Positions 1 through 64,000 of a stretch of DNA of 64,000 nt are shown here, in pieces. Location of the stretch: assembly GCA_035498715.1 (NCBI GenBank), contig DATJZV010000026.1, positions 11,923-75,922 of the forward strand, read 5' to 3'. Below the pieces are notes generated by a model. The model worked only from the letters and a program-made list of their open reading frames with translations. It made no database searches and was not told where the DNA came from. Position 1 is the first letter of the stretch, and every line of letters begins with the position of its first letter. A program made the translations under genes and the position numbers. This stretch comes from Nitrospirota bacterium. GTDB lineage: Bacteria; Nitrospirota; UBA9217.

Positions 1-760
1 CACGCATCCCCAGGATGAAGAACAACACCTGCGTCAGAAGAAAGTCGACAACGATGATCATGATGGTCGAGAGCACCACTGCGGTGGTGGTCGCGCGCCG
101 CAGCCCTTGAGCCCCTCCGCGCGTTGACAGACCCACCGTGCAGCTGATACAGGCGATGAGGTACCCGAAGATAAAGGGTTTGGTGAGCCCGGACAGGATG
201 TTATGGAAATTTAGTTCATTGCCGATTTGGCTCCAGTAGAATGCCCCGCTCTGGTGGCTCACTGCAACAGCGATATAGTAGCCACCCGCCAGAGAGATGG
301 CGTCGCCGATTGCCGTGAGAATCGGAAGCATGACCGCAGAACTCAGCACTCTGGGGGTGACCAGTCTTATCATGGGATCCGCACCGTACACGCGGAGCAT
401 GTCCACCTGATGGCTCAGAATCATGGAGCCCAGTTCCGAAGCCATTCCGGACCCAACGCGGCCCGCGTAGCTTAGAGCAATGGCAACCGGACCAATCTCC
501 CGGATGATGGAAATGCCTACAATTTTCGCGGTGTACATCTTGAGACCCAAGGGCGCGAGTTCGGTGGATATTTGGAGGGACAGGGCCATGCCGATGAAGA
601 GCGAGACAAGGAAAACAATAAAGAATGAACCCGATCCCGCGTAGTCCATTTGCTCGAGGACATCCCGCCACTTCAAGGACCTGCGGAATATTCCCAGGAT
701 AGAGCTAATCGAAAGGATATAGAAATTCTGCAGTTCTGCGAGTAGTTTTTGTAATGTCAT
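1..760 (-). CDS. mlaE: MlaE/YrbE-family ABC transporter permease. The ATG sits at 758-760 (complement); the C-terminal end runs off the window.
   Basis: Hand translation of the minus strand gives MTLQKLLAELQNFYILSIS...GPVAIALSYAGRVGSGMASELGSMI... in one frame from 760 to position 1 with no stop. This is the MlaE signature. The gene is absent from the ORF track because no stop codon falls inside the window. Confidence 0.75.
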   Translation of the reverse strand, partial: MTLQKLLAELQNFYILSISSILGIFRRSLKWRDVLEQMDYAGSGSFFIVFLVSLFIGMALSLQISTELAPLGLKMYTAKIVGISIIREIGPVAIALSYAGRVGSGMASELGSMILSHQVDMLRVYGADPMIRLVTPRVLSSAVMLPILTAIGDAISLAGGYYIAVAVSHQSGAFYWSQIGNELNFHNILSGLTKPFIFGYLIACISCTVGLSTRGGAQGLRRATTTAVVLSTIMIIVVDFLLTQVLFFILGMR

Positions 761-1035
761 ATATCCAATCGGATATGATTGCTCTAGCGGAAATCGAACT
801 AGCAACACAAAGCGAATAGCAAGGAGGTTCTATCTAACATCCTGCTCTTAATCTGCATGGTCTGGATATCAGTCGGATTCTATCTATATACTATCATCTT
901 CTATTCGAGCTTGCAATCGTGTCTATTCAATATTTCGACGCCCGGTTTTCATAGGCTATGCGATCAAGGTCGCCATCTCCATCGAGGTTCATTGCGAAAA
1001 AGAGAATTATTTAGGATCAGGTGAAATACAGAAGC

Positions 1036-2019
1036 TTAAGAATGAGTTGCATATTCGACGCATGCTGAAAAAAAGTCTTCTACAGCTTGCACGACTTCCT
1101 CCACCCGTGACATATGGTTCACCTTTGTTCTGAATTCTGCGCCTCCGGGGAGGCCTTTTGTATACCAGCATAGGTGCTTGCGCATCTCGCGAACTCCGAT
1201 ATTTTCTCCAAGCGTTTTGATCATATCGTTTAGATGTCTCAGCATAACGGTCTTCCGCTCTTCGAGTGTTGGATGAGGGGGAATGACGCCTAGTTCAAGA
1301 TACTGCTTTGCTTCCCGGAAAATCCATGGATTGCCCTGGATCGCCCGTCCGATCATGACACCGTCACAGCCGGTCTCATCTATCATCTTTCTTGCATCAT
1401 GCGCCGAACGCACGTCGCCATTGCCTATTACCGGGATCCCGACAGAATCTTTTACCTGCTTGATCATGCTCCAATCAGCATGGCCGGAGAATCCCTGCAC
1501 CTTGGTGCGCCCGTGCACGGTGACGGCGGCGATGCCGACGGATTCGGCAGCGCTGGCGATATCTGTTGCAACGATATTCTGAGAATCCCAGCCGAGCCTT
1601 ATCTTGACCGTCACGGGGACACTGGATGCATCTACGACCGCCGCCATGATCTCTTTTGCGAGACCCATATTGCGCAAGAGCGCCGAGCCTGCGCCGCATT
1701 TCAAGACCTTCGGCACGGGGCAGCCCATGTTAATGTCGATGAAATCCACGACGCCCTGCGATACAATCCGAGCCGCATCTGCCATTGACTTCGGCTTTGA
1801 GCCGAATATCTGGAACACGACTGGCCTCTCGGCATGATCGGTATGAAGCATATTGAAGGTCCTCTTGTGCTCCCGGATCAGTGCCTCGACGCTTACCATC
1901 TCGGAAAACACAAGTCCCGCACCGAGTTTCTTGCAGATCATGCGAAAAGGAAAATCGGTGATCCCGGCCATGGGGGCGAGCACGAGGGGATTCTGTCTCA
2001 ATATATCCCTGATCGACAT
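1036..2019 (-). CDS. dusB: tRNA-dihydrouridine synthase B.
   Basis: Translation contains LAPMAGITDFPFR and the TIM-barrel Dus motifs. Start is taken at MSIRDIL (M20 of the track ORF), which gives the usual ~14 residues before APMAG. An upstream GTG at 2076 is also possible. Confidence 0.8.
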   Translation of the reverse strand: MSIRDILRQNPLVLAPMAGITDFPFRMICKKLGAGLVFSEMVSVEALIREHKRTFNMLHTDHAERPVVFQIFGSKPKSMADAARIVSQGVVDFIDINMGCPVPKVLKCGAGSALLRNMGLAKEIMAAVVDASSVPVTVKIRLGWDSQNIVATDIASAAESVGIAAVTVHGRTKVQGFSGHADWSMIKQVKDSVGIPVIGNGDVRSAHDARKMIDETGCDGVMIGRAIQGNPWIFREAKQYLELGVIPPHPTLEERKTVMLRHLNDMIKTLGENIGVREMRKHLCWYTKGLPGGAEFRTKVNHMSRVEEVVQAVEDFFSACVEYATHS

Positions 2020-2541
2020 GGGGCTATTATAACCGAAAGAAATTGAAATGCGAGAGCTTTTTAAAGGGATTTTCACAGCAACGCAGATAAAATGTTAGGA
2101 GAAATCAGTACGGGGGGAGATGGAGCAAGCGAATATAATGTTATGGTTCTTTTTTTACTTTCCCCGGTCGCCTTTTCTCTTTGATAGATTTTGTATCAGT
2201 GATTTTCGATCGCGAATAGTTATGATCGCGCTAACGGGCCGCAGTCAAGTATGTCAACACATTGAAACGAAAAAGGAAAAGACCTCGATAAATCTACAAA
2301 AAATTGCACATGGATTTACTTTGGATATGCGCGGACCATGTGGAGAAGTTCCTGAGATGATCATACAAACTTGCACGATAACACTCACAACGAGGTTAGC
2401 GGGTTGTGCAAAAAAAAGCCTCGGAAGCTTCCGTCCCTGGAGTTACGGTCAAGCGAGAGGTAAATTTCTTAACCATAATATGCGGGATACCAGTAAAAGT
2501 AATAGTATGGCGGTGAACCACTACACACGGGGAAAAAATCC

Positions 2542-2570
2542 TTGACAATAATAGGCTTATCTTATATATT
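2542..2570 (+). promoter_or_regulatory. Sigma70-like promoter for ffh: TTGACA, 17-nt spacer, TATATT.
   Basis: TTGACA at 2542-2547, a 17-nt spacer, and TATATT at 2565-2570, about 30 nt upstream of the ffh ATG. Confidence 0.4.
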
Positions 2571-2599
2571 CTATATTCTTTGCCAAGTGGGTGTTTTCC

Positions 2600-3934
2600 A
2601 TGTTTGACTCCTTAACGGGGAAATTAGAGTCTGTTTTCAAGAAGCTTCGGAGCAGAGGCGTCCTAAATGAAGATGACGTTAAAGAAGCCCTGCGCGAGGT
2701 GCGTCTGGTGCTTCTCGAGGCCGATGTAAACTTCAAGGTGGTCAAGGATTTCATTGGCCGGGTCCAGGAGCGTGCAGTAGGGCAGGATATCCTTAGCAGC
2801 CTCACCCCTGGTCAGCAGGTCATCAAGATCGTCCACGAAGAGCTCGTGGCATTGCTCGGCGGTGCCCAGGCAAAGCTCTACCTTGCGCCGAACCCGCCTA
2901 CGATTATAATGCTGGTAGGGTTGCAGGGCTCCGGTAAGACGACCACTGCGGGCAAGCTGGCCAAGAACTTTAAGAAAGAGGGTCGGCGCGTAATGCTCGT
3001 CCCGGCTGATACACGAAGGCCGGCAGCGGTCCAGCAGCTTGTTACTCTGTCAAAACAGGTTGGCGTTGACGCCTACTCTTCGAACCAGACGGACCCGGTT
3101 GTTATCTGTCGTGAGGCAGTAAAGCAGGCAGCTTCGTCATTGTACGAGGTCGTGATCCTTGACACCGCAGGCAGGCTCCAGATCGACGAGCCGCTCATGG
3201 AGGAGCTCCGGCAGGTTAAGGCTGGGGTAAAGCCGCACGAGACCCTGTTCGTGGCCGACGCCATGACGGGCCAGGAAGCTGTGAACATTGCGGCGAAGTT
3301 CAATAGTGACCTCGGTTTCGACGGCGTAGTGTTAACCAACCAACACGGCGATGCGCGCGGTGGCGCGGCGCTCTCAGTGAGGGCCGTTACTGGCAAGCCG
3401 CTCAAGTTCGTCGGTATGGGCGAGAAACTGGATGCACTCGAGCCGTTCCATCCGGACCGCATGGCCTCGCGCATCCTGGGCATGGGCGACGTGATGTCGC
3501 TTATCGAGAAGGCGCAGGAAACGGTAACCCAGGAAGAGGCGGTCAAGCTTGCAAAGAAGCTCAAGAAGAACTCCTTCGATTTAGACGACTTTCGAAGCCA
3601 GTTGAAGCAGGTAAGGAAGCTTGGGGGGCTTGAGCAGATCATGGGCATGATCCCGGGGATGAATAAGATGAAGCTCCCGGAAGCGCAGGTGAACGAGAAG
3701 GACCTGGCGAAGGTAGACGCGATTATTAGCTCTATGACACCGAAAGAGCGGGCCGATTACACGGTCATCAATGGCAGCCGCAGGGCCCGTATCGCCAAGG
3801 GCAGCGGCACGCAGGTGCAGGATGTGAATCGGCTCCTGAAGCAGTTCGCCGAGATGCGTAAGATGGTGAAGTCCATGACAAGCGGCAAGATGGGAAAGAT
3901 GGGTAGGATGTTCGGCGGGAGGATGCCGTTTTAA
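2600..3934 (+). CDS. ffh: Signal recognition particle protein Ffh (SRP54).
   Basis: MFDSLTGKL N-terminus, GLQGSGKTTT P-loop, and a Met-rich M-domain at the C-terminus. Confidence 0.9.
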   Translation: MFDSLTGKLESVFKKLRSRGVLNEDDVKEALREVRLVLLEADVNFKVVKDFIGRVQERAVGQDILSSLTPGQQVIKIVHEELVALLGGAQAKLYLAPNPPTIIMLVGLQGSGKTTTAGKLAKNFKKEGRRVMLVPADTRRPAAVQQLVTLSKQVGVDAYSSNQTDPVVICREAVKQAASSLYEVVILDTAGRLQIDEPLMEELRQVKAGVKPHETLFVADAMTGQEAVNIAAKFNSDLGFDGVVLTNQHGDARGGAALSVRAVTGKPLKFVGMGEKLDALEPFHPDRMASRILGMGDVMSLIEKAQETVTQEEAVKLAKKLKKNSFDLDDFRSQLKQVRKLGGLEQIMGMIPGMNKMKLPEAQVNEKDLAKVDAIISSMTPKERADYTVINGSRRARIAKGSGTQVQDVNRLLKQFAEMRKMVKSMTSGKMGKMGRMFGGRMPF

Positions 3935-4078
3935 GGACAAACACCAAACGGTAAATAAATTCCAGTGACCATAAAGATCAACAGGTACTGTGTCTGGCAT
4001 TTGGATAGAGATATTTGAACATTGCTTGTGAATTGAGCTTCGTAATTTGGATTTTCATTGAACGAAAGAGGTGAACCA

Positions 4079-4342
4079 ATGTCAGTAAAGATTAGACTCA
4101 AGAGGATGGGGACCCACAAGAAGCCCTATTACCGGCTCGTGGTAGCGGATTCCCGGTCGCCGAGGGACGGCCGCTTCATCGAGATGGTCGGCACCTACGA
4201 CCCGCTCAAGAAGCCGGCAGAGATCAAGGTCGATCAGACCAAGACGCTCGACTGGCTCAAAAAGGGAGCAGTCCCTTCCAATACGGTGAAGACCCTGCTC
4301 TCCAAGGTCGGGGTTATGAAGCAGTTCGCTGAAGCGAAGTAG
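4079..4342 (+). CDS. rpsP: 30S ribosomal protein S16.
   Basis: [35 protein letters not shown] is canonical S16. Start is the internal ATG of the track ORF. Confidence 0.9.
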
Positions 4343-4399
4343 CAATCGATTTCAAGGCTGGCAAGCTGGCAGGCTTCCAAGCTTGCAAGCTTTAAGACC

Positions 4400-4903
4400 A
4401 TGCTCATTACGATCGGCAAAGCTGTGAGGCCCTTTGGAGTCAAGGGCGAGATGAAGATCGAACCCATGACGGATTTCCCCGAGCGGTTCAAGGGACTCGG
4501 CCGCGTATATCTGGTATCTCCTGCAGGAAAAGAGATCTTCTGCGAGGTCAGGTCAGTACGGTATGCCGGCGATGTGCCATTCCTGCTCTTCGCCGGATAT
4601 GATTCGCCCGAGAAGGCCAAGGCGCTCAATGGGTGGCTCATTAAAATACCGGAGGAAGAGACGGTTCGTCTCCCCGAAGGCACTTATTACTGGTTCGAAC
4701 TCATCGGCATGGAGGTTGTTTCTGAAAGCGGTGAGAAGCTTGGTAAGATTGTTGACATCTTCGAAACGGGCAGTAATGATGTGTATGTAATGAAGCGGGG
4801 CAGGAAAGAGACCTACATCCCTGCCACGGCAGAGGTAATAAAGCAGGTCGACCGGAAGGCAAAGAGGATGGTCATCCACCTCCTGGACGGTCTGATGGAA
4901 TGA
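4400..4903 (+). CDS. rimM: 16S rRNA processing protein RimM.
   Basis: IGKAVRPFGVKGEMKI...TDFPERF is the RimM/PRC-barrel signature. It lies in the conserved rpsP-rimM-trmD-rplS order. Confidence 0.85.
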   Translation: MLITIGKAVRPFGVKGEMKIEPMTDFPERFKGLGRVYLVSPAGKEIFCEVRSVRYAGDVPFLLFAGYDSPEKAKALNGWLIKIPEEETVRLPEGTYYWFELIGMEVVSESGEKLGKIVDIFETGSNDVYVMKRGRKETYIPATAEVIKQVDRKAKRMVIHLLDGLME

Positions 4904-5026
4904 ACGCCCGTAGATTTTCACGGCGGACATAACCTCCTTGTGAAAAGCAGAAAGCAGAAATGTTTCTGTGGAATTCACGGCACAAGGAGGGGGTTCAAAC
5001 AGGGTGAAACAGTAACTGGCCCAGCT

Positions 5027-5785
5027 ATGCGAAGACTGAATTTTGAGGTGCTCACATTGTTCCCGGGAATACTCGAGGGACCGCTGAACGAGAGCATTCT
5101 CAAGCGGGGCCGGGAAAAAGGGCTTCTGAACGTAACGGTCCGGAACATCCGTGACTATACGGAGGACAAACACAAGACCGCCGATGACAGCCCTTACGGT
5201 GGCGGCGCCGGCATGGTTCTCAAACCCGAGCCTATCTTTAAAGCCGTTGAGTCACTCAAGGCGGCGTATCCCGGAGAAGAGTTTTTGACGATCCTGCTCT
5301 CGCCGCAGGGCAGGCTCTTTAATCAACAGCGTGCGGAGCTGCTCTCAGTAGAGGATCGCCGGATCGTTCTGCTCTGCGGGCATTATGAAGCGATCGACGA
5401 GCGCGTCATCGACGCAATAGTGGAGGAGGAACTCTCAATCGGTGATTATGTGCTCACCGGTGGCGAACTCGCAGCGCTCGTAGTGATCGATGCGTCGGTC
5501 AGGCTCCTGCCCGGGGTCCTCGGCGATGAAGAGTCAGCTTTCCGTGATTCTTTCTGTGGCGGACTGCTCGATCATCCGCACTATACGCGGCCCATGGAAT
5601 TCCGCGGCATGAAGGTCCCGGAGGTGCTTCTCTCCGGTAATCACGCTGGGATCGAGAAGTGGCGGCGACATGAGGCGCTTAAGGCTACGTTCCTGAAAAG
5701 GCCGGATCTCCTCGAGGATGCTAATTTGACCGAGGAAGACCGGGAGCTGCTGAAAGACCTGAAGCGACAGTTTGGATCTCGATAG
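5027..5785 (+). CDS. trmD: tRNA (guanine37-N1)-methyltransferase.
   Basis: MRRLNFEVLTLFPGIL...SPYGGGAGMV is TrmD (SPOUT family). Start is chosen at M30 of the track ORF, matching a typical TrmD N-terminus. Confidence 0.85.
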   Translation: MRRLNFEVLTLFPGILEGPLNESILKRGREKGLLNVTVRNIRDYTEDKHKTADDSPYGGGAGMVLKPEPIFKAVESLKAAYPGEEFLTILLSPQGRLFNQQRAELLSVEDRRIVLLCGHYEAIDERVIDAIVEEELSIGDYVLTGGELAALVVIDASVRLLPGVLGDEESAFRDSFCGGLLDHPHYTRPMEFRGMKVPEVLLSGNHAGIEKWRRHEALKATFLKRPDLLEDANLTEEDRELLKDLKRQFGSR

Positions 5786-5912
5786 CGAGAGTAAACACCG
5801 AATAACAAATAAGCTCGCATGACCAGTCTTCAATAGAAGCGAGATATTTGGAATTTATTTGTGATTTGAAATTTGGAATTTGAAAATTGAAATTAATGCT
5901 GGGAGGTTTACC

Positions 5913-6308
5913 ATGAACATTATACAGTCGTTGGAAAAAGCACAGTTGAAAGAGGGGATTCCGAGCTTCCGCGTGGGTGACACCATCCGCGTTCATGCGA
6001 AGGTTGTTGAAGGGGACAAGGAGAGGATTCAGGTCTACGAGGGCGTGGTAATCGGCCGCCAAGGTTCAGGCGCGCGTGAGGTCATCAGGGTCCGGAAGCT
6101 GTCCTACGGCGTGGGCGTCGAGAGGCTCTTCCCGCTCCACTCTCCCATGATTGACAAGATCGAGCTTGCCAAGCAGGGGAAGGTCCGGAGAGCGAAGCTC
6201 TATTTCCTCCGCGATCTGCGCGGCAAGGCTGCTAGGATCAAAGAGAAGGAGCGCGCCCTGGTATCCGCCGCCGGTGCAACACAGGTTGACGTGACAGAGC
6301 AGAAATAG
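5913..6308 (+). CDS. rplS: 50S ribosomal protein L19.
   Basis: [28 protein letters not shown] is L19. GGGAGG sits 8 nt before the ATG at 5913; the track ORF opens at an upstream TTG. Confidence 0.9.
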
Positions 6309-6448
6309 GGGCTGGCAAGAAAGACGGATTCAAGCACGAAGGCCGCTATGGGGACGAATGCAGCAAGTGCAGAATTAATCCTTCGAACTTGAGTATTATT
6401 TAAAATTTAGGATTTCGAATTTTATGTTTGGATTTTCGTGAGGTTTTT

Positions 6449-7141
6449 ATGCCTCGTGGCCGGCCCCGCCGAGGGGAACCGCATCCAGACCGGATCGATG
6501 ATCTGTTCAGCAACGAGCTGGCGTGCGATCCCCTGTCCTTTGAGCGGAGCGCACGCGCTTCCGGCTTTACCTGCATCGCAGGGTTGGACGAAGCCGGCAG
6601 GGGGCCGCTGGCCGGACCGGTGGTGGCCGCTGTGGCGGTGCTTCCCGACGGTCTCCTGATACCTGGCCTCACCGATTCCAAACAGGTGACGGAACAAGAG
6701 CGGGACCGGCTCTTCGATATTATCAGGGAGCAGTCAGTCGGCTATGGTATTGGCATTGCCGACGAGCGGACAATTGATGATGTGAATGTCCTCCAAGCGA
6801 CCATCATTGCCATGGAACGGGCGCTTGAATCCCTTCTCCCTCGGCCTGATTATCTGCTGATTGATGCACTCACCCTGCCACGGGTCTCAATCCCTCAGAA
6901 GCCGCTCATAAAAGGCGACTGCCGCAGTCACAGTATCGCGGCGGCGTCGATCCTCGCCAAGGTGACCCGTGACCGGTTGATGCTGGAACTTCACAAGAAA
7001 TTCCCCCAGTACAATTTCCAGAAACATAAAGGCTATGGGACCAGGGAGCACTTGTCCCTGCTGAGAAAGCATGGCCCCTGCGAAGCGCACCGGCGGAGCT
7101 TTCATCCCGTTGCGCAGATGCTGCGCGGTGAAGCCCAGTGA
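6449..7141 (+). CDS. rnhB: Ribonuclease HII.
   Basis: GLDEAGRGPLAGPVVAAAV and DSK motifs. ATG 6449 (MPRGRP...) has GAGG 6 nt upstream; the track ORF begins at a TTG at 6428. Confidence 0.8.
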   Translation: MPRGRPRRGEPHPDRIDDLFSNELACDPLSFERSARASGFTCIAGLDEAGRGPLAGPVVAAVAVLPDGLLIPGLTDSKQVTEQERDRLFDIIREQSVGYGIGIADERTIDDVNVLQATIIAMERALESLLPRPDYLLIDALTLPRVSIPQKPLIKGDCRSHSIAAASILAKVTRDRLMLELHKKFPQYNFQKHKGYGTREHLSLLRKHGPCEAHRRSFHPVAQMLRGEAQ

Positions 7142-7343
7142 ATCTCTTCAACGATATGCTCGGCAAGAAAGACCTTTCAATGCGCCTGAGTGAAACAAAT
7201 GAAAAGATGGTAGGCTTCCTTTACATATCAGAAGGGTTTTAACGCTTTTCTCATTGTCGGGGTAGGAGCCGAGTGGTATAGTGACAGTACCGCAGTAACC
7301 GCTCTTTTAAAGTTTACCTGCGCGTTACATTTATTTCAGATTA

Positions 7344-8711
7344 GTGGCCAAGAAATCATATAAAATAGGGATGGTAAGCTTGGGCTGCCCCAAGAACCAG
7401 GTGGATGCAGAGCAGATGCTCGGAGTACTTGCCGGCTCGGGTTTCGAGATTACCTCCGAGCAGGGCGAGGCGGATGTGATTGTCGTGAACACCTGCGGGT
7501 TCATCGAATCGGCCAAGGAAGAGTCCATCGAGGCGATCCTTGACGCAGCAGAGATGAAAAAACGGGGGAAGTGCGCGAAACTCATCGTCGCCGGTTGCCT
7601 TGCCCAGCGCTACAAGGAAGAACTCTTGAGCGAGATTCCGGAAGCCGATGCCGTTATAGGAACGGCCGAGATCAGCAGGATCAGCGAGATCTGCGAGACA
7701 GCGCTTGCCGGGAAAAAACACATACTCAAAGTATCGGGGCCAGCGATGGTCTACGGACTCCCCCGCCTTAGCACGACTCCGCGTCATTACCGCTACCTCA
7801 AAATCGCAGAAGGATGCAGCAACCATTGCTCGTATTGCGCCATTCCGATCATCCGCGGAAACTTTAAGAGCAGGCCCTATGAATCTATCCTGGACGAAGC
7901 GCGCATGCTCGCGGATGAAGGCGCGAAGGAACTCATCCTTCTTGCCCAGGATTCCACGGGATACCGTGACGGCGAGGCCGATCTGCCGCTGCTCTTGAAA
8001 GCGCTGACGCGAATTCATGCCATAGAATGGGTGCGCCTCATGTACGCCTACCCCGGCAGGATTAGTCCCGGGCTCATGACGGTCTTGGCCGACGAAGAGA
8101 AGATCTGCAAATACCTCGACATCCCGATTCAGCATTTCGATGACAAGGTGCTCACGGCCATGAACCGGCGTGGAACTTCGGAGGATATCAGAAAGACAAT
8201 TGAGCAACTACGCAGGCGGGTGCCCGGCATTGCGCTCCGCACCTCGCTCATTGTCGGTTTTCCTGGAGAGACCGAGGCCGCATTCAAGCGGCTACTTGCC
8301 TTCGTGAAAGAAGCTGAGTTTGAGCACCTCGGCGTGTTTACCTATTCTCCGGAAGAGGGTACGCCAGCCTGCGGTCTTGAAGCACGGGTTCCGGCGGAAA
8401 TCGCCGCGGAACGGCTTGACCGGATCATGAAGGCCCAGGCAAAGATATCTCTCAAGAAGAACCGCGCACTCATCGGCACGCATCACCGTGTGCTGGTCGA
8501 CGGTATCGAAGACATGGCGCTCATCGGTAGACTCGCCACGCAGGCGCCGGAGATCGACGGCGTGGTCTATCTCTCCGAGACCGAGTCAGAGCCCGGCGAG
8601 TTTGTCGAGGTGACCATCTCCGATGCCACGGAGTATGATCTTATGGGGACAGCGAAAAACCTGATTGCGAATGACTCGAATGAGATAAATGGCACGGAGG
8701 GTGAACCATGA
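7344..8711 (+). CDS. rimO: Ribosomal protein S12 methylthiotransferase RimO.
   Basis: KIGMVSLGCPKNQVD N-terminal MTTase domain, radical-SAM CSNHCSYCAIP, and a C-terminal TRAM domain. GTG start at 7344; the ATG at 7371 is an alternative. Confidence 0.8.
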   Translation: MAKKSYKIGMVSLGCPKNQVDAEQMLGVLAGSGFEITSEQGEADVIVVNTCGFIESAKEESIEAILDAAEMKKRGKCAKLIVAGCLAQRYKEELLSEIPEADAVIGTAEISRISEICETALAGKKHILKVSGPAMVYGLPRLSTTPRHYRYLKIAEGCSNHCSYCAIPIIRGNFKSRPYESILDEARMLADEGAKELILLAQDSTGYRDGEADLPLLLKALTRIHAIEWVRLMYAYPGRISPGLMTVLADEEKICKYLDIPIQHFDDKVLTAMNRRGTSEDIRKTIEQLRRRVPGIALRTSLIVGFPGETEAAFKRLLAFVKEAEFEHLGVFTYSPEEGTPACGLEARVPAEIAAERLDRIMKAQAKISLKKNRALIGTHHRVLVDGIEDMALIGRLATQAPEIDGVVYLSETESEPGEFVEVTISDATEYDLMGTAKNLIANDSNEINGTEGEP

Positions 8712-8781
8712 AGCGTCTTCATTCGTGACATTCGAATAATTCGCTTACTTCGTGTTAAATTATTTTAGTGAAAGGGGCTGT

Positions 8782-9990
8782 ATGGATAACAACAATCGAT
8801 CAGCAAATGAAGCAAATGGTGAGGAGAGCTTTGCGGACATGTTCGAGAAGAGCTTCAAGAGGCAGGGCCGGCTTGAGCCCGGACAGATGGTCGATGCAGA
8901 GATCGTCAAGATCTCGGCGGACTGGATCTTTCTCGATCTCGGCGGAAAAGGAGAGGGCTACCTCGATAAGAAAGAGATGATCGATGAGGCTGGTAATCTT
9001 ACCGTCAAAGAAGGCGATACGGTCCGTGCCTACTTCATTTCCTCGGAAAATAATGAGATGCATTTTACTACGAAGATTGGATCGGGTCCGGGAAAACAGA
9101 GTCAGCTCGAGGATGCTTGGAGAAACAAGATTCCAGTCGAGGGCACGATTGCAAAAGAAATGAAGGGCGGGTTTGAGGTCAAGATCGGCAGCGTGCGCGC
9201 CTTCTGCCCCTTTTCGCAGACGGGAATCCGTCGAGAGGAAAACCAGGCTGATTATATAGGTAAGTCCCTGTCCTTTAAGATCATTGAGTTCGGCGAGGAT
9301 GGCAGGAACATCGTGCTCTCCCGGAGGGCTATTCTGGACGATGAACGGCGGAACAAGAAACAGGAATTAAGAAAGACGCTACAAGAGGGCATGAAGGTAA
9401 AAGGGAAGGTGACCTCCATCCAGAAGTTTGGCGCTTTTGTGGATATCGGCGGAATCGAAGGCCTGCTCCCGGTTTCCGAGATAGCCTGGGGCAGAACGGA
9501 GAAGGTCAGCGACATACTTTCCTTAGGCCAGGAAGTCGAAGTGATCATCAAAAAGCTCGACTGGGATCAGGACCGGTTCTCCTTCAGCCTAAAGGACGCA
9601 TTGCCCGACCCTTGGGACAGTGCTGCGGATGCCTATCCTGCGGGTTCCTTTCACATCGGGACGGTCTCCCGACTCGCCCCTTTTGGCGCATTCGTCACCT
9701 TGAGGGAAGGGATAGACGGACTTATTCATATCTCTAAGTTGGGCGCCGGCAGGAGGATTAATCATCCACGCGAGGTGCTCAAGGAAGGGCAGACCGTCGA
9801 GGTAAAGATCGAGGCTTTTGACCGTTCAAGCAGAAAGCTCTCGCTCTCTTTAGCGGAAATCAGCCGCGAAGAAGAAGAGGCGGCGGCTACGCTTAAGGAC
9901 TATCAGCAGAAGGCCGCGGCTGTTCCGAAGACTATGGGGTCGCTTGGAGATATGCTGAAAGAGAAGATGGAACAGAAAGAGAAAAAGTAG
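8782..9990 (+). CDS. S1 RNA-binding domain protein (RpsA-like, about four S1 repeats).
   Basis: Repeated S1 OB-fold blocks (GxVKxIxxFGAFVDIGG, EVKIEAFD...). Start is ATG 8782 with a G-rich RBS; a GTG at 8752 is an alternative. Confidence 0.7.
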   Translation: MDNNNRSANEANGEESFADMFEKSFKRQGRLEPGQMVDAEIVKISADWIFLDLGGKGEGYLDKKEMIDEAGNLTVKEGDTVRAYFISSENNEMHFTTKIGSGPGKQSQLEDAWRNKIPVEGTIAKEMKGGFEVKIGSVRAFCPFSQTGIRREENQADYIGKSLSFKIIEFGEDGRNIVLSRRAILDDERRNKKQELRKTLQEGMKVKGKVTSIQKFGAFVDIGGIEGLLPVSEIAWGRTEKVSDILSLGQEVEVIIKKLDWDQDRFSFSLKDALPDPWDSAADAYPAGSFHIGTVSRLAPFGAFVTLREGIDGLIHISKLGAGRRINHPREVLKEGQTVEVKIEAFDRSSRKLSLSLAEISREEEEAAATLKDYQQKAAAVPKTMGSLGDMLKEKMEQKEKK

Positions 9991-10341
9991 CTAGGCAATA
10001 GATGCTCAGAACCGCTTATTTTTCTTGATTTCAAATCGATTCGAACAGATACCATTCTCAAACGGCATTCTGCAGGTTCCAGGAGCAGCCAACGTGTCGC
10101 TTCCGTATAATTTAATGTTCACTGATATAGACATGAGAATCAACCAGCCTTCATGTTTTAGTCACGATAATGGCCACGATAAATAACGCAATCGAACTCC
10201 CTGTCCCGTCAGGGCGTTTGATCTAAATCGATTCAAAACCACCATTTGTATATTTTCTATCAATCACCGATACTTTGCCGCGTGTAAAAAAGCAGATTAG
10301 TTTGGTACAATGTGCATAATATCTGTATTGAGTCTGATTGA

Positions 10342-10773
10342 GGGGGAGACAGCGGGAACCAAAAGCTCCACGCATGGCCGTTCGATAAGATCATCAGGAT
10401 GCTCACGTACAAGGCCAGGCTCAAAGGCATCTGCATTGTCAAGGAATCCGAGGACTACACGAGCCAGACATGCTGCCTGTGCGGCACAACGTGCAGATCC
10501 AATCGTGTCCATCGTGGCCTCTATGCCTGCAACCAATGCGGTGCCGTCATCAACGCTGACGTGAACGGCGCAATAAACATCTTAAAAAGGTATCTCCCGG
10601 AGCAAATAAGTGTCTCCTGGAGTAGTGGCTGCCTGGCACAGCCTGCGGTCAACCGGTTTGCCTGGAGAAAGACCAGGCCCGTAACAACTGCCCATAAACC
10701 GGGGACGTGGCAAACATCTCTGCCGCATCCGCGAACAGGATCAGCAGTGGCCCTTAGTGAAGTAAGGGCCTGA
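10342..10773 (+). pseudogene. IS200/IS605-family tnpB (OrfB) 3' remnant: C-terminal ~140 aa only (RuvC-III plus the Zn-ribbon).
   Basis: The frame opens straight after a TGA at 10339-10341. Translation ...KLHAWPFDKIIRMLTYKARLKGICIVKESEDYTSQTCCLCG...CNQCGAVINADVNGAINILKR matches the TnpB C-terminus (YTSQTC, CxxC Zn-ribbon, NADxNGAxNI). About 250 aa of N-terminal TnpB is missing, and upstream is AT-rich non-coding DNA. Confidence 0.7.
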
Positions 10774-11197
10774 TTCGGGAATCCCCGGCCTTCAGGCCGG
10801 GGAGGATGTCAAGTTTGTTCATGTCATATCGTAATTCATAGATCCTTAACTCAATAAGAGTCACCTTAATAGGACCTTCATTTGTGAGAATAATATGAGG
10901 GCGTGATCCCTCGACATTGCTCATATTGGCGCGCAGGTGAACTGATGGCTCCAGGAACAGCTTGCTAATTTGTCTCTCCTCCACGCTGCTTTCCTTTGCG
11001 ATGTTGTTCGCCTGACACGAGAAATAAAGCGCGGCCAAAGAGGGTATATACGGTGAATACCGTAAGGCCGGACTTTTATAAATATATTTGAAGGCTGGAA
11101 TTATAAACTTCTCGATTACCATCATGGCTGAATGTTTCAGATTTAATAAATCTGGTCTGCTGAATTGACGTTTTCTCGTTTTTTTGCCAGATTTCAT
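10754..11197 (-). CDS. Hypothetical protein (147 aa) with a basic N-terminus, encoded in the AT-rich island.
   Basis: ATG start with GGGGAG/GGAG 5 nt upstream. Local GC is about 40% against about 57% for the window. No recognisable domain. The 3' end is read through the palindrome at 10783-10802. Confidence 0.4.
   Translation of the reverse strand: MKSGKKTRKRQFSRPDLLNLKHSAMMVIEKFIIPAFKYIYKSPALRYSPYIPSLAALYFSCQANNIAKESSVEERQISKLFLEPSVHLRANMSNVEGSRPHIILTNEGPIKVTLIELRIYELRYDMNKLDILPGLKAGDSRIRPLLH
10783..10802. repeat. Perfect GC-rich palindrome CCCCGGCC-TTCA-GGCCGGGG, about 10 nt past the tnpB remnant stop.
   Basis: Seen directly in the sequence. Its position is consistent with an IS200/IS605 right-end subterminal hairpin. 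No flanking T-run on either strand. Confidence 0.5.
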
Positions 11198-11473
11198 CTT
11201 ATCTCCCCATCGCTATATGGAAGTTGGTCGCATAGTGCGGTAGCCCTTGCTTCGACTGCCCATGCATGCAATTAAGCGATAGGTCCACTGTAACAGATAT
11301 TCGTCTTTTTGTAAAATGAAAGGACTGTAAGTCTTTGATATCGTTATGCTCAATTGGCGGTTCACATGCCAAATGGATAAAAAATACCAACGGTACATAC
11401 TAATGCTCATTATGTTTTCTGAGATTTTGCTCAATGCTTGAATTTTCCATCCTATCCTGATACAGTGTAACCT

Positions 11474-13108
11474 GTGATCACGGCCTTCATTATTTTCATT
11501 ATCACCTACATCTTCATCGGTCTTCGCCAGATCCCGCGGGTGCACATCGACCGACCCGCAGGCGCTCTCATTGGCGCCGTGCTGATGATAGCCTTCGGTG
11601 TGCTTACTCTCGACCAGGCCTTTGCCGCCATAGACATGCATACCCTGCTCCTTTTGCTCGGGATGATGATCATCACCGTCTACCTCAGGGCCGCTGGGTT
11701 CTTCGAGCTCATGGCAGACAAGATTCTCTCGCTCTCGAAAACGCCGCTCCAGCTTCTGATCTTCGTCACGGTCTCGTCGGGACTTCTCTCGGCTTTGTTC
11801 GTGAACGATACCATCTGCCTGCTCTACACGCCGATCATCCTTGAGGTGACGGTGCAGCTGGGGGTGAACCCTATACCGTATCTGATCGCGCTTGCCACAT
11901 CGTCGAACATCGGAAGCGTCATGACTGTGACTGGAAATCCGCAGAACATGCTCATCGGCATTTACTCGAAGATACCTTATCTCTCATTCTTCGGCGCACT
12001 TCTTCCGGTGGCACTCCTGGGCTTCATCGTGAGCATTATGGTGCTCCGGTTTGTATATCGCGATGATATGAAGAAGAAGTGTTTCCTAAAGAGGCCAACC
12101 ATGCCCGCCTATGATGTTAAGAGGCCGCTTTTGATCAAGTCGCTTCTGGTCTGTACTGCAGTTCTTGTGGCATTCTCATTCGGCTATCCGTATTCGCTCA
12201 CAGCCGCCGCCGGTGCGGTCATGCTGATGCTCATCGGCGGCATGCGCACGGAGCGGGTCCTGGAAGGTGTGGACTGGACACTCCTCCTGTTCTTTTCAGG
12301 GTTGTTCGTAGTGATGCATGGGGTCGAAGTCTCGGGCCTTGCCTCGGCGCTGATCAATCGTATGGGCAATGTCGCATCGTATTCGACGGAGGGTAAAATT
12401 GCGGGGCTTTCCCTGATCACCGCCGTCCTTTCGAACGTCGTAAGCAACGTGCCTGCGGTGATGCTGCTGAAGCCACTCACGCAAACGCTCGGTGGCGACC
12501 GAATCTTCTGGCTTACCCTTGCCATGAGCAGCACGCTGGCAGGGAACCTCACGCTCATCGGGTCGGTCGCGAACCTGATCGTGGTCCAGCAGGCCAGGAG
12601 AAGGGTGGAGATCGGTTTCATGGAATATTTCCGTGTCGGTGCGCTGATCACGGCCGCTACCGTCGCCATCGGTATTCTGGTCCTGGCTGTTGAAGTAAAA
12701 ATGGGAAACGGCGCCGAGGCCTATGCGGCTGAGATGAAGGAAAAGCAGATGACCGTGACGTTTATGCCCCGCGGCCACATAGCAGGCCACCGGACATTCA
12801 CGGTAGTGCTCGTGTGCGATACTGACCAGTCGCGGGCCAGGGGGCTCCAGGGATTCAGGCCTCTCCAGCCGAAAGAAGCTGCACTTTTCGTGTTCGACAG
12901 ACCCGAGGCCGTGACCTTCTGGATGGGGAGCGTGACCTTCCCGATCGATATCATTTTTGTTAGCCCTGATGGATACATTGTCGAAGTTTCTCCCCACTGC
13001 CTGCCGGGAAGCCATGAGTTCTATGGCTCCGGGGTCCCGGTGAAATGGGTGGTCGAGACAGCAGCGGGGTCAGGGGTGATGGTGGGGGACAGGGTAGTGA
13101 TCAAGTAG
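11474..13108 (+). CDS. ArsB/NhaD-superfamily anion permease (YbiR/CitMHS-like) fused to a C-terminal DUF192 (COG1430) domain.
   Basis: About 410 aa of polytopic membrane protein with ArsB/NhaD-like repeats, then ...VVLVCDTDQSRARGLQGFRPL...FWMGSVTFPIDIIFVSPDGYIVEV..., which is a typical DUF192 signature. One uninterrupted frame of 544 aa with a GTG start. Confidence 0.65.
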   Translation: MITAFIIFIITYIFIGLRQIPRVHIDRPAGALIGAVLMIAFGVLTLDQAFAAIDMHTLLLLLGMMIITVYLRAAGFFELMADKILSLSKTPLQLLIFVTVSSGLLSALFVNDTICLLYTPIILEVTVQLGVNPIPYLIALATSSNIGSVMTVTGNPQNMLIGIYSKIPYLSFFGALLPVALLGFIVSIMVLRFVYRDDMKKKCFLKRPTMPAYDVKRPLLIKSLLVCTAVLVAFSFGYPYSLTAAAGAVMLMLIGGMRTERVLEGVDWTLLLFFSGLFVVMHGVEVSGLASALINRMGNVASYSTEGKIAGLSLITAVLSNVVSNVPAVMLLKPLTQTLGGDRIFWLTLAMSSTLAGNLTLIGSVANLIVVQQARRRVEIGFMEYFRVGALITAATVAIGILVLAVEVKMGNGAEAYAAEMKEKQMTVTFMPRGHIAGHRTFTVVLVCDTDQSRARGLQGFRPLQPKEAALFVFDRPEAVTFWMGSVTFPIDIIFVSPDGYIVEVSPHCLPGSHEFYGSGVPVKWVVETAAGSGVMVGDRVVIK

Positions 13109-13131
13109 GAGTTGAGGAAATCTCTTGGCGC

Positions 13132-13317
13132 ATGGCGAATTGGGGTATTGCCGACGTTGAGCGGGCAATAAAAGAGGCGATCGAGATCGCAAGAGCCTGG
13201 ACAGTTCGAAACGCTGAAGTTCCCGCTCAAAAGAAAAAAGGATTTTGGGTATTCCTTGAACTGGACGCCACACGGGACGGGATACGGCAGAGCATCGTGA
13301 TGCTGAAAAAAATATAG
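13132..13317 (+). CDS. Small hypothetical protein (61 aa).
   Basis: ATG with GAGGAAA about 8 nt upstream; helical-looking sequence MANWGIADVERAIKEAIEIARAW...; no match to a known family. Confidence 0.2.
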   Translation: MANWGIADVERAIKEAIEIARAWTVRNAEVPAQKKKGFWVFLELDATRDGIRQSIVMLKKI

Positions 13318-13519
13318 AAATGTCTCGTCACAGAGAGCGCGGGGGAAAGAAGCGGAAGCAGAAGCTGATCAGACCCGGATAGAATCAAAAAAGTCTGTTA
13401 TGTAATTTAGTGCATGGGACATAATAACTCGTCCCCGCTTTCTATGTAAATCTGCTTCTCATAGACCTGCTTTAACTTTTTTCTGGGCTCTCGGCGTCCC
13501 CTGCGGTGAAAGAACTCCT

Positions 13520-14452
13520 ATGAACATCATCCCTCTTGCAGCTGAATCGCTCGGCGTCAGGAGCGCCGCTTTTTTCATCGAGACCGGTGGCGTGAGTATA
13601 CTCATCGACCCTGGCGTGTCGCTTGCATCGATGCGCTTCGGCCTGCCACCCCATCCTCTCGAGATCAAGGCCATGAACGAGAGCTGGCGCGTGATCAAGG
13701 GATACGCCGCGCGTGCGGACATCCTCATCATCACCCACTACCACTTCGACCACTTCGATCCCACGGAGCCACTCGTGTTGAAAGGGAAGGTGCTCCTCAT
13801 AAAGCATCCTGATGAGAACATCAATTCAAAACAACGCGAACGCGCGCGCGATCTGATCAGGAACTTCAAGACCTTGCCGCGCAGGGTTGAATTTGTTGAT
13901 AATAACGGATTCGATTTCGGCGGCACCGCAATCCGGTTCTCTCCAGCAGTGCCGCACGGGCCGAGCGCAAAAGGCGGGTGGGTCGTCGAAGTTTCTGTTC
14001 AGGAACGGGGGTGTTGCTTCCTGCATACCTCAGACATTCAGGGCGCCAGTCTCCCGCAACATATGCATTTCATTCTGTCGGAAAATCCCGATGTCCTGTA
14101 TCTGGACGGCCCGCTCACGTACCGTATGGAGCACGGGTTCAGGATTGATGATCTCAGAGCTTCGATCAGCAATATTTGCAGGGTGATAGAGACGACGCGC
14201 GTACGAACGCTCATTATTGATCATCATCTGCTCCGGGACCCGAACTGGAAAGAAGAGATGGTCGAGGTCTTTGAGAGGGCACGTAAAGCCGGCAAGAAGG
14301 TCGTGACAGCGGCGGGCTTCCTGGGAAAAGAAGACGAGATCCTTGAGGCGCATCGGCGGCAGCTCTTTGCGTGGCATCCGGACATGCCAGAGGAAACGAT
14401 CAGGCGGAGCAGAACTTTTCAACTGGTAAAGGAGTTGACGAAACATCTTTGA
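13520..14452 (+). CDS. MBL-fold metallo-hydrolase.
   Basis: ILIITHYHFDHFDP (HxHxDH) and downstream His/Asp ligands. Confidence 0.7.
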   Translation: MNIIPLAAESLGVRSAAFFIETGGVSILIDPGVSLASMRFGLPPHPLEIKAMNESWRVIKGYAARADILIITHYHFDHFDPTEPLVLKGKVLLIKHPDENINSKQRERARDLIRNFKTLPRRVEFVDNNGFDFGGTAIRFSPAVPHGPSAKGGWVVEVSVQERGCCFLHTSDIQGASLPQHMHFILSENPDVLYLDGPLTYRMEHGFRIDDLRASISNICRVIETTRVRTLIIDHHLLRDPNWKEEMVEVFERARKAGKKVVTAAGFLGKEDEILEAHRRQLFAWHPDMPEETIRRSRTFQLVKELTKHL

Positions 14453-14558
14453 TCATGATTCCCACAAAGGTGAGATATCTCCGGTCATCGTTTTCATTAA
14501 CATCACTCAGTGCAATAAGAGAATCAAACTAAAAACAGAGAAAAACCCTTAAAAAAGC

Positions 14559-14587
14559 TTGTATTTCCCCGTTCCATTGTTTATAAT
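14559..14587 (+). promoter_or_regulatory. Sigma70-like promoter: TTGTAT, 17-nt spacer, TATAAT.
   Basis: TTGTAT at 14559-14564 and TATAAT at 14582-14587. GGAGG lies 7 nt before the ATG at 14622. Confidence 0.45.
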
Positions 14588-14621
14588 ACATCCCTTATTT
14601 CAGGACATTGGAGGTTTTGTT

Positions 14622-14936
14622 ATGCCGATTTATGAATACGAATGCGGAAGCTGCGGCGGGCGGTTTGAGGTGACCCAGAAGTTCAGCGACCCACTCCTCT
14701 CCATATGCAAGCTGTGTAGCGCCACGGGTGTAAGGAAGGTGCTCTCGCCCACGTCCTTTGTGCTGAAGGGAAGCGGCTGGTATGTCACCGATTACCCTTC
14801 GGGCGACAGGAAAAAGGCTGGTGAATCCGAGAAACCCTGTGGTGAATCCGAGAAACCCTGTAAGGAGGAGTCAAAGCCGGCTGCCGGATGTACGACGGGC
14901 GCTTGCGTGTCGGGCAAGTGTGCGTCAAAAGGCTGA
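14622..14936 (+). CDS. FmdB-family zinc-ribbon protein.
   Basis: MPIYEYECGSCGGRFEV...CKLCS with CxxC...CxxC. Start is the internal ATG with a GGAGG RBS. Confidence 0.75.
   Translation: MPIYEYECGSCGGRFEVTQKFSDPLLSICKLCSATGVRKVLSPTSFVLKGSGWYVTDYPSGDRKKAGESEKPCGESEKPCKEESKPAAGCTTGACVSGKCASKG
14820..14861 (+). repeat. Perfect 21-bp tandem duplication (GGTGAATCCGAGAAACCCTGT x2) inside the fmdB-like gene.
   Basis: Seen directly; it encodes GESEKPC-GESEKPC in frame. Confidence 0.9.
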
Positions 14937-14941
14937 CCCTG

Positions 14942-15712
14942 ATGGAACCCGTACACATTCATATCCCCTATCCTAAGCTGAAGGATTACTTTGAACTACT
15001 GCGCAAGCGCCGGTATGATCTCGAGATATATTTATCCGCTGCGGTGCTCGACCAGATAGAAAAACCTGACCTCGAGAAACTTCTTGAACGACTCGACTGG
15101 AACCCTGCGCTCACCCTCCATGCGCCATTCATGGACATGAACCCCGGCGCCGTGGACCCCATGGTAAGGTCGGTGACCCAGGTGCGGTTCCGACAGCTCC
15201 TGAACGTCGCCGCTATCCTAAAGCCCAGGGCTGCCGTGTTCCATGCGGCCTACGACCGGTGGCGCTACAGCGGGCGAAAAGATATCTGGCTCGAGTATAG
15301 CCTCGATACCTGGCATAAGGTGGTTACATCCGCGTCCAAGATCGGCTTGCGGGTCGCCGTAGAGAACGTGTTCGATGAGGACCCCGAAGCGCTCAAGATG
15401 CTGATCGAGAAAATCGGGAGCCCGGACTTCGGGTTCTGTTTCGACACGGGACATTTCAACCTCTTTTCGACTGTTTCCATGGAACAGTGGTTCGAGACCC
15501 TCGGAAAAAATCTGATCGAGGTCCATCTGCATGATAACGATGGAACGACCGATTCCCACTGGGCCCTGGGGAGAGGTGATATTGATTTTCAGCAATTCTT
15601 CCGATTGATGCGCACTCACTCGCCGAAACCGGTGTATACCATTGAGGCTCACGACAGGGATGATGTTGAAACGAGCCTGGACCGGGTAAAGACTCTGCTG
15701 CAGGTGCAGTGA
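14942..15712 (+). CDS. Sugar phosphate isomerase/epimerase-family TIM-barrel protein (xylose isomerase-like).
   Basis: AVENVFDE...FCFDTGHFNL...HLHDNDG are metal-binding motifs of the AP_endonuc_2/xylose-isomerase-like fold. Start at M19 of the track ORF. Confidence 0.65.
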   Translation: MEPVHIHIPYPKLKDYFELLRKRRYDLEIYLSAAVLDQIEKPDLEKLLERLDWNPALTLHAPFMDMNPGAVDPMVRSVTQVRFRQLLNVAAILKPRAAVFHAAYDRWRYSGRKDIWLEYSLDTWHKVVTSASKIGLRVAVENVFDEDPEALKMLIEKIGSPDFGFCFDTGHFNLFSTVSMEQWFETLGKNLIEVHLHDNDGTTDSHWALGRGDIDFQQFFRLMRTHSPKPVYTIEAHDRDDVETSLDRVKTLLQVQ

Positions 15713-15794
15713 TCGAAGACAGAAGAGAGAATTTGCTGCCCATCAAGGGCAGGTTTGGCTTGACATGATCAGGCTCGTGCCTTAGACTAATTAC

Positions 15795-17546
15795 ATGAAA
15801 AATACGATTATTATTGCCGTACTAATGATTCTCACCGCTTCCTGTGCAACGATGCCTGCGAAAATGTCCGAGGTGAACGTCGGGAGCATGAGCTCCCAGG
15901 ATCGCGAGCAGGCAGATGCCTATTATCATTTCATGGTTGGCAACCTCTTAGAACAGGACGGAGAGCTCGATGAGGCCATGAAGGAATACGAAGCCGCGTA
16001 CCACCTGGACCCCCGTTCCGCCGAGGTCGCGCTCTCGCTCTCGTCCCTCTCTCTTCGGAAGGGGCAGCTCGACCAGGCAACGGTCTACGCGCAAAAGGCG
16101 GCCGAACTCGCCCCAGACAAGACCGAAGCTCTCCTAATGCTCGCCAGTATCTATACCAATAAAAAGAAATACGATGAAGCGGCCGACATCTACCGGAAGG
16201 TGATTGCCATTGATCCCAAAAAGGATGAACCCTATATGTACCTTGGGTCGCTCTATGCCGCCATGAAACGGTATGATGAAGCGGTGGCGACATTCAAAGC
16301 ACTCGAGAAAGTGAATCCCTCCTCGCTGATGTCGCCTTATTACCTCGGCAGGATCTATACGGAACGCCAGATGTATCCCGAGGCGCTCGCTGAATTCAAG
16401 AGGGCCGTTGCTCTCAGGGACGATTTTGAGCCCGCTTATACAAGCATGGGCTTTGTGTATGAACTCATGGACAGGACGGGAGATGCCATCGAGATGTACA
16501 AAAGGTCTCTCGCGCTCAATCCGCACAACCTAGAGATCATGCAACACCTGGGACAGCTCTACATTCAGCAGAACGCCCTTGATGACGCTTTGGAGCAGTT
16601 CAAGCGCGTGGTGGCCGTGGACCCGAAGAACTTCGACGCCTACACCAAGATGGGTCTCATCTACGCTGAGAAAAAACAATATAACAAAGCTGCGGAATCA
16701 TTTTCGGTCGTTTCAAGCGCCATGCCCGATGACCTGAAGGTGAAGCGGTACCTCGCTTCCACGCTTGTTGCCATGGGTCGGTACGATGATGCGCTCAAGG
16801 AATACAAAGCCATTCTCGGAGCCGCGCCCGACGATACCGACACCCTGCTCCAGATTGCATATATCTATGCACAGCAAAAGAGGACTGCGGAAGCGGTCCC
16901 TCTCCTGGAGAAGGCGCTTCGGGAACAGCCGGGAAAGCCTGAGCTCTACCTCTATCTTGCCAACGCGTACATGGACGTGGACAAGTACCAACAGGCGGCG
17001 GACACACTGAAAAAGGGCATCGAACTTGCTCCGGACCGGGACGATCTGCTGTTCAGCCTCGCGATCGCGTACGAGAAGCTTGGACGGCATGATGATATGG
17101 TCGCTGCCCTTAAAAAGACACTCGAGCTTAAACCTGACAACGCCGATGCGCTTAACTACCTAGGCTACACGTATGCGGAGAAAGGCGAGCGGCTCGACGA
17201 GGCCATCGTCCTCATCAAGCGGGCGCTTCTTCTCAAGCCGGACAATGGCTACATCCTCGACAGCCTTGCCTGGGCATACTACCAGAAGGGGATGCTCAAT
17301 GAGGCCCTCGAGGTCATGAAAAAGGCGATGGCGAAGACATCAGAAGATGATCCTGTTATGCGGGAGCACTACGGCGATATCTATCTGAAGCTTTCCAATA
17401 AGGAGAAGGCCCGCGAGCAGTGGCTGAAATCTCTTGAGCTCGACCCCAAAAACCAGGATCTCCGGGACAAGTTTAAGAATGCCGGGTTCGGAAATCCCGA
17501 TGATCTGCTCAAAGATGTACAACCGAGGAAGAAGAACAAGAAGTGA
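15795..17546 (+). CDS. TPR-repeat lipoprotein.
   Basis: LTASC lipobox, then more than 12 TPR repeats. Confidence 0.8.
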   Translation: MKNTIIIAVLMILTASCATMPAKMSEVNVGSMSSQDREQADAYYHFMVGNLLEQDGELDEAMKEYEAAYHLDPRSAEVALSLSSLSLRKGQLDQATVYAQKAAELAPDKTEALLMLASIYTNKKKYDEAADIYRKVIAIDPKKDEPYMYLGSLYAAMKRYDEAVATFKALEKVNPSSLMSPYYLGRIYTERQMYPEALAEFKRAVALRDDFEPAYTSMGFVYELMDRTGDAIEMYKRSLALNPHNLEIMQHLGQLYIQQNALDDALEQFKRVVAVDPKNFDAYTKMGLIYAEKKQYNKAAESFSVVSSAMPDDLKVKRYLASTLVAMGRYDDALKEYKAILGAAPDDTDTLLQIAYIYAQQKRTAEAVPLLEKALREQPGKPELYLYLANAYMDVDKYQQAADTLKKGIELAPDRDDLLFSLAIAYEKLGRHDDMVAALKKTLELKPDNADALNYLGYTYAEKGERLDEAIVLIKRALLLKPDNGYILDSLAWAYYQKGMLNEALEVMKKAMAKTSEDDPVMREHYGDIYLKLSNKEKAREQWLKSLELDPKNQDLRDKFKNAGFGNPDDLLKDVQPRKKNKK

Positions 17547-18316
17547 AGATACACCGGATCATTCCCGCTGTCATTATCCCGCTCCTGTTTGCATGCCTCC
17601 CTAAAGAACCGGAAATTCCCTTGACCGAGGTCCCATCCGGACCATTGTTCCAGATGCTGGAGCAGCGTCGGCAATCGTTCAGCGGGCTCAAGACCATTGC
17701 GAGCGTGGAGGCGGTAAGGTCCGGCCGCAAACGATCCTATGATACAGTCGGCATCATGGTTGAGGGCCAGCGGCGGTTTCGTGTGGAAGTCTATGGCCCC
17801 CTCGGTCAATCCCTCATGATGCTTGTTTGGGACGGCACCGATGTGGCGCTCCGTCTTGAAGATGGAAGGGTAGTGAGGCCGGGACCGGCAGGGCTCGAGA
17901 AAATCATCGGGGTTGCAATGGACGCGGCGGAACTTTGCAGTGTTCTGTCAGCAAATATACCAGCTGCCGTCCAGCCAGTAGAAACGCGGGCGTTCCGCAA
18001 GCCTGATGGGAGCTATCTGATCGAGCTGAGTAGCGGGGACACTATGCGACGTGTTCATGTGCAGCTTTCGGAATCTGGTCCTCAGCAGAGCCTCCGGATC
18101 ACAGCCATTGAATGGTACCGGTCGAAAAAAATTGTTTATCGGGCGCTGTACGAGCAGATGGAACAGATTTCGCAATACCTGATTCCAAAGACGATACGGA
18201 TTGAAAACCCAGAGCGAAAGATATCACTCACTATCGTGTATGATGAGACAGACGTCAACACGCCTCTTAACGATGATGCATTCAAGCTTCCTGACGCGGA
18301 GGCCCCGTGGCAATGA
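17543..18316 (+). CDS. LolB-like outer-membrane lipoprotein (DUF4292-like).
   Basis: Lipobox LLFAC. Sits directly upstream of ispE-prs, as lolB does in E. coli. GTG start overlaps the TPR gene stop (GTGA). Confidence 0.55.
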   Translation: MKIHRIIPAVIIPLLFACLPKEPEIPLTEVPSGPLFQMLEQRRQSFSGLKTIASVEAVRSGRKRSYDTVGIMVEGQRRFRVEVYGPLGQSLMMLVWDGTDVALRLEDGRVVRPGPAGLEKIIGVAMDAAELCSVLSANIPAAVQPVETRAFRKPDGSYLIELSSGDTMRRVHVQLSESGPQQSLRITAIEWYRSKKIVYRALYEQMEQISQYLIPKTIRIENPERKISLTIVYDETDVNTPLNDDAFKLPDAEAPWQ

Positions 18317-19182
18317 ACGAAATTACAATCAAGGCGCCTGCAAAGATCAATCTCTGCCTGTCGGTGTTCGGGAAAAGGCCGGATGGCTATCACGAGGTGG
18401 AGATGCTGATACAGATGGTCGGCCTGTATGACGAGGTAACAGTGGCACGAGGTGATCGGGGCATCACTGTCCGATGTGATAATAGCGCGGTTCCGTCAGG
18501 TGAAGGAAACATAGCATGGAAGGCTGCGGCCGCGATGCTCAAAATTTCAGAGAGAAATACGGGGCTCTCAATAGACATCAGGAAGGCGATTCCCGTTGCC
18601 GCCGGTCTCGGCGGGGGGAGCGGGGACGCCGCCGCAGTGCTCGCTGCGGCCAACAGATTGCTCGGGGTAAGGCTCAATAGGGAACGGTTGGCCGAGGTGG
18701 GAGCCGGGCTCGGTATGGACGTGCCGTTCTTCTTCTACGGACCTACAGCTCTGGCGCGGGGCAGGGGAGAGATTCTCACGACGCTGACGCCGTTGCCTAA
18801 GTTCTCGGTTTTGCTCGTTAATCCGGGGTTTGAGACCTCGACGGCATGGGTTTACAAAAACGTAAATTTGAGGTTGACAAAAAAAGTTGACTGTAATAAA
18901 ATTGCAGGGCTTGCGGTCCGAAGCATTGCAGAGAGTCTCCATAATGATCTCGAGACCGTAACAGCAGCCATGCACCCCGAGATCAGCAGGATTAAGGGAG
19001 CACTCTTGGCCCGCGGGGCCATCGGGGCGTGCATGAGCGGGAGCGGCCCTACGGTATTCGGCATATTCGAGACGGAAGAGGCCTGCCGGGCAGCTGCAAA
19101 GAGCATTTCCGGAGAAGGGTGGAAACTTTATCCGACTGAGACCTTGACCGTATCGCCTCTTGGGGTGTACCATACAGAGTAG
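18307..19182 (+). CDS. ispE: 4-diphosphocytidyl-2-C-methyl-D-erythritol kinase.
   Basis: KAPAKINLCLSV...GLGGGSGDAAAVL is the GHMP kinase family. An alternative ATG at 18313 overlaps the upstream stop (ATGA). Confidence 0.85.
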   Translation: MAMNEITIKAPAKINLCLSVFGKRPDGYHEVEMLIQMVGLYDEVTVARGDRGITVRCDNSAVPSGEGNIAWKAAAAMLKISERNTGLSIDIRKAIPVAAGLGGGSGDAAAVLAAANRLLGVRLNRERLAEVGAGLGMDVPFFFYGPTALARGRGEILTTLTPLPKFSVLLVNPGFETSTAWVYKNVNLRLTKKVDCNKIAGLAVRSIAESLHNDLETVTAAMHPEISRIKGALLARGAIGACMSGSGPTVFGIFETEEACRAAAKSISGEGWKLYPTETLTVSPLGVYHTE

Positions 19183-19254
19183 AGTTCAGACGGCAGCGGG
19201 TGATAGTGACGCTGCGCTGACTCCACGATCATCCAGCAACGAGGGGGAATGAGT

Positions 19255-19551
19255 ATGGAAATCACAGAGGTCAGGGTATTCCCGGTCAGCAATGAAGAGC
19301 GGCTGAAGGCCTACGCAACGATAACCATCGACAATGTATTCCTCATCAGGGATCTCCGAGTTATCAACGGCAACGCCGGGCTATTTGTGGCCATGCCGAG
19401 CAGAAAGATGAAGGACGGGACCTTCAAGGACATCGCCCATCCGTTGAATAGCGAGACCAGGCAGATGATCGAGTCAAAGGTCCTCTCCGAGTATGAAAGG
19501 GAGCTGGCGAACCCCACGAAACGGGAGCCTCCACCGAAGAGCCCTGAATAG
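19255..19551 (+). CDS. spoVG: Septation protein SpoVG.
   Basis: MEITEVRVFPV...KAYATITIDNVFLIRDLRVINGNAGLFVAMPSRK is canonical SpoVG. Confidence 0.85.
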   Translation: MEITEVRVFPVSNEERLKAYATITIDNVFLIRDLRVINGNAGLFVAMPSRKMKDGTFKDIAHPLNSETRQMIESKVLSEYERELANPTKREPPPKSPE

Positions 19552-19601
19552 CGGTTGACCGCACTGATATTCGTTCTGCCGATTCTGCATCTGATACGAG
19601 A

Positions 19602-19632
19602 GGATAGGCGCCTGCCTATCCTTTTCATGTTT
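19602..19632 (+). terminator. Rho-independent terminator after spoVG.
   Basis: GGATAGGC-GCCT-GCCTATCC stem-loop followed by TTTTCATGTTT. Confidence 0.5.
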
Positions 19633-19668
19633 ATCCGGCCGAAATCCCAGATGAGATTCGGTCACCAG

Positions 19669-19742
19669 TCGGGGATCGTCTAATGGTAGGACAGAGGCCT
19701 TTGAAGCCTTTAATCGGGGTTCGACTCCCTGTCCCCGAACCA
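19669..19742 (+). tRNA. tRNA-Gln (anticodon UUG), CCA encoded.
   Basis: Cloverleaf folded by hand: acceptor TCGGGGA/TCCCCGA, D-arm GTCT..GGAC, anticodon stem GAGGC/GCCTT with loop CTTTGAA (anticodon TTG), T-arm CGGGG-TTCGACT-CCCTG, discriminator A, then CCA. Confidence 0.8.
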
Positions 19743-19760
19743 GTCTGACAAGAGAGGTCT

Positions 19761-20717
19761 TTGAAGGCTATGGTTAAAGCACGAGAAATCAAGGTATTCA
19801 CAGGAAACGCGAATCCGTCACTGGCAAAGGAAATATGCCAGAAGATGAACATTCATCCTGGAAACGCGCTCGTGGGCCGGTTCAGCGACGGTGAGATCAA
19901 CGTTCAGATCGTCGACAATGTGCGCGGTATGGATGTCTTCGTGGTGCAGCCCACGTCGAGTCCGGTGAACCGGCACCTTATGGAACTGCTCATCATGATC
20001 GATGCGCTCAAGCGGGCTTCCGCAGCGAGGATCACGGCTGTACTCCCGTACTATGGATACAGCAGGCAGGACCGCAAGGTGCAGCCGCGAGTGCCCATCA
20101 CGTCCAAGCTCGTGGCTGACTTGATTACTGCCGCGGGGGCGAACCGCGTGCTCACGGTTGACCTGCACGCGGGCCAGATTCAGGGGTTTTTCAATATCCC
20201 CGTGGACAACCTTTTCGCGGCGCCGGTGCTCCTTGAGTATCTTCGGTCGAAGAAGTTCTCGAAACTGACTGTGGTGTCGCCGGATGCCGGCGGCGTGGAA
20301 CGGGCAAGGGCATTTGCCAAGAGGCTCAATGCGGCGCTGGCGATCATCGATAAGCGGAGGGACAAGCCGAACGTTGCCCAAGTGATGAACATCATCGGTG
20401 ATGTGAAGGGGCGCGACTGCCTGATGCTCGACGACATGGTGGATACTGCCGGCACGCTGGCCGAGGGCGCATCCGCGCTCAAGACGAATGGCGCGAGCAA
20501 GATCTACGCGGCCTGCACGCACGCCGTGCTTTCGGGACCGGCTATTACCCGGATCAATGAATCGGCGATCGATGAGGTTATTGCTACGAATACCATTGCG
20601 CTCGACAGCAAGCAACAGGAGTGTAAGAAACTGATTGTCCTCTCGGTGGCGCCGCTGCTCGCCGATGCTATTACGAGGATACACGAGGAGACTTCGCTCA
20701 GTTCTTTGTTCGTGTAA
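19761..20717 (+). CDS. prs: Ribose-phosphate pyrophosphokinase.
   Basis: FSDGEINVQI...DLHAGQIQGFF...DDMVDTAGT. Confidence 0.9.
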   Translation: MKAMVKAREIKVFTGNANPSLAKEICQKMNIHPGNALVGRFSDGEINVQIVDNVRGMDVFVVQPTSSPVNRHLMELLIMIDALKRASAARITAVLPYYGYSRQDRKVQPRVPITSKLVADLITAAGANRVLTVDLHAGQIQGFFNIPVDNLFAAPVLLEYLRSKKFSKLTVVSPDAGGVERARAFAKRLNAALAIIDKRRDKPNVAQVMNIIGDVKGRDCLMLDDMVDTAGTLAEGASALKTNGASKIYAACTHAVLSGPAITRINESAIDEVIATNTIALDSKQQECKKLIVLSVAPLLADAITRIHEETSLSSLFV

Positions 20718-20880
20718 TAAGAACACTGCATGTAATGGCGCAGATGACCGAAAGGACGAGCTACTAAGAGACGCTGAATAAGCGAAAACAAGATCATGAA
20801 AAGCCTCTATCTGCGCATACGTGCGAAGATCGGCGTTCAGAATATAGTTGAAACATATTTGATTTTGTATCGGAGGAGAA

Positions 20881-21633
20881 ATGGAAAAGATCGCATTAAC
20901 AGCACAGGTCAGAGAGAAGGCAGGCAAGGGAGTCGCCCGAGGCCTCAGGCGGAACCAGATGGTACCGGCGGTTCTTTACAGCCACGGCAAATCAATGCCC
21001 ATTGCGATGGGCAATAAGGAAGTGACGAGGATACTCAACACCGAGGGCGGTGAGCATGCACTCATCAACCTCACGCTTGAGGGCACGAAAGAGGCGGCTG
21101 AGCGAATAGCCTTGATCAAGGAATACCAGCTCGATCCGATATCAGGCGCGCTCATGCATGTCGACCTCATGGAGGTCGCCATGAACGAGAAGGTGAAGAT
21201 CCCGGTTGCGGTGCATCTGATCGGCGCCTCCATTGGTGTGAAGGAAGGCGGCATCCTTCAGTATGGGATCCGTGAGGTTGAGGTGGAGTGCCTTCCGCAC
21301 CAGATTCCGGAACACGTCGAGGTCAATATTGAGGCGCTCAAGGTTAACGAGTCACTTCACGTGAGGGATATCACGGTTGCAGAGGGGATACGGATCCTGA
21401 CCGATGGGGACGCGACGGTTGCGACTATCCAGCCTCCGATTTCCGATGCCAAGCTTGAGGCCATGCTGTCAGCGGCGCCGGCTGCGGCGGAGGCGGGCGA
21501 GCCCGAGCTCGTTAAGAAACCAAAGAAAGAGGGCGAAGCTGCAGCTGCTGCTGCACCGGCCCCCGAGGCCAAGGCTAAGGAAGCAGCGCCGAAAGAGGCC
21601 GCTCCCAAGAAAGAAGCTGCACCCAAGAAGTAG
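20881..21633 (+). CDS. rplY: 50S ribosomal protein L25 / general stress protein Ctc, with a Lys/Ala/Pro-rich C-terminal tail.
   Basis: L25 and Ctc beta-barrel domains, then AAPKEAAPKKEAAPKK low-complexity repeats. Confidence 0.85.
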   Translation: MEKIALTAQVREKAGKGVARGLRRNQMVPAVLYSHGKSMPIAMGNKEVTRILNTEGGEHALINLTLEGTKEAAERIALIKEYQLDPISGALMHVDLMEVAMNEKVKIPVAVHLIGASIGVKEGGILQYGIREVEVECLPHQIPEHVEVNIEALKVNESLHVRDITVAEGIRILTDGDATVATIQPPISDAKLEAMLSAAPAAAEAGEPELVKKPKKEGEAAAAAAPAPEAKAKEAAPKEAAPKKEAAPKK

Positions 21634-21689
21634 TGTTGCGATGTCGTCCCGTTGCCTGCGGTGGAGTGGGATCTCATCCTGAATCCCCG

Positions 21690-22256
21690 ATGAAAATCGT
21701 CGTCGTAGGACTCGGCAATCCCGGCAGAAAATACGAACGAACGCGCCACAACGCGGGGTTTCTAGCGGTAGACGAACTTGCCCGCCGTACTGGTATTGAT
21801 ATCTCCCAGGAAAAACACCACTCGATCATCGGTAGGGGGCGTATCGAGGCCGGACAAATCGTGCTGGCTAAACCTCAGACCTATATGAACGAGAGTGGAC
21901 GGGCCGTTGCCGCAGTGATGGAAGATTCCTATGCATCCCCCAGCGATCTCATTGTGATCCATGACGAGCTTGACCTGCCGCTCGGTTCGGTCAGAATAAA
22001 GACCGACGGTGGCCATGGAGGCCACAACGGACTGCGATCCATCATCGAGTTCATCGGGACGTCCGATTTCATCAGGATCCGCATCGGGATCGGCAGGCCT
22101 GAGCCGGGGATGGATGCTGCGAATTATGTGCTGAGCCAGTTCCTGCCGGATGAAAGGCAGGCCGCGGCCGAGGCTGCTGGCAGGGCTGCTGACGCAGTGC
22201 TTGCCATAGTGTCACAGGGCATGACCAAGGCTATGAATCTGTTCAACCAGCGGTAA
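21690..22256 (+). CDS. pth: Peptidyl-tRNA hydrolase.
   Basis: MKIVVVGLGNPGRKYERTRHNAGF. The track ORF starts earlier at a non-ATG codon. Confidence 0.85.
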   Translation: MKIVVVGLGNPGRKYERTRHNAGFLAVDELARRTGIDISQEKHHSIIGRGRIEAGQIVLAKPQTYMNESGRAVAAVMEDSYASPSDLIVIHDELDLPLGSVRIKTDGGHGGHNGLRSIIEFIGTSDFIRIRIGIGRPEPGMDAANYVLSQFLPDERQAAAEAAGRAADAVLAIVSQGMTKAMNLFNQR

Positions 22257-22267
22257 CCGCACAGTAA

Positions 22268-22310
22268 CCCCGGACCTTTAGGCAGCATGCCCACAGATCC
22301 GGGTTTTTTA
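22268..22310 (+). terminator. Rho-independent terminator after pth.
   Basis: CCCCGGA...TCCGGG stem followed by TTTTTT. Confidence 0.45.
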
Positions 22311-22578
22311 TTTTTATGAAGTAATAAAGAAGCTGCCACAGGGATACCGAAGCATGGAGCAAGCTAAAAACCGCGCCTGGATGGACGAGATAAAAGTGTC
22401 TCAAATTCTGTCACGGAAGAATCAGATCGGTCAATGATTCGAAAAGAAAAAAATAGTTCATGAGTTTAAAGCAGTGTCAAACTCTTTGGATTATCTTTTG
22501 CGTTCGATGCAGTGAGTGATGCTTTATAATAGACGCTTATCCGCGTCCATCTGTGGGAAAAAATAAAAGGAGTTATTC

Positions 22579-23673
22579 ATGGGTTTTAACTGCGGCATCG
22601 TCGGCCTGCCGAATGTAGGAAAGTCCACTATTTTTAACGCACTGACCTCAGCTGGCGCCCAAGCATCGAACTATCCATTCACCACCATTGACCCGAACAT
22701 AGGGATCGTGGACATGCCCGACGAAAGGATTGACAAGCTTGTCGAGATCTACCATCCGAAGAAGATCACGCCTACAACAATGGAGTTCGTCGACATCGCA
22801 GGGCTCGTCAAGGGCGCGGCACAGGGGGAAGGGCTCGGAAACAAATTTCTTGCTAATATCCGCGAGGTGGACGCCATCGTCCACGTAGTGCGCTGTTTCG
22901 AAGACCCGAACGTAGTGCACGTGGGGGGCAAGGTCGATCCCAGGACGGACATCGAGGTGATCGAGGCCGAGCTCATGCTTGCAGACCTTGATGCAATCGA
23001 AAAGCGCCTGTTTAAGGCCGAAAAGCAGGCAAAAGCGGGGGACAAGAAAGCCCTGGAGGAAGTTGAGTTCATGAAACGGCTTAAGAACATGCTCAACAGG
23101 GGAGAGCCCGTCCGACGCGCGACTCATTCCGAAGAAGAGGTTGGGTGGCTCAAGAGCTATAATCTCCTTTCTGCAAAGCCGGTCTTATATGCAGCGAACG
23201 TTGCCGAGGATATGGTCGGCAAACCTACTCCGCACGTGGACGCAGTCCGGAAAATTGCGGCCGAAGAAGGGGCAAAGGTGGTGGTTATCTCTGGCCAGGT
23301 AGAGGGAGAGATCGCCCAGCTTCCGATAGAAGAGCGCAAGGAATACCTCGCGGAAATGGGGCTGAAGGAGTCAGGCCTCGACCGTATGATCCGTGCGGGT
23401 TATGACCTTCTCGGCCTCATCACCTATTTCACCGCAGGCGAGAAGGAGGTCCGCGCCTGGACCATCACAAAGGGCACCAAGGCGCCACAGGCCGCTGGGA
23501 AGATCCATACGGATTTTGAGAAGGGGTTCATCCGCGCTGAAGTGTTTCATTACGATGACCTTATGCGGCTCAAGACCCCTCAGGCGGTGAAAGAGGCTGG
23601 CCTGCTTCGTTCGGAAGGTAAGGACTACGTGGTCAAGGACGGGGACATTATGCTGTTCAGGTTCAACGTCTGA
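22579..23673 (+). CDS. ychF: Ribosome-binding ATPase YchF.
   Basis: GIVGLPNVGKSTIFNALT, TGS domain at the C-terminus. pth-ychF adjacency matches E. coli. Confidence 0.9.
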   Translation: MGFNCGIVGLPNVGKSTIFNALTSAGAQASNYPFTTIDPNIGIVDMPDERIDKLVEIYHPKKITPTTMEFVDIAGLVKGAAQGEGLGNKFLANIREVDAIVHVVRCFEDPNVVHVGGKVDPRTDIEVIEAELMLADLDAIEKRLFKAEKQAKAGDKKALEEVEFMKRLKNMLNRGEPVRRATHSEEEVGWLKSYNLLSAKPVLYAANVAEDMVGKPTPHVDAVRKIAAEEGAKVVVISGQVEGEIAQLPIEERKEYLAEMGLKESGLDRMIRAGYDLLGLITYFTAGEKEVRAWTITKGTKAPQAAGKIHTDFEKGFIRAEVFHYDDLMRLKTPQAVKEAGLLRSEGKDYVVKDGDIMLFRFNV

Positions 23674-23915
23674 TTTTCTCGCCAAATCGATATGCCCTGA
23701 TGTTTCTGCATATAGTATAGTTCCTCGTCTTTCACTTGTTTCCCGTCATTGGTTCTGATTTCATCTTGATGTGTGCTGCATAACTGTGGTAGTTTATGAG
23801 CGTATCATGCTCGCTCCTCATATCGTTCTAATAATGCATTTTAATCATTTCAGCAAGACGTTGGGGTGATGTGTTGAGAACAGGACGCCGAACACTCACG
23901 GAGGGGATTCATTTG

Positions 23916-25073
23916 ACACTAAAAAAGATTTATGGTGCTTTTTTCATTTTATTCTTTTGCAGTCAACCCATGAGCGGATTCTCCCAGACGTTGCCGTTAC
24001 CTGACAATTGTCTTACCATTGCCGCTGTCGGCGACATCATGATGGGCACCACGTACCCTGAGAACCTTCTCCCACCGAATGACGGGGCGGGGATATTCGA
24101 AAGCGTGAAGGACGCTTTCCAGGGGAGCGACATCGTGCTTGGCAACCTGGAAGGGCCACTCGTGGACGAGGGGACCACGACAAAGTGCAAGAAGCCGGGT
24201 AAGACCTGCTACGCCTTTAAGACCCCGACACGGTACGTAGCATATCTGAAAGAAGCAGGCTTCACAACATTGAATATCGCGAACAATCACGCTTCGGACT
24301 TCGGGCCGGATGGAATCGAGAGCACGCTCCGTGCGCTTGACGGAGCGGGAATTCAACCCATCGGCGGAAAGGCGATCGCGCATTTTGAGATCAAAGGAAA
24401 GCGAACTGCCGTAGCAGGATTCTCTTATTTCGATTCTCCTTATTCTTTATCCATACTGGATATTGATGCCGCTCAGAAGTTTGTACGAGAACTGAAGGCC
24501 GCAAACGACCTCGTAATCGTCTCATTCCACGGCGGTGCCGAGGGAGCATCGGCTGCCCATGTGACGGGTGAGGATGAAGAGTTTCTCGGGGAGGAGCGGG
24601 GCAATGTCGTCGCTTTTGCCAAGTCTGTGATAGATGCCGGAGCTGATTTGGTCATTGGACATGGCCCGCACGTGCTGCGGGCATTCGAGGTCTACAAAGA
24701 CAAACTTATCATTTACAGCCTCGGAAATTTCCTGACTTACGAGCGATTTAACCTCGATGGCCCGAACAGGTTGAGCGTTATTCTGAAGGCGCGCCTCGAT
24801 ACCTCGACAGGCAACTTCATCGAAGGAGAATTAGTGCCGGTGAAACTCGTAAATGAAGGAATTCCCGTCCGCGACCCGAAGGGGAGAGGCATCACGCTGA
24901 TCAGGAAGCTTACGAAAGAAGATAACCCAGGCCAGAAGTTGTTGTTTGCCGACGACGGCAGATTTTGCAGAGGCGATGATTGTCTCCGCCGAACCGCCAC
25001 GGTCCTGCTGCAGAGGCCTCTGCTGGAGTTGAGCACGGGATTGACCGGCACCGCCTCTGACACTGGCGCCTGA
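23916..25073 (+). CDS. CapA/PgsA-family poly-gamma-glutamate synthesis protein (metallophosphatase fold), secreted.
   Basis: AVGDIMMG...GNLEGP...NIANNHASDFG. TTG start with GGAGGGG 7 nt upstream; signal peptide MTLKKIYGAFFILFFCSQP. Confidence 0.7.
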   Translation, partial: TLKKIYGAFFILFFCSQPMSGFSQTLPLPDNCLTIAAVGDIMMGTTYPENLLPPNDGAGIFESVKDAFQGSDIVLGNLEGPLVDEGTTTKCKKPGKTCYAFKTPTRYVAYLKEAGFTTLNIANNHASDFGPDGIESTLRALDGAGIQPIGGKAIAHFEIKGKRTAVAGFSYFDSPYSLSILDIDAAQKFVRELKAANDLVIVSFHGGAEGASAAHVTGEDEEFLGEERGNVVAFAKSVIDAGADLVIGHGPHVLRAFEVYKDKLIIYSLGNFLTYERFNLDGPNRLSVILKARLDTSTGNFIEGELVPVKLVNEGIPVRDPKGRGITLIRKLTKEDNPGQKLLFADDGRFCRGDDCLRRTATVLLQRPLLELSTGLTGTASDTGA

Positions 25074-25149
25074 AAAAAGAATTGATGACCCGCCGGTCGG
25101 CGGGAACGTCGAGGAACAATAGATCAAGAAGAGGGGAAATAATCTGATC

Positions 25150-25653
25150 ATGGACCTGCTTGAAGGAATTTATACGCGCAGGAGCATCCGGCAGTACACG
25201 GATCAGCCGGTCGAACGGGAACAGCTTATGGAGATTATCAGGGCTGGCACCTGGGCCCCGTCGGGGCTGAACAATCAGCCCTGGCGCTTTGTGATCATTA
25301 AGGGCAGTGCGGTCCGCAATGAGCTGGCGAAGCTGACGAAAAATAATTTCATCATCGAGAGGGCCTCCGCGTGCATTGCCGTCTTTATCGATAAGAGCGC
25401 GATTTATAATGAGATCAAGGACTATCAGGCCATGGGTGCGTGCATGCAGAACATGCTCCTTGCGGCCCATGGGCTGGGGTTAGGGGCCGTCTGGCTCGGC
25501 GAAATCCTGAAGAGCGCAGGCGCGGTGCGTATGCTCCTCGAGCTGCCGGAGGAGATGGAACTCATGGCAGTGATCGCCATAGGGTATCCCGTTCAACAAA
25601 AAAAGACCTCTTATCGTAAGGACGTGTCGGAGGTCCTGCTCAAGGAACTGTAG
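25150..25653 (+). CDS. Nitroreductase-family protein.
   Basis: RRSIRQYTDQPV...PSGLNNQPWRFVII. Confidence 0.8.
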   Translation: MDLLEGIYTRRSIRQYTDQPVEREQLMEIIRAGTWAPSGLNNQPWRFVIIKGSAVRNELAKLTKNNFIIERASACIAVFIDKSAIYNEIKDYQAMGACMQNMLLAAHGLGLGAVWLGEILKSAGAVRMLLELPEEMELMAVIAIGYPVQQKKTSYRKDVSEVLLKEL

Positions 25654-25676
25654 CTTTTCGTTATGCTCGTTTATTA

Positions 25677-25910
25677 CTAAAACAATTTGAGATCACTGCA
25701 CCCGCTATGAGCCTCGCCGTAAAAAAGGCATGCAGTTTTGTCCACTTGGCCAGGTGGCTGCAGAAGGCTTTCGCACATCGCGCGCATATCATTAATTCTA
25801 TTGAGGATCGTCGGCACTTCGGCGTCGAGCATTTGCTGCACCTGCGATTTGAAAAGGCTGTTGCACTCGCGAGATATCTGAACGCAGTTTCCGGGAAAAA
25901 GTTTCTGCAT
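25677..25910 (-). CDS. Small Cys-containing hypothetical protein (77 aa).
   Basis: ATG with AAGGA 4 nt upstream; sits 7 nt downstream of the preceding small ORF and downstream of the nitronate monooxygenase gene; no family recognised. Confidence 0.25.
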   Translation of the reverse strand: MQKLFPGNCVQISRECNSLFKSQVQQMLDAEVPTILNRINDMRAMCESLLQPPGQVDKTACLFYGEAHSGCSDLKLF

Positions 25911-25917
25911 TGATTCC

Positions 25918-26079
25918 TTAAATCCCCGAAGACACCCGGAACATCGCGTGGATGTCTTCGCCGGATTTCTTTACGTCCATCTGCACAAGGATATTGCGGC
26001 GCATCGGGTTCTTATCAAGATGCGGCGCTTTCGGAACTTCCGGGCCTTTCCCGGTCAATACGAGAATGCCGAACTCCAT
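25918..26079 (-). CDS. Small hypothetical protein (53 aa from the internal ATG; TTG alternative at 26130).
   Basis: Open frame in tandem with the 77-aa ORF; weak RBS. Confidence 0.15.
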   Translation of the reverse strand: MEFGILVLTGKGPEVPKAPHLDKNPMRRNILVQMDVKKSGEDIHAMFRVSSGI

Positions 26080-26157
26080 GTTCTCACTTGGTCGATATCT
26101 TATTGAGGTGCGCACACAGAGTTGGTTCAAGGGCCATTTTCGGTTCCATTGCCATAA

Positions 26158-27261
26158 TTAGCCTCCTGCACCGGTCAACTCATTCATCAGCCTTTTGACG
26201 GAGAGTATCTTGTTCACCCTCGCGGCATTGGTGCCGACCGTGTAGAGCGATTCTTCTTTGTCGGCATTATATCCGGCGGAGCTCAACAGTCCGTTGCAGA
26301 TACAGAAATAATCTTTATTATTTTCCTTTGCGGGACAGACCGTAAAGTTGCCGTCCGCATCCTTCATGAGCACATATCCTTTGTCGCATTTGGGCGGTCT
26401 CTTTTGCTGCAGTGCCGAAACGTACATGGGGGACTGTTTTATTACCCGGAACGGCAATCCGCAGGGCGAGCCGGGCCGGTGCGCGACGACAATGTCCTCT
26501 TCCGTTGCATGAACCACGGCTTGCTTGTATGTCTCGGAGGCGCTGCTTTCTTCGGTGGCGAGGAACCGCGTTCCCATCTGCACCCCATCGGCACCCATGC
26601 CCATAAATCGCAGGATATCTTCATGAGTGTAGATTCCGCCGGCAACAATGACAGGGAAATCTCCGCATTTGACAGCCATATCCTTGACCGGCGGTAGAAG
26701 GATCTCCAGCCGGTTGGATTCAAGGTCCACCTGATCGATCCTGAAACCCAGGTGGCCGCCCGCAAGCGGACCCTCGAGAACAACGGCGTCCGGGCGATAT
26801 CCCAGTTTCTCCCATTTTTTGCAGATGATATCGAGCGCCCGTGCTGAAGATACGATCGGGATCAGGGCCGTGTCCTTCGGCGGCTGAATGGCCGGGAGGC
26901 TGAGCGGCAGTCCTGCGCCAGAGATGATGACATCGGCTCCGGCATCAAGAGCTCCCTTCACCGAATCACTATAGTCCCTGACCAGAGCCATCATGATGTT
27001 GATGCCCGCGAATCCCCCATCTATTTTTGCTAGGGATACTTCCTCGTACGCGGCCTCATAAACATTTTTCTTTTTCCCGGTCCGCTTGCTCACGAGTCTA
27101 TCAAGGCAGGCGCTCGATACGATTCCGAGACCACCCTCTTTCGCAACTGCCCGTGCCAGGGGGTGCAGTGACACCCCGACACCCATCCCGCCCTGTATGA
27201 TGGGTACTCTTATTTTTTTGCCTTTGATAACGAGCGACCTTAAAGCTGACATTGAACTCAA
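26158..27261 (-). CDS. Nitronate monooxygenase / enoyl-ACP reductase II (FabK-like, NPD family).
   Basis: IIQGGMGVGVS and TIM-barrel FMN-binding motifs. Confidence 0.75.
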   Translation of the reverse strand: MSSMSALRSLVIKGKKIRVPIIQGGMGVGVSLHPLARAVAKEGGLGIVSSACLDRLVSKRTGKKKNVYEAAYEEVSLAKIDGGFAGINIMMALVRDYSDSVKGALDAGADVIISGAGLPLSLPAIQPPKDTALIPIVSSARALDIICKKWEKLGYRPDAVVLEGPLAGGHLGFRIDQVDLESNRLEILLPPVKDMAVKCGDFPVIVAGGIYTHEDILRFMGMGADGVQMGTRFLATEESSASETYKQAVVHATEEDIVVAHRPGSPCGLPFRVIKQSPMYVSALQQKRPPKCDKGYVLMKDADGNFTVCPAKENNKDYFCICNGLLSSAGYNADKEESLYTVGTNAARVNKILSVKRLMNELTGAGG

Positions 27262-27906
27262 ATTGCCCCCTCTTCATTTTTGCACTGCCTTAAAGATGCT
27301 TCTATAGCTCGATGTCTCCTCATGAGCCTGCGCAGATGCGTTTCAAAAAATGAAAAACTCACAGCATTATACCACAGGGGCAGACCTTATACAACCAGCA
27401 TTTTATAAAGCGTGACACCCAAGATTGAGCACCCCGTGATAAAAAACCTTATTTTCTCATCAATATGGGGTTACTTCTGAGCGCCCTTTCTAGGACGGGT
27501 ACATCCGAATGGCTCATCGGTTTGAACTTAATTTTTTTATATTCTTTATTATAATTTTTTAACCAGGATAATGAAATTAATATTGGACCGCTTCAGCAAT
27601 AAAATCCAGGGTCATATCCATGAAGAAATAACAGCCAGCATATCAGTTGTAACGGGATCTTTTATGCACTGGCTGGGAGGGCGCAGCATCCTGGTGGGTA
27701 ACTTCGCGCTTATGGAACGCTAAACTTTTACAGAGGCAAAAAACTGAATAGCACGGCTGTTGCGACCACTCTTCACAAAGAAAAAGCTTGGAACGGGAAA
27801 ACCGATGAAAAAACAGCAGGACAATGGGAGGAACTATCTGTCTGAATATCCTATAAGTATCTGTAAGACAATGCAGTATTGAAGATCAGAAAAGCGTATT
27901 TTCTTC

Positions 27907-27935
27907 TTGACGATTAAGTTTTTAAGAGTTATATT
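27907..27935 (+). promoter_or_regulatory. Sigma70-like promoter: TTGACG, 17-nt spacer, TATATT.
   Basis: Seen about 65 nt upstream of the ATG at 28002, in a 740-bp AT-rich intergenic region. Confidence 0.4.
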
Positions 27936-28001
27936 AAAAAGGTTGTTGTAAATTTATTATCTTCTTCTCAGGTCGGCCCTTAGGGGAGTGGACTCATTAT
28001 C

Positions 28002-28685
28002 ATGTATTTTGTTCTTCTCGTTGTCGGATTAATGCTCGTCCCGTCTTTTGCGTTCGCATGGGGTCCCATGACCCACATGTATCTCGGCAATGAGCTTCTC
28101 TCGTGTGCCCCGCTGATTCCCGCAGGCATCCTCGCTCTTCTGAAAAAGCACAAGCAAGACTTCCTGTATGGCAATATCATGGCCGACATAATTCTCGGCA
28201 AGAAATACCTGCCGGACGACAAGAGCTCGCACTCATGGGATGTGGGATTGAAGCTCCTCGACCAGGCCAATACATGGCCCGAGCGGGCCTTTGCCTACGG
28301 ATATCTCAGCCATCTTGCCGCTGATACCGTGGCCCATGAGACCCTGACGGACGAGAAAGGGAACATGGGGCATACCTGGATTGAGATGAAGGCTGACAGC
28401 CTTATCGATAAGATCTACTGGTTGCAATGCATCACGATCAGCAAAACGGTCCGCAAGCGGAGCGACCTTCTCCTCGAGAACTCCCTCGATAGCTATATTT
28501 TTTCATTCAAAACGAACAAGAGAATATACAAGAGCATGGTCTTCCTCTCCTTTTTGAACAAGAAGAGACGGCGAGGTGTGGATAGGGATCTCATCCACGA
28601 TCTCCATGAAGAATCCATTGCGCGCATGCTGGACCTGCTCAAGAACGGCACCGATTCTCCGGTCCTGCAGAAAAACCCGCTTTAG
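28002..28685 (+). CDS. Zn-dependent phospholipase C-like / S1-P1 nuclease-fold protein, secreted.
   Basis: Signal peptide, then WGPMTHMYLGNELL...HLAADTVAHE His/Asp metal ligands. Confidence 0.5.
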   Translation: MYFVLLVVGLMLVPSFAFAWGPMTHMYLGNELLSCAPLIPAGILALLKKHKQDFLYGNIMADIILGKKYLPDDKSSHSWDVGLKLLDQANTWPERAFAYGYLSHLAADTVAHETLTDEKGNMGHTWIEMKADSLIDKIYWLQCITISKTVRKRSDLLLENSLDSYIFSFKTNKRIYKSMVFLSFLNKKRRRGVDRDLIHDLHEESIARMLDLLKNGTDSPVLQKNPL

Positions 28686-28795
28686 TCAAGTCACCTGTTA
28701 TCCCTTTGTACTTCCTCGTCCCGTCCGATATTGTCGTCAAATTTGCTATGGTATCATGGAGAGAATGCGACTGAAAATCCTGCAAGGAGGATCGT

Positions 28796-29278
28796 ATGGA
28801 GACGATTAAAGTTAAGGTGGAAATTCCGGAAGGCTGCAATATCATTCTTGGACAGACACATTTCATCAAGACAGCGGAAGACCTCTATGAGGTCATTGCG
28901 GGCACCGTGCCCCAGGCGAAGTTCGGCGTCGCCTTTACCGAGGCATCAGGCCCTTGCTTGATCCGCACTGAAGGGAACGATGACGGACTCGTTGCGGCGT
29001 GCGTGAAGACCCTTGAAGCCATAGGCGCCGGTCACGTGTTCTGCATCTACATCAAAAAAGCTTTTCCCATTAATGTTCTTAACCAGATTAAGACCTGCGC
29101 AGAGGTGTGCCGTATTTTCTGTGCCACGGCGAATCCGCTCGAAGTCATTGTGGCATCATCAGAGCAGGGCAACGGGATCCTCGGTGTCATCGATGGTTTT
29201 TCTCCAAAAGGCGTAGAGACGACCGCTGACAGGGCGGAGCGGAAAGAATTCCTTCGAAAGATCGGGTACAAGCTCTAA
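28796..29278 (+). CDS. Conserved hypothetical protein (possibly adenosine-specific kinase-like, PF04008).
   Basis: 160-aa ORF with a GGAGG RBS. The family assignment is from memory of domain composition only and is not verified. Confidence 0.35.
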   Translation: METIKVKVEIPEGCNIILGQTHFIKTAEDLYEVIAGTVPQAKFGVAFTEASGPCLIRTEGNDDGLVAACVKTLEAIGAGHVFCIYIKKAFPINVLNQIKTCAEVCRIFCATANPLEVIVASSEQGNGILGVIDGFSPKGVETTADRAERKEFLRKIGYKL

Positions 29279-29339
29279 AACTCCGAGGGAAGGTAAGTTC
29301 GGAGGTATGTTCCGCACTTTACTCCATTTCAAATTTCTG

Positions 29340-29625
29340 CTACAGTAGGTCGTGTCTCTTGATCGAAAGACGGGGAACGTCATCATTCCCCTTCGTGGCG
29401 GGAAGAGTGGCGTTGGCAGAAGCATCCTCTAGATAGGCTTGGACACTGCCATCGAGAGGAGCGGGAAGAACATCATCCTTCGAGGGGAAGTTCTCGAGTG
29501 ACGGTAACTTGCTCAGGATGAAATCCGCGATGGTCTGCGTACGCCCGAGGACTCCGAGACAGGTGTGCAGGTTCGCCGTGCCGAGGCCAAGGTCAGCAGG
29601 CCCCGATAAAGAATTTCAGTATCAT
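29340..29625 (-). pseudogene. Frameshifted small gene.
   Basis: On the minus strand, AGGAG then an 8-nt spacer then ATG (complement of 29623-29625) gives MILKFFIGAC*. The +1 frame then continues open for about 88 more codons (...GPADLGLGTANLHTCLGVLGRTQTIADFILSKLPSLENFPSKDDVLPAPLDGSVQAYLEDASANATLP...RHDLL*) with no ATG/GTG/TTG of its own, which is why it is missing from the ORF track. Confidence 0.35.
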
Positions 29626-29816
29626 GAAAGGAACTCCTGTAAGCGTCGCAGCCTGTACTCCGCATCATCGGTATATTGAGAGAAAAGAAGATTTAAGATG
29701 GGTTTTTTTTGATTATAGGTAAATTCCTATTTTGCAGAGAAATGTATGGTAACTGGTTTATTTTTAGTTTGAAAAAAAAGATATGACGAACTCAAATCTT
29801 TTCTACGGAGAACTTT

Positions 29817-30314
29817 ATGGATACGACACATGACGACGCTGCTGGGGGGCATTTAAGCTCAAGAATAGGGGTCGAGATGCTTGTTCAAGAAGTGATGACA
29901 AAGGATGTTATCTCGATTACGAAATACGAGAGCATCATGCAGGTCGCAAATATTTTAACAGAAAAAAACATAAGCGGGCTTCCGGTGGTGGATAAAGAAA
30001 AGAAGTTGATTGGCATTATTACTCAAGCTGATATCCTTTCAATGGTGGGGGTGGGGAGGGAGCACACCTTCAAGGACCTGTTAAAATATATGCTGGGAGA
30101 ACCACTTCCAGCGCGCAGGCTTGGAGACCATGTAGGGGATATCATGACTTCTCCGGCGCTTACCATAAAACCTGATGCGAATATAGCTGAAGCGGTACGG
30201 ATCATGGATGAGAAGAGGATCAGGAGGTTAACCGTGGTAGATGACACGAATACGCTCATCGGTATTTTAACGAGGGCCGATATTCTGAAGGCAGTGATCA
30301 AGAAACTAAAATGA
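29817..30314 (+). CDS. CBS-domain pair protein.
   Basis: Two CBS motifs (ISGLPVVD..., IRRLTVVDD...). GGAG lies 7 nt before the ATG at 29817. Confidence 0.75.
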   Translation: MDTTHDDAAGGHLSSRIGVEMLVQEVMTKDVISITKYESIMQVANILTEKNISGLPVVDKEKKLIGIITQADILSMVGVGREHTFKDLLKYMLGEPLPARRLGDHVGDIMTSPALTIKPDANIAEAVRIMDEKRIRRLTVVDDTNTLIGILTRADILKAVIKKLK

Positions 30315-30748
30315 TATAGCCGAGCTGTCGCACTTATTTGTTTAGTAAGGTCTTTTTCTTAAAACGCAAGAGTTAATCTCCTCCAAACTGCGGATAAGCA
30401 GATTAAACCAGTAGCCAATGTGCCATAGGATTAGTGAGACCAACAAATGAAGTATGCAGAGCGTGGCCCTTTGTGCACATGTCACCGTAAAGCGTTAAAA
30501 AACGACACTGACCAAGATCTTTAATCAACAAGTGATGCGATAGCACTAATCTTTGAAGTTAGGCAGTCATTAATTTTTGGATATCTCTTTTTCCCCAGGA
30601 GTAGTTTTTAATCCGTACCCGGAAAATACCATTAATGATTATGAAAAAAACCAGCTTGATTATTTCCGGCAAAAGAAGTAAAGTACGATTCCGGGCCGAG
30701 ATAGATCGGGTTAGCCGGTCCGACATTTTCCCCAAAGAATGGAGATAC

Positions 30749-31519
30749 ATGATGAAACGATTGATTTTTTTGCTGGCTGCTGGCTTCCTTTCCCTCACGG
30801 TTTCCAGCGCCTACGCTGCTTCTGATACGGAGAAGCCCGCACCGGGGCCGCAGGTCCCCTCGATCGAGAGGACAGCGGAAACTGTGGGACCATCTCTCTC
30901 GGGCAAGGTAGTGGAAACGATGAACGCAGGTGGGTATACCTATGTTCGCCTTGAAAAGAACGGAAAGAAGACCTGGGTCGCGGTGCCTGAGATGAAAGTT
31001 TCGGTGGGACAGCAAATGGCGTTCCAGCCAGGGCAGGAAATGAAGAATTTTACGAGCAAGACTCTCAATAGGACATTCGATAGCGTCGTTTTTTCCGGTG
31101 GACCTGCCGTTCCTCAGCAAGGCACCGGCGATAGGACAGCGTCCATGAAAGCGCCTGGCAGCAAAGCGGCGGTGGTAGCGTCCAACGAAAAATTTACCGT
31201 GGAGAAGGCTGGTGGTCCGGATGCCTATACGGTCGGCGAGATTTATGCGAAAAGGGCAGCGTTGGACAAGAAAACCGCTGTCGTCAAGGGCAAGGTCGTG
31301 AAGGTTTCGAAGGCGATCATGGGGAAGAACTGGATACACATTCAGGACGGCACCGGAAATTCCGGTAAAGGGACGCACGACCTGGTGGTTACGACAACCT
31401 CGGACACGGCTGCCGTGGGCGACACAGTTACGGTCAAGGGGACTATCTACAAGGACAAGGATTTTGGGGCTGGATATAAATATGACGTGATCATGGAAGA
31501 GGCGACCATCCAGCACTGA
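30749..31519 (+). CDS. Secreted tandem BOF/YgiW-family (bacterial OB-fold) protein.
   Basis: Signal peptide MMKRLIFLLAAGFLSLTVSSAYAA; two repeats of GKVV...W..I.DGTG...V....VGDTVTVKG. Confidence 0.55.
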   Translation: MMKRLIFLLAAGFLSLTVSSAYAASDTEKPAPGPQVPSIERTAETVGPSLSGKVVETMNAGGYTYVRLEKNGKKTWVAVPEMKVSVGQQMAFQPGQEMKNFTSKTLNRTFDSVVFSGGPAVPQQGTGDRTASMKAPGSKAAVVASNEKFTVEKAGGPDAYTVGEIYAKRAALDKKTAVVKGKVVKVSKAIMGKNWIHIQDGTGNSGKGTHDLVVTTTSDTAAVGDTVTVKGTIYKDKDFGAGYKYDVIMEEATIQH

Positions 31520-31553
31520 AGCAGGATGGCTTAGCCAACTGACATCGTTTCTC

Positions 31554-31586
31554 AAGCCCCTCGCTTAGGCGAGGGGCTTTTTCGTT
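31554..31586 (+). terminator. Rho-independent terminator.
   Basis: AAGCCCCTCGC-TTAG-GCGAGGGGCTT followed by a T-run. Confidence 0.7.
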
Positions 31587-31690
31587 CTCCCCAGGGTACC
31601 GTATATTCCCCTTTACTTTTATTGCTGGTTTGTGCATAATATGCCCTCTGCCATGCCTGCTGGCATCAGTTTTTATGAGGAGGATTTTGA

Positions 31691-33352
31691 ATGGCATCAG
31701 TGAACAGACTTCCCCGGTCGCCCTGGAGGGCGATGATCGAAAGCGCTTTTTATTCCAACTCAGTGGGAAAAACCTCCATGGCCGAGCTCTACAAGCTGGC
31801 CTTGAAGCAGCCTGAGGTGATGGCCACATCGCATCCGTTCTACAAGCCGTCGCAGTACGGCCTGCCCAAGGACGCAAAGGTGCTCATTTCGAACGACGGC
31901 GGCATTGTGGGCCGCACGGCCCGCGCCCGGCGTCTGGTCCGAGAGATGGGCAAGGATAGAGACAAGTACCTGCGCATCCTTGGAGAAGTAACTTACAAGC
32001 TGAACAAGCGGGAATGTTTGTGGCTCGAGGCCATCGTGGGGCTCCACAGGGACTTTATGGTCAAGGCCCATCTGCTGAGCCCCGCCACGGACGCGAAAAA
32101 CATGCTTGACTGGGGCGTGAACTTTACTCCTTGGATGAAGCCCTGGAGCGAGACCTACAAAAAATCGAAAAAGCTCGACGAGCCGGACATCCTTGTCCTA
32201 GCCGATCCCGAGTGGTCGGACCCGGAGTTCCCGAACGGACTCGTGATCATCGATGAGGAGGAAAACTGCATCGCCATCCTCGGCCTCCGCTACTTCGGCG
32301 AGCGCAAGAAGGGGACACTCACCTTGGCCTGGACTATCGGCGTGCGGCTCAACATGGTGGCCTGCCACGGCGGCATCAAGACCATCGGCAATCATCCGCC
32401 GGTGGCCGTCTTCGGCCTTTCCGGCTCAGGCAAGTCCTCCATTACGAACAGCCATGACCACGCGGGTACGCTCAAGAAGAACGAAAAGGTAACAGTGATC
32501 CATGACGACGCGTTCCTTATTGTCCTGGATGAGAATCTTACGGTGGCGCTGGAGCCGAGCTTGTTCGACAAGACCGATGCCGTGGACTTCCGCGACCCCA
32601 TTATCAAGTATTTTTATTCCGCCCAGAATCTGGCGGTCACGAACCTGGGGACCGGCAAGCGTGAGATTGTGGCTCAGGACATCAGAAACGACAACGGCCG
32701 CTGTCTCAAGTCCCGAGATATGTTCAACCACGACGATTACTGTGGCAGTCCGAAACAGCTTATCTGGCTTCAGAAGGATCAGTCACTGCCGCCGGTTACG
32801 AAGGTGACGGACGTCGGTCTCGCTGTGGCCATGGGCGCGTCCCTCTCCACCAAGCGGGCAAAGGGCGTAGAAAATGTTCCGAAGGAGGAGTTGGCAAAGC
32901 TCGTGATCGAGCCCTTTGCCAATCCTTTCCGGGTGCACCCGCTTCTCGAGGATTGCCGTCAGTTCCTGAAGCTCTTCAAGCTAGGCACCGATTGCTATAT
33001 CATGAACACCGGCGCCTTTGGCTTGCCCGGCGAGGAGGTCGACATCCCAAAGGAGCTGTCTCTCGCCATTGTGACCCAGATGGTGCGCGGCAAGATCGAG
33101 TGGCGTGAATGGAAGTCATTCCCAGGCCTCCAACTCCCGGCTAACGGAGCCGATCTGTTCAATCCGGACTATGACAAGAAGTACAAGCCGACGCGGAACC
33201 AGGAGTATCTCCAGTTCCTCCGGAACCGTATGCAGGACCGCATCACATTTCTCTCGAACAAGCGCGACCTCGAACAGGATATGGACAGCGCCTTCATCGA
33301 TCCGCTCGTTGCCGCCAGGACCGTGATTGACAGGATCCTGAACCCGATCTAG
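31691..33352 (+). CDS. Divergent ATP-dependent phosphoenolpyruvate carboxykinase (PckA)-like protein.
   Basis: GAGGAGG lies 7 nt before the ATG. The block YFGERKKG...VACHGG...VAVFGLSGSGKSSIT aligns to E. coli PckA YGGEMKKG...MHCSAN...VAVFFGLSGTGKTTLS. The kinase-2 region reads IHDDAF rather than IGDDEHGW. Confidence 0.55.
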   Translation: MASVNRLPRSPWRAMIESAFYSNSVGKTSMAELYKLALKQPEVMATSHPFYKPSQYGLPKDAKVLISNDGGIVGRTARARRLVREMGKDRDKYLRILGEVTYKLNKRECLWLEAIVGLHRDFMVKAHLLSPATDAKNMLDWGVNFTPWMKPWSETYKKSKKLDEPDILVLADPEWSDPEFPNGLVIIDEEENCIAILGLRYFGERKKGTLTLAWTIGVRLNMVACHGGIKTIGNHPPVAVFGLSGSGKSSITNSHDHAGTLKKNEKVTVIHDDAFLIVLDENLTVALEPSLFDKTDAVDFRDPIIKYFYSAQNLAVTNLGTGKREIVAQDIRNDNGRCLKSRDMFNHDDYCGSPKQLIWLQKDQSLPPVTKVTDVGLAVAMGASLSTKRAKGVENVPKEELAKLVIEPFANPFRVHPLLEDCRQFLKLFKLGTDCYIMNTGAFGLPGEEVDIPKELSLAIVTQMVRGKIEWREWKSFPGLQLPANGADLFNPDYDKKYKPTRNQEYLQFLRNRMQDRITFLSNKRDLEQDMDSAFIDPLVAARTVIDRILNPI

Positions 33353-33579
33353 ACGGTTCGTTATTCGCCGCAGAGGAAGCAGAGAAAAACATAAGGCCGG
33401 GAGGCAACTTCCCGGCCTTATCCGTTCACGAGACCCTCTCATTCGAATTTCCGTGCTACAATCAAAATAGAGTCTTATTTCCTCGCAGAAACGCTGAACG
33501 CGTAAATTTTAAATCTTGAATTTAATGCACTTTGCATCCTTGCCGAGTTTTGCGAGAGACCAGGTTTTTGGAGCGCTTC

Positions 33580-35322
33580 ATGAAAAACCAGCAGATCGCT
33601 AAGATATTCAATGAAATTGCGGAACTGCTCGAACTCAAAGGGGAGAATGTATTCCGGGTCAGGGCGTACCGCCGGGCTGCTCAGAATATCGACGGACTCT
33701 CAAAAGATGTTGCCTCGCTCTCCGAAGAGGAGCTTGAAGCAATTCCCGGGATTGGTAAGGACCTTTCCGGAAAGATGCATGAATATATCGAGACCGGAAA
33801 AATCGCCAAGCATGAGGAATTAAAAAAAGAGATTCCTGAAGGGGTATTACAGCTTCTCCAGGTCCCCGGACTGGGGCCGAAGAAAGCCAAGATGCTCTTT
33901 GACAAGCTCAGGATAAAGAGTGTTGATGATCTGGAGGATGCCCTGAAAAAAAATAAGCTTTCCGGCCTGCCGGGCATCCAGAAAAAAACCGAGGAGAATC
34001 TCCTGAAGAGCGTTGAGTTCCTGAAGCGCGGAACGGAGCGGCGACCCCTCGGCAGAATTCTCCCCCTGGCGGATGATATCATACGGCGTGTCCGTGATGC
34101 CGCTCCGGTGGATAAGATAGAGGTCGCAGGCAGCATCCGAAGGATGAAAGAAACAGTCAAAGACATTGATATTCTCACCACGTCGAAGCATCCCGAAAGG
34201 GTCATGGATGTGTTCGTGAGGCTCCCGCACGTGACAAGGATTCTGATGCACGGGCCGACAAAGTCCTCGGTCATCACCGAGGAGGGAATCCAGGTGGACC
34301 TCAGAGTTGTGGAGGAGGATTCCTTCGGTGCGGCCCTTCAATACTTCACCGGGAGCAAGCAGCACAACATCAAACTCCGGGAAATGGCGGTGCGGGGCGG
34401 GCTCAAGATCAACGAATATGGAGTGTTCAAGGAGCCGGGTGATAGGAAGGTTGGCGGGAAAAAGGAAGAGGATGTGTACAAGGCGCTCAAGCTTCCCTAT
34501 ATCCCACCGGAGCTCAGGGAAGACACGGGGGAAATCGAGGCTGCAATAAGGGGGAAACTCCCCGACCTTATAACGCTTAACGACATCAAGGGCGATCTCC
34601 ACGTTCACACTAAATGGTCGGACGGCAGCCACGACCTCGATACTGTCATTGAAGCAGCGAAAAAGAAGGGTTACCAGTACATCGCCATCACCGACCATAC
34701 AAAGGGTCTCGGGGTCGCTCATGGCCTTGATGAAAAGCGGCTTGCGGATGAGATCAAGCTTATTGGTGAAGCGAACAAAAGACTCTCGGGGTTCAGGGTC
34801 CTCAAGGGAACGGAGATCGATATCCGCGGGGACGGCAGGCTCGACCTGCCTGATGACGCACTTGCAGGGCTCGATATCGTGGTGGCCTCGGTCCATTCCG
34901 GATTCAGGCAAACAGAGGAGCAGATCACGAAACGGATCATCTCGGCGATCAGGAATCCCTGCGTCTCCGTGATTGCCCACCCCACGGGCAGGCTCATCGG
35001 CGAACGCGATGCCTATGCCGTCGACATGGATGCCATTCTTAAAGAGGCGGCAAAATACGGCGTGGCCATGGAGGTGAACGCCTACCCCTTACGGCTTGAT
35101 CTCAATGATCTCCACATCAAGATGGCCAAGGAATACGGTGTGCCGCTCGTGATCAGCACCGACACGCACGTCACGACCCAGTATGATTTCATGACCTACG
35201 GCGTTTCCGTTGCACGGCGGGGATGGGTGGAGAAGAAGGACGTGCTGAATACGCTTAGCTATGAATCGCTCATCACAAAGTTGAAAGCGTGCAGAGCAAG
35301 GAAGGCAAAACTGGAGAAATGA
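33580..35322 (+). CDS. polX: DNA polymerase/3'-5' exonuclease PolX (Pol beta-like domain plus PHP domain).
   Basis: Helix-hairpin-helix motifs (PGIGKDLSGK, VPGLGPKKAKML), nucleotidyltransferase GSIRR...DIDIL, and a C-terminal PHP domain (HVHTKWSDG...). GGAG RBS. Confidence 0.85.
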   Translation: MKNQQIAKIFNEIAELLELKGENVFRVRAYRRAAQNIDGLSKDVASLSEEELEAIPGIGKDLSGKMHEYIETGKIAKHEELKKEIPEGVLQLLQVPGLGPKKAKMLFDKLRIKSVDDLEDALKKNKLSGLPGIQKKTEENLLKSVEFLKRGTERRPLGRILPLADDIIRRVRDAAPVDKIEVAGSIRRMKETVKDIDILTTSKHPERVMDVFVRLPHVTRILMHGPTKSSVITEEGIQVDLRVVEEDSFGAALQYFTGSKQHNIKLREMAVRGGLKINEYGVFKEPGDRKVGGKKEEDVYKALKLPYIPPELREDTGEIEAAIRGKLPDLITLNDIKGDLHVHTKWSDGSHDLDTVIEAAKKKGYQYIAITDHTKGLGVAHGLDEKRLADEIKLIGEANKRLSGFRVLKGTEIDIRGDGRLDLPDDALAGLDIVVASVHSGFRQTEEQITKRIISAIRNPCVSVIAHPTGRLIGERDAYAVDMDAILKEAAKYGVAMEVNAYPLRLDLNDLHIKMAKEYGVPLVISTDTHVTTQYDFMTYGVSVARRGWVEKKDVLNTLSYESLITKLKACRARKAKLEK

Positions 35323-35449
35323 TCGAACAGGATCTTAGGTTAGAAAATCCTGAAGAGAAGCGCTGCTTTATCCTTTCATTGCCCGCGAATGCCGCAATCC
35401 CGCAGTGAATACAAGATTGTACCCTCGCTTCGCACCTCTCGATGACTTA

Positions 35450-36097
35450 TTATTCCCCCTTCCTGATCTCGCAGCTCTTGAACGTCCCTTCTATATCCTC
35501 TTTCAGGCTGTTAAAATTACCCTTGCCTTTTGTCCTGATGACCACCTTCCGGTAGCCCTCCCGCACTCCTTCATAGGAGGTGAGGATTCCCTGGAGGCGA
35601 AAATTGTGTTTTCGGATGACATCCGCAACTTCCTTTATCGAACCTGCCCGGTCCGCGATGGTAACGCAGATCCGGTGGCCACCGTGCCGAACGCCGGTGA
35701 TGTCCACAAGGGCGCGGTAGATGTCACGGTCTGAAATTATGCCCACCAGGTCCCCTCTTTCTATCACGGGCAGGCAGCCGATAGTATGGTCCAGGAGGGT
35801 CAAGGCAGCCTCTTCCACCGGAGTATCGGGAGTTGTAGTGACGACCTTGGTCTTCATGATATCCCTGATCTTTGTCTTGGCAAGGAGGTAGTGAAGCTCG
35901 TAGATGTCGAGGGTTGTGGCCTTTGAGGGGCTGAACTCCTTGATATCCCGGTCCGAAATGATGCCCTTCAGTTTTCCGTTCTTGAGGACCGGGATGTGCT
36001 TGATCTGTTTCTCCCGCATGATGGAAATGGCATCAGCAAGATAATCGTCGGAGTCGACCGTAAAGACCTTTTTAGTCATCCAGTCAGATACATACAT
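35450..36097 (-). CDS. CBS-pair plus ACT domain protein (AcuB-like).
   Basis: Two CBS motifs then an ACT-like C-terminus. The ATG at 36097 has GAGGAGG 6 nt upstream; the track ORF starts at an upstream TTG. Confidence 0.7.
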   Translation of the reverse strand: MYVSDWMTKKVFTVDSDDYLADAISIMREKQIKHIPVLKNGKLKGIISDRDIKEFSPSKATTLDIYELHYLLAKTKIRDIMKTKVVTTTPDTPVEEAALTLLDHTIGCLPVIERGDLVGIISDRDIYRALVDITGVRHGGHRICVTIADRAGSIKEVADVIRKHNFRLQGILTSYEGVREGYRKVVIRTKGKGNFNSLKEDIEGTFKSCEIRKGE

Positions 36098-36224
36098 TTT
36101 AAGCCTCCTCAGTAGCAAATCTCAAATCCTAAGCACAAACCCAATAATCAATGATCAAAATTCTAAATTTGAATTTAGAGCTTAGTTGGATTTTGCTCAT
36201 TGGTGTTTGGATCTTGTCTTCGTG

Positions 36225-36929
36225 TTAAACGCCCAGATAAGCCATCTTCACGTGTGGGTCGTTCAGAAGATCCTTCCCCTTGCCCTGCATGACCACGCGG
36301 CCATTCTCCAGCACATACGCACGGTCCGCGATGTCCAGCGTCTGCTTCACGTTCTGTTCCACAATGAGTACCGTCGTCCCGTCGTCCCGGATCTTCCCGA
36401 TGACATCGAATATCTCGCGTACAAGGATGGGTGCTAGCCCAAGCGACGGCTCGTCGAACATCATGAGCTTTGGGAGCGCCATGAGGCCCCTGCCAATGGC
36501 TACCATCTGCTGCTCGCCTCCTGAGAGTGTTCCGGCGAGCTGCTTTCTCCGCTCCCGGAGCCTCGGGAACAGTCTGAAAACCGTCTCCCTCGTCTTTTCA
36601 CGGTTTTTCCTGGCCTCTCCCTTGAGCGAACCCATATCGAGGTTCTCCTCCACGGTCATCTCCACGAAGAGCCGCCGCGCCTCTGGGCAGAAGGCCATAC
36701 CCATTTCGATGCGCTTGTACGGCTCCACGGTGTGGATAGGGGTATCGTTGAAGATGACCTCACCCTTGTGAGGCCGGAGGAGCCCGGAAACGGTCTTCAG
36801 CGTCGTTGACTTGCCAGCACCGTTCGCCCCGATGAGAGCAACAATCTCTTGCTGCTTCACCTCAAAGGAGACGTCCCAGAGCACCTGGACGTCTCCGTAA
36901 AAAACATCTATGTGACCTATCTTAAGCAC
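36225..36929 (-). CDS. livF: Branched-chain amino-acid ABC transporter ATP-binding protein LivF.
   Basis: GANGAGKSTTLK, LSGGEQQM. GTG start overlaps the livG stop (GTGCTTAA). Confidence 0.8.
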   Translation of the reverse strand: MLKIGHIDVFYGDVQVLWDVSFEVKQQEIVALIGANGAGKSTTLKTVSGLLRPHKGEVIFNDTPIHTVEPYKRIEMGMAFCPEARRLFVEMTVEENLDMGSLKGEARKNREKTRETVFRLFPRLRERRKQLAGTLSGGEQQMVAIGRGLMALPKLMMFDEPSLGLAPILVREIFDVIGKIRDDGTTVLIVEQNVKQTLDIADRAYVLENGRVVMQGKGKDLLNDPHVKMAYLGV

Positions 36930-37644
36930 TCTGCGTTTCTCCCAGATACGCCTCGACCACGAGGGGGTTGAGCCGTATCTCTTGTGGGGTACCCTCGGCG
37001 ATCTTTTCACCGTAGTTGAGCACCACGATTCGGTCCGACAGGGACATGATGACCTTCATGTGGTGCTCAATGATCATGACGGTGATGCCCTTTTCCCTGA
37101 TCTTCCTGATGATCTGGATTGACTCATTAAGTTCCGTCGGGTTCAGGCCTGCAAATGACTCGTCGAGAAGAAGGAGCTCGGGCTGCGTGGCCAACGCACG
37201 GGCGATCTCGAGCCGTTTCCGCATGCCCAAGGGGAGGCCCTTGGAGATGATATGCCGCTCTTCGGAGAGGCCAGTGAATTGCAGGATATCCAGTGCCAGT
37301 TCCGCCGCCTCGCCACGGTTTGCCGTCCGCAAAAAGGCCGAAGCCAGGACGTTATCGAACACGCTCATCCGCTGGAGCGGTTTAACCACTTGAAATGTCC
37401 GCGCGATGCCCAGCTGGCATATCTGGTGGGGCTTAAGCCCCGAGATTGTAGTGCCCCGGAAGAAGACCTCCCCCTTGGAGGGCTTGTAAAAACCATTGAC
37501 CACGTTAAAGAGCGTCGTCTTACCCGCACCGTTCGGGCCGATGAGGCCGACTATGTCTCCTTTGTTGACCTCAAAGGAAACGTTGGTCAACGCTGACAGA
37601 CCGCCGAAGAATCGGAACACCTTTTTTACATCGAGGAAGCTCAT
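36922..37644 (-). CDS. livG: Branched-chain amino-acid ABC transporter ATP-binding protein LivG.
   Basis: GPNGAGKTTLFN; characteristic LivG N-terminus. Confidence 0.85.
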   Translation of the reverse strand: MSFLDVKKVFRFFGGLSALTNVSFEVNKGDIVGLIGPNGAGKTTLFNVVNGFYKPSKGEVFFRGTTISGLKPHQICQLGIARTFQVVKPLQRMSVFDNVLASAFLRTANRGEAAELALDILQFTGLSEERHIISKGLPLGMRKRLEIARALATQPELLLLDESFAGLNPTELNESIQIIRKIREKGITVMIIEHHMKVIMSLSDRIVVLNYGEKIAEGTPQEIRLNPLVVEAYLGETQSA

Positions 37645-38582
37645 GACGGCCTCCTCGCGAGACCAATAAGCCTCTTCAGTTTCTGAACATCACCGACAAT
37701 GCCGTTAGGAAGAAAGATGATGATGACGATAAGCAGGATGCCGAAGAATGTATGGTGGGCTGTGCCGAGCGTGGGGATCGACCGGATTATCTCGGCCAGC
37801 AGGACCATGATGATTGCACCAACGGCCGGACCCCAGTAGGTGGCAACCCCGCCTACCATCACGACCATGATCGTGACAATCGATATGTCATGGAGCGCGA
37901 AGACGACCTTGGGGTCGATATATCCCATGTAGTTCGTGTAAAAGGCGCCCGCAAATCCCGTGAGCACGGCGCTCAGGCAGAGTGCGATGGTCTTGTAGAA
38001 GGTCGTGTTGATGCCGAGGGACTCTGCAGCGTCCTGATCCTCCCGGATGGCCACGAAATAGTATCCGAGCTTCGACTCGATGACCATTTTGACCACGATA
38101 AACGTGCCGCAGGCGATAGCAAGTATAATGTAGTAATACCATATCTTCTCAACCCACGTGCGCTCCCGGATCATGATGCCCAGGTCTCCACCGGTGAAAT
38201 CCACCAGGTTCTCGGCAACGATACGGAGGATGACACCCACGGACAGCGTGGCAAGGGCAAAGAACGGTCCCCGGAGCCTCAAGCAGATGTACCCGATGAC
38301 GAGGGCAAAGCACGTTACGATGACAATGCTTGCAGGGAGTCCCCACCACCCCGAAAGGCCGAGCTTGCTGTAGATCATGCCGGCGGAATAGGCACCGGTC
38401 CCGAAGAACGCGGCATGGCCAAAGGACACCTGGCCGCAGTACCCGCTGAGGAGGTTCCACGCCATGCCGAGCACGGACCACATGATGACGAGGATCAGGA
38501 TATGCATCATGTAGGAGTTGAGGCCGATAAGCGGCAGCACGGCAAGGAGCCCCACGATTATGAAGGGAAGATATTTTTTCAT
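37641..38582 (-). CDS. livM: Branched-chain amino-acid ABC transporter permease LivM.
   Basis: Polytopic permease of the LivM/HM family; ATGA overlap with livG. Confidence 0.8.
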   Translation of the reverse strand: MKKYLPFIIVGLLAVLPLIGLNSYMMHILILVIMWSVLGMAWNLLSGYCGQVSFGHAAFFGTGAYSAGMIYSKLGLSGWWGLPASIVIVTCFALVIGYICLRLRGPFFALATLSVGVILRIVAENLVDFTGGDLGIMIRERTWVEKIWYYYIILAIACGTFIVVKMVIESKLGYYFVAIREDQDAAESLGINTTFYKTIALCLSAVLTGFAGAFYTNYMGYIDPKVVFALHDISIVTIMVVMVGGVATYWGPAVGAIIMVLLAEIIRSIPTLGTAHHTFFGILLIVIIIFLPNGIVGDVQKLKRLIGLARRPS

Positions 38583-38729
38583 TTAAAACCGCTTTCACAT
38601 ATCGGCACAACGCATGTAGCATGGAGCGTGGAGTTTGAATTCTTTGCTCTCTGCGCTATGCACTCTGCCATCAACTGTTCTTTGCGTGCTTTGCGACTCT
38701 ACGGTGATTGCCGCCGGTTCAAGAACATC

Positions 38730-39659
38730 TCATCTCCCGAACTTCTTAGCCTTCAGGAGAGAAGCAACGCCGCCCGGCAGAAAGACCAGGACCGCCACGA
38801 AAATGACGAACCGTCCCACCGGCGCCCAGCCCATGCCCACGTAAGTTGCGGTGAGCGATTCAAAGAGGCCAAGGATTATGCCTCCGATAATCGCCCCGAC
38901 GGTGGACCCGAGACCGCCGAGGATGGTGATGACGAAAGCGATCAGCGTAAATTGCCCCCCGATGTCAGGATATATATAGTAGATCGGGATGAAGAGGCAG
39001 CCCGCCGCCCCGACGAGAGCTGAGCCGAGCCCGAAGGTGATCACCCGCATCCTGTCCACGTTGACACCCATGAGTAGCGCCGCGTCATGGTCCTGGGCCG
39101 TGGCCCGGATGGATTTGCCGGTGTCTGTCTTGGCAAGAAAGAACCAGAGGCATGCTGTTATGAGAACGGCAATGACGAATGAGACGGACCAGGGCATGGA
39201 GAGCGAGAGTTCAATGGGCGCTTTTTTCCAGATATCGGAGAGGTACCAGGCCTTGGTGGCATAGTCCACGGGTGTTTGACGGTAATCGGACTTGAAGATA
39301 ATGGTTGCGATATTTGCCAGCACCATGCCAATCCCGACGGTGAGGATCACCTGGTTCTCAGGAAGGATGGACTCGACCTTGAGCACGGGGTTGATCAGAT
39401 ACTTCTGAATCGCGACCCCGAGGAGGAAGAGGGCCGGCGTAGCAATAAAGACGGAGAGATAGGGATCGATGTGGAAAAGGGAAAAGAGGATGAAGGCGAT
39501 GTACATGGCCACCATCATGAGCTCGCCATGGGCGAGATTGATGATCTTCATCACTCCCATGATGATCGTCATGCCGATGCCGATCAGTGCGTAGAGTCCG
39601 CCGAGCAGAAAACCTGATATAAGCGTCTGCAGGAGAACCTCAATCTGAACCGATGTCAT
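38730..39659 (-). CDS. livH: Branched-chain amino-acid ABC transporter permease LivH.
   Basis: LivH-type permease. Confidence 0.8.
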   Translation of the reverse strand: MTSVQIEVLLQTLISGFLLGGLYALIGIGMTIIMGVMKIINLAHGELMMVAMYIAFILFSLFHIDPYLSVFIATPALFLLGVAIQKYLINPVLKVESILPENQVILTVGIGMVLANIATIIFKSDYRQTPVDYATKAWYLSDIWKKAPIELSLSMPWSVSFVIAVLITACLWFFLAKTDTGKSIRATAQDHDAALLMGVNVDRMRVITFGLGSALVGAAGCLFIPIYYIYPDIGGQFTLIAFVITILGGLGSTVGAIIGGIILGLFESLTATYVGMGWAPVGRFVIFVAVLVFLPGGVASLLKAKKFGR

Positions 39660-39731
39660 GGAATATCCTTTAGATTTCGCATTGCGGAATGAGACCCATA
39701 AAAAATCCGCAAGCTACAATCCGCAACTGCA

Positions 39732-40922
39732 TTATCTCCGCTCCCTCCAGCTCGGGACCGGATAGACATAGGGAGCACTGGCATGCTGCTTCGGCCAGAT
39801 GGTCTCGAACTGACCCTTAATGACCTGGACAGCGAGGGTATCCATGAAATTCTGGTTCTGATAGCCGTCCTTGTCCTGGAACTTGATGGGGCCGAAAGCA
39901 GTCTTGATGTTCGTTGCTTTCAGCGCATCACGGATGCCGTCCGGGTTCCAGTTCTTTGCCCGCTCGAGCGCGTCCTTAACCACGTAGACTGCAGCATAGG
40001 CCGATGCCCCGTGATAGGAAGGATAATCGCCATACTTAGATTTGTATCGCTCGGCATATTCCTTGGTCCCGGGATACTTGAGCTGGGGTGTCCAGAGGGT
40101 CGCACTGACCACGTACTCGGCTGCGTCCTTAGCTCCGTCAATGAATTCCGGAATCGCAAACCCCGCTGCACCGCCTGTGAAGAGCTTCGCTTCTACCCGC
40201 AGCTCCTTGATCTGCTTCATCAATAGCTGGGCCTCGTTCGCGTAAGAGACGGTGTAGACCACATCAGGTTGGGCTTGTCTTACTTTACCGAGTATCGGCC
40301 TGAAATCTATAGCGCCGGTTTCGAACTTCTCTTTTAACACTACCTTGACGCCGAGTTTCTGGGCATCCCTCTCCATCGCGGTCGCCCCCGATGTGCCAAA
40401 GGCCGAGCTCTCATAGAGGATCGCGATAGTTTTAGGTTTAACGACCTCTTTTAGAAAAGATACGAGAGCATTAGCATAATGGTCATTGACCTCGTTCTGA
40501 CGGAAAACATACTTGTAGTTCTGCTTCGTGATGTCGTCATCGGCGCTGGCCACGATCAGGTATGGCGTTTTGCGCTCTTCGGCCACGGCGGCAACAGCTT
40601 TCGCACAGGACGAAGTATACTCGCCCACGATGAGTGGCTGCTTCTTCACATCAATGAGCTTTTCAACGATAGCCCGGGCGATCTCTGGTTTTGCCCCGGA
40701 GTCTTCGAAGGAGAGGGCAAGTTTTTTGCCCTTCACGCCGCCCTTGGCATTGATCTCCTCGGCAGCCATCTCATAGGACCGCTTCATGATCTCGCCGAAC
40801 TTTGCCTGCTTTCCGGTGAGGGGAAGGGGAATGGTAAGGTCAAGGGCGTCCGCTGCGTACAAGGGAGCGGCGAACAGACTTACAGCTAGAGACAGAACGA
40901 GAATGAATGATGGGTATTTCAT
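39732..40922 (-). CDS. livK: Periplasmic branched-chain amino-acid-binding protein (LivK/LivJ family).
   Basis: Signal peptide MKYPSFILVLSLAVSLFAAPLYA and a type-I periplasmic binding fold. GGAGG lies 6 nt before the ATG at 40922; the track ORF starts upstream. Confidence 0.8.
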   Translation of the reverse strand: MKYPSFILVLSLAVSLFAAPLYAADALDLTIPLPLTGKQAKFGEIMKRSYEMAAEEINAKGGVKGKKLALSFEDSGAKPEIARAIVEKLIDVKKQPLIVGEYTSSCAKAVAAVAEERKTPYLIVASADDDITKQNYKYVFRQNEVNDHYANALVSFLKEVVKPKTIAILYESSAFGTSGATAMERDAQKLGVKVVLKEKFETGAIDFRPILGKVRQAQPDVVYTVSYANEAQLLMKQIKELRVEAKLFTGGAAGFAIPEFIDGAKDAAEYVVSATLWTPQLKYPGTKEYAERYKSKYGDYPSYHGASAYAAVYVVKDALERAKNWNPDGIRDALKATNIKTAFGPIKFQDKDGYQNQNFMDTLAVQVIKGQFETIWPKQHASAPYVYPVPSWRERR

Positions 40923-41256
40923 GGGATCCTCCGTCAAGAGTAATCTGTATGTCGATCTATAAAATTCTGAGCTGATAAATGCTATTGTATCATGACTCGC
41001 GATAAATTTCATGACACATGAGAAAATCTAAATTTCGAAAAAAATATTCTAAATAAGCTCAAGATCAGCAAAGGTCAAATCGCAACCGATTGAGCTATAG
41101 TACTTGATGCTTACCGGTAGTATGGTGTTTGCCCTCATGCAACCCTTTTTAATCTCCTTGTCCATGCTACGATACTCACTGGAAGTTGTCTGAAGATTCG
41201 TTCAATCTGTGTCCAATAATTTGTTCCGGTTTCTTGTCCGGACTGTGGACCGTTAG

Positions 41257-42024
41257 CTACCGCTTCCCGCCCGTACAACCGCTTCCCGGCATCCAGGCCT
41301 TGATGAACTCCCGGTTCAGGTTCGCTATGAACCGTGCTTTAATTCCTTTGGGACAGACGGCCTCGCATTCGTAGTGGTTGCTGCAGTTGCCGAATCCCTG
41401 CTTGAGCATCTCCTCGGTCATCACACAGACGCGGCGAGCTGCCTCGAGCCGCCCCTGGGGCAGCATCGCAAGGTGCGATATTTTCGCCGCGGTAAAAAGC
41501 ATAGCTGAGCCGTTTGGGCAGGCGGCAACACAGGCGCCACAGCCGATGCACTCTGCCGCGTCCATGGCAGTGTCCGCATCGTGTTTCGGAATGAGGACAG
41601 TGTTGGCGTCTGGGACGCCGCCGGTGTGGACGGATATATATCCCCCTGCTTGGATCATGCGATCAAAAGCACCACGGTCCACGATGAGGTCCCTTATCAC
41701 GGGGAACGCCCGGGCCCGGAAAGGTTCGACGTAGATCGTGTCGCCATCCTTGAAATGGCGCATGTGGAGCTGGCAGACTGTAGTCTTTCTCCGGGGTCCG
41801 TGGGGGATACCGTTGATGACTTGGCCGCAGGAACCGCAGATTCCCTCGCGGCAGTCGTGGTCAAAAGCGATAGGCTCCTGGTTTTTCCTGACGAGGTCTT
41901 CGTTCACCACGTCGAGCATCTCAAGGAAAGACATATCTGCGGTGATGTGCTGCGCCTCATAGAGCACGAGTCGCCCTTTGTCCTCGGGGCCATTCTGACG
42001 CCAGACATACAAGGTCAGGTTCAT
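41257..42024 (-). CDS. sdhB: Succinate dehydrogenase / fumarate reductase iron-sulfur subunit.
   Basis: [10 protein letters not shown] [2Fe-2S] motif and CxxCxxCxxxCP ferredoxin motifs. Confidence 0.85.
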
Positions 42025-42160
42025 GCTTCAGCCTCGCACAATAAGAATAGTTTTACTTGTCATGGATGGACGCAGCAGAACTCGGATATAAACGTACACC
42101 CTATAACGTAACGGCAAAGGAGCGTCCCAGAATCCTCCTTGCCTCCCTGGTTATTTTCTT

Positions 42161-44074
42161 CTATTTATAACTTCGCACTGATGGTTGAATGCTCTCGAAC
42201 ACGAGCGGTTCCTTGTGGAGTTCAGGCTCCCTGTCAACACCCTTGAACTCCCAAGCTGCAACGTAACTGAAATCCCTGTCATCCCGTTTCGCCTCGCCAT
42301 CGGGTGTCTGGTGTTCCGCCCGGAAGTGCGCACCGCAGGACTCGTCCCGATGCAGAGCGTCTCTTGCCATAAGCTCTGCAAACTCGAGAAAGTCGGCGAC
42401 GCGGCCGGCCCGCTCAAGCTCCTGGTTCAGCTGCTCGCCGCTGCCGGTCACTTTCACGTATCTCCAGAACTCTTCGCGCAATGCTGGTATCCGTGTGAGG
42501 GCACGCTTCAGGCTCTCCGCGCTCCGCTCCATACCCACGCTGTCCCACATGAGTCTGCCGAGTTCGCGGTGGATCTCGGTCACGGTCTTGTTGCCGTTCA
42601 CAGAGAGGAGTCTTTTCGCGAAGGACATGACCTCCCCGCGAGATTTCCTGAACTCCGAGTGGTCCGCATTCACCAAACCCGGTTTCGTTGCGGCGAGATA
42701 ATTTGCAATGGTGTAGGGGATGATGAAGTATCCATCAGCGAGACCCTGCATGAGAGCGCTTGCGCCGAGGCGGTTCGCCCCATGGTCCGAATAGTTTGCT
42801 TCGCCGAGGACAAAGAGCCCGCTGATATTGCTTTCGAGATTGTAGTCAACCCAGAGTCCGCCCATAACATAATGAGGTGCAGGGTAAATGCGCATTGGCT
42901 GTTTGTATGCATTGTCCGCGGTGATGCGCTCGTACATTTCGAAGAGGTTCCCGTAACGCTCGCGGATTGTATCTTCACCCAGGTATTTGATGGCGTCGCG
43001 GAAGTCGAGGTATACGCCTCGTCCGCCGGGACCTACGCCTCTGCCTTCGTCGCAGACCTCTTTGGCCGCACGTGACGTGACATCGCGGGCAGCCAGGTTG
43101 CCGAAGGTGGGATATTTACGTTCAAGGAAATAGTCTCGGTCTTCTTCGGGGATATTGTTCGCAGCACGGGTGTCGCCTTTTTTCTTCGGTACCCAGACCC
43201 TGCCGTCGTTCCGGAGCGACTCGGACATGAGCGTAAGCTTGGCTTGGTGCTCTCCAGTTACGGGGATGCAAGTAGGGTGGATCTGGGTAAAGCAGGGGTT
43301 GGCGAAGAACGCTCCTTTTTTATATGCACGGTACGTGGCGGTCACGCCCGAGGCGAGAGAGTTCGTCGTAAGGAAATAAATGTTCGAATATCCACCACTG
43401 CAGAGACAGACCGCATCGGCGGCAAAAGATTCTATCCTGCCGGTCACAAGGTCACGGATCGTGATTCCCCTCGCTTGGCCATCAATAACAACGAGGTCGA
43501 GCATCTCCGTACGCGGATGGAGGGTCACCGTGCCGGCCTTCACCTGGCGGGAAAGTGCGCCGTAGGCGCCGAGCAGGAGCTGCTGGCCTGTCTGTCCTCG
43601 GGCGTAAAAGGTGCGAGAGACCTGGGCACCACCGAACGAGCGGGTCACGAGATAGCCCGCGTAGTCTCGCGCGAAGGGCACGCCCTGGGCCACGCACTGA
43701 TCGATAATGTTTGCGCTTACTTGCGCAAGCCGATACACGTTCGCCTCGCGGGAGCGAAAGTCTCCGCCCTTGATGGTGTCGTAGAAAAGGTTGTAGACGC
43801 TGTCGCCATCGCCCGGGTAGTTCTTGGCCGCGTTGATTCCGCCTTGGGCGGCTATGCTGTGGGCCCGGCGCGGGCTATCCTGGGCGCAGAAGGAATCCAC
43901 CTGGTAGCCGAGCTCACCAAGGGTCGCCGCAGCGGACGCCCCGGCAAGGCCGGTTCCGACCACGACGATGCGGTATTTCCGCTTGTTCGCCGGGCTTACG
44001 AGCTTCAGTTCGTGGCGCCGCCGTTCCCATTTGTCAGTAAGCGGTCCGGAGGGAATTTTACCATCGAGAATCAT
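42161..44074 (-). CDS. sdhA: Succinate dehydrogenase / fumarate reductase flavoprotein subunit.
   Basis: [15 protein letters not shown]-binding fold; flavoprotein subunit length. ATG 44074 is chosen over the upstream track start. Confidence 0.85.
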
Positions 44075-44204
44075 GTAATCACCTGAATCGGATAACCACG
44101 TGAAAAGCTTCCTTGAACCGCCAAGGCGCAAATAGCGCGAAGTTGTAAAAAAAGATCCAAGTTTTTTCTGGTGTCCTCTGCGACTTCACGGCCAAGTACT
44201 TTGC

Positions 44205-44873
44205 TTACCGTTTCAATAATCCCGCGATAATTGCAACCGGTATCGCACTATACCAGAGAAATAGTATGACGGAGGCTAGCGTCCCTGACTTTTCAAAGAC
44301 AGGGAGCGTCCTCTCATTGTTCAGCCCCCAGGTCTGGATGGAGCTCTGCATGCCGTGGAACAGGTGCAGCCCCAAGGCGGCTAGGGACATGACATAAACG
44401 GCGGAAATGCCGATATATTGAAAATTGTGAACGACCATCATGAATACGTCTGGCCTTCCAAGGATGTCGGGATGGCTGTCCGCAGAAGTTGCGGGGTTCG
44501 TTACCTGGAAGGTGAACTGGAGGAGATGATAGATAAGGAAAGCGATGATGATGACGCCGGTCCAAATTTGGTTTCTTCCCGCAAAGGTTGCGCGGAGGTA
44601 ATGAGTCACAGCATAGGGCTGGGGTTTTGCCGCATGGTTCTCAAGCTTGATCACCGAGCCGTAATAGATGTGGATGGCGAAGGCCGCCATCAGGATAACG
44701 CGACCTCCCCAAACAAAGACCGGCAGGCCGTATAGACCCACGACATAGGCATTGAGCTTATGGAAGAAGATGGTCGAGTTGCCGGCTATATGAAAGATGA
44801 CGAAGATGACCAATATCTGGCCCGATATCGCCATGAGGACCTTTCTGCCGACAGTGGATGTAGGTAATAACAT
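44205..44873 (-). CDS. sdhC: Succinate dehydrogenase / fumarate reductase cytochrome b subunit (five-helix b558/FrdC type).
   Basis: 222-aa polytopic protein with conserved His ligands, first gene of a C-A-B-ordered operon. Confidence 0.7.
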   Translation of the reverse strand: MLLPTSTVGRKVLMAISGQILVIFVIFHIAGNSTIFFHKLNAYVVGLYGLPVFVWGGRVILMAAFAIHIYYGSVIKLENHAAKPQPYAVTHYLRATFAGRNQIWTGVIIIAFLIYHLLQFTFQVTNPATSADSHPDILGRPDVFMMVVHNFQYIGISAVYVMSLAALGLHLFHGMQSSIQTWGLNNERTLPVFEKSGTLASVILFLWYSAIPVAIIAGLLKR

Positions 44874-44982
44874 AAAAGATACCTTGGTAATTGGGAGTCG
44901 GTCACAGCTACGATGCCCATTTTGGTAAAAGCCGTTGCATAATTCGGCTATGGCATTACCGCATTACCGTTTTGCGTTATCA

Positions 44983-46386
44983 TTATTTCCCCGATTCTTC
45001 TCCAATCCCGCCTTCCGTCATCTTCCTCGGATCGAGCAGGCGGTCCAGTTCCTCTTTCGACAAATCCGTCATCTCAGCAGCGACATCTTTTAGTGAACGT
45101 CCCTCGGCGTAGGCCTTCTTGGCGATCTGCGCAGCCTTATCGTAACCGATGACGGGATTCAACGCAGTCACGAGAATCGGGTTTTGTCCTACGAGGCCGA
45201 TGATGCGTTGCCGGTTCACGGTAAAGCCTGCAACGGCTTTCTCCGCCAGAAGGCTCGCTGCATTTCCAAGGAGGGTAATCGACTGGAGCAGGTTATGGAT
45301 AATCACCGGCAGCATCACATTCAGCTCGAAGTTACCCTGCTGGTTGCTAACACTGATGACGACGTCGTTTCCCATGACCTGTGCGCAGGCCATCATCATC
45401 ACCTCGCACATCACCGGGTTCACTTTTCCAGGCATGATGCTCGAACCCGGCTGGAGCGCCGGCAGGGATATTTCTCCCAGCCCAGTGACTGGCCCGCTGT
45501 TCATCCACCGGAGGTCGTTGGCCATCTTCATAAAAGACGTAGCAGTCGTTTTGAGATTCCCGCTCAGTTCCACCGCCGGATCCATCATTGCCTGGGCAGC
45601 GAAATGATTGTCGGTCTCAGTAAAAGGGTGATTTGTGCGCTGCACGATCTTGTCCGCAACGCGCCTGCCAAATCCGGACGGCGCATTGATACCGGTGCCC
45701 ACGGCCGTGCCTCCGATCGCGAGCTTTGCCAAGCGCGGCAGGCATGACTCGATGCGCTCGATAGCCTGCGCTACCTGAAATGCCCAGCCGCTTATCACCT
45801 GGCTGAGAAGGATCGGCATGGCATCCATAAGATGCGTGCGCCCGGTCTTAACGACATCATGGAACTCCGGTTCACGCTTTTTGAGCACTTTATGGAGGTG
45901 CTCAAAGGACGGCAGAAGCATCTCGCTCACTTGAAGGAAAGCACTTACATGTAAGGCGGACGGGATCACGTCGTTCGAGGACTGACCCATATTAACATGA
46001 TTGTTCGGATGGACTCTTGCTTCTGAGATGCCAAGGATATGCGTTGCCCGCCGCGCGATCACTTCGTTGGCATTCATGTTCGTCGATGTCGCCGAACCGG
46101 TCTGGAAGACATCGAGAGGAAAGTGGTCGTCCCATTTTCCGTCGGCAACTTCCAGGGCTGCCTGCCGGATCGCCTGTGCTGTGCTGGGATCGAGCAGGCC
46201 GAGCTCGGCGTTCACCTCGGCGGCAGCGGCCTTGATGAACCCAAGGGCACGGATAAAGGCGCGGGGGAAGCGGATCCCGCTCACGGGGAAGTTCTCGATC
46301 GCCCGCTGTGTCTGCGCTCCATAGAGCGCGTCTACCGGGACCTTGACTTCGCCGAGGGAGTCCTTCTCGATACGAAAATCAGTCAT
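44983..46386 (-). CDS. fumC: Class II fumarate hydratase.
   Basis: GSSIMPGKVNP signature; 467 aa. Confidence 0.9.
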   Translation of the reverse strand: MTDFRIEKDSLGEVKVPVDALYGAQTQRAIENFPVSGIRFPRAFIRALGFIKAAAAEVNAELGLLDPSTAQAIRQAALEVADGKWDDHFPLDVFQTGSATSTNMNANEVIARRATHILGISEARVHPNNHVNMGQSSNDVIPSALHVSAFLQVSEMLLPSFEHLHKVLKKREPEFHDVVKTGRTHLMDAMPILLSQVISGWAFQVAQAIERIESCLPRLAKLAIGGTAVGTGINAPSGFGRRVADKIVQRTNHPFTETDNHFAAQAMMDPAVELSGNLKTTATSFMKMANDLRWMNSGPVTGLGEISLPALQPGSSIMPGKVNPVMCEVMMMACAQVMGNDVVISVSNQQGNFELNVMLPVIIHNLLQSITLLGNAASLLAEKAVAGFTVNRQRIIGLVGQNPILVTALNPVIGYDKAAQIAKKAYAEGRSLKDVAAEMTDLSKEELDRLLDPRKMTEGGIGEESGK

Positions 46387-46717
46387 AGGGAAAAGAATTT
46401 GAAACCCGGAATTTGTTGCTACGCGAAAATCATGAAATTCATGAAAACGATAACAGGGTCTCTTTTCATTGTGTCTTGATGAACTTCGTGGTAATGAGCC
46501 GGGCCCTGAAGCGCTGCAGGATCATGGAGCTGAAATCCATGAACAATGATGCATCGGTGGCTCATGGGTTTAATTATAGCGACTTTGAAAAGATTTTGCA
46601 CGGTGTTTTTAAAAAAATAGAAAGGCACAGGCCACAGTCAGTAGCGAGATCAAAAAAGCCGCTTTTTGAGGAGAGGGGAAAATCGGCTTCATAGAGGGGA
46701 TATGCAAAAGGCTTGAG

Positions 46718-46746
46718 TTGACCTGAAGGATAATTAATTCTATAAT
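46718..46746 (+). promoter_or_regulatory. Sigma70-like promoter: TTGACC, 17-nt spacer, TATAAT.
   Basis: Seen directly. AGGAGG lies 6 nt before the ATG at 46768. Confidence 0.5.
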
Positions 46747-46767
46747 GAAAACAAGAGGAGGTGCGCG

Positions 46768-48180
46768 ATGGGCCATGTATGCAATCCCAGTCCCAGTTAC
46801 AGCATCGTGATAAGAGTAGAGATCGAGAACCGCATCGGCATGTTCGCCAAGATTGCCATGGCCATTGGCAGTGCCGGAGGCGACCTGGGCTCTGTGGACA
46901 TCGTCCGCGTGGAGAAGGGCAAGATCATTCGGGACATCACCGTGAACGCCCGCAACGAGGAACACGAGAAAGCGATCGTACGGGCGATCAAGACCGTGGC
47001 CGGCGTAAAGGTCCTTAGGGTCATGGACCGCACCTTTTCGTCTCATCAGGGTGGAAAGATCGAGATAAAAAACAAACTGCCCGTACGTGACCGAAACGAC
47101 CTCTCACAGATTTACACACCGGGCGTTGCGCGTGTCTGCATGGACATCCATCAGAATAAAGAACACGCCTACCGCTATACCATCAAGGGCAACTCCGTGG
47201 CCATCGTCTCCGATGGCACCGCTGTGTTGGGCCTCGGCGATATCGGGCCCGAGGCGGCGCTTCCGGTAATGGAGGGCAAGGCCATGATCTTTAAGGAGTT
47301 CGCCGGCATCGATGCCTTCCCCATCGTGCTCGCGACTAGAGACGTAGACTCGATCGTGAACACGGTCAGGTCTATTGCACCGACCTTCGGAGGCATCAAC
47401 CTTGAGGATATTTCCGCGCCGAGGTGTTTCGAGATTGAGGCCAGGCTCAGGAAGATGCTCGACATTCCCGTGTTCCATGACGACCAGCACGGTACAGCCG
47501 TGGTCGTGCTCGCCGCGCTCATCAATGTCTCGCGTCTCCTGAAGCGGGACCTCAAAAAATTCAAGATTGTCGTCGTCGGAGCAGGCGCCGCAGGCTCGGC
47601 AACGGTGAGGATCCTCCTTGCCTCAGGCGTCAAGGACATCACCGCCTGCGACAAGGCCGGGGCCCTGTTTACAGGTAGAAGGCAGAACATGGATCATGCC
47701 AAGCGGGAGCTGGCAAAGCTGACGAACCCGAGAAAGGTGAAGGGGAACATTGCTGACACCATGAAGGGAGCGGACGTGTTTATCGGATTGTCCGCCCCTA
47801 ACATCATTGCCGCTGACGACATCAGGAGTATGGCAAAAGACCCGGTGGTCTTCGCGCTCGCCAATCCCGATCCTGAAATATCGCCCGAGGAGGCTATCCC
47901 GCTAGTCCGGGTCATGGCAACGGGCCGATCCGATTACCCGAATCAGATCAACAACATGCTTGGATTTCCTGGGATCTTCCGGGGACTTCTCGACGTGCGC
48001 GCAAAGGGCGTGAACGAGGCCGTAAAGCTCGCCGCCGCGCGCGCTATCGCGTACACGGTCGACGAGGAAGAGTTACATGAGGATTATATCATCCCGAGCA
48101 TATTCGACCGGAAGGTGGTTGCGTCCGTTGCGTCTGCAGTTGCCGAGGTCGCGAAGAAGACAGGACTAGCGCCGAAGTGA
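46768..48180 (+). CDS. NAD(P)-dependent malic enzyme with an N-terminal ACT-like domain.
   Basis: YTPGVARVC, the malic-enzyme Rossmann fold VVVGAGAAG, and no phosphotransacetylase domain. Confidence 0.8.
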   Translation: MGHVCNPSPSYSIVIRVEIENRIGMFAKIAMAIGSAGGDLGSVDIVRVEKGKIIRDITVNARNEEHEKAIVRAIKTVAGVKVLRVMDRTFSSHQGGKIEIKNKLPVRDRNDLSQIYTPGVARVCMDIHQNKEHAYRYTIKGNSVAIVSDGTAVLGLGDIGPEAALPVMEGKAMIFKEFAGIDAFPIVLATRDVDSIVNTVRSIAPTFGGINLEDISAPRCFEIEARLRKMLDIPVFHDDQHGTAVVVLAALINVSRLLKRDLKKFKIVVVGAGAAGSATVRILLASGVKDITACDKAGALFTGRRQNMDHAKRELAKLTNPRKVKGNIADTMKGADVFIGLSAPNIIAADDIRSMAKDPVVFALANPDPEISPEEAIPLVRVMATGRSDYPNQINNMLGFPGIFRGLLDVRAKGVNEAVKLAAARAIAYTVDEEELHEDYIIPSIFDRKVVASVASAVAEVAKKTGLAPK

Positions 48181-48338
48181 CGAGCGCCGATGTCAAACGT
48201 GTTTTTATCACAAAGACGCTAAGACCGACGAGAAAGATCCGCACATCTTTTTTAAACCTCGCGATCCCTGTATCATCAGCGAGAAAGAAGCAGTTTCAGC
48301 ATCCTTGAGGAATTAACTCATCGTTAAGGGACAAACCT

Positions 48339-49610
48339 ATGACCAGAAATCATGAACGATTACACCGGGACGAGAAAGACCTCCGCAGCCTCGCCATGAC
48401 CGAGCTGCAGACCATCTATGCCGATCTCGGCCTGTCTCAAGACGAACTTGACCTCCTGGCAGTGCCGCGCCGCTCCTTCACTGTGAGCTTCCCGGTAAAA
48501 ACGACCCTCGGCAAGACACAGATGTTTACGGGATACCGCGTACAGTACAATGACGCTCGCGGACCTGCCAAAGGTGGCATCAGATTCCATCCCGACATGA
48601 CCCTGGAGCACACAAGCGACCTCGCCTTTCTCATGGCCCTCAAGTGTGCCGTCGTGAACATCCCCTTCGGGGGGTCAAAGGGCGGAGTAGTCGTCGATCC
48701 CCTGCAACTCAGCCAAGGTGAGCTCGAGCTTGTGACGCGCGGCTACATCCGTGCCATTGCGGATTTCATCGGTCCATTCAAAGATATCCCCGCGCCTGAC
48801 GTATATACCGACGAGCATATCATGGCATGGATTCTCGACGAGTACGAACGAATCATGCGCGAACATATCCCCGCCGTGGTTACGGGAAAGCCACCCGAGC
48901 TCGGCGGCATCGGCGTGCGCAGGTATTCTACCGCACTTGGTGGCGTGCACGTGCTCGAGCAGGCCATGAGGGAAAGAGGCATGGAAGCTCACGGAACGCG
49001 GGTCGCGGTCCAAGGCTTCGGGAATGTGGGCGCCAATGTCGCACGGATCCTCCATCACTGGGGCTACACGGTCGTTGCCGTGAGCGACGTGAACGGAGCC
49101 ATTCTGAACCCGAATGGCATCGACATCTCCTCGCTCAGGCACCACAAGAACAAGGCCGGCAGCGTCGTAGGTTTCCCCAGCGCAACGGGTATCACGAATG
49201 CCGAACTCCTCACCACCGAATGCGACGTGCTCATCCCGGCGGCCCTTTCGAACCAGCTTGATGAGGATAATGCGCGAGACGTAAAGGCAAAGATCATCCT
49301 CGAGCTCGCCAACGCCCCTGTAACTGCTGCGGCCGACGATATTTTCTTCAGCAGGGACGTCCTCGTCATTCCGGACATCCTCGCGAACGCCGGCGGTGTC
49401 GTGGTGAGCTACTTCGAATGGAGCCAGAACCTGAGCAACGATCGCTGGCCGGAACAGAAGGTCCTCGAGAAATTAAAACAGACCATGACCAACGCCTTCA
49501 ATGATGTACATACACTCTGCAGGGAAATCCGGTGCAGACTGCGCAAGGCTGCGTATCAGCTGGCAGTGAAGCGGATCCTGCACGTCGAGCGGCTCCGGGG
49601 GAATCTGTAG
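48339..49610 (+). CDS. gdhA: Glutamate dehydrogenase (Glu/Leu/Phe/Val dehydrogenase family).
   Basis: AKGGIRFHP...FGGSKGGV and the NAD-binding GFGNVG. Confidence 0.85.
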   Translation: MTRNHERLHRDEKDLRSLAMTELQTIYADLGLSQDELDLLAVPRRSFTVSFPVKTTLGKTQMFTGYRVQYNDARGPAKGGIRFHPDMTLEHTSDLAFLMALKCAVVNIPFGGSKGGVVVDPLQLSQGELELVTRGYIRAIADFIGPFKDIPAPDVYTDEHIMAWILDEYERIMREHIPAVVTGKPPELGGIGVRRYSTALGGVHVLEQAMRERGMEAHGTRVAVQGFGNVGANVARILHHWGYTVVAVSDVNGAILNPNGIDISSLRHHKNKAGSVVGFPSATGITNAELLTTECDVLIPAALSNQLDEDNARDVKAKIILELANAPVTAAADDIFFSRDVLVIPDILANAGGVVVSYFEWSQNLSNDRWPEQKVLEKLKQTMTNAFNDVHTLCREIRCRLRKAAYQLAVKRILHVERLRGNL

Positions 49611-49989
49611 CCCTGTCTTTTTTGCACCGACTGCTGTCTGATTTTTCATCTCCGTCCATTATTTTCTGATCTCAAAGACATCTCCATCTGTCTCTGCACG
49701 AAGCACGTCATCATGGGCAAGGTGGCGGTTGTTACCGGCGGTTTCAAGTTTACGAACATGCAGAGGGGAAAACGCCTCGAACCTGCTTGTCATCAAATTG
49801 GACACGCTGGCAGCCGCCTCTGTCGACAACTAGAACCAGTTCGAGAAGCATTCCGTCGAGTCCAAGAAAACCGCGGGACAAGGATGCAGAAAAGGAGCCG
49901 GGAAAGAAGAAGAGTCCACAAATCAGAAAATAATGGTGGGCGCTGTGTGAACAGCAATTTTCAGTATGGCTTCCTGAACACCTCTGATC

Positions 49990-50718
49990 CTATTTGTCAA
50001 GAAGCCGTTTGACCGCCCTGTCAATACCCTTCTCAAGGTATCGCTCCGTGCCGGCCTGGGCAACTTCCCGCCCTACATCTTCCACGAGGGCTGTCAGCAC
50101 CTGCTGGGCCAGTTGGGATGGCGAGGCACCGCCAGGCTTGCCGATGTCGGTCAATTCGACCCGCTGCAAAGAGACGATCTTCGGCTTGTCCCCGAGGGCG
50201 GCGACGCGGACGTCGATCCGGCCGCTCTCGATAACGAGCTTTTTGATGATGAACTTCATATCTTCGCCCTGGGTCTTTTGTTCTCCCTGGGCCTTCCTCG
50301 GCGCATTCGCTTTGTATCCTTCGATGTTCTTCTTGAGAACGCCAATGTTCGACGTGCCCGACGTGTTAATCTCATAAACGACCTGGGAATCTGATATGCG
50401 GATTTCATCGATCACAATCGGGTGTGTGGTGACCGTGGCGGGATCAATTCTGGCGCTGATCGTTCCCAAGCGAAAAACGTAGGGCGAGGAAAACCCGAAC
50501 GGATTCGCCACGGTCAGGCCAGCAATAACACCCTTGCCGGAGGCGAGGTGAATCGAGACCGAGGACACACGAATAGCGGTTTTCGTCGCCTCGGAGCCGT
50601 ATCGCTCAATTGCCGCCTTGACGAGCCCATTGATATTCGTCCAGATGAAGATGAGTGCCGCGGCGATCACGATAGCCAGCCCACCGGCAAAGATTAGTAC
50701 TTTTCGGCCGCCTTTCAA
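49990..50718 (-). CDS. Hypothetical membrane-anchored protein.
   Basis: TTG start with a perfect AAGGAGG 7 nt upstream; N-terminal TM helix; no confident family. Confidence 0.5.
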   Translation of the reverse strand: MKGGRKVLIFAGGLAIVIAAALIFIWTNINGLVKAAIERYGSEATKTAIRVSSVSIHLASGKGVIAGLTVANPFGFSSPYVFRLGTISARIDPATVTTHPIVIDEIRISDSQVVYEINTSGTSNIGVLKKNIEGYKANAPRKAQGEQKTQGEDMKFIIKKLVIESGRIDVRVAALGDKPKIVSLQRVELTDIGKPGGASPSQLAQQVLTALVEDVGREVAQAGTERYLEKGIDRAVKRLLDK

Positions 50719-51020
50719 AATTATACCTCCTTAGTCTCGTGTCCCTTTCATGATAGGGAAGTTTCCGGTTATTTTCAAGGATTATTTGGTGCATGGAAAG
50801 CTTGTAATAATCTGCAATCCAGGTATACTTTTTAAATAAACACAAAAAGGAATCTTATTGCCGTTGATGGCGGGTAGACACCGCAGATGGTGGTGTGGGC
50901 AAGGATTGCTAAGATAAAAATCACAGCAATAGAGTCTTAGAATCCGGTTTCTGCATTATGTTTGACGCTGCTTGCCAGACCGGCAAATAGTCAGTTCTGG
51001 TTTAAAACGCTCTGTGAGAA

Positions 51021-51295
51021 AGCACGAGGTGTAGAAGGGAGGATGAAAAAAGCACGTGGAAAAACGCCGGAAAAGGCCGAATCGTCATAGGAAAGGCAAA
51101 AGACAGATGGCGCGATTCGCGCGAAAGGCGGGAGACAGGAACGGTACGGGACAAGGCGGAAGATGTGGACAGAAAACTGTGGCAAAAGCGAAAACCTGCT
51201 TAAATAAAAGGAGAGATCCAAAGAACAATAGGCAATTGAAGGCGGAAGCTGAGGACGGACAGATTCAGAGCGCAAGGTGCTGAGCGGAAAACGGT
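51021..51295 (+). other. Purine-rich (~73% A+G), GGA-rich non-coding tract.
   Basis: Pyrimidines counted by hand in 10-mers: 72 of 270 nt. About 15 GGA/GGGA motifs, and recurrent GGCGGAAG and GGACAG units. Confidence 0.6.
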
Positions 51296-51377
51296 TTGTG
51301 AAATTCTGGATTGACGATTGGGCTATGGCTATGAATTATAATTAAGGAAAGGGCCGAATAACACAAGGATAAAAACG

Positions 51378-51746
51378 ATGAAAACGAAAAAGAATCTCAT
51401 CATTGTCGGGGATCGGGTTCTTATCGACCCCGACGAGCGGATGGACAAGACACCTTCGGGGCTTTACCTTCCTCCCACGGTCAAGGAGAAGGAGAAGATC
51501 ATGGGCGGGCACGTGGTAAAGACGGGCCCTGGCTATCCGATTCCTGACTCGACGCCGGACGAGTCGTGGACCACGGGAAGGAAAGAAGTAAAGTACCTCC
51601 CTCTGCAGGCCGCGGAAGGGGATTACGCGATCTTCCTCAAAGACGCTGCGATGGAGATCGAGTTTGAGGAAAAAAAGTATCTCATCGTTCCTCATTCGGC
51701 CATCCTTGCAATCGTGCGTACGGAACTATCAGAAGAAAATGAGTAG
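51378..51746 (+). CDS. GroES (Cpn10)-like protein, stand-alone (no groEL nearby), with an insertion relative to the canonical 95-aa GroES.
   Basis: LIIVGDRVLID...KTPSGLYLP...GHVVKTGPG matches the GroES mobile-loop and core pattern. AAGGA RBS. Confidence 0.55.
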   Translation: MKTKKNLIIVGDRVLIDPDERMDKTPSGLYLPPTVKEKEKIMGGHVVKTGPGYPIPDSTPDESWTTGRKEVKYLPLQAAEGDYAIFLKDAAMEIEFEEKKYLIVPHSAILAIVRTELSEENE

Positions 51747-52075
51747 GAAAGAGCCATGGGCGAAGTCGCCCCAGCTTAGCATGCCAAGCTCCAAGTCCTC
51801 AGGTTAATGCTGCACGATGCCGGATGCCGTGTTCGCACCCTGAGAAATGGATGGTATCAGCCTTTTTTCAATCAACACTTCTCCTTCTGGTTTCAAGATT
51901 TCTCTTGGGCTTGAGCATAACCCAATCTTCAGCGCGGCAGGTTGACATCTGTACCGTCCGCGCTAAAATAAAAATAACAAAGCTTCATTGAGAACTCTTG
52001 TCTGCTATAGGCCCGGACGGCCTTAATGCCTGTGAGAGTAAAGGTTTAAAAGATGATACTTCACCGGAGGAAATC

Positions 52076-54742
52076 ATGAGAGCCAGCAGGATGCGCGTCT
52101 TTTTCACCCTAATTTCACTGTTCCTTCTCGCTCCGTCCCCGGCGCGGACAGCCACCGATGCGGATGTTCTCCGCGCAACGCTCACGAACGGACTGCGGGT
52201 GGTGATTGTGCGGAACACCCTCGCGCCCGTGGTAACTACGGAGGTGAACTACCTCGTAGGATCAAATGAGGCGCCAGACGGGTTCCCCGGCATGGCGCAT
52301 GCCCAGGAGCACATGATGTTTCGAGGCAGTCCAGGCCTGTCCGCGGCTCAGCTCGCGAACATCATCGCCCTAATGGGTGGCGATTTCAACGCGGAAACCC
52401 AGCAGGGCGTTACCCAGTATTTCTTCACTGTGCCCAGCGACGATCTGGATGTTGCGCTCAACGTGGAAGCGGTGCGTATGCGGGGAGTGCTCGACACGCA
52501 GGAGCTCTGGCAGCAGGAGCGTGGAGCCATCGAACAGGAAGTTGCGCAGGACCTTTCGAGCCCAGAGTATATTTTCTCCTCACGCCTCCTTTCGGAGATG
52601 TTCGCGGGTACGCCCTATGCCCATGATGCCTTGGGCACGCGCCCATCGTTCCAGCAGACGACGGGCGCCATGCTCAAGCAGTTTTACGACTCCTGGTACG
52701 CCCCGAACAACGCCATCCTTGTCATCGCGGGAGATGTGGACCCGCAGAAGACGCTGATGATAGTGAATGAGCTGTTCGAACCGATTCCGAAGCGGCCTGT
52801 GCCTCAGCGTCCCCCAATACGCTTGCAGCCGCTCAAACCCGCCGCCATCATGCTCGAGACTGACCTATCCTATGGGCTTGCTATCGTGGCATTCCGCCTG
52901 CCTGGCTTCGAGAGCCCTGACTTCGCCGCGGGCCAGATCCTTGCTGATGTTCTGGACAGCCGACGGGGGGATCTCTACGCTCTTGTTCCAGAGGGGAAAG
53001 CGATCTTCACCGGGTTTGACGGTGGTGCACTTCCGAAAGCTGCCTTCGGGTACGCCCTCGCGTCATTTCCTCCCGGAGGGGATGGCCCGGGCCTGGTAAA
53101 TACAATAAAGAACATCATTGCCGGTTACGTCAAGAATGGTGTCCCCGTTGATCTCGTGGAAGCAGCAAAACGTCATGAGATCGCTGATGCGCAATTTCAG
53201 AAGAACTCCGTATCTGGGCTTGCGGCCGCCTGGTCCGAGGCACTCGCAGTCGAAGGCCGGGATTCTCCGGACGATGATATTGAAGCGATCAAAAAAGTGA
53301 CGGTAGAGGATGTGAATCGCGTGGCCCGAGATTACCTGAAGAACGATACGGCGATCACGGCTGTGCTTGTGCCGCGGCCGTCGGGCAAACCCGTTTCCTC
53401 GAAAGGTTTCGGCGGCAAGGAGTCCTTTGCCCCGAAAGAGACTAAGCCTGTTGAACTTCCTCCATGGGCAAAGAAAACAGAATCATTGCCGCCGGTGCCT
53501 GCGTCTCAGGTAAACCCCGTGGTCTTCACTCTCGCAAACGGGATCCGTTTGATCGTCCAAACGGAAAGTGTAAGCCCTACCATCAGCGTCGTAGGCCGGG
53601 TGAAGAACAATGATGATCTGGAAGAGCCACCAGGAAAAGAAGGGGTCTCCGATGTGCTTGGGAGCCTCCTTTCCTACGGAACCACATCACTCGACAGGCT
53701 TGCATTCCAGAAGGCTCAGGACGACATCGGCGCAGACATTACAGCGGGCACATCTTTCTCCCTGAGGGTCCTGTCGGACTCCTTTGATCGAGGCATGGAA
53801 CTTCTTGCAGACAATCTGCTGCATCCGGCGCTGCCAGAAGCGGCATTCGCCATCGTACAGAAGGAAACGATCAGCTCTCTCCGGGGCCAACTTCAAAGTC
53901 CTGACTATCTTTCGAGGCATACACTGCGCGAAGCGCTCTATCCCAAGAACGACCCTGTGCTTCGCGACCCATCGCCCGAGACGGTATCGTCACTCTCGCT
54001 TCAAGACGTCAAGTCCTATTATGCAAAAGCGTTCCGTCCTGATATGGCGACCATCGTGATCATCGGACACGTGACGCCGGAGCAGGCACGGGGTGTGGTT
54101 GAGAAATACTTCGGTGCCTGGCATGCAGCCGGAACGAAGCCTGCAACGGACCTTCCGCCGGTGCCACCCAACAAACCGTCAGTGTCCACGGTACCCGATA
54201 CAAGCAAAATTCAGGACCAGGTTACGCTTGCAGAGACGATTGGCCTGACGCGCTCCCATCCGGACTATTACAAACTCCAACTCGGCAACCACGTCCTGTC
54301 CGGTGCGTTTTACGCTTCGCGATTGTACCGCGACCTGCGTGAGAATGAGGGCCTGGTCTACACGGTAGAGTCTTTCATTGAGGCGGGGAAGACCCGTTCA
54401 CTCTTCGGCGTCTTTTTTGCCTGCGATCCGCCGAATGTATCAAAGGCGCGGGCCATGGTAGAGCGTAACCTTCGCGAGATGCAGACGATGCCGGTGACGC
54501 AGGAAGAACTGCAATATGCCAAGATCCTCATGCTCCATCGGATCCCTCTCTCTGAAGCGAGCATGGACGGCATTGCTGGGGGGCTGCTCTCTCGCTCGCT
54601 TGAAGACCTCCCGCTTGACGAACCTGTCCTCGCGGCAGGACACTACCTGGAGATCACGGCTGATCAGGTAAGGGATGCCTTTGCCAAGTGGTTACGGCCT
54701 GCCGATTTCGTCCAGATCACGGTGGGACCAAACCCGGAGTAG
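52076..54742 (+). CDS. M16-family zinc peptidase (two tandem M16 modules), secreted.
   Basis: Inverted zinc motif HAQEH (HxxEH) and a signal peptide. GGAGG lies 6 nt before the ATG at 52076. Confidence 0.8.
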   Translation: MRASRMRVFFTLISLFLLAPSPARTATDADVLRATLTNGLRVVIVRNTLAPVVTTEVNYLVGSNEAPDGFPGMAHAQEHMMFRGSPGLSAAQLANIIALMGGDFNAETQQGVTQYFFTVPSDDLDVALNVEAVRMRGVLDTQELWQQERGAIEQEVAQDLSSPEYIFSSRLLSEMFAGTPYAHDALGTRPSFQQTTGAMLKQFYDSWYAPNNAILVIAGDVDPQKTLMIVNELFEPIPKRPVPQRPPIRLQPLKPAAIMLETDLSYGLAIVAFRLPGFESPDFAAGQILADVLDSRRGDLYALVPEGKAIFTGFDGGALPKAAFGYALASFPPGGDGPGLVNTIKNIIAGYVKNGVPVDLVEAAKRHEIADAQFQKNSVSGLAAAWSEALAVEGRDSPDDDIEAIKKVTVEDVNRVARDYLKNDTAITAVLVPRPSGKPVSSKGFGGKESFAPKETKPVELPPWAKKTESLPPVPASQVNPVVFTLANGIRLIVQTESVSPTISVVGRVKNNDDLEEPPGKEGVSDVLGSLLSYGTTSLDRLAFQKAQDDIGADITAGTSFSLRVLSDSFDRGMELLADNLLHPALPEAAFAIVQKETISSLRGQLQSPDYLSRHTLREALYPKNDPVLRDPSPETVSSLSLQDVKSYYAKAFRPDMATIVIIGHVTPEQARGVVEKYFGAWHAAGTKPATDLPPVPPNKPSVSTVPDTSKIQDQVTLAETIGLTRSHPDYYKLQLGNHVLSGAFYASRLYRDLRENEGLVYTVESFIEAGKTRSLFGVFFACDPPNVSKARAMVERNLREMQTMPVTQEELQYAKILMLHRIPLSEASMDGIAGGLLSRSLEDLPLDEPVLAAGHYLEITADQVRDAFAKWLRPADFVQITVGPNPE

Positions 54743-54850
54743 GCGAAACGATCTCTGCCAATCGGATGAGGGCGTTTCCAGGCTTCCTGGCATTCGATGC
54801 AAATGAAGGTCATGGAAAGTCTGACATGGAGGTGAGAATTATCGGCGATT

Positions 54851-54882
54851 GTCAAAAAATACCCCCCCCGTCACGGGGGGGT
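54851..54882 (-). terminator. Rho-independent terminator for sodC.
   Basis: TACCCCCCC-GTCAC-GGGGGGGTA followed on the minus strand by TTTTTT. Confidence 0.7.
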
Positions 54883-54912
54883 ATCATCAAAAATATGCCA
54901 GAAAATCATTTT

Positions 54913-55446
54913 TTATTTGATAATCCCGCATGCTATTCTTGCACCGCCTCCACCCAGTGGTGCTGGCATATCGGAATAGTTGTCACCACCGGCATGGATC
55001 ATAAGCGAACGGCCCATCAGATCGGCAGTCTTGAGCCGCGGGGCGAGAACGGGAGTGTTGGCCATGCCATCAGCCCCGACGTAGAGTGCCGGCAGATCGC
55101 CCAGGTGTCCCTGTCCATAGGGCCCTTCGTGCTTGCCTGATCCTGCAGGATCATAGTGTCCGCCTGCTGCAAGACCCGCTACTTGCTTGCCGTCCTTCAT
55201 GGCCGGGCCGCAGTCAGCATTCTGATGGACATGAAAACCATGAATCCCCGGCATCAGTCCGGTAAGCATCGGGACGAGCAGGATACCGTGCGGAGTATCA
55301 GAGATCACAACTGTGCCAATACTCTTGCCCGCACCCTGATCGGTTATAAGGTTCATCTGAACCACGATATCTCCTGCGAACGCAGCTCCCGAAATCAACA
55401 AAATCAATCCAAGTACAGACATCAGAACTAATAGCTTCTTCTCCAT
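54913..55446 (-). CDS. sodC: Cu,Zn superoxide dismutase, periplasmic.
   Basis: [11 protein letters not shown], His-rich metal ligands, signal peptide. AAAGGAGGG RBS. Confidence 0.9.
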
Positions 55447-55771
55447 AGGTGTTTCCCTCCTTTTGAGTTGTGATTAAGATATGTTATATTATATCACGTG
55501 TCTCATGTACCATGCGATGCTCACTGGTGAGAGAGAGGGCGGGAGAGAACGGGCTGATGCTTGTAGATTAAAACTCAGAAGATGGCCGGTATAGGCATTG
55601 ACTTCCTGGCCTAAGGTGCTAAAATTAATATAGAATTAGTCCTTAAAAGGGACTGGAAATGTCCTGATTTTATGCAATCTTGATTACGGCGAAAGGCCCT
55701 TCGGTGCAGCCATCTGAGGGGGTGGTGAAGCTGAAAGGGCTTTCCGGCCGTAAGACTATTGGCATACGGCC

Positions 55772-57727
55772 ATGAAGATGAACCTAACGCACAAGATACT
55801 GGAAGCCCATTTGATTGAGGGGGAGCTGGTTCCCGGCAAGGAGATTGCCATCAGGATCGATCACACCCTTCTGCAGGACGCAACGGGAACGCTCGCGATG
55901 CTGGAGTTCGAAGCCCTTGGCATAGATCAGGTAAAAGTCGAGCTTGCTGCTCAGTACGTGGATCACAACCTCCTCCAGACGGACAATAAGAATGCTGACG
56001 ACCACAAGTTCCTTCAGACCGCCGCTGCACGGTATGGTATATATTTCAGCAAGCCGGGCAACGGCGTCTCGCACCAAGTCCATATGGAGCGTTTCGCTGT
56101 TCCGGGCAAAACGCTTCTGGGCGCTGACAGCCACACGCCGGGGGCTGCCGGAATATCCATGTTCGGCATCGGCGCTGGTGGTTTAGACGTGGCCCTGGCC
56201 ATGGCTGGTTATCCTTATCATCTGACCTGCCCGAAGGTGCTCGGGGTAAAACTCACGGGCATGCTCCCCGACTGGGTGAGCGCCAAGGACGTGATTCTCG
56301 AGATGCTCCGCAGATATGACGTAAAGGGCTGCGTAGGCAAGATCATCGAATACTACGGTCCGGGGGTGAAGACCTTGTCCGCAACGGACCGCGAGACCAT
56401 CGGCAACATGGGCACCGAGACCGGTGCCACGACCTCGATCTTTCCCTCCGACGAACGGACTAAAGAGTATCTCATCGCCCAGGGAAGGGGCGATATGTGG
56501 GTACGGCTTTCCTCCGACGAGGACGCAGCGTATGACGAGTACGCGGAGATCGACCTTTCGAAGCTGGAGCCTTTAATTGCCAAGCCATCGTCTCCGGGCA
56601 ACGTCGTGCCGGTGCGTGAAATCGCTGGTCTCGAGGTGGGCCAGGCGATCGTGGGCAGCAGCGTAAATTCTTCATTCCGTGACCTTATGGTCGCTGCCAA
56701 GATGCTGGAAGGCCGGCGCGTTCATCCCAATACTTCGTTCCATGTGAATCCCGGAAGCCGCCAGGTGCTCGAGAACGTGTATCAGGCAGGCGGACTATTG
56801 GCTTTTCTGACCTCGGGCGCGCGTGTGCATGAACCCGGGTGTCAGGGGTGCATCGGCATGGGACAAGCACCGGCTACCGGCGAGGTAAGCCTCCGCACGT
56901 TCCCGAGAAATTTTCCAGGCAGGTCGGGGACCAAGGATGACAAAGTATATCTCTGCTCACCCGAGACAGCCACAGCAGCGGCATTAAGAGGCGTGATCAC
57001 AGACCCACAAGACCTCTCAAGAGAAATGAAGTACCCGCGTATTGAAGACCCTAAGCAGTATCTGATCGATGAGAAATCCATCATTTTCCCGTCAGAAAAT
57101 TTGAGGAATACCGAGGTAACTCGCGGGCCGAACATAAAGGCCCTGCCCGAACTTCAGCCCCTTCCTGATACGCTCGAGGCAGACGTTGTGCTCAAGGTGG
57201 GGGACAACATTTCTACAGACACCATCATGCCGGCCGGGAACCGTGTACTTCCTTTCCGGTCCAACATCGAAGCGATCAGCGAATTCGTGTATTCCCAGAT
57301 CGATCCTGATTTTGCGAAAGAATGCAAGGCACGGGGGGCTGTGATCGTCATCGGCGGCGAGAACTATGGCCAGGGGTCGAGCCGCGAACATGCGGCGCTT
57401 GCACCGAGGTTTCTCGGAGTTCGAGCAAAGATTGTGAAAAGCTATGCCCGCATCCATAAGACCAATCTTTGCAACTTCGGCATAGTCCCGCTCACCTTCA
57501 AGGACCCGAAGGACTATGATCGCATCAACAAAGGCACAAAAGTGGTGTTTCCGGATATCAGAGGGCGGATCGAACGGGGTGACCGGGAGATCCCAGCTGT
57601 GGTAGAGGGGCAGACCATCATGACGGTACTGGATGTATCCGAGCGTCAGCGCAAACACCTGCTGGCAGGAGGGGCCTTGAATTTTGTGAAAAATGATTTG
57701 CTAATAGAGGTCTATCCAAAAAGCTGA
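55772..57727 (+). CDS. acn: Aconitate hydratase (about 650-aa aconitase-family form).
   Basis: Aconitase Cys ligands (...CQGCIGMGQAP...) and the swivel domain. A possible TTGACT-16-TAAAAT promoter lies at 55598-55625. Confidence 0.75.
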   Translation: MKMNLTHKILEAHLIEGELVPGKEIAIRIDHTLLQDATGTLAMLEFEALGIDQVKVELAAQYVDHNLLQTDNKNADDHKFLQTAAARYGIYFSKPGNGVSHQVHMERFAVPGKTLLGADSHTPGAAGISMFGIGAGGLDVALAMAGYPYHLTCPKVLGVKLTGMLPDWVSAKDVILEMLRRYDVKGCVGKIIEYYGPGVKTLSATDRETIGNMGTETGATTSIFPSDERTKEYLIAQGRGDMWVRLSSDEDAAYDEYAEIDLSKLEPLIAKPSSPGNVVPVREIAGLEVGQAIVGSSVNSSFRDLMVAAKMLEGRRVHPNTSFHVNPGSRQVLENVYQAGGLLAFLTSGARVHEPGCQGCIGMGQAPATGEVSLRTFPRNFPGRSGTKDDKVYLCSPETATAAALRGVITDPQDLSREMKYPRIEDPKQYLIDEKSIIFPSENLRNTEVTRGPNIKALPELQPLPDTLEADVVLKVGDNISTDTIMPAGNRVLPFRSNIEAISEFVYSQIDPDFAKECKARGAVIVIGGENYGQGSSREHAALAPRFLGVRAKIVKSYARIHKTNLCNFGIVPLTFKDPKDYDRINKGTKVVFPDIRGRIERGDREIPAVVEGQTIMTVLDVSERQRKHLLAGGALNFVKNDLLIEVYPKS

Positions 57728-57783
57728 AATCGCAAGCGGATTGACGAAGTTTCGTAGTTTATGGCTTAAAGAGAAGGTCGAAT

Positions 57784-59004
57784 ATGGCAATGAAAGCGAA
57801 AATAGGAGAAATCACGCAACAAAAACCTGATGAAGTAAGAACAAAGAATATAGGATTGCGCGGTGTGACAGTCGCGGATACGAAGATCTCTGATGTCGAT
57901 GGTGAGAACGGCATTCTTATTTACCGCGGGTATCGGATAGAAGAGCTTGCGGAAAACTCAACCTTCGAAGAGACCGCCTATCTGCTTCTCAATGACGCAC
58001 TTCCCACGGCAGGACAGCTAAACGAATTTTCAAGCCGTCTTGTCGAGGCTCGGCGGACCCCGCGCTTTGTCCTTGAGAGTTTTAAACAGCTGCCGGCCCA
58101 GGCACGGCCCATGGATGTGCTCCAGGCATCGATATCGCTTCTCGCCATGGCCGATCCCGAGCTTGCGCAGGAAACGAGGGATGTAAACGTATCGAAGGCA
58201 ATCCGGCTCATTGCGCAGGTCGCCGCTGTGGTGGCCTCTTGGCATCGGATACGTCAGGGATTGGAATCGCTTCAATCCGATGATGGGCTCTCTCATGCCG
58301 GAAATTTTCTCTGGCAGCTTACGGGGAAGAAACCTGACCGGGAGATGGCGAAAGCCCTCGACACGGCATTGGTGCTCCATGCCGACCATTCATTTAACGC
58401 ATCCACGTTCGCCTGCCGCGAGGTGGTTTCGACACAGGCGCACATATACGCCGGCGTTGCCGCCGGGGTGGGGGCCCTTTCCGGTAGCCTGCACGGCGGC
58501 GCCAATGCGCAGGTTATGAAGATGCTCATGGAATTGCAAAATGAGAAGGACATTGCGGGGTGGGTGAGAAAACAGCTCGACAGCGGCCAGAAGATCATGG
58601 GCATGGGCCATGCGGTGTACAAGACCACCGACCCACGCGCGAAATTCCTGAAAGAGATGTGCAAGCGCCTCGGTAAGAAGCTCGGCCAGGAGCAGTGGTA
58701 CCTCCTGTCCACGCAGATCGAGGAGACCGCGGTCGCCGAGTTCGAGAAGCGGGGCAAGACCACGATCAAACCCAATGTGGATTTCTACAGCGCCCCGGTC
58801 TACCACATGATGGGTATTCCGGGGGATATCATGACCCCGATCTTCGCCATGGCACGAATCGCTGGCTGGACCGCCCATATCATCGAAGAGAAGTTCGCGG
58901 AGGCGCAGGGAAAACCTGCCCTGTATAGACCGTCATCGGACTATATCGGCAACTATTGCGGAAAAACGGGATGCACCTATGCACCGGTTGAGAAGAGAAA
59001 GTGA
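57784..59004 (+). CDS. gltA: Citrate synthase.
   Basis: GHAVYKTTDPRA and catalytic His/Asp. GAAGG RBS. Confidence 0.85.
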   Translation: MAMKAKIGEITQQKPDEVRTKNIGLRGVTVADTKISDVDGENGILIYRGYRIEELAENSTFEETAYLLLNDALPTAGQLNEFSSRLVEARRTPRFVLESFKQLPAQARPMDVLQASISLLAMADPELAQETRDVNVSKAIRLIAQVAAVVASWHRIRQGLESLQSDDGLSHAGNFLWQLTGKKPDREMAKALDTALVLHADHSFNASTFACREVVSTQAHIYAGVAAGVGALSGSLHGGANAQVMKMLMELQNEKDIAGWVRKQLDSGQKIMGMGHAVYKTTDPRAKFLKEMCKRLGKKLGQEQWYLLSTQIEETAVAEFEKRGKTTIKPNVDFYSAPVYHMMGIPGDIMTPIFAMARIAGWTAHIIEEKFAEAQGKPALYRPSSDYIGNYCGKTGCTYAPVEKRK

Positions 59005-59130
59005 CTGTCGCACGGCGCCGTAATTGATCCTTCCTTGCTTGATTCGGAATCCAGTGGTTTCATTTTGAATTCCCTCACTCATGGGAGCGACAGTCAAGAA
59101 GAAGGAAATAAAATAAACGGAGGATGCCAG

Positions 59131-60636
59131 ATGGCAGAGAAGAAGGCAATTAAGAAATTACGCAAACCAGGCAAAGCAGAATACCGCCCCAAACAGGAAC
59201 ACATGGTGTCCTCCAAGCAGGGGGTGAAAAAAATGAAAGCCAGTTCATTGAAATCATTTAAAGAAAAAAGAATGACGATACAGTCAATCAACCCTTACAC
59301 TGAAGAGGTCATGCAAGAGTTCACGCTCATGACGGAGCCTGAGATCAACGAGCAGGTTGTAAAATCCCGTCAGGCGTTCAACCGCTGGAGCGCGCGGCCC
59401 ATTTCGGAGAGAGCCTTCCTGGTCAAACGACTAGGCGAGCATCTGAGGAACGAAAAAAGGAAATACGCGGAAATCATTACTCGCGAGATGGGTAAAACCA
59501 TTAAAGAGTCGCTCGCCGAGGTCGAAAAGTGCGCTTGGCTCTGTGATTACTATGCCGAGAACGCCGAGCGGTTCCTGAAACCTGAGGAGATTAAGACGGA
59601 GAACAGGAAGAGCTATATCATGTTCCAGCCTCTGGGCTTGGTGCTCGCGATCATGCCTTGGAATTTTCCGTACTGGCAGGCGCTGCGGTTTGGGATCCCG
59701 GCAATCATAGCCGGGAATGCGATCCTGCTGAAGCATGCCTCGAACGTCCCGATGACAGCGCTCTCCATCGAGGACGCTTTCATGGTTGCGGGTTTTCCGG
59801 AGAACGTGTTCAAGACCCTGATCATCGATTCAAAGGAAGCGCTCAGGCTTATTGATAACGACAAGGTCGATGCTGTGTCGCTGACCGGCAGCAACAAGGC
59901 CGGCGAAGAAGTCGGCGCTCATGCGGGGGGGAAGATCAAAAAAGTCGTGCTCGAGCTCGGCGGCTCTGATCCTTTCATCGTGCTCGATGATGCCGATGTG
60001 GAAAAGGCGGGCACGATGGCGGCCAATGCAAGAATGATCAATGCTGGCCAGAGCTGCATTGCGGCGAAGCGCTTTATCGTGATGGACAAGGTGGCCGATG
60101 AGTTCAAGAAATATTTCACCGCTCGGCTAAAAGAACTCATTGTCGGCGATCCAATGGACGGGAAAACCGATGTCGGCCCGGTGGCCAAACGGGATATACT
60201 TAATTCTCTGAACGGACAGCTGCGGGACGCGAAGGCAAAAGGCGCGGAGGTGATTCAGCTTGATCATACCTTCAAGAAAGGGCTGTTCTTTCCTCCATGC
60301 GCGGTATATAATCCGACGAAGAACAGCAAGGTCCTGACCGAAGAGGTGTTCGGTCCGATCGCACCGGTCATTATCGTCAAGAATGAGGACGAAGCAGTCC
60401 GCGTGGCCAATGAGACGCAGTTCGGCCTCGGCGCCGCCATCTGGAGCAGAAACCTCGAGCGGGCGGAACGGCTGGCGGCAAGGATCGATGCCGGAACAGT
60501 CACGATAAACGACATGGTGAAGTCAGACCCGCGGCTTCCCTTCGGGGGCATCAAGAAGTCCGGCATCGGCAGAGAGCTGTCGCACTACGGACTGAAGGAG
60601 TTTGTGAATATTAAGACCGTGGTTGTAAAAGAATAG
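59131..60636 (+). CDS. NAD(P)-dependent aldehyde dehydrogenase (succinate-semialdehyde dehydrogenase-like) with a Lys-rich 47-aa N-terminal extension.
   Basis: VVLELGGSDP and catalytic NAGQSCIAAKRF. GGAGG lies 7 nt before the ATG at 59131; an alternative start at 59272 (MTIQSINPY) would give a canonical 454-aa ALDH. Confidence 0.75.
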   Translation: MAEKKAIKKLRKPGKAEYRPKQEHMVSSKQGVKKMKASSLKSFKEKRMTIQSINPYTEEVMQEFTLMTEPEINEQVVKSRQAFNRWSARPISERAFLVKRLGEHLRNEKRKYAEIITREMGKTIKESLAEVEKCAWLCDYYAENAERFLKPEEIKTENRKSYIMFQPLGLVLAIMPWNFPYWQALRFGIPAIIAGNAILLKHASNVPMTALSIEDAFMVAGFPENVFKTLIIDSKEALRLIDNDKVDAVSLTGSNKAGEEVGAHAGGKIKKVVLELGGSDPFIVLDDADVEKAGTMAANARMINAGQSCIAAKRFIVMDKVADEFKKYFTARLKELIVGDPMDGKTDVGPVAKRDILNSLNGQLRDAKAKGAEVIQLDHTFKKGLFFPPCAVYNPTKNSKVLTEEVFGPIAPVIIVKNEDEAVRVANETQFGLGAAIWSRNLERAERLAARIDAGTVTINDMVKSDPRLPFGGIKKSGIGRELSHYGLKEFVNIKTVVVKE

Positions 60637-60753
60637 ATCACAGAAGCGGCAATAACCTGGGAGACACAGCGGAAGTGAAAGAGTGAAACTTAAGCTCCCT
60701 AGTGTCTCCCGTGGCTAATTTTTGTTTTCAATATTTACGAGGTTTGACTATCA

Positions 60754-62388
60754 ATGAAGGCATCGGATCTGTTCGTGAAACAGCTTGAGGAAGAGGGTGT
60801 CGAGTATATCTTCGGTCTGCCAGGCGAGGAAAATCTCGATCTCCTCGAATCGCTCCGTACATCGTCGATCAAAGTCGTCATTACCCGTCACGAGCAGGCC
60901 GCGGCTTTCATGGCCGCTACCTATGGCCGGTTGACCGGAAAAGCGGGTGTTTGTTTCTCGACGCTCGGGCCGGGGGCGACGAACTTGGTGACAGGGGTTG
61001 CTCATGCACAGCTCATTGGCGCGCCGCTCGTGTCTATATCAGGCCAGAAAGCGATAAGATCAAACTGGCAGGCCCGGTTCCAGCTCATCGACGTGGTGAA
61101 CCTGATGCGTCCGATCACCAAGGAATCTGTCTCAATCGTGGACCCAAACACGCTGCCGACGATCCTCCGGAACGCTTTCAAGCTGGCGCAGGCAGAGCGG
61201 CCCGGAGCGGTGCACGTGGAGCTGCCTGAGGATGTTGCGGAAAGCCAGACGGATGCAGTCGTACAGAAGCGAGGTCTTGTGCGCAGGCCCGCGCCGGACC
61301 CCAAGACGATTGTCCATGCCGCGGAGATGATAAATACAGCGCAGCGACCACTTATTATCCTCTCGTCGGGGGCGAATAGGAACCTGATCACCCGGCAGTT
61401 GATGCAGTTCATCGAGAAGACGGGGATCTACGCTGTGCACACCCAGATGGGGAAGGGTGTGCTGAGTGACTCATCGGAATACAGCCTCCTGGCAACTGGT
61501 ATCCACAAGCGCGATTGGGTGAACTGTGGCATCGACCGCGCAGACACGATCATCACGATCGGGTACAACATCGTCGAATATCCTCCCTATGTCTGGAACA
61601 GTCACCTCGACAAGAAGATCATCAACATCGATTTTGCCGAGGCGGAGGTGGACAAGTACTATGATCCGGATATCGAAATCATTGGTGATATTTCATGCTC
61701 GCTCCGGCAACTCCGGGAATTGATTACGGGCAGGAAGAGTGATGAAACCTTCAAGTCCATCCGGGAATTCCTGGACAGGAAGCTCTCCCTTGACTTCAAG
61801 AAACGGTATCCCTTGACACCCCAGGAGATCGTGTGGCATGCGCGCGAGGCGCTGTCGCATGAAGACATTCTGACTCTCGATAACGGAATCTACAAGCTCT
61901 GGTTCTCCCGTCTTTACCGGACCTACAAGCCGAATACTTTCCTGCTGGACAACGCACTCGCGACCATGGGCGCAGGGCTCTCGGCCGGCATCATGGCCAA
62001 GATGCTCAGGCCCGACCGAAATGTGCTGGCGGTGGTAGGGGATGGCGGATTCATGATGAACTCCCAGGAGCTGGAGACTGCTCTGCGGCATAACGTTCCC
62101 CTTGTTGTTCTGATCTTGAATGATAATGCTTTCGGATTTGTCAAATGGGAGCAACAAAGCAAGGGCTTTGCGAGCTTCGGCCTGGACTATTCAAATCCGG
62201 ATTTTGTAAAGTACGCAGAAAGCTACGGAGCAGTCGGCATGAGGGTAAAGGAAGGGGACAATCTCTCAGAACTAATACGGCGAGCGTTCTCGCTGAAAAA
62301 GCTGGTTCTCATAGAGTGCCCCGTCGACTACTCGGTCAACTATGAAACTTTCTCAAGGGATCTCGCTAACATCGCCTGCGAATATTGA
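60754..62388 (+). CDS. Thiamine-diphosphate enzyme of the acetolactate synthase / 2-oxoglutarate decarboxylase family.
   Basis: Pyr, central and PP domains; ThDP motif GDGGFMMNSQELETA...N. Confidence 0.75.
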   Translation: MKASDLFVKQLEEEGVEYIFGLPGEENLDLLESLRTSSIKVVITRHEQAAAFMAATYGRLTGKAGVCFSTLGPGATNLVTGVAHAQLIGAPLVSISGQKAIRSNWQARFQLIDVVNLMRPITKESVSIVDPNTLPTILRNAFKLAQAERPGAVHVELPEDVAESQTDAVVQKRGLVRRPAPDPKTIVHAAEMINTAQRPLIILSSGANRNLITRQLMQFIEKTGIYAVHTQMGKGVLSDSSEYSLLATGIHKRDWVNCGIDRADTIITIGYNIVEYPPYVWNSHLDKKIINIDFAEAEVDKYYDPDIEIIGDISCSLRQLRELITGRKSDETFKSIREFLDRKLSLDFKKRYPLTPQEIVWHAREALSHEDILTLDNGIYKLWFSRLYRTYKPNTFLLDNALATMGAGLSAGIMAKMLRPDRNVLAVVGDGGFMMNSQELETALRHNVPLVVLILNDNAFGFVKWEQQSKGFASFGLDYSNPDFVKYAESYGAVGMRVKEGDNLSELIRRAFSLKKLVLIECPVDYSVNYETFSRDLANIACEY

Positions 62389-62729
62389 TTTTTGCTGCTG
62401 CTTGCTGCTATCGGGAAGAAACTGAGTCTTTGCTTATATAACCAAGTCGTTTAACGCGACTGCATCCTTGTTGCATTTAGTATTCATCGGGGAGCGTCAA
62501 AACGATTATCCCTTCTCTTGCAGGAGAGCCAGTACGGGGCTGTGGTATATTGTGGTTATATTTTGCGGGAGATATGAGATTCATCACGACGGTTGTCCTG
62601 GGCGGGCATGTCAGATTCTTCGCCGCTGCCCAGAAAGACATAAAAAGATGATGCTGGTTTTTCAACGCCGGTTAACAGTCACATACAAGGTGTGCAAGGG
62701 AAAATCGGTTTAGTCCGAATAAGGAAGCC

Positions 62730-63362
62730 ATGAAATCAGACAAGCGAAGAGACTTTGACAAAGAGGCTGCCACTTGGGACCGGAACCCGGGCCGCATCAA
62801 GCTCGCCGAGGACGTGGCTGATACAATCATCCGGGAGATAAAACCGACGGAGGACATGGACGTCCTGGATTTCGGCTGCGGCACGGGACTGGTGACGCTC
62901 CGGTTGCAGCCTTTCGTGAAGACGATAACCGGTGCAGACAGTTCAAAGGGGATGCTCGGCGTACTCCAGGACAAGGTGAGCAGGTTCGGCTTGAAGAATG
63001 TAGAGGCCCAATTCATGGATGCTGAAAGTGGGGGGCTGGTGGCAGGGAAGTTTCACGTGGTCGTGAGCAGCATGACGCTGCATCATATCCATGATCCTGC
63101 GCAGCTGTTTCGGAAGCTGCGCGACCTCCTGCATCCCGGCGGTACCCTCTGCATCTCCGACCTTGACAAGGAGGACGGTTCCTTCCACGGTGATCAAACC
63201 GGCGTTTTGCATTTCGGTTTTGAGCGACCATATCTGAAAGGGCTTCTTGAAAAGGCCGGTTTTCACGAGGTTCGCGACGTAACAGCCGCAACGGTTGTAA
63301 AAGAGATTGAGGGGAAGGGGAAAAAAACGTTTACGGTTTTCATGATAACAGGGAAAAAGTAA
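62730..63362 (+). CDS. Class I SAM-dependent methyltransferase.
   Basis: VLDFGCGTG motif I; AAGGAAG RBS. Confidence 0.75.
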   Translation: MKSDKRRDFDKEAATWDRNPGRIKLAEDVADTIIREIKPTEDMDVLDFGCGTGLVTLRLQPFVKTITGADSSKGMLGVLQDKVSRFGLKNVEAQFMDAESGGLVAGKFHVVVSSMTLHHIHDPAQLFRKLRDLLHPGGTLCISDLDKEDGSFHGDQTGVLHFGFERPYLKGLLEKAGFHEVRDVTAATVVKEIEGKGKKTFTVFMITGKK

Positions 63363-63412
63363 TGGCAAGCAGGCAGGTGGCACCCGTATTATGGGATGTT
63401 ATATTCCGTGAA

Positions 63413-64000
63413 TCACAGAGCGGCTTTGACACATTCCTTGGATTCGCTGTCCAGCAGTTCCTTTACTTTGTTTAAGAGCTCGTTGGGTGATACTGGCTTT
63501 GAAAGGAAGTTCACGCCATCTTCGAGGATGCCCTTCTTATGAATGATCTCAGCGGTATATCCGCTCGTAAAAAGCGCCTTGACCGCAGGGTGTGTCTTCC
63601 TGATCTCGTCATAGGTCTGTCTGCCGTTCTTTCTCGGCATGATGACATCCAGGATGACGAGCTGGATCGCATCTCTATTTCCCCGGTATTTTTGTATCGC
63701 CTCTTCGCCATCTGAAGCTTCAATGACGGAATAGCCTGATCCCTGGAGTACCGATCTCATAAGGTTCCTGACGCTGGTATCATCCTCAGCGATCAGGAGG
63801 GTCTCTGCGCCAGCCTTCGGCACGGAGGCGTTAACACGCGTTGCTTGCTCGAACGCGACCCTGCTCAGCGGGAGGTAAATATTGAAGGTAGTCCCGATGG
63901 CCGGTACGCTATGGACGTCGATATACCCATTGTGCTGTTTTACGATCCCATAGACGATTGCAAGACCAAGTCCGGTCCCTTTGCCTGTAGACTTGGTGGT
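63413..64000 (-). CDS. Hybrid sensor histidine kinase with a C-terminal receiver domain; the N-terminal part lies beyond the window end.
   Basis: The minus-strand frame stays open past the track's ATG. Upstream residues [24 protein letters not shown]...[10 protein letters not shown] are the HATPase_c G2 box, fused in frame to the CheY-like receiver (LIAEDD...ILDVIMP...K). Confidence 0.7.

Follow-up and report, generated by a model that had tools for sequence, protein, structure and literature searches.

Positions 10342 to 11470 of the window, the whole 64,000-nucleotide stretch of a Nitrospirota contig that was analysed, hold the 3' end of a tnpB gene, a GC-rich hairpin and a convergent open reading frame (ORF) of 147 aa, and they raise the question of whether such a locus is a decayed insertion sequence (IS) or a retained omega-RNA locus. 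Both options were named in a first-pass annotation of the sequence. The best explanation, to which a probability of about 0.88 is given, is an IS insertion into a gene called hyp255 here, followed by one deletion that left an immobile stub. A tnpB-only IS200/IS605 (IS1341-type) element of ~1.49 kb would have inserted 3' of a TTTAT target motif inside this small AT-rich accessory gene of an uncultured soil Nitrospirota, with the IS right end abutting codon 128. A later single deletion of ~1.35 kb would have taken the IS left end and IS positions 1-1016 (two thirds of tnpB) together with the adjacent 336 bp of hyp255, the two sides being rejoined at a 1-nt microhomology. The remainder consists of the TnpB C-terminal codons, an intact omega scaffold, the right-end hairpin and a host-gene flank in the place of a "guide" (Table 1). 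The locus is a case of ordinary recent IS decay and no new system.

Table 1. Features at the locus, given in window coordinates.
Feature	Positions	Strand	Basis or remark
Accessory segment (hyp255 with flanks and IS remnant)	10057-11264	.	Flanked by the S1-domain and CitMHS/DUF192 transporter genes
hyp255 3' tip, last 14 codons (SIRLNTDIMHIVPN) and stop	10297-10343	-	14 codons at 10300-10341; C-terminus of P0071; alignment to L006 resumes at 10343
tnpB 3' fragment	10342-10776	+	143-144 sense codons and native stop at 10774-10776
IS 3' stub, 470 bp	10343-10812	+	IS positions 1017-1487 of the 1,487-bp tnpB-only IS200/IS605 (IS1341-type) element
Omega-RNA-like scaffold, complete	10588-10812	+	Sub-threshold Rfam matches and consensus fold
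147-aa ORF	10754-11197	-	Convergent with the tnpB fragment; GGAG-type ribosome-binding site
Right-end subterminal hairpin, CCCCGGCC-TTCA-GGCCGGGG	10783-10802	+	Perfect, 8 bp, UUCA tetraloop; read from the sequence
Element terminus TCAA (right-end boundary)	10809-10812	+	Stub ends ...GGATGTCAA at 10812
hyp255 5' part, codons 1-128	10813-11197	-	Protein matches; DNA homology to L006 and L007 ends exactly at 10813
Putative guide-equivalent flank	10813-10828	+	First 16 nt past the right end; sequence of the interrupted gene

Directly after a TGA at 10339-10341, the frame 10342-10773 (+) stays open over 143-144 codons. Its translation reads NQKLHAWPF...YTSQTCCLCG...CNQCGAVINADVNGAINI and has NQKLHAWPFDKIIRMLTYKARLKG ahead of YTSQTCCLCG, with an E-x-YTSQTC motif, a CxxC...CxxC zinc ribbon and the RuvC-III motif NADVNGA. 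The truncated TnpB C-terminus that had been recognised here was confirmed by Pfam PF07282 (Cas12f1-like_TNB; E 8.7e-20, 71 bits, cutoff 26.3) and by NCBIfam guided_TnpB, which was matched at model positions 311-389 of 389 (the last 79) with an E-value of 2e-25 and 89.8 bits, a score below the 100-bit whole-protein cutoff because the C-terminus alone remains. The fragment is 88% identical to residues 99-240 of protein P0001 at the amino acid level. As had been noted, no tnpB coding sequence lies upstream: tblastn with the N-terminal 165 aa of a relative and with P0001 found no hidden N-terminal remnant in any frame. The window contains the last 143 codons instead of a complete tnpB ORF with RuvC-I, -II and -III, and blastn and tblastn self-searches found no further copies of the element inside the 64 kb. 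The in-frame TGA described just ahead of the fragment is present, but read on the other strand it is a Ser codon of hyp255, in the 3' tip that remains of this gene.

At the DNA level the stub is 91% identical to L001 2012-2482 and to L002 152-620, and its homology edges are constant, starting at 10343 and stopping at 10812 in every comparison. The whole element in L001 (996-2482) spans 1,487 bp and carries tnpB only, the gene being frameshifted and split into 165 + 240 aa, and an intact TnpB of 441 aa is encoded in L064 (631-1956, -), with 214 bits against guided_TnpB and Cas12f/TnpB as its nearest solved relatives. These copies bore out the proposed decayed, 5'-truncated IS200/IS605 remnant and, as had been anticipated, gave both ends of the element. 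Left ends (CATCTGCGCCGTAAAACCCCGTCTCTTCAGGGCGGGG...) were read at eight distinct junctions, each preceded by (A/T)TTAT, one of which L001 and L065 have in common. Right ends finish with ...GGAT(G/A)TCAA in 17 of the 18 distinct loci with a readable boundary, the exception being L077 with TCAG, and the flanks beyond are unrelated among the 18 loci, with complete divergence from the next base on. The palindrome just past the tnpB stop, correctly suspected to be a right-end hairpin, is kept across more than 17 independent copies, and the right end, subterminal hairpin included, is conserved and sharply delimited. The TAM, the subterminal hairpins at both ends and the guide-adjacent right end are hallmarks of IS200/IS605 elements.

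The family resembles the IS1341 group (ISDra2 TnpB, Halobacterium sotRNA elements) in the RuvC/zinc-ribbon C-terminus of TnpB, in a structured RNA that overlaps the tnpB 3' end and reaches the right end, in subterminal hairpins at the two ends, in insertion 3' of a short TAM (here (A/T)TTAT), in a scarless empty site and in many non-autonomous copies. The window copy differs in that the left end with its hairpin and preceding TAM and the first two thirds of tnpB are gone, and the stub is predicted for this reason to be immobile, able neither to transpose nor to make TnpB. The TnpB of this family also differs by a Gly for the RuvC-II Glu (IVGDL). This substitution was seen in L064, P0001/P0003 and L001, where STIIVGDL is aligned to EDL of Cas12f, and the same proteins have a conserved Glu just before YTSQTC. 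TnpB clades with a "rearranged catalytic site" (E to G, with an alternative Glu) were described by Altae-Tran et al. (PMC10691335), and the Gly-substituted RuvC-II looks like these, a resemblance that assigns no clade. A "mini-TnpB family" of ~240 aa, considered because every protein match was 251 aa or shorter, was rejected, as the short proteins come from frameshifted, deleted or contig-truncated copies and an intact 441-aa ORF exists.

Three alleles were found at the insertion site. In the empty-site alleles L006 and L007, which are ~99% identical to the window, hyp255 is uninterrupted (L006 1725-2420); window positions 9607-10343 and 10813-12849 are collinear with them, and 336 bp stand there against 469 bp of IS in the window. 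The empty site reads ...CCATTTTAT followed directly by GTTTGTTCATG..., with TTTAT and then GTTTG at the insertion point, a canonical TAM junction. The absence of the element from L006 and L007 indicates its mobility. The second allele, L003 (a 118.8-kb contig, ~99% identical), has the same right-end junction as the window, and its IS runs 31 nt 5' of the window breakpoint up to the contig end, these 31 nt matching L001 and L002. L003 stops 31 nt past the breakpoint, and a full-length IS at exactly this site is thus inferred and not seen; it would appear as ...CCATTTTAT joined to CATCTGCGCC....

Three assemblies carry the truncated allele, namely that of the window and those of L004 and L005. 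It has lost the 336 bp of the gene and IS positions 1-1016, and its deletion junction, ATTGAG-G-GGGAGAC, has one G common to the gene side and the IS side. An assembly chimera from a repeat-induced mis-join would be suggested by the multi-copy nature of the IS and by the break of the L003 contig inside it, but L004 (3,220 bp, 100%) and L005 (1,370 bp, 99.85%), independent assemblies from other samples, cross both junctions with the same sequence. Since the three agree, the truncated allele is no assembly artefact, and a chimera is considered extremely unlikely.

From these alleles, insertion followed by deletion is the order of events that we infer. The clean swap of 469 bp for 336 bp, and a remnant at another locus (L010) whose first IS position is no more than 8 nt away, would also suit an arrival of the 470-bp fragment in one step, by templated repair, gene conversion or a reverse-transcribed omega-containing RNA, with direct replacement of the 336 bp. 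Such a replacement is very unlikely, given that the right junction is canonical for insertion (TTTAT TAM in the empty site, TCAA element end), that L003 has this junction with the IS continuing upstream of the window breakpoint, and that truncated or deleted copies elsewhere have widely scattered breakpoints.

The convergent ORF was described as an orphan gene with a ribosome-binding site and no recognisable domain; its orientation, its ribosome-binding site and the lack of a domain match stand, but not its status as a gene. Proteins P0070, P0071 and P0072 match it at 79, 97, and 74% identity, respectively, over the first 71-89% only, and its sole relatives are proteins of 231-256 aa. Since the relatives align to this first part and their C-terminus is encoded left of the stub, the ORF consists of hyp255 codons 1-128 plus antisense IS, its last 19 codons (to 10754) being the antisense of the IS right end. 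It is thus no independent gene but the 5' half of a hypothetical gene of 231/255 aa that the IS interrupted, and the "147-aa orphan gene" is better annotated as a pseudogene fragment. Three further contigs encode an identical 147-aa product, each of them at this locus.

The 147-aa ORF and full-length hyp255 had no matches in Pfam, NCBIfam, PHROGs or PADLOC, and a profile search of hyp255 against the PDB gave noise only (E 0.06). With 63 representative clusters at E <= 1e-3 and proteins of ~210-300 aa, the hyp255 family appears real but uncharacterised. Its near-invariant residues (P0070 numbering) are P84, N106, G108, P109, Y187, R189, D192, Y202, G208, E213, and D248. The AlphaFold model of hyp255 (pLDDT 85) shows two long N-terminal helices and a beta-sandwich, and a Kir/KirBac-like assignment was not accepted at Foldseek TM-scores of 0.25-0.30 and rmsd of 11-12 A against the PDB.

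A scan of genomes with the S1-domain protein placed the locus among uncultured soil Nitrospirota, with 94% amino acid identity to MAG MFD10007.bin.2.19; exact look-ups of the S1 protein and of P0010 found no record. The gene order MiaB-like, S1, variable segment, CitMHS/DUF192 transporter and metallo-beta-lactamase-fold gene is conserved, and the content of the segment between S1 and transporter differs between Nitrospirota species. Synteny with relatives delimited the segment to 10057-11264, in place of which the closest species representative (L009, S1 protein 94% identical) has 172 unrelated bp. The GC content is 0.39-0.44 in 10050-10350 and 10800-11550 compared to 0.51-0.59 in the flanking genes, and since the IS fragment itself has 0.55-0.57, the AT-rich part is the host gene and not the IS. 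The AT-rich accessory island of the first-pass annotation is therefore real in that the closest species lacks it, but the IS is not its original content: hyp255 itself is accessory, as the segment is missing from the closest species, and the IS entered it afterwards. Across Nitrospirota species, the spacer between S1 and CitMHS (window 9991-11473 compared with L009-L057) ranges from ~260 bp to 2.2 kb with unrelated contents and looks like a local hotspot of accessory DNA. The neighbouring gene at 11474-13108 (+) encodes a 544-aa CitMHS/ArsB-type transporter fused to a C-terminal DUF192 domain, a fusion that is kept at related Nitrospirota loci.

The annotation had placed an omega-RNA region at the 3' end of tnpB, and this was supported by two Rfam models. 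The sot0042 model (RF02656) matched 10588-10803 over all of its positions (1-174 of 174) with 42.5 bits against a gathering threshold of 88, and HgcC (RF00062) matched 10747-10825 with 32.5 bits against a threshold of 50, so that neither reached gathering level; E-values were 1e-9 and 1e-5 for a 601-nt stretch and 1e-7 and 1e-3 for the whole window, respectively. The sotRNAs of RF02656 are omega RNAs of Halobacterium IS1341-type tnpB genes (PMC12558985), and they are tied to HgcC by a shared motif, the UUCA-tetraloop hairpin (PMC4615843). The window RNA is like both in its place at the 3' end of an IS1341-type tnpB, whose last ~60 aa it overlaps, and in a G+C-rich terminal UUCA hairpin that is followed by a GGAGGAUGUCA-like sequence, and it covers the sot0042 model at full length. 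It differs from them by large insertions and is no member by Rfam's own criterion, and its host is a bacterium (Nitrospirota), whereas the Rfam models that fit it best are archaeal ones.

Aligned to one another, 17 copies share a consensus fold with nine helices and 68 pairs; the paired fraction of cells is 98.3%, compared to 33-52% in slid controls. Compensatory changes occurred at four pairs against 1.2 +/- 0.8 in shuffles, a number reached by 1 of 500 shuffles, and this covariation support is modest because the 17 copies are just ~10% diverged. In the window RNA all 68 consensus pairs are standard, with a minimum free energy of -104.7 kcal/mol and a z-score of -4.46 against shuffled sequence. 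The family thus has a conserved structure from the tnpB 3' end to the right end and a variable guide behind it, as the flanks after TCAA all differ. The stub therefore still has the complete omega-like scaffold.

Whether this scaffold is retained or simply young was judged from other copies of the IS. A metagenome scan with the conserved omega core as probe returned 17 loci, among them one full-length element and at least five internal-deletion derivatives with both ends, whose breakpoints lie at 337/1188, 816/1082, 244/1123, 32/854, and 386/1111. An intact 441-aa tnpB was present at just one of the 17. Stubs without a left end are of three kinds, starting at IS position 1017 (window), 1025 (L010 = L070) and 1254 (L069), and the fusion proteins P0007, P0008, P0009, P0015, P0016, P0019, P0021, and P0062 add more scattered breakpoints. 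With so many different breakpoints, deletional decay is the norm in this IS family. The 3' end looks retained through ascertainment, because the probe sat in the omega region.

Most copies (L065, L068, L071, L076, L078, and L063) retain both ends together with the omega region but no functional tnpB. By sequence, the internal-deletion copies can be regarded as putative PATE/MITE-like elements bearing a guide RNA. The same IS family thus yields such forms (L065, L068, L071, L076, and L078, with both ends and the omega region), but the window stub is a dead-end remnant and no PATE, as the window has no left-end sequence. The older stub in L010 (3946-4405, -; = L070) lies at an unrelated locus, upstream of a MiaB-like gene in a related species (S1 91% identical), is ~80% identical and has stop codons and frameshifts. 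Its truncation falls within 8 nt of that of the window in IS position (1025 and 1017), a coincidence for which the a-priori chance is ~1%. A "discrete 470-bp unit", suggested by this likeness, was rejected since breakpoints are scattered across the family.

Copies with both ends have 67-68 of 68 omega pairs standard (0-1 broken) and the window stub has none broken, whereas in the older stubs that lack a left end 10 of 68 pairs (L010) and 9 of 68 (L069) are broken, with damage to the right-end hairpin as well. A retained or domesticated omega-RNA or sRNA locus, in which an RNA of ~225 nt is under selection as a trans guide for the TnpB of other copies or as a regulatory sRNA, would account for the completeness of the window scaffold and for a fold significantly better than shuffled. 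It also has precedents: a truncated tnpB pseudogene of Halobacterium keeps a probable sotRNA (PMC4615843), and PATEs frequently encode omega RNAs that have to act in trans (Meers et al., PMC10055086), so that use of the stub RNA by the TnpB of other copies is conceivable by analogy, though unsupported. The loss of pairs in L010 and L069 argues against selective retention, and empty, longer-IS and truncated alleles co-exist among strains ~99% identical, which leaves no time for visible selection. The closest species is without the entire segment. Upstream of the fragment no promoter of the sigma-70 type was detected, and a scan for promoters and terminators found sites no more frequent than in shuffled sequence. 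Retention is therefore not favoured and is rated improbable. The co-existing alleles and the segment-free closest species mean that the intact fold reflects youth and not selection, and under the preferred reading of insertion and deletion the stub would be non-functional and too young to have decayed. A domesticated TnpB (TldR-like or exapted) would be a full-length immobilised TnpB at a syntenic locus across taxa; the window has a protein fragment only, and its locus varies among near-identical strains and is missing in the closest species.

A TnpB omega RNA has as its guide the sequence directly next to the right end (PMC10055086). At the window locus this position is taken by the sequence of 10813-10828, which comes directly after TTTAT in the empty-site allele L006 and has no other match with up to two mismatches in the window. 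A stub omega RNA with the guide GTTTGTTCATGTCATA... might target the intact hyp255 allele next to its TTTAT TAM through TnpB supplied in trans and so enforce loss of the accessory gene, a reading that is held to be very doubtful. If it were true, TnpB from intact copies elsewhere in the genome would cleave incoming or recombined intact hyp255 alleles, the stub itself would be immune as its TAM is deleted, and a CRISPR-spacer-like function would have been born of IS decay.

Decayed IS200/IS605 copies are common and well understood, and for this reason the locus has little weight for biology at large. Its allele series (empty, occupied, truncated) in near-identical soil Nitrospirota gives the ends, the (A/T)TTAT TAM and the guide position directly, and concerns a TnpB family with a Gly-substituted RuvC-II and an omega RNA resembling the archaeal sotRNA and HgcC. 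The comparison of young and old remnants without a left end adds small evidence that orphan omega-RNA regions decay and are not retained. Elsewhere in the window, at 31506-31586 (+), a sub-threshold Rfam match to the Qrr sRNA (35.6 bits against a gathering threshold of 50, E 0.009 for the whole window) is probably due to chance.

What the first reader, a model, noticed from the sequence alone, without database searches (positions are those of the whole stretch)
55772..62388. ALS-like ThDP enzyme next to an SSADH-like ALDH at the end of a TCA-cycle block: candidate 2-oxoglutarate decarboxylase bypass
The window concentrates TCA and anaplerotic genes: frd/sdhCAB, fumC, malic enzyme, glutamate dehydrogenase, then aconitase, citrate synthase, an aldehyde dehydrogenase (454-aa core) and an acetolactate-synthase-family ThDP enzyme (544 aa), all co-oriented. 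No 2-oxoglutarate dehydrogenase or 2-oxoglutarate:ferredoxin oxidoreductase gene is visible here. In cyanobacteria the TCA cycle is closed by an ALS-homologous 2-oxoglutarate decarboxylase and a succinate-semialdehyde dehydrogenase encoded by adjacent genes (Zhang and Bryant 2011). The same gene pair and gene sizes, placed directly after gltA and acn, suggest the same bypass here. If confirmed in a non-cyanobacterial lineage that would be notable. Alternatively the pair is an ordinary acetolactate synthase or sulfoacetaldehyde acetyltransferase.
Basis: partly seen in the sequence, partly recalled or inferred. Interest (0 to 1): 0.6.

Follow-up and report, generated by a model that had tools for sequence, protein, structure and literature searches.

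The report
Likely 2-oxoglutarate-to-succinate bypass operon
In this Nitrospirota genome fragment, a gene annotated "acetolactate synthase" and its aldehyde-dehydrogenase neighbour are most likely the two-enzyme shortcut from 2-oxoglutarate to succinate known from cyanobacteria, a known pathway in a new host rather than a new one.

Summary
Aconitase, citrate synthase, an aldehyde dehydrogenase (ALDH) and a 544-aa thiamine-diphosphate (ThDP) enzyme lie head to tail at 55772-62388.

- **ThDP enzyme.** It is not a bona fide acetolactate synthase. It fails the AlsS and AHAS model cut-offs and has no ilvN nearby. It groups (NJ bootstrap 100%) with cyanobacterial 2-oxoglutarate decarboxylase (OgdA) in NCBIfam NF006187, which is misleadingly named "ALS large subunit". 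It is only 42% identical to OgdA and sits in an uncharacterised subclade.
- **ALDH.** Its closest solved structure is Synechococcus succinic semialdehyde dehydrogenase. It keeps all catalytic, substrate-carboxylate and NADP+ residues.
- **Context.** acn-gltA-ALDH-ThDP recurs in relatives with different flanks. A "Methanosarcina" MAG has ALDH-ThDP-sdhA-sdhB-fumC. A sister clade pairs the ThDP gene with an ALDH related to ALDH21, a second SSADH family.

Best reading (about 0.7): 2-oxoglutarate to succinic semialdehyde to succinate. Whether it closes an otherwise open cycle cannot be tested, because no whole genome is available. Zhang and Bryant (2011) already noted related pairs in anaerobes and methanogens, so this is a new member of a known kind.

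The parts
55598..55625 (+). Sigma-70-like promoter candidate upstream of acn (TTGACT-16-TAAAAT, 10/12, TG extension)
   Evidence: This is a consensus match only; the number of such sites in the region equals the shuffle expectation.
55772..57727 (+). Aconitate hydratase (651 aa), first gene of the cluster
   Evidence: Pfam Aconitase and Aconitase_C; NF005558 973 bits (cut-off 612). Conserved at the same position in L006, L007 and L012.
57784..59004 (+). Citrate synthase (type II citrate / 2-methylcitrate synthase subfamily, 406 aa)
   Evidence: PF00285 443 bits; TIGR01800 429.9 bits (cut-off 421.3). It starts 56 nt after acn.
59131..60636 (+). SsaD-like NADP+-type succinic semialdehyde dehydrogenase. 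501 aa from the ATG with a GGAGGA RBS; the 454-aa catalytic core starts at 59272; Lys-rich 47-aa N-terminal extension.
   Evidence: Best PDB hits are Synechococcus PCC 7002 SSADH 3VZ1/4IT9 at 433 bits. It is 47% identical to the NIES-970 SsaD. W130, N131, W135, R139, K154, S157, E228, C262 and S419 are all conserved (residue roles from PMC7510979). RBS.
60754..62388 (+). OgdA-family ThDP enzyme, candidate 2-oxoglutarate decarboxylase (544 aa); NCBI protein HTP03913.1, annotated 'acetolactate synthase large subunit'
   Evidence: NF006187 786 bits (cut-off 509) against AlsS 459 (cut-off 510). A cyanobacterial OgdA orthologue hits the same model best. 42% identical to the NIES-970 OgdA. Tree. Motifs. 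Source name.
48339..49610 (+). Glutamate dehydrogenase (context: supplies or consumes 2-oxoglutarate)
   Evidence: A gdh gene also lies 2.4 kb downstream of the pair in L017.
41257..46386 (-). sdhB, sdhA, sdhC-like gene and class II fumarase (context: the steps that consume the predicted product, succinate)
   Evidence: In L014 sdhA, sdhB and fumC directly follow the ALDH-ThDP pair.

Best explanation
Genes 59131-60636 and 60754-62388 most likely encode a two-step, CoA-independent route from 2-oxoglutarate to succinate.
1. The ThDP enzyme decarboxylates 2-oxoglutarate non-oxidatively to succinic semialdehyde plus CO2.
2. The ALDH oxidises that aldehyde to succinate and reduces NADP+.

The two genes sit behind aconitase and citrate synthase in what looks like one transcription unit. 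The cluster would then encode most of the oxidative arm from acetyl-CoA plus oxaloacetate to succinate; isocitrate dehydrogenase is encoded elsewhere.

Shown here:
- gene identities and family membership;
- conserved catalytic and substrate-binding residues of the ALDH;
- an intact ThDP/Mg motif and catalytic Glu in the decarboxylase;
- conserved synteny.

Inferred:
- the substrate of the ThDP enzyme;
- co-transcription;
- the physiological role.
For: **1. Family.** The ThDP enzyme passes NF006187 (786 bits, cut-off 509) and fails both AlsS models and the AHAS model. Orthologues of the characterised Synechococcus OgdA hit the same model best, at 866 and 873 bits.

**2. Tree.** The window clade, other PRK08322 members and cyanobacterial OgdA form one clade, separate from AlsS and AHAS, in 100% of 200 NJ bootstraps.

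**3. Shared motifs.** PGEEN and the Lys of [HY]K[LMI]W (MaKGD K386, predicted to contact 2-oxoglutarate, PMC10418658) are shared with OgdA and absent from AlsS and AHAS. E47, G429-D430-G431 and N456-D457 are intact.

**4. ALDH.** The best solved relatives are Synechococcus SSADH, followed by the Sad/YneI-type SSADHs. The substrate triad W135/R139/S419, catalytic C262, E228 and N131, and the NADP+ determinants K154 and S157 are all conserved (PMC7510979).

**5. Same order and sizes as cyanobacteria.** ssaD (454 aa) is followed by ogdA (545 aa) in L001.

**6. Context.**
- acn-gltA-ALDH-ThDP is conserved in L006, L007 (gaps of 7 and 2 nt) and L012, with unrelated flanks.
- L014 has ALDH-ThDP-sdhA-sdhB-fumC.
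- L017 has gdh nearby.

**7. Bracketing.** In the sister clade, 56 of 65 loci with enough flank have an ALDH directly downstream of the ThDP gene. For those ALDHs, the closest characterised relative is ALDH21, an NADP+ SSADH (PMC7823795). ThDP-ALDH fusion proteins exist. One sister-clade ThDP gene (L022) is paired with an SsaD-type ALDH.

**8. No ilvN/ilvH** in the window or in related loci.
Against: - There is no biochemical evidence for any member of this subclade.
- Identity to characterised OgdA is only 42%. The window clade is closer to the uncharacterised Group 2 (49%) and is separated from the cyanobacterial clade with 100% bootstrap.
- Of three MaKGD residues predicted by docking to contact 2-oxoglutarate, only one is kept (K386 = K381). 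Q254 is His251. K471 is Glu466 in the closest relatives, although Lys464 lies two residues away and L012 keeps the Lys.
- The closest solved chain, 13bb, is labelled acetolactate synthase. Its organism and assay status are unknown.
- The ALDH scores below the NCBIfam equivalog cut-off (517 against 730). The cyanobacterial SsaD orthologue does too (678).
- icd is not in the cluster.
- The trees are NJ on a limited sample.
Confidence: 0.7

Rival explanations
1. The pair is a decarboxylase plus aldehyde dehydrogenase module, but for a different 2-oxo acid. Candidates are 2-oxoadipate to glutarate, oxaloacetate to malonate, 2-oxobutyrate to propionate feeding a methylcitrate route, or pyruvate to acetate.
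For: - The subclade is uncharacterised and two of three docking-predicted 2-oxoglutarate contacts differ.
- JGI names the cyanobacterial SsaD-type ALDHs 'succinate-semialdehyde/glutarate-semialdehyde dehydrogenase'.
- The citrate synthase belongs to the 2-methylcitrate/citrate synthase II subfamily.
Against: - The ALDH keeps the exact W135/R139/S419 pocket of the SSA-bound Synechococcus enzyme.
- The neighbours are gltA and acn here, and sdhAB and fumC in L014, which point to a C4 dicarboxylate product.
- No prpB, prpD or other methylcitrate genes are present in the window.
- The sister clade is tied to a second SSADH family.
Confidence: 0.15
2. The ThDP enzyme is a real acetolactate synthase (catabolic or stand-alone anabolic), as annotated. 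The ALDH next to it is functionally unrelated.
For: - The PGAP and JGI names.
- The fold is AlsS-like, TM 0.91 to B. subtilis AlsS.
- The nearest solved chain, 13bb, is named acetolactate synthase.
Against: - The name comes from NF006187, which also captures the characterised 2-oxoglutarate decarboxylase.
- The protein scores below the cut-offs of both AlsS models and the AHAS model.
- It is separated from AlsS and AHAS at 100% bootstrap.
- No ilvN/ilvH is present, and no alsD/budA, ilvC or ilvD is in the window.
- ALDH adjacency is conserved across phyla, and fusion proteins exist. Neither makes sense for a product that is not an aldehyde.
Confidence: 0.05
3. The ALDH is an SSADH serving another source of succinic semialdehyde (GABA shunt or 4-hydroxybutyrate metabolism). 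The ThDP enzyme has an unrelated carboligase or lyase role.
For: - SSADHs commonly serve GABA catabolism.
- ThDP enzymes of this superfamily include carboligases and lyases, such as the HKA synthase and HACL hits.
Against: - No gadB, gabT or 4-hydroxybutyrate dehydrogenase gene is in the window.
- The pairing of this ThDP family with an SSADH-type ALDH is conserved from cyanobacteria to archaea.
Confidence: 0.07

Closest known systems
OgdA/SsaD bypass of cyanobacteria (Synechococcus PCC 7002 A2770/A2771, Zhang and Bryant 2011; Microcystis MaKGD, PMC10418658)
   Same: - Same ThDP family (NF006187).
- Same ALDH subfamily, with identical catalytic, substrate and NADP+ residues.
- Same gene order (ssaD then ogdA) and the same sizes (454/545 against 454-aa core/544).
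- Same predicted chemistry.
   Different: - The ThDP enzyme is only 42% identical and lies in a separate subclade. Its motifs are GQK...FQ, TQMGKG and LDNGxYKxWF, where cyanobacteria have GQV...HQ and DVGAHK.
- One predicted substrate Lys is replaced by Glu.
- The pair is embedded in an acn-gltA cluster, and the ALDH carries a Lys-rich N-terminal extension.
- The host is a non-phototrophic Nitrospirota MAG whose OGDH/KOR status is unknown.
Catabolic acetolactate synthase AlsS (B. subtilis 4RJI, K. pneumoniae 1OZF)
   Same: Same fold (TM 0.91). FAD-independent-type ALS is the nearest characterised outgroup, at 32-35% identity.
   Different: - Below the AlsS model cut-offs.
- PGEEN instead of PGAKI, and the [HY]K Lys in place of Ala.
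- No alsD partner; it has an ALDH partner instead.
ThDP + ALDH21-type ALDH modules of Proteobacteria, Bacteroidota and others ('Group 2', uncharacterised as a pair)
   Same: Sister clade of the window enzyme (49% identity). Also a tight two-gene decarboxylase/ALDH module, sometimes fused into one protein.
   Different: - The gene order is reversed (ThDP then ALDH).
- The ALDH belongs to a different family (N135/H139 pocket; closest characterised relative is moss ALDH21, an NADP+ SSADH).
- No TCA genes are attached.
SucA-like 2-oxoglutarate decarboxylase (Kgd) of mycobacteria and Euglena with GabD1/GabD2
   Same: The same net reaction has been proposed (2-oxoglutarate to succinic semialdehyde to succinate). 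The ALDH's best NCBIfam model is NF006915/PRK09406 (NADP-dependent SSADH), which from my own memory is the GabD1 type; this was not checked here.
   Different: The decarboxylase is an E1o-type protein unrelated in architecture to the ALS-like enzyme here. This comparison rests on my own knowledge and was not tested here.

Membership tests
OgdA-type 2-oxoglutarate decarboxylase (NCBIfam NF006187 / PRK08322) | Scores above the family model's cut-off and clearly above the sister ALS models | tested here: met
   786 bits against cut-off 509. The next model, AlsS, scores 459. OgdA orthologues score 866 and 873 on the same model.
OgdA-type 2-oxoglutarate decarboxylase (NCBIfam NF006187 / PRK08322) | Groups with characterised cyanobacterial OgdA, separate from AlsS and AHAS | tested here: met
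   NJ bootstrap 100% for the whole family. Within it, the window clade is separated from the cyanobacterial clade (100%), so it is a paralogous or deeply diverged subclade.
OgdA-type 2-oxoglutarate decarboxylase (NCBIfam NF006187 / PRK08322) | Catalytic Glu, GDG...ND ThDP/Mg motif and V-conformation Met (MaKGD E50, D435, D462, M410; shown by mutagenesis in PMC10418658) | tested here: met
   E47, D430, D457 and M405 are present.
OgdA-type 2-oxoglutarate decarboxylase (NCBIfam NF006187 / PRK08322) | Residues predicted by docking to bind 2-oxoglutarate (MaKGD Q254, K386, K471) | tested here: inconclusive
   K386 is kept (K381, invariant in alignment A2). Q254 is His251. K471 is Glu466, with Lys464 nearby. 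The reference residues come from docking on a model and were not mutated.
OgdA-type 2-oxoglutarate decarboxylase (NCBIfam NF006187 / PRK08322) | Adjacent, co-oriented SsaD-type SSADH gene | tested here: met
   The ALDH ends 117 nt upstream of the ThDP start. The order is the same as in L001 and in 7 of 7 non-cyanobacterial Group 1 loci, although in L016 the ALDH lies 3.7 kb away.
OgdA-type 2-oxoglutarate decarboxylase (NCBIfam NF006187 / PRK08322) | Decarboxylates 2-oxoglutarate to succinic semialdehyde | not testable with these tools
   Needs an enzyme assay.
SsaD/Sad-type succinic semialdehyde dehydrogenase | Catalytic Cys262, Glu228 and Asn131, and the SSA carboxylate pocket Trp135/Arg139/Ser419 | tested here: met
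   All are conserved. Residue roles come from PMC7510979.
SsaD/Sad-type succinic semialdehyde dehydrogenase | Passes a curated SSADH equivalog model | tested here: inconclusive
   The best model is NF006915 at 517.6 bits, below the cut-off of 730. The orthologue of the crystallised cyanobacterial SSADH also falls below it (678).
Acetolactate synthase (AHAS IlvB/IlvI or catabolic AlsS) | Passes an AlsS or AHAS large-subunit model | tested here: not met
   NF006378 458.6 (cut-off 510); TIGR02418 422.7 (cut-off 551); TIGR00118 381.8 (cut-off 538).
Acetolactate synthase (AHAS IlvB/IlvI or catabolic AlsS) | Regulatory small subunit (ilvN/ilvH) or alsD/ilvC/ilvD next to it | tested here: not met
   tblastn with E. 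coli IlvH and IlvN gives nothing below E = 2 in the window or in related loci. The downstream gene is a methyltransferase.
Sulfoacetaldehyde acetyltransferase (Xsc) | Matches the Xsc model | tested here: not met
   Xsc is not among the 25 best NCBIfam families, the lowest of which scores 251 bits.
TCA bypass that closes an otherwise open cycle | Genome lacks OGDH and 2-oxoglutarate:ferredoxin oxidoreductase | not testable with these tools
   Only about 80 kb of the MAG could be read, and none of these genes is there. The genomes of close relatives (3.08 and 1.74 Mb contigs) cannot be searched with these tools.

The most novel reading that the evidence does not exclude
The whole NF006187 family, annotated 'acetolactate synthase large subunit' across many phyla of Bacteria and Archaea, consists of 2-oxoglutarate decarboxylases. 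Each is wired to one of two non-orthologous SSADH families (SsaD-type or ALDH21-type), and some are fused to their partner. The cyanobacterial 'bypass' would then be one branch of a widespread, oxygen-insensitive, CoA-independent, NADPH-yielding route from 2-oxoglutarate to succinate. That route would coexist with OGDH or KOR in many organisms, and in this Nitrospirota lineage it is built into a citrate synthase-aconitase operon.
Probability: 0.45. Interest if true: 0.6.

Novelty: new member of a known kind. Interest (0 to 1): 0.4.

Why it matters
If the assignment is right, metabolic reconstructions of Nitrospirota and many other MAGs miss a step. They read this gene as a spare acetolactate synthase and may score the TCA cycle as incomplete, or as dependent on oxygen-sensitive KOR. 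The route gives NADPH instead of reduced ferredoxin or ATP, and it is irreversible. That would commit the cycle to the oxidative direction. The broader pattern (two SSADH families repeatedly joined to one ThDP family) points to a systematic annotation error that two enzyme assays could correct.

Tried and rejected
1. **Apparent ALDH-ThDP fusion in L012.** This is an artefact: a run of N masks the intergenic region.
2. **Whole-genome check for korAB/sucAB.** Not possible. Walking gave only 5.6 kb upstream and 8.4 kb downstream of the window, with no such genes. One look-up failed on a start-codon mismatch.
3. **Hairpin plus U-tract between the ALDH and the ThDP gene (about 60659-60730).** The fold z-score is -1.6, and the sequence is not conserved in L006. 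I did not count it as part of the system.
4. **Rfam** found nothing in 54700-64000.
5. **Docking-derived 2-oxoglutarate contacts of MaKGD as a specificity test.** Inconclusive; one of three is kept.
6. **Identity of PDB 13bb, the nearest solved chain.** I could not establish it. It is absent from the Foldseek copy, and I found no paper.
7. **A third conserved partner gene in Group 2 loci.** None exists: the most frequent neighbour family occurs in 7 of 73 loci.
8. **Literature on TCA reconstruction in Thermodesulfovibrionia/Nitrospirota.** Nothing useful came up. One genome paper on a betaproteobacterium draws OGD plus SSADH in a figure, but the enzyme type is not stated.
9. **The AlphaFold model** (pLDDT 83) only confirms an AlsS-like fold. 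The active-site loops 103-110 and 461-470 are low-confidence.


Full report
**1. What is there**

The window carries four + strand ORFs at the stated coordinates, identified by Pfam and NCBIfam:
- aconitase, 55772-57727
- citrate synthase, 57784-59004
- an ALDH ORF, 59035-60636
- a three-domain ThDP enzyme, 60754-62388

The ALDH most likely starts at the ATG at 59131, which follows a GGAGGA ribosome-binding site. That gives 501 aa with a Lys-rich 47-aa extension in front of the 454-aa core.

Elsewhere in the window are sdhB, sdhA, an sdhC-like gene and fumC on the minus strand, and malic enzyme and gdh on the plus strand. There is no KOR, OGDH, sucCD, icd or mdh. The intergenic gaps are 56, 126 and 117 nt. 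No + strand terminator-like site lies in the intergenic gaps, and the best promoter-like site lies upstream of acn.

The exact proteins are on record as HTP03910 (acn) and HTP03913 (ThDP enzyme) of a 'Nitrospirota bacterium' MAG. The ThDP enzyme is named 'acetolactate synthase large subunit' there.

**2. The name 'acetolactate synthase' carries no weight**

The ThDP enzyme passes only NF006187/PRK08322 (786 bits, cut-off 509). It fails both AlsS models and the AHAS model.

To get a reference, I recovered the ssaD-ogdA locus of Synechococcus sp. NIES-970, a close relative of PCC 7002, through the crystallised SSADH. Its OgdA and a Picosynechococcus OgdA hit the same NF006187 model best, at 866 and 873 bits. 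So the model that produces the name also captures the characterised 2-oxoglutarate decarboxylase. Almost all of the cyanobacterial proteins that carry a name are labelled ALS too.

**3. Phylogeny and motifs**

I built an NJ tree of 60 sequences with 200 bootstraps.
- The family, including cyanobacterial OgdA, separates from AlsS and AHAS in 100% of replicates.
- The window clade joins ThDP genes from a 'Methanosarcina' MAG, a Methanosarcinales MAG, a Woesearchaeota genome and a Planctomycetales MAG (100%).
- This clade, a large 'Group 2' clade and the PDB 13bb clade together exclude the cyanobacterial clade (100%).

Mean identities of the window clade are 42% to cyanobacterial OgdA, 49% to Group 2 and 32% to AlsS. 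The window enzyme is therefore a member of the OgdA family but not an orthologue of the assayed enzymes.

On motifs, PGEEN and the Lys of [HY]K[LMI]W are family-wide and absent from AlsS and AHAS. The catalytic Glu, the GDG...ND motif and the V-conformation Met are intact.

Three MaKGD residues were predicted by docking to touch 2-oxoglutarate (PMC10418658). Of these, K386 is kept, Q254 is His, and K471 is Glu in the closest relatives. L012 and the other Group 1 members keep that Lys.

**4. The ALDH is an SSADH by every sequence test available**

- Its best solved relatives are the Synechococcus PCC 7002 SSADH structures (433 bits), followed by the Sad/YneI-type SSADHs.
- It is 47% identical to the NIES-970 SsaD over its full length, with one gap.
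- It conserves the nucleophile C262, the base E228, N131, the SSA-carboxylate pocket W135/R139/S419 and the NADP+ determinants K154 and S157. The residue roles come from PMC7510979.
- It scores below the NCBIfam equivalog cut-off, but so does the cyanobacterial orthologue.

**5. Context**

- The four-gene cluster recurs in a 3.08 Mb genome (L006), a 1.74 Mb genome (L007) and a Nitrospiraceae MAG (L012), each with different flanks. In L007 the gaps are only 7 and 2 nt.
- In L014 the order is ALDH-ThDP-sdhA-sdhB-fumC, all co-oriented. These are the two enzymes that would make succinate followed by the two steps that consume it.
- In L017 a glutamate dehydrogenase gene lies 2.4 kb downstream.
- No ilvN/ilvH is found anywhere.

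**6. Bracketing by the sister clade**

The genome scan returned many Group 2 loci from Proteobacteria, Bacteroidota, Verrucomicrobiota, CPR and others.
- In 56 of 65 loci with enough flank, the ThDP gene is directly followed by an ALDH.
- This ALDH is of another family, with an N135/H139 pocket.
- The Burkholderia version matches Burkholderia structural-genomics entries. At 545 bits it also matches Physcomitrium ALDH21.
- A Bacteroidota version also has ALDH21 as its best solved hit, at 291 bits.
- ALDH21 is a characterised NADP+-dependent SSADH (PMC7823795; bioRxiv 10.64898/2026.01.13.699213).
- Two representatives are single ThDP-ALDH polypeptides.
- One Group 2 ThDP gene (L022) is followed by an SsaD-type ALDH.
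- No third gene is conserved next to the pair.

The window clade thus sits between a clade with proven 2-oxoglutarate decarboxylases and a clade tied to a second SSADH family. That makes 2-oxoglutarate the most economical substrate assignment.

**7. What remains open**

- No member of the window's subclade has been assayed.
- The trees are NJ on a limited sample.
- The nearest solved chain, 13bb, is named ALS, and I could not identify its source.
- I could not search the rest of the genome for KOR or OGDH.
- Group 2 hosts include Burkholderia and sphingomonads, which have OGDH (established knowledge, not tested here). The module therefore need not mark a broken cycle.

**8. Novelty**

The kind is known (Zhang and Bryant 2011). 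That paper already noted closely related genes in some methanogens and anaerobic bacteria, as summarised in PMC12214013. New here are:
- the Nitrospirota host;
- the acn-gltA-ssaD-ogdA operon;
- the distinct subclade;
- in passing, the breadth of the family and its link to ALDH21-type enzymes.

Verdict: a well-supported but unproven new member of a known kind. Interest 0.4.

Noticed in passing
L018-L091 (e.g. L051:8001-11103, Burkholderia anthina): A two-gene module: an NF006187-family ThDP gene directly followed by an ALDH whose closest characterised relative is moss ALDH21, an NADP+ SSADH. It occurs in 56 of 65 loci from many phyla. No third conserved neighbour is present, and the ThDP gene is annotated as acetolactate synthase.
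   Followed up: partly
P0242 (1016 aa) and P0300 (1019 aa), from the representative library: Single polypeptides with a ThDP-enzyme part (1-543) and an ALDH part (about 555-1007), apparently natural fusions of the Group 2 module. I could not check the underlying DNA for frameshift errors.
   Followed up: partly
L014:34-7454 ('Methanosarcina sp.' MAG contig DATMYS010000201.1): Co-oriented SsaD-type ALDH, ThDP enzyme, sdhA/frdA, sdhB/frdB and class II fumarase: a compact operon from 2-oxoglutarate to malate. The binning of this 8-kb contig was not verified.
   Followed up: partly
window 59131-59271; also L006:8382 onward and L012:6405 onward: The ALDH carries a Lys/Arg-rich N-terminal extension of about 47 aa in this and some related Nitrospirota. 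It is absent from L007 and from cyanobacterial SsaD. Its function is unknown.
   Followed up: partly
window 60659-60730: A long hairpin (GGGAGACAC...GUGUCUCCC) followed by a U-rich tract lies between the ALDH and the ThDP gene. It could be a weak terminator or attenuator. The fold z-score is only -1.6 and the sequence is not conserved in L006.
   Followed up: yes
P0246 (677 aa), from the representative library: An OgdA-like ThDP enzyme (53% identical to the Synechococcus NIES-970 OgdA) with a C-terminal cyclic-nucleotide-binding domain, which suggests direct cNMP control of the decarboxylase.
   Followed up: no
window 46768-48180: The malic enzyme has an N-terminal ACT domain (ACT_4, residues 10-81) in front of the malic and NAD-binding domains.
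   Followed up: no
window 11474-13108: A CitMHS-type citrate/dicarboxylate transporter is fused to a C-terminal DUF192 domain (544 aa).
   Followed up: no
window 54913-55446 (minus strand): A Cu/Zn superoxide dismutase gene sits divergently just upstream of the acn-gltA-ALDH-ThDP cluster, and also in the identical metagenome contigs L002-L004. This hints at exposure to oxygen.
   Followed up: no
window 31691-33352: A 553-aa ORF has only a weak match to ATP-dependent PEP carboxykinase (63 bits). It may be a divergent PEPCK-like anaplerotic enzyme.
   Followed up: no
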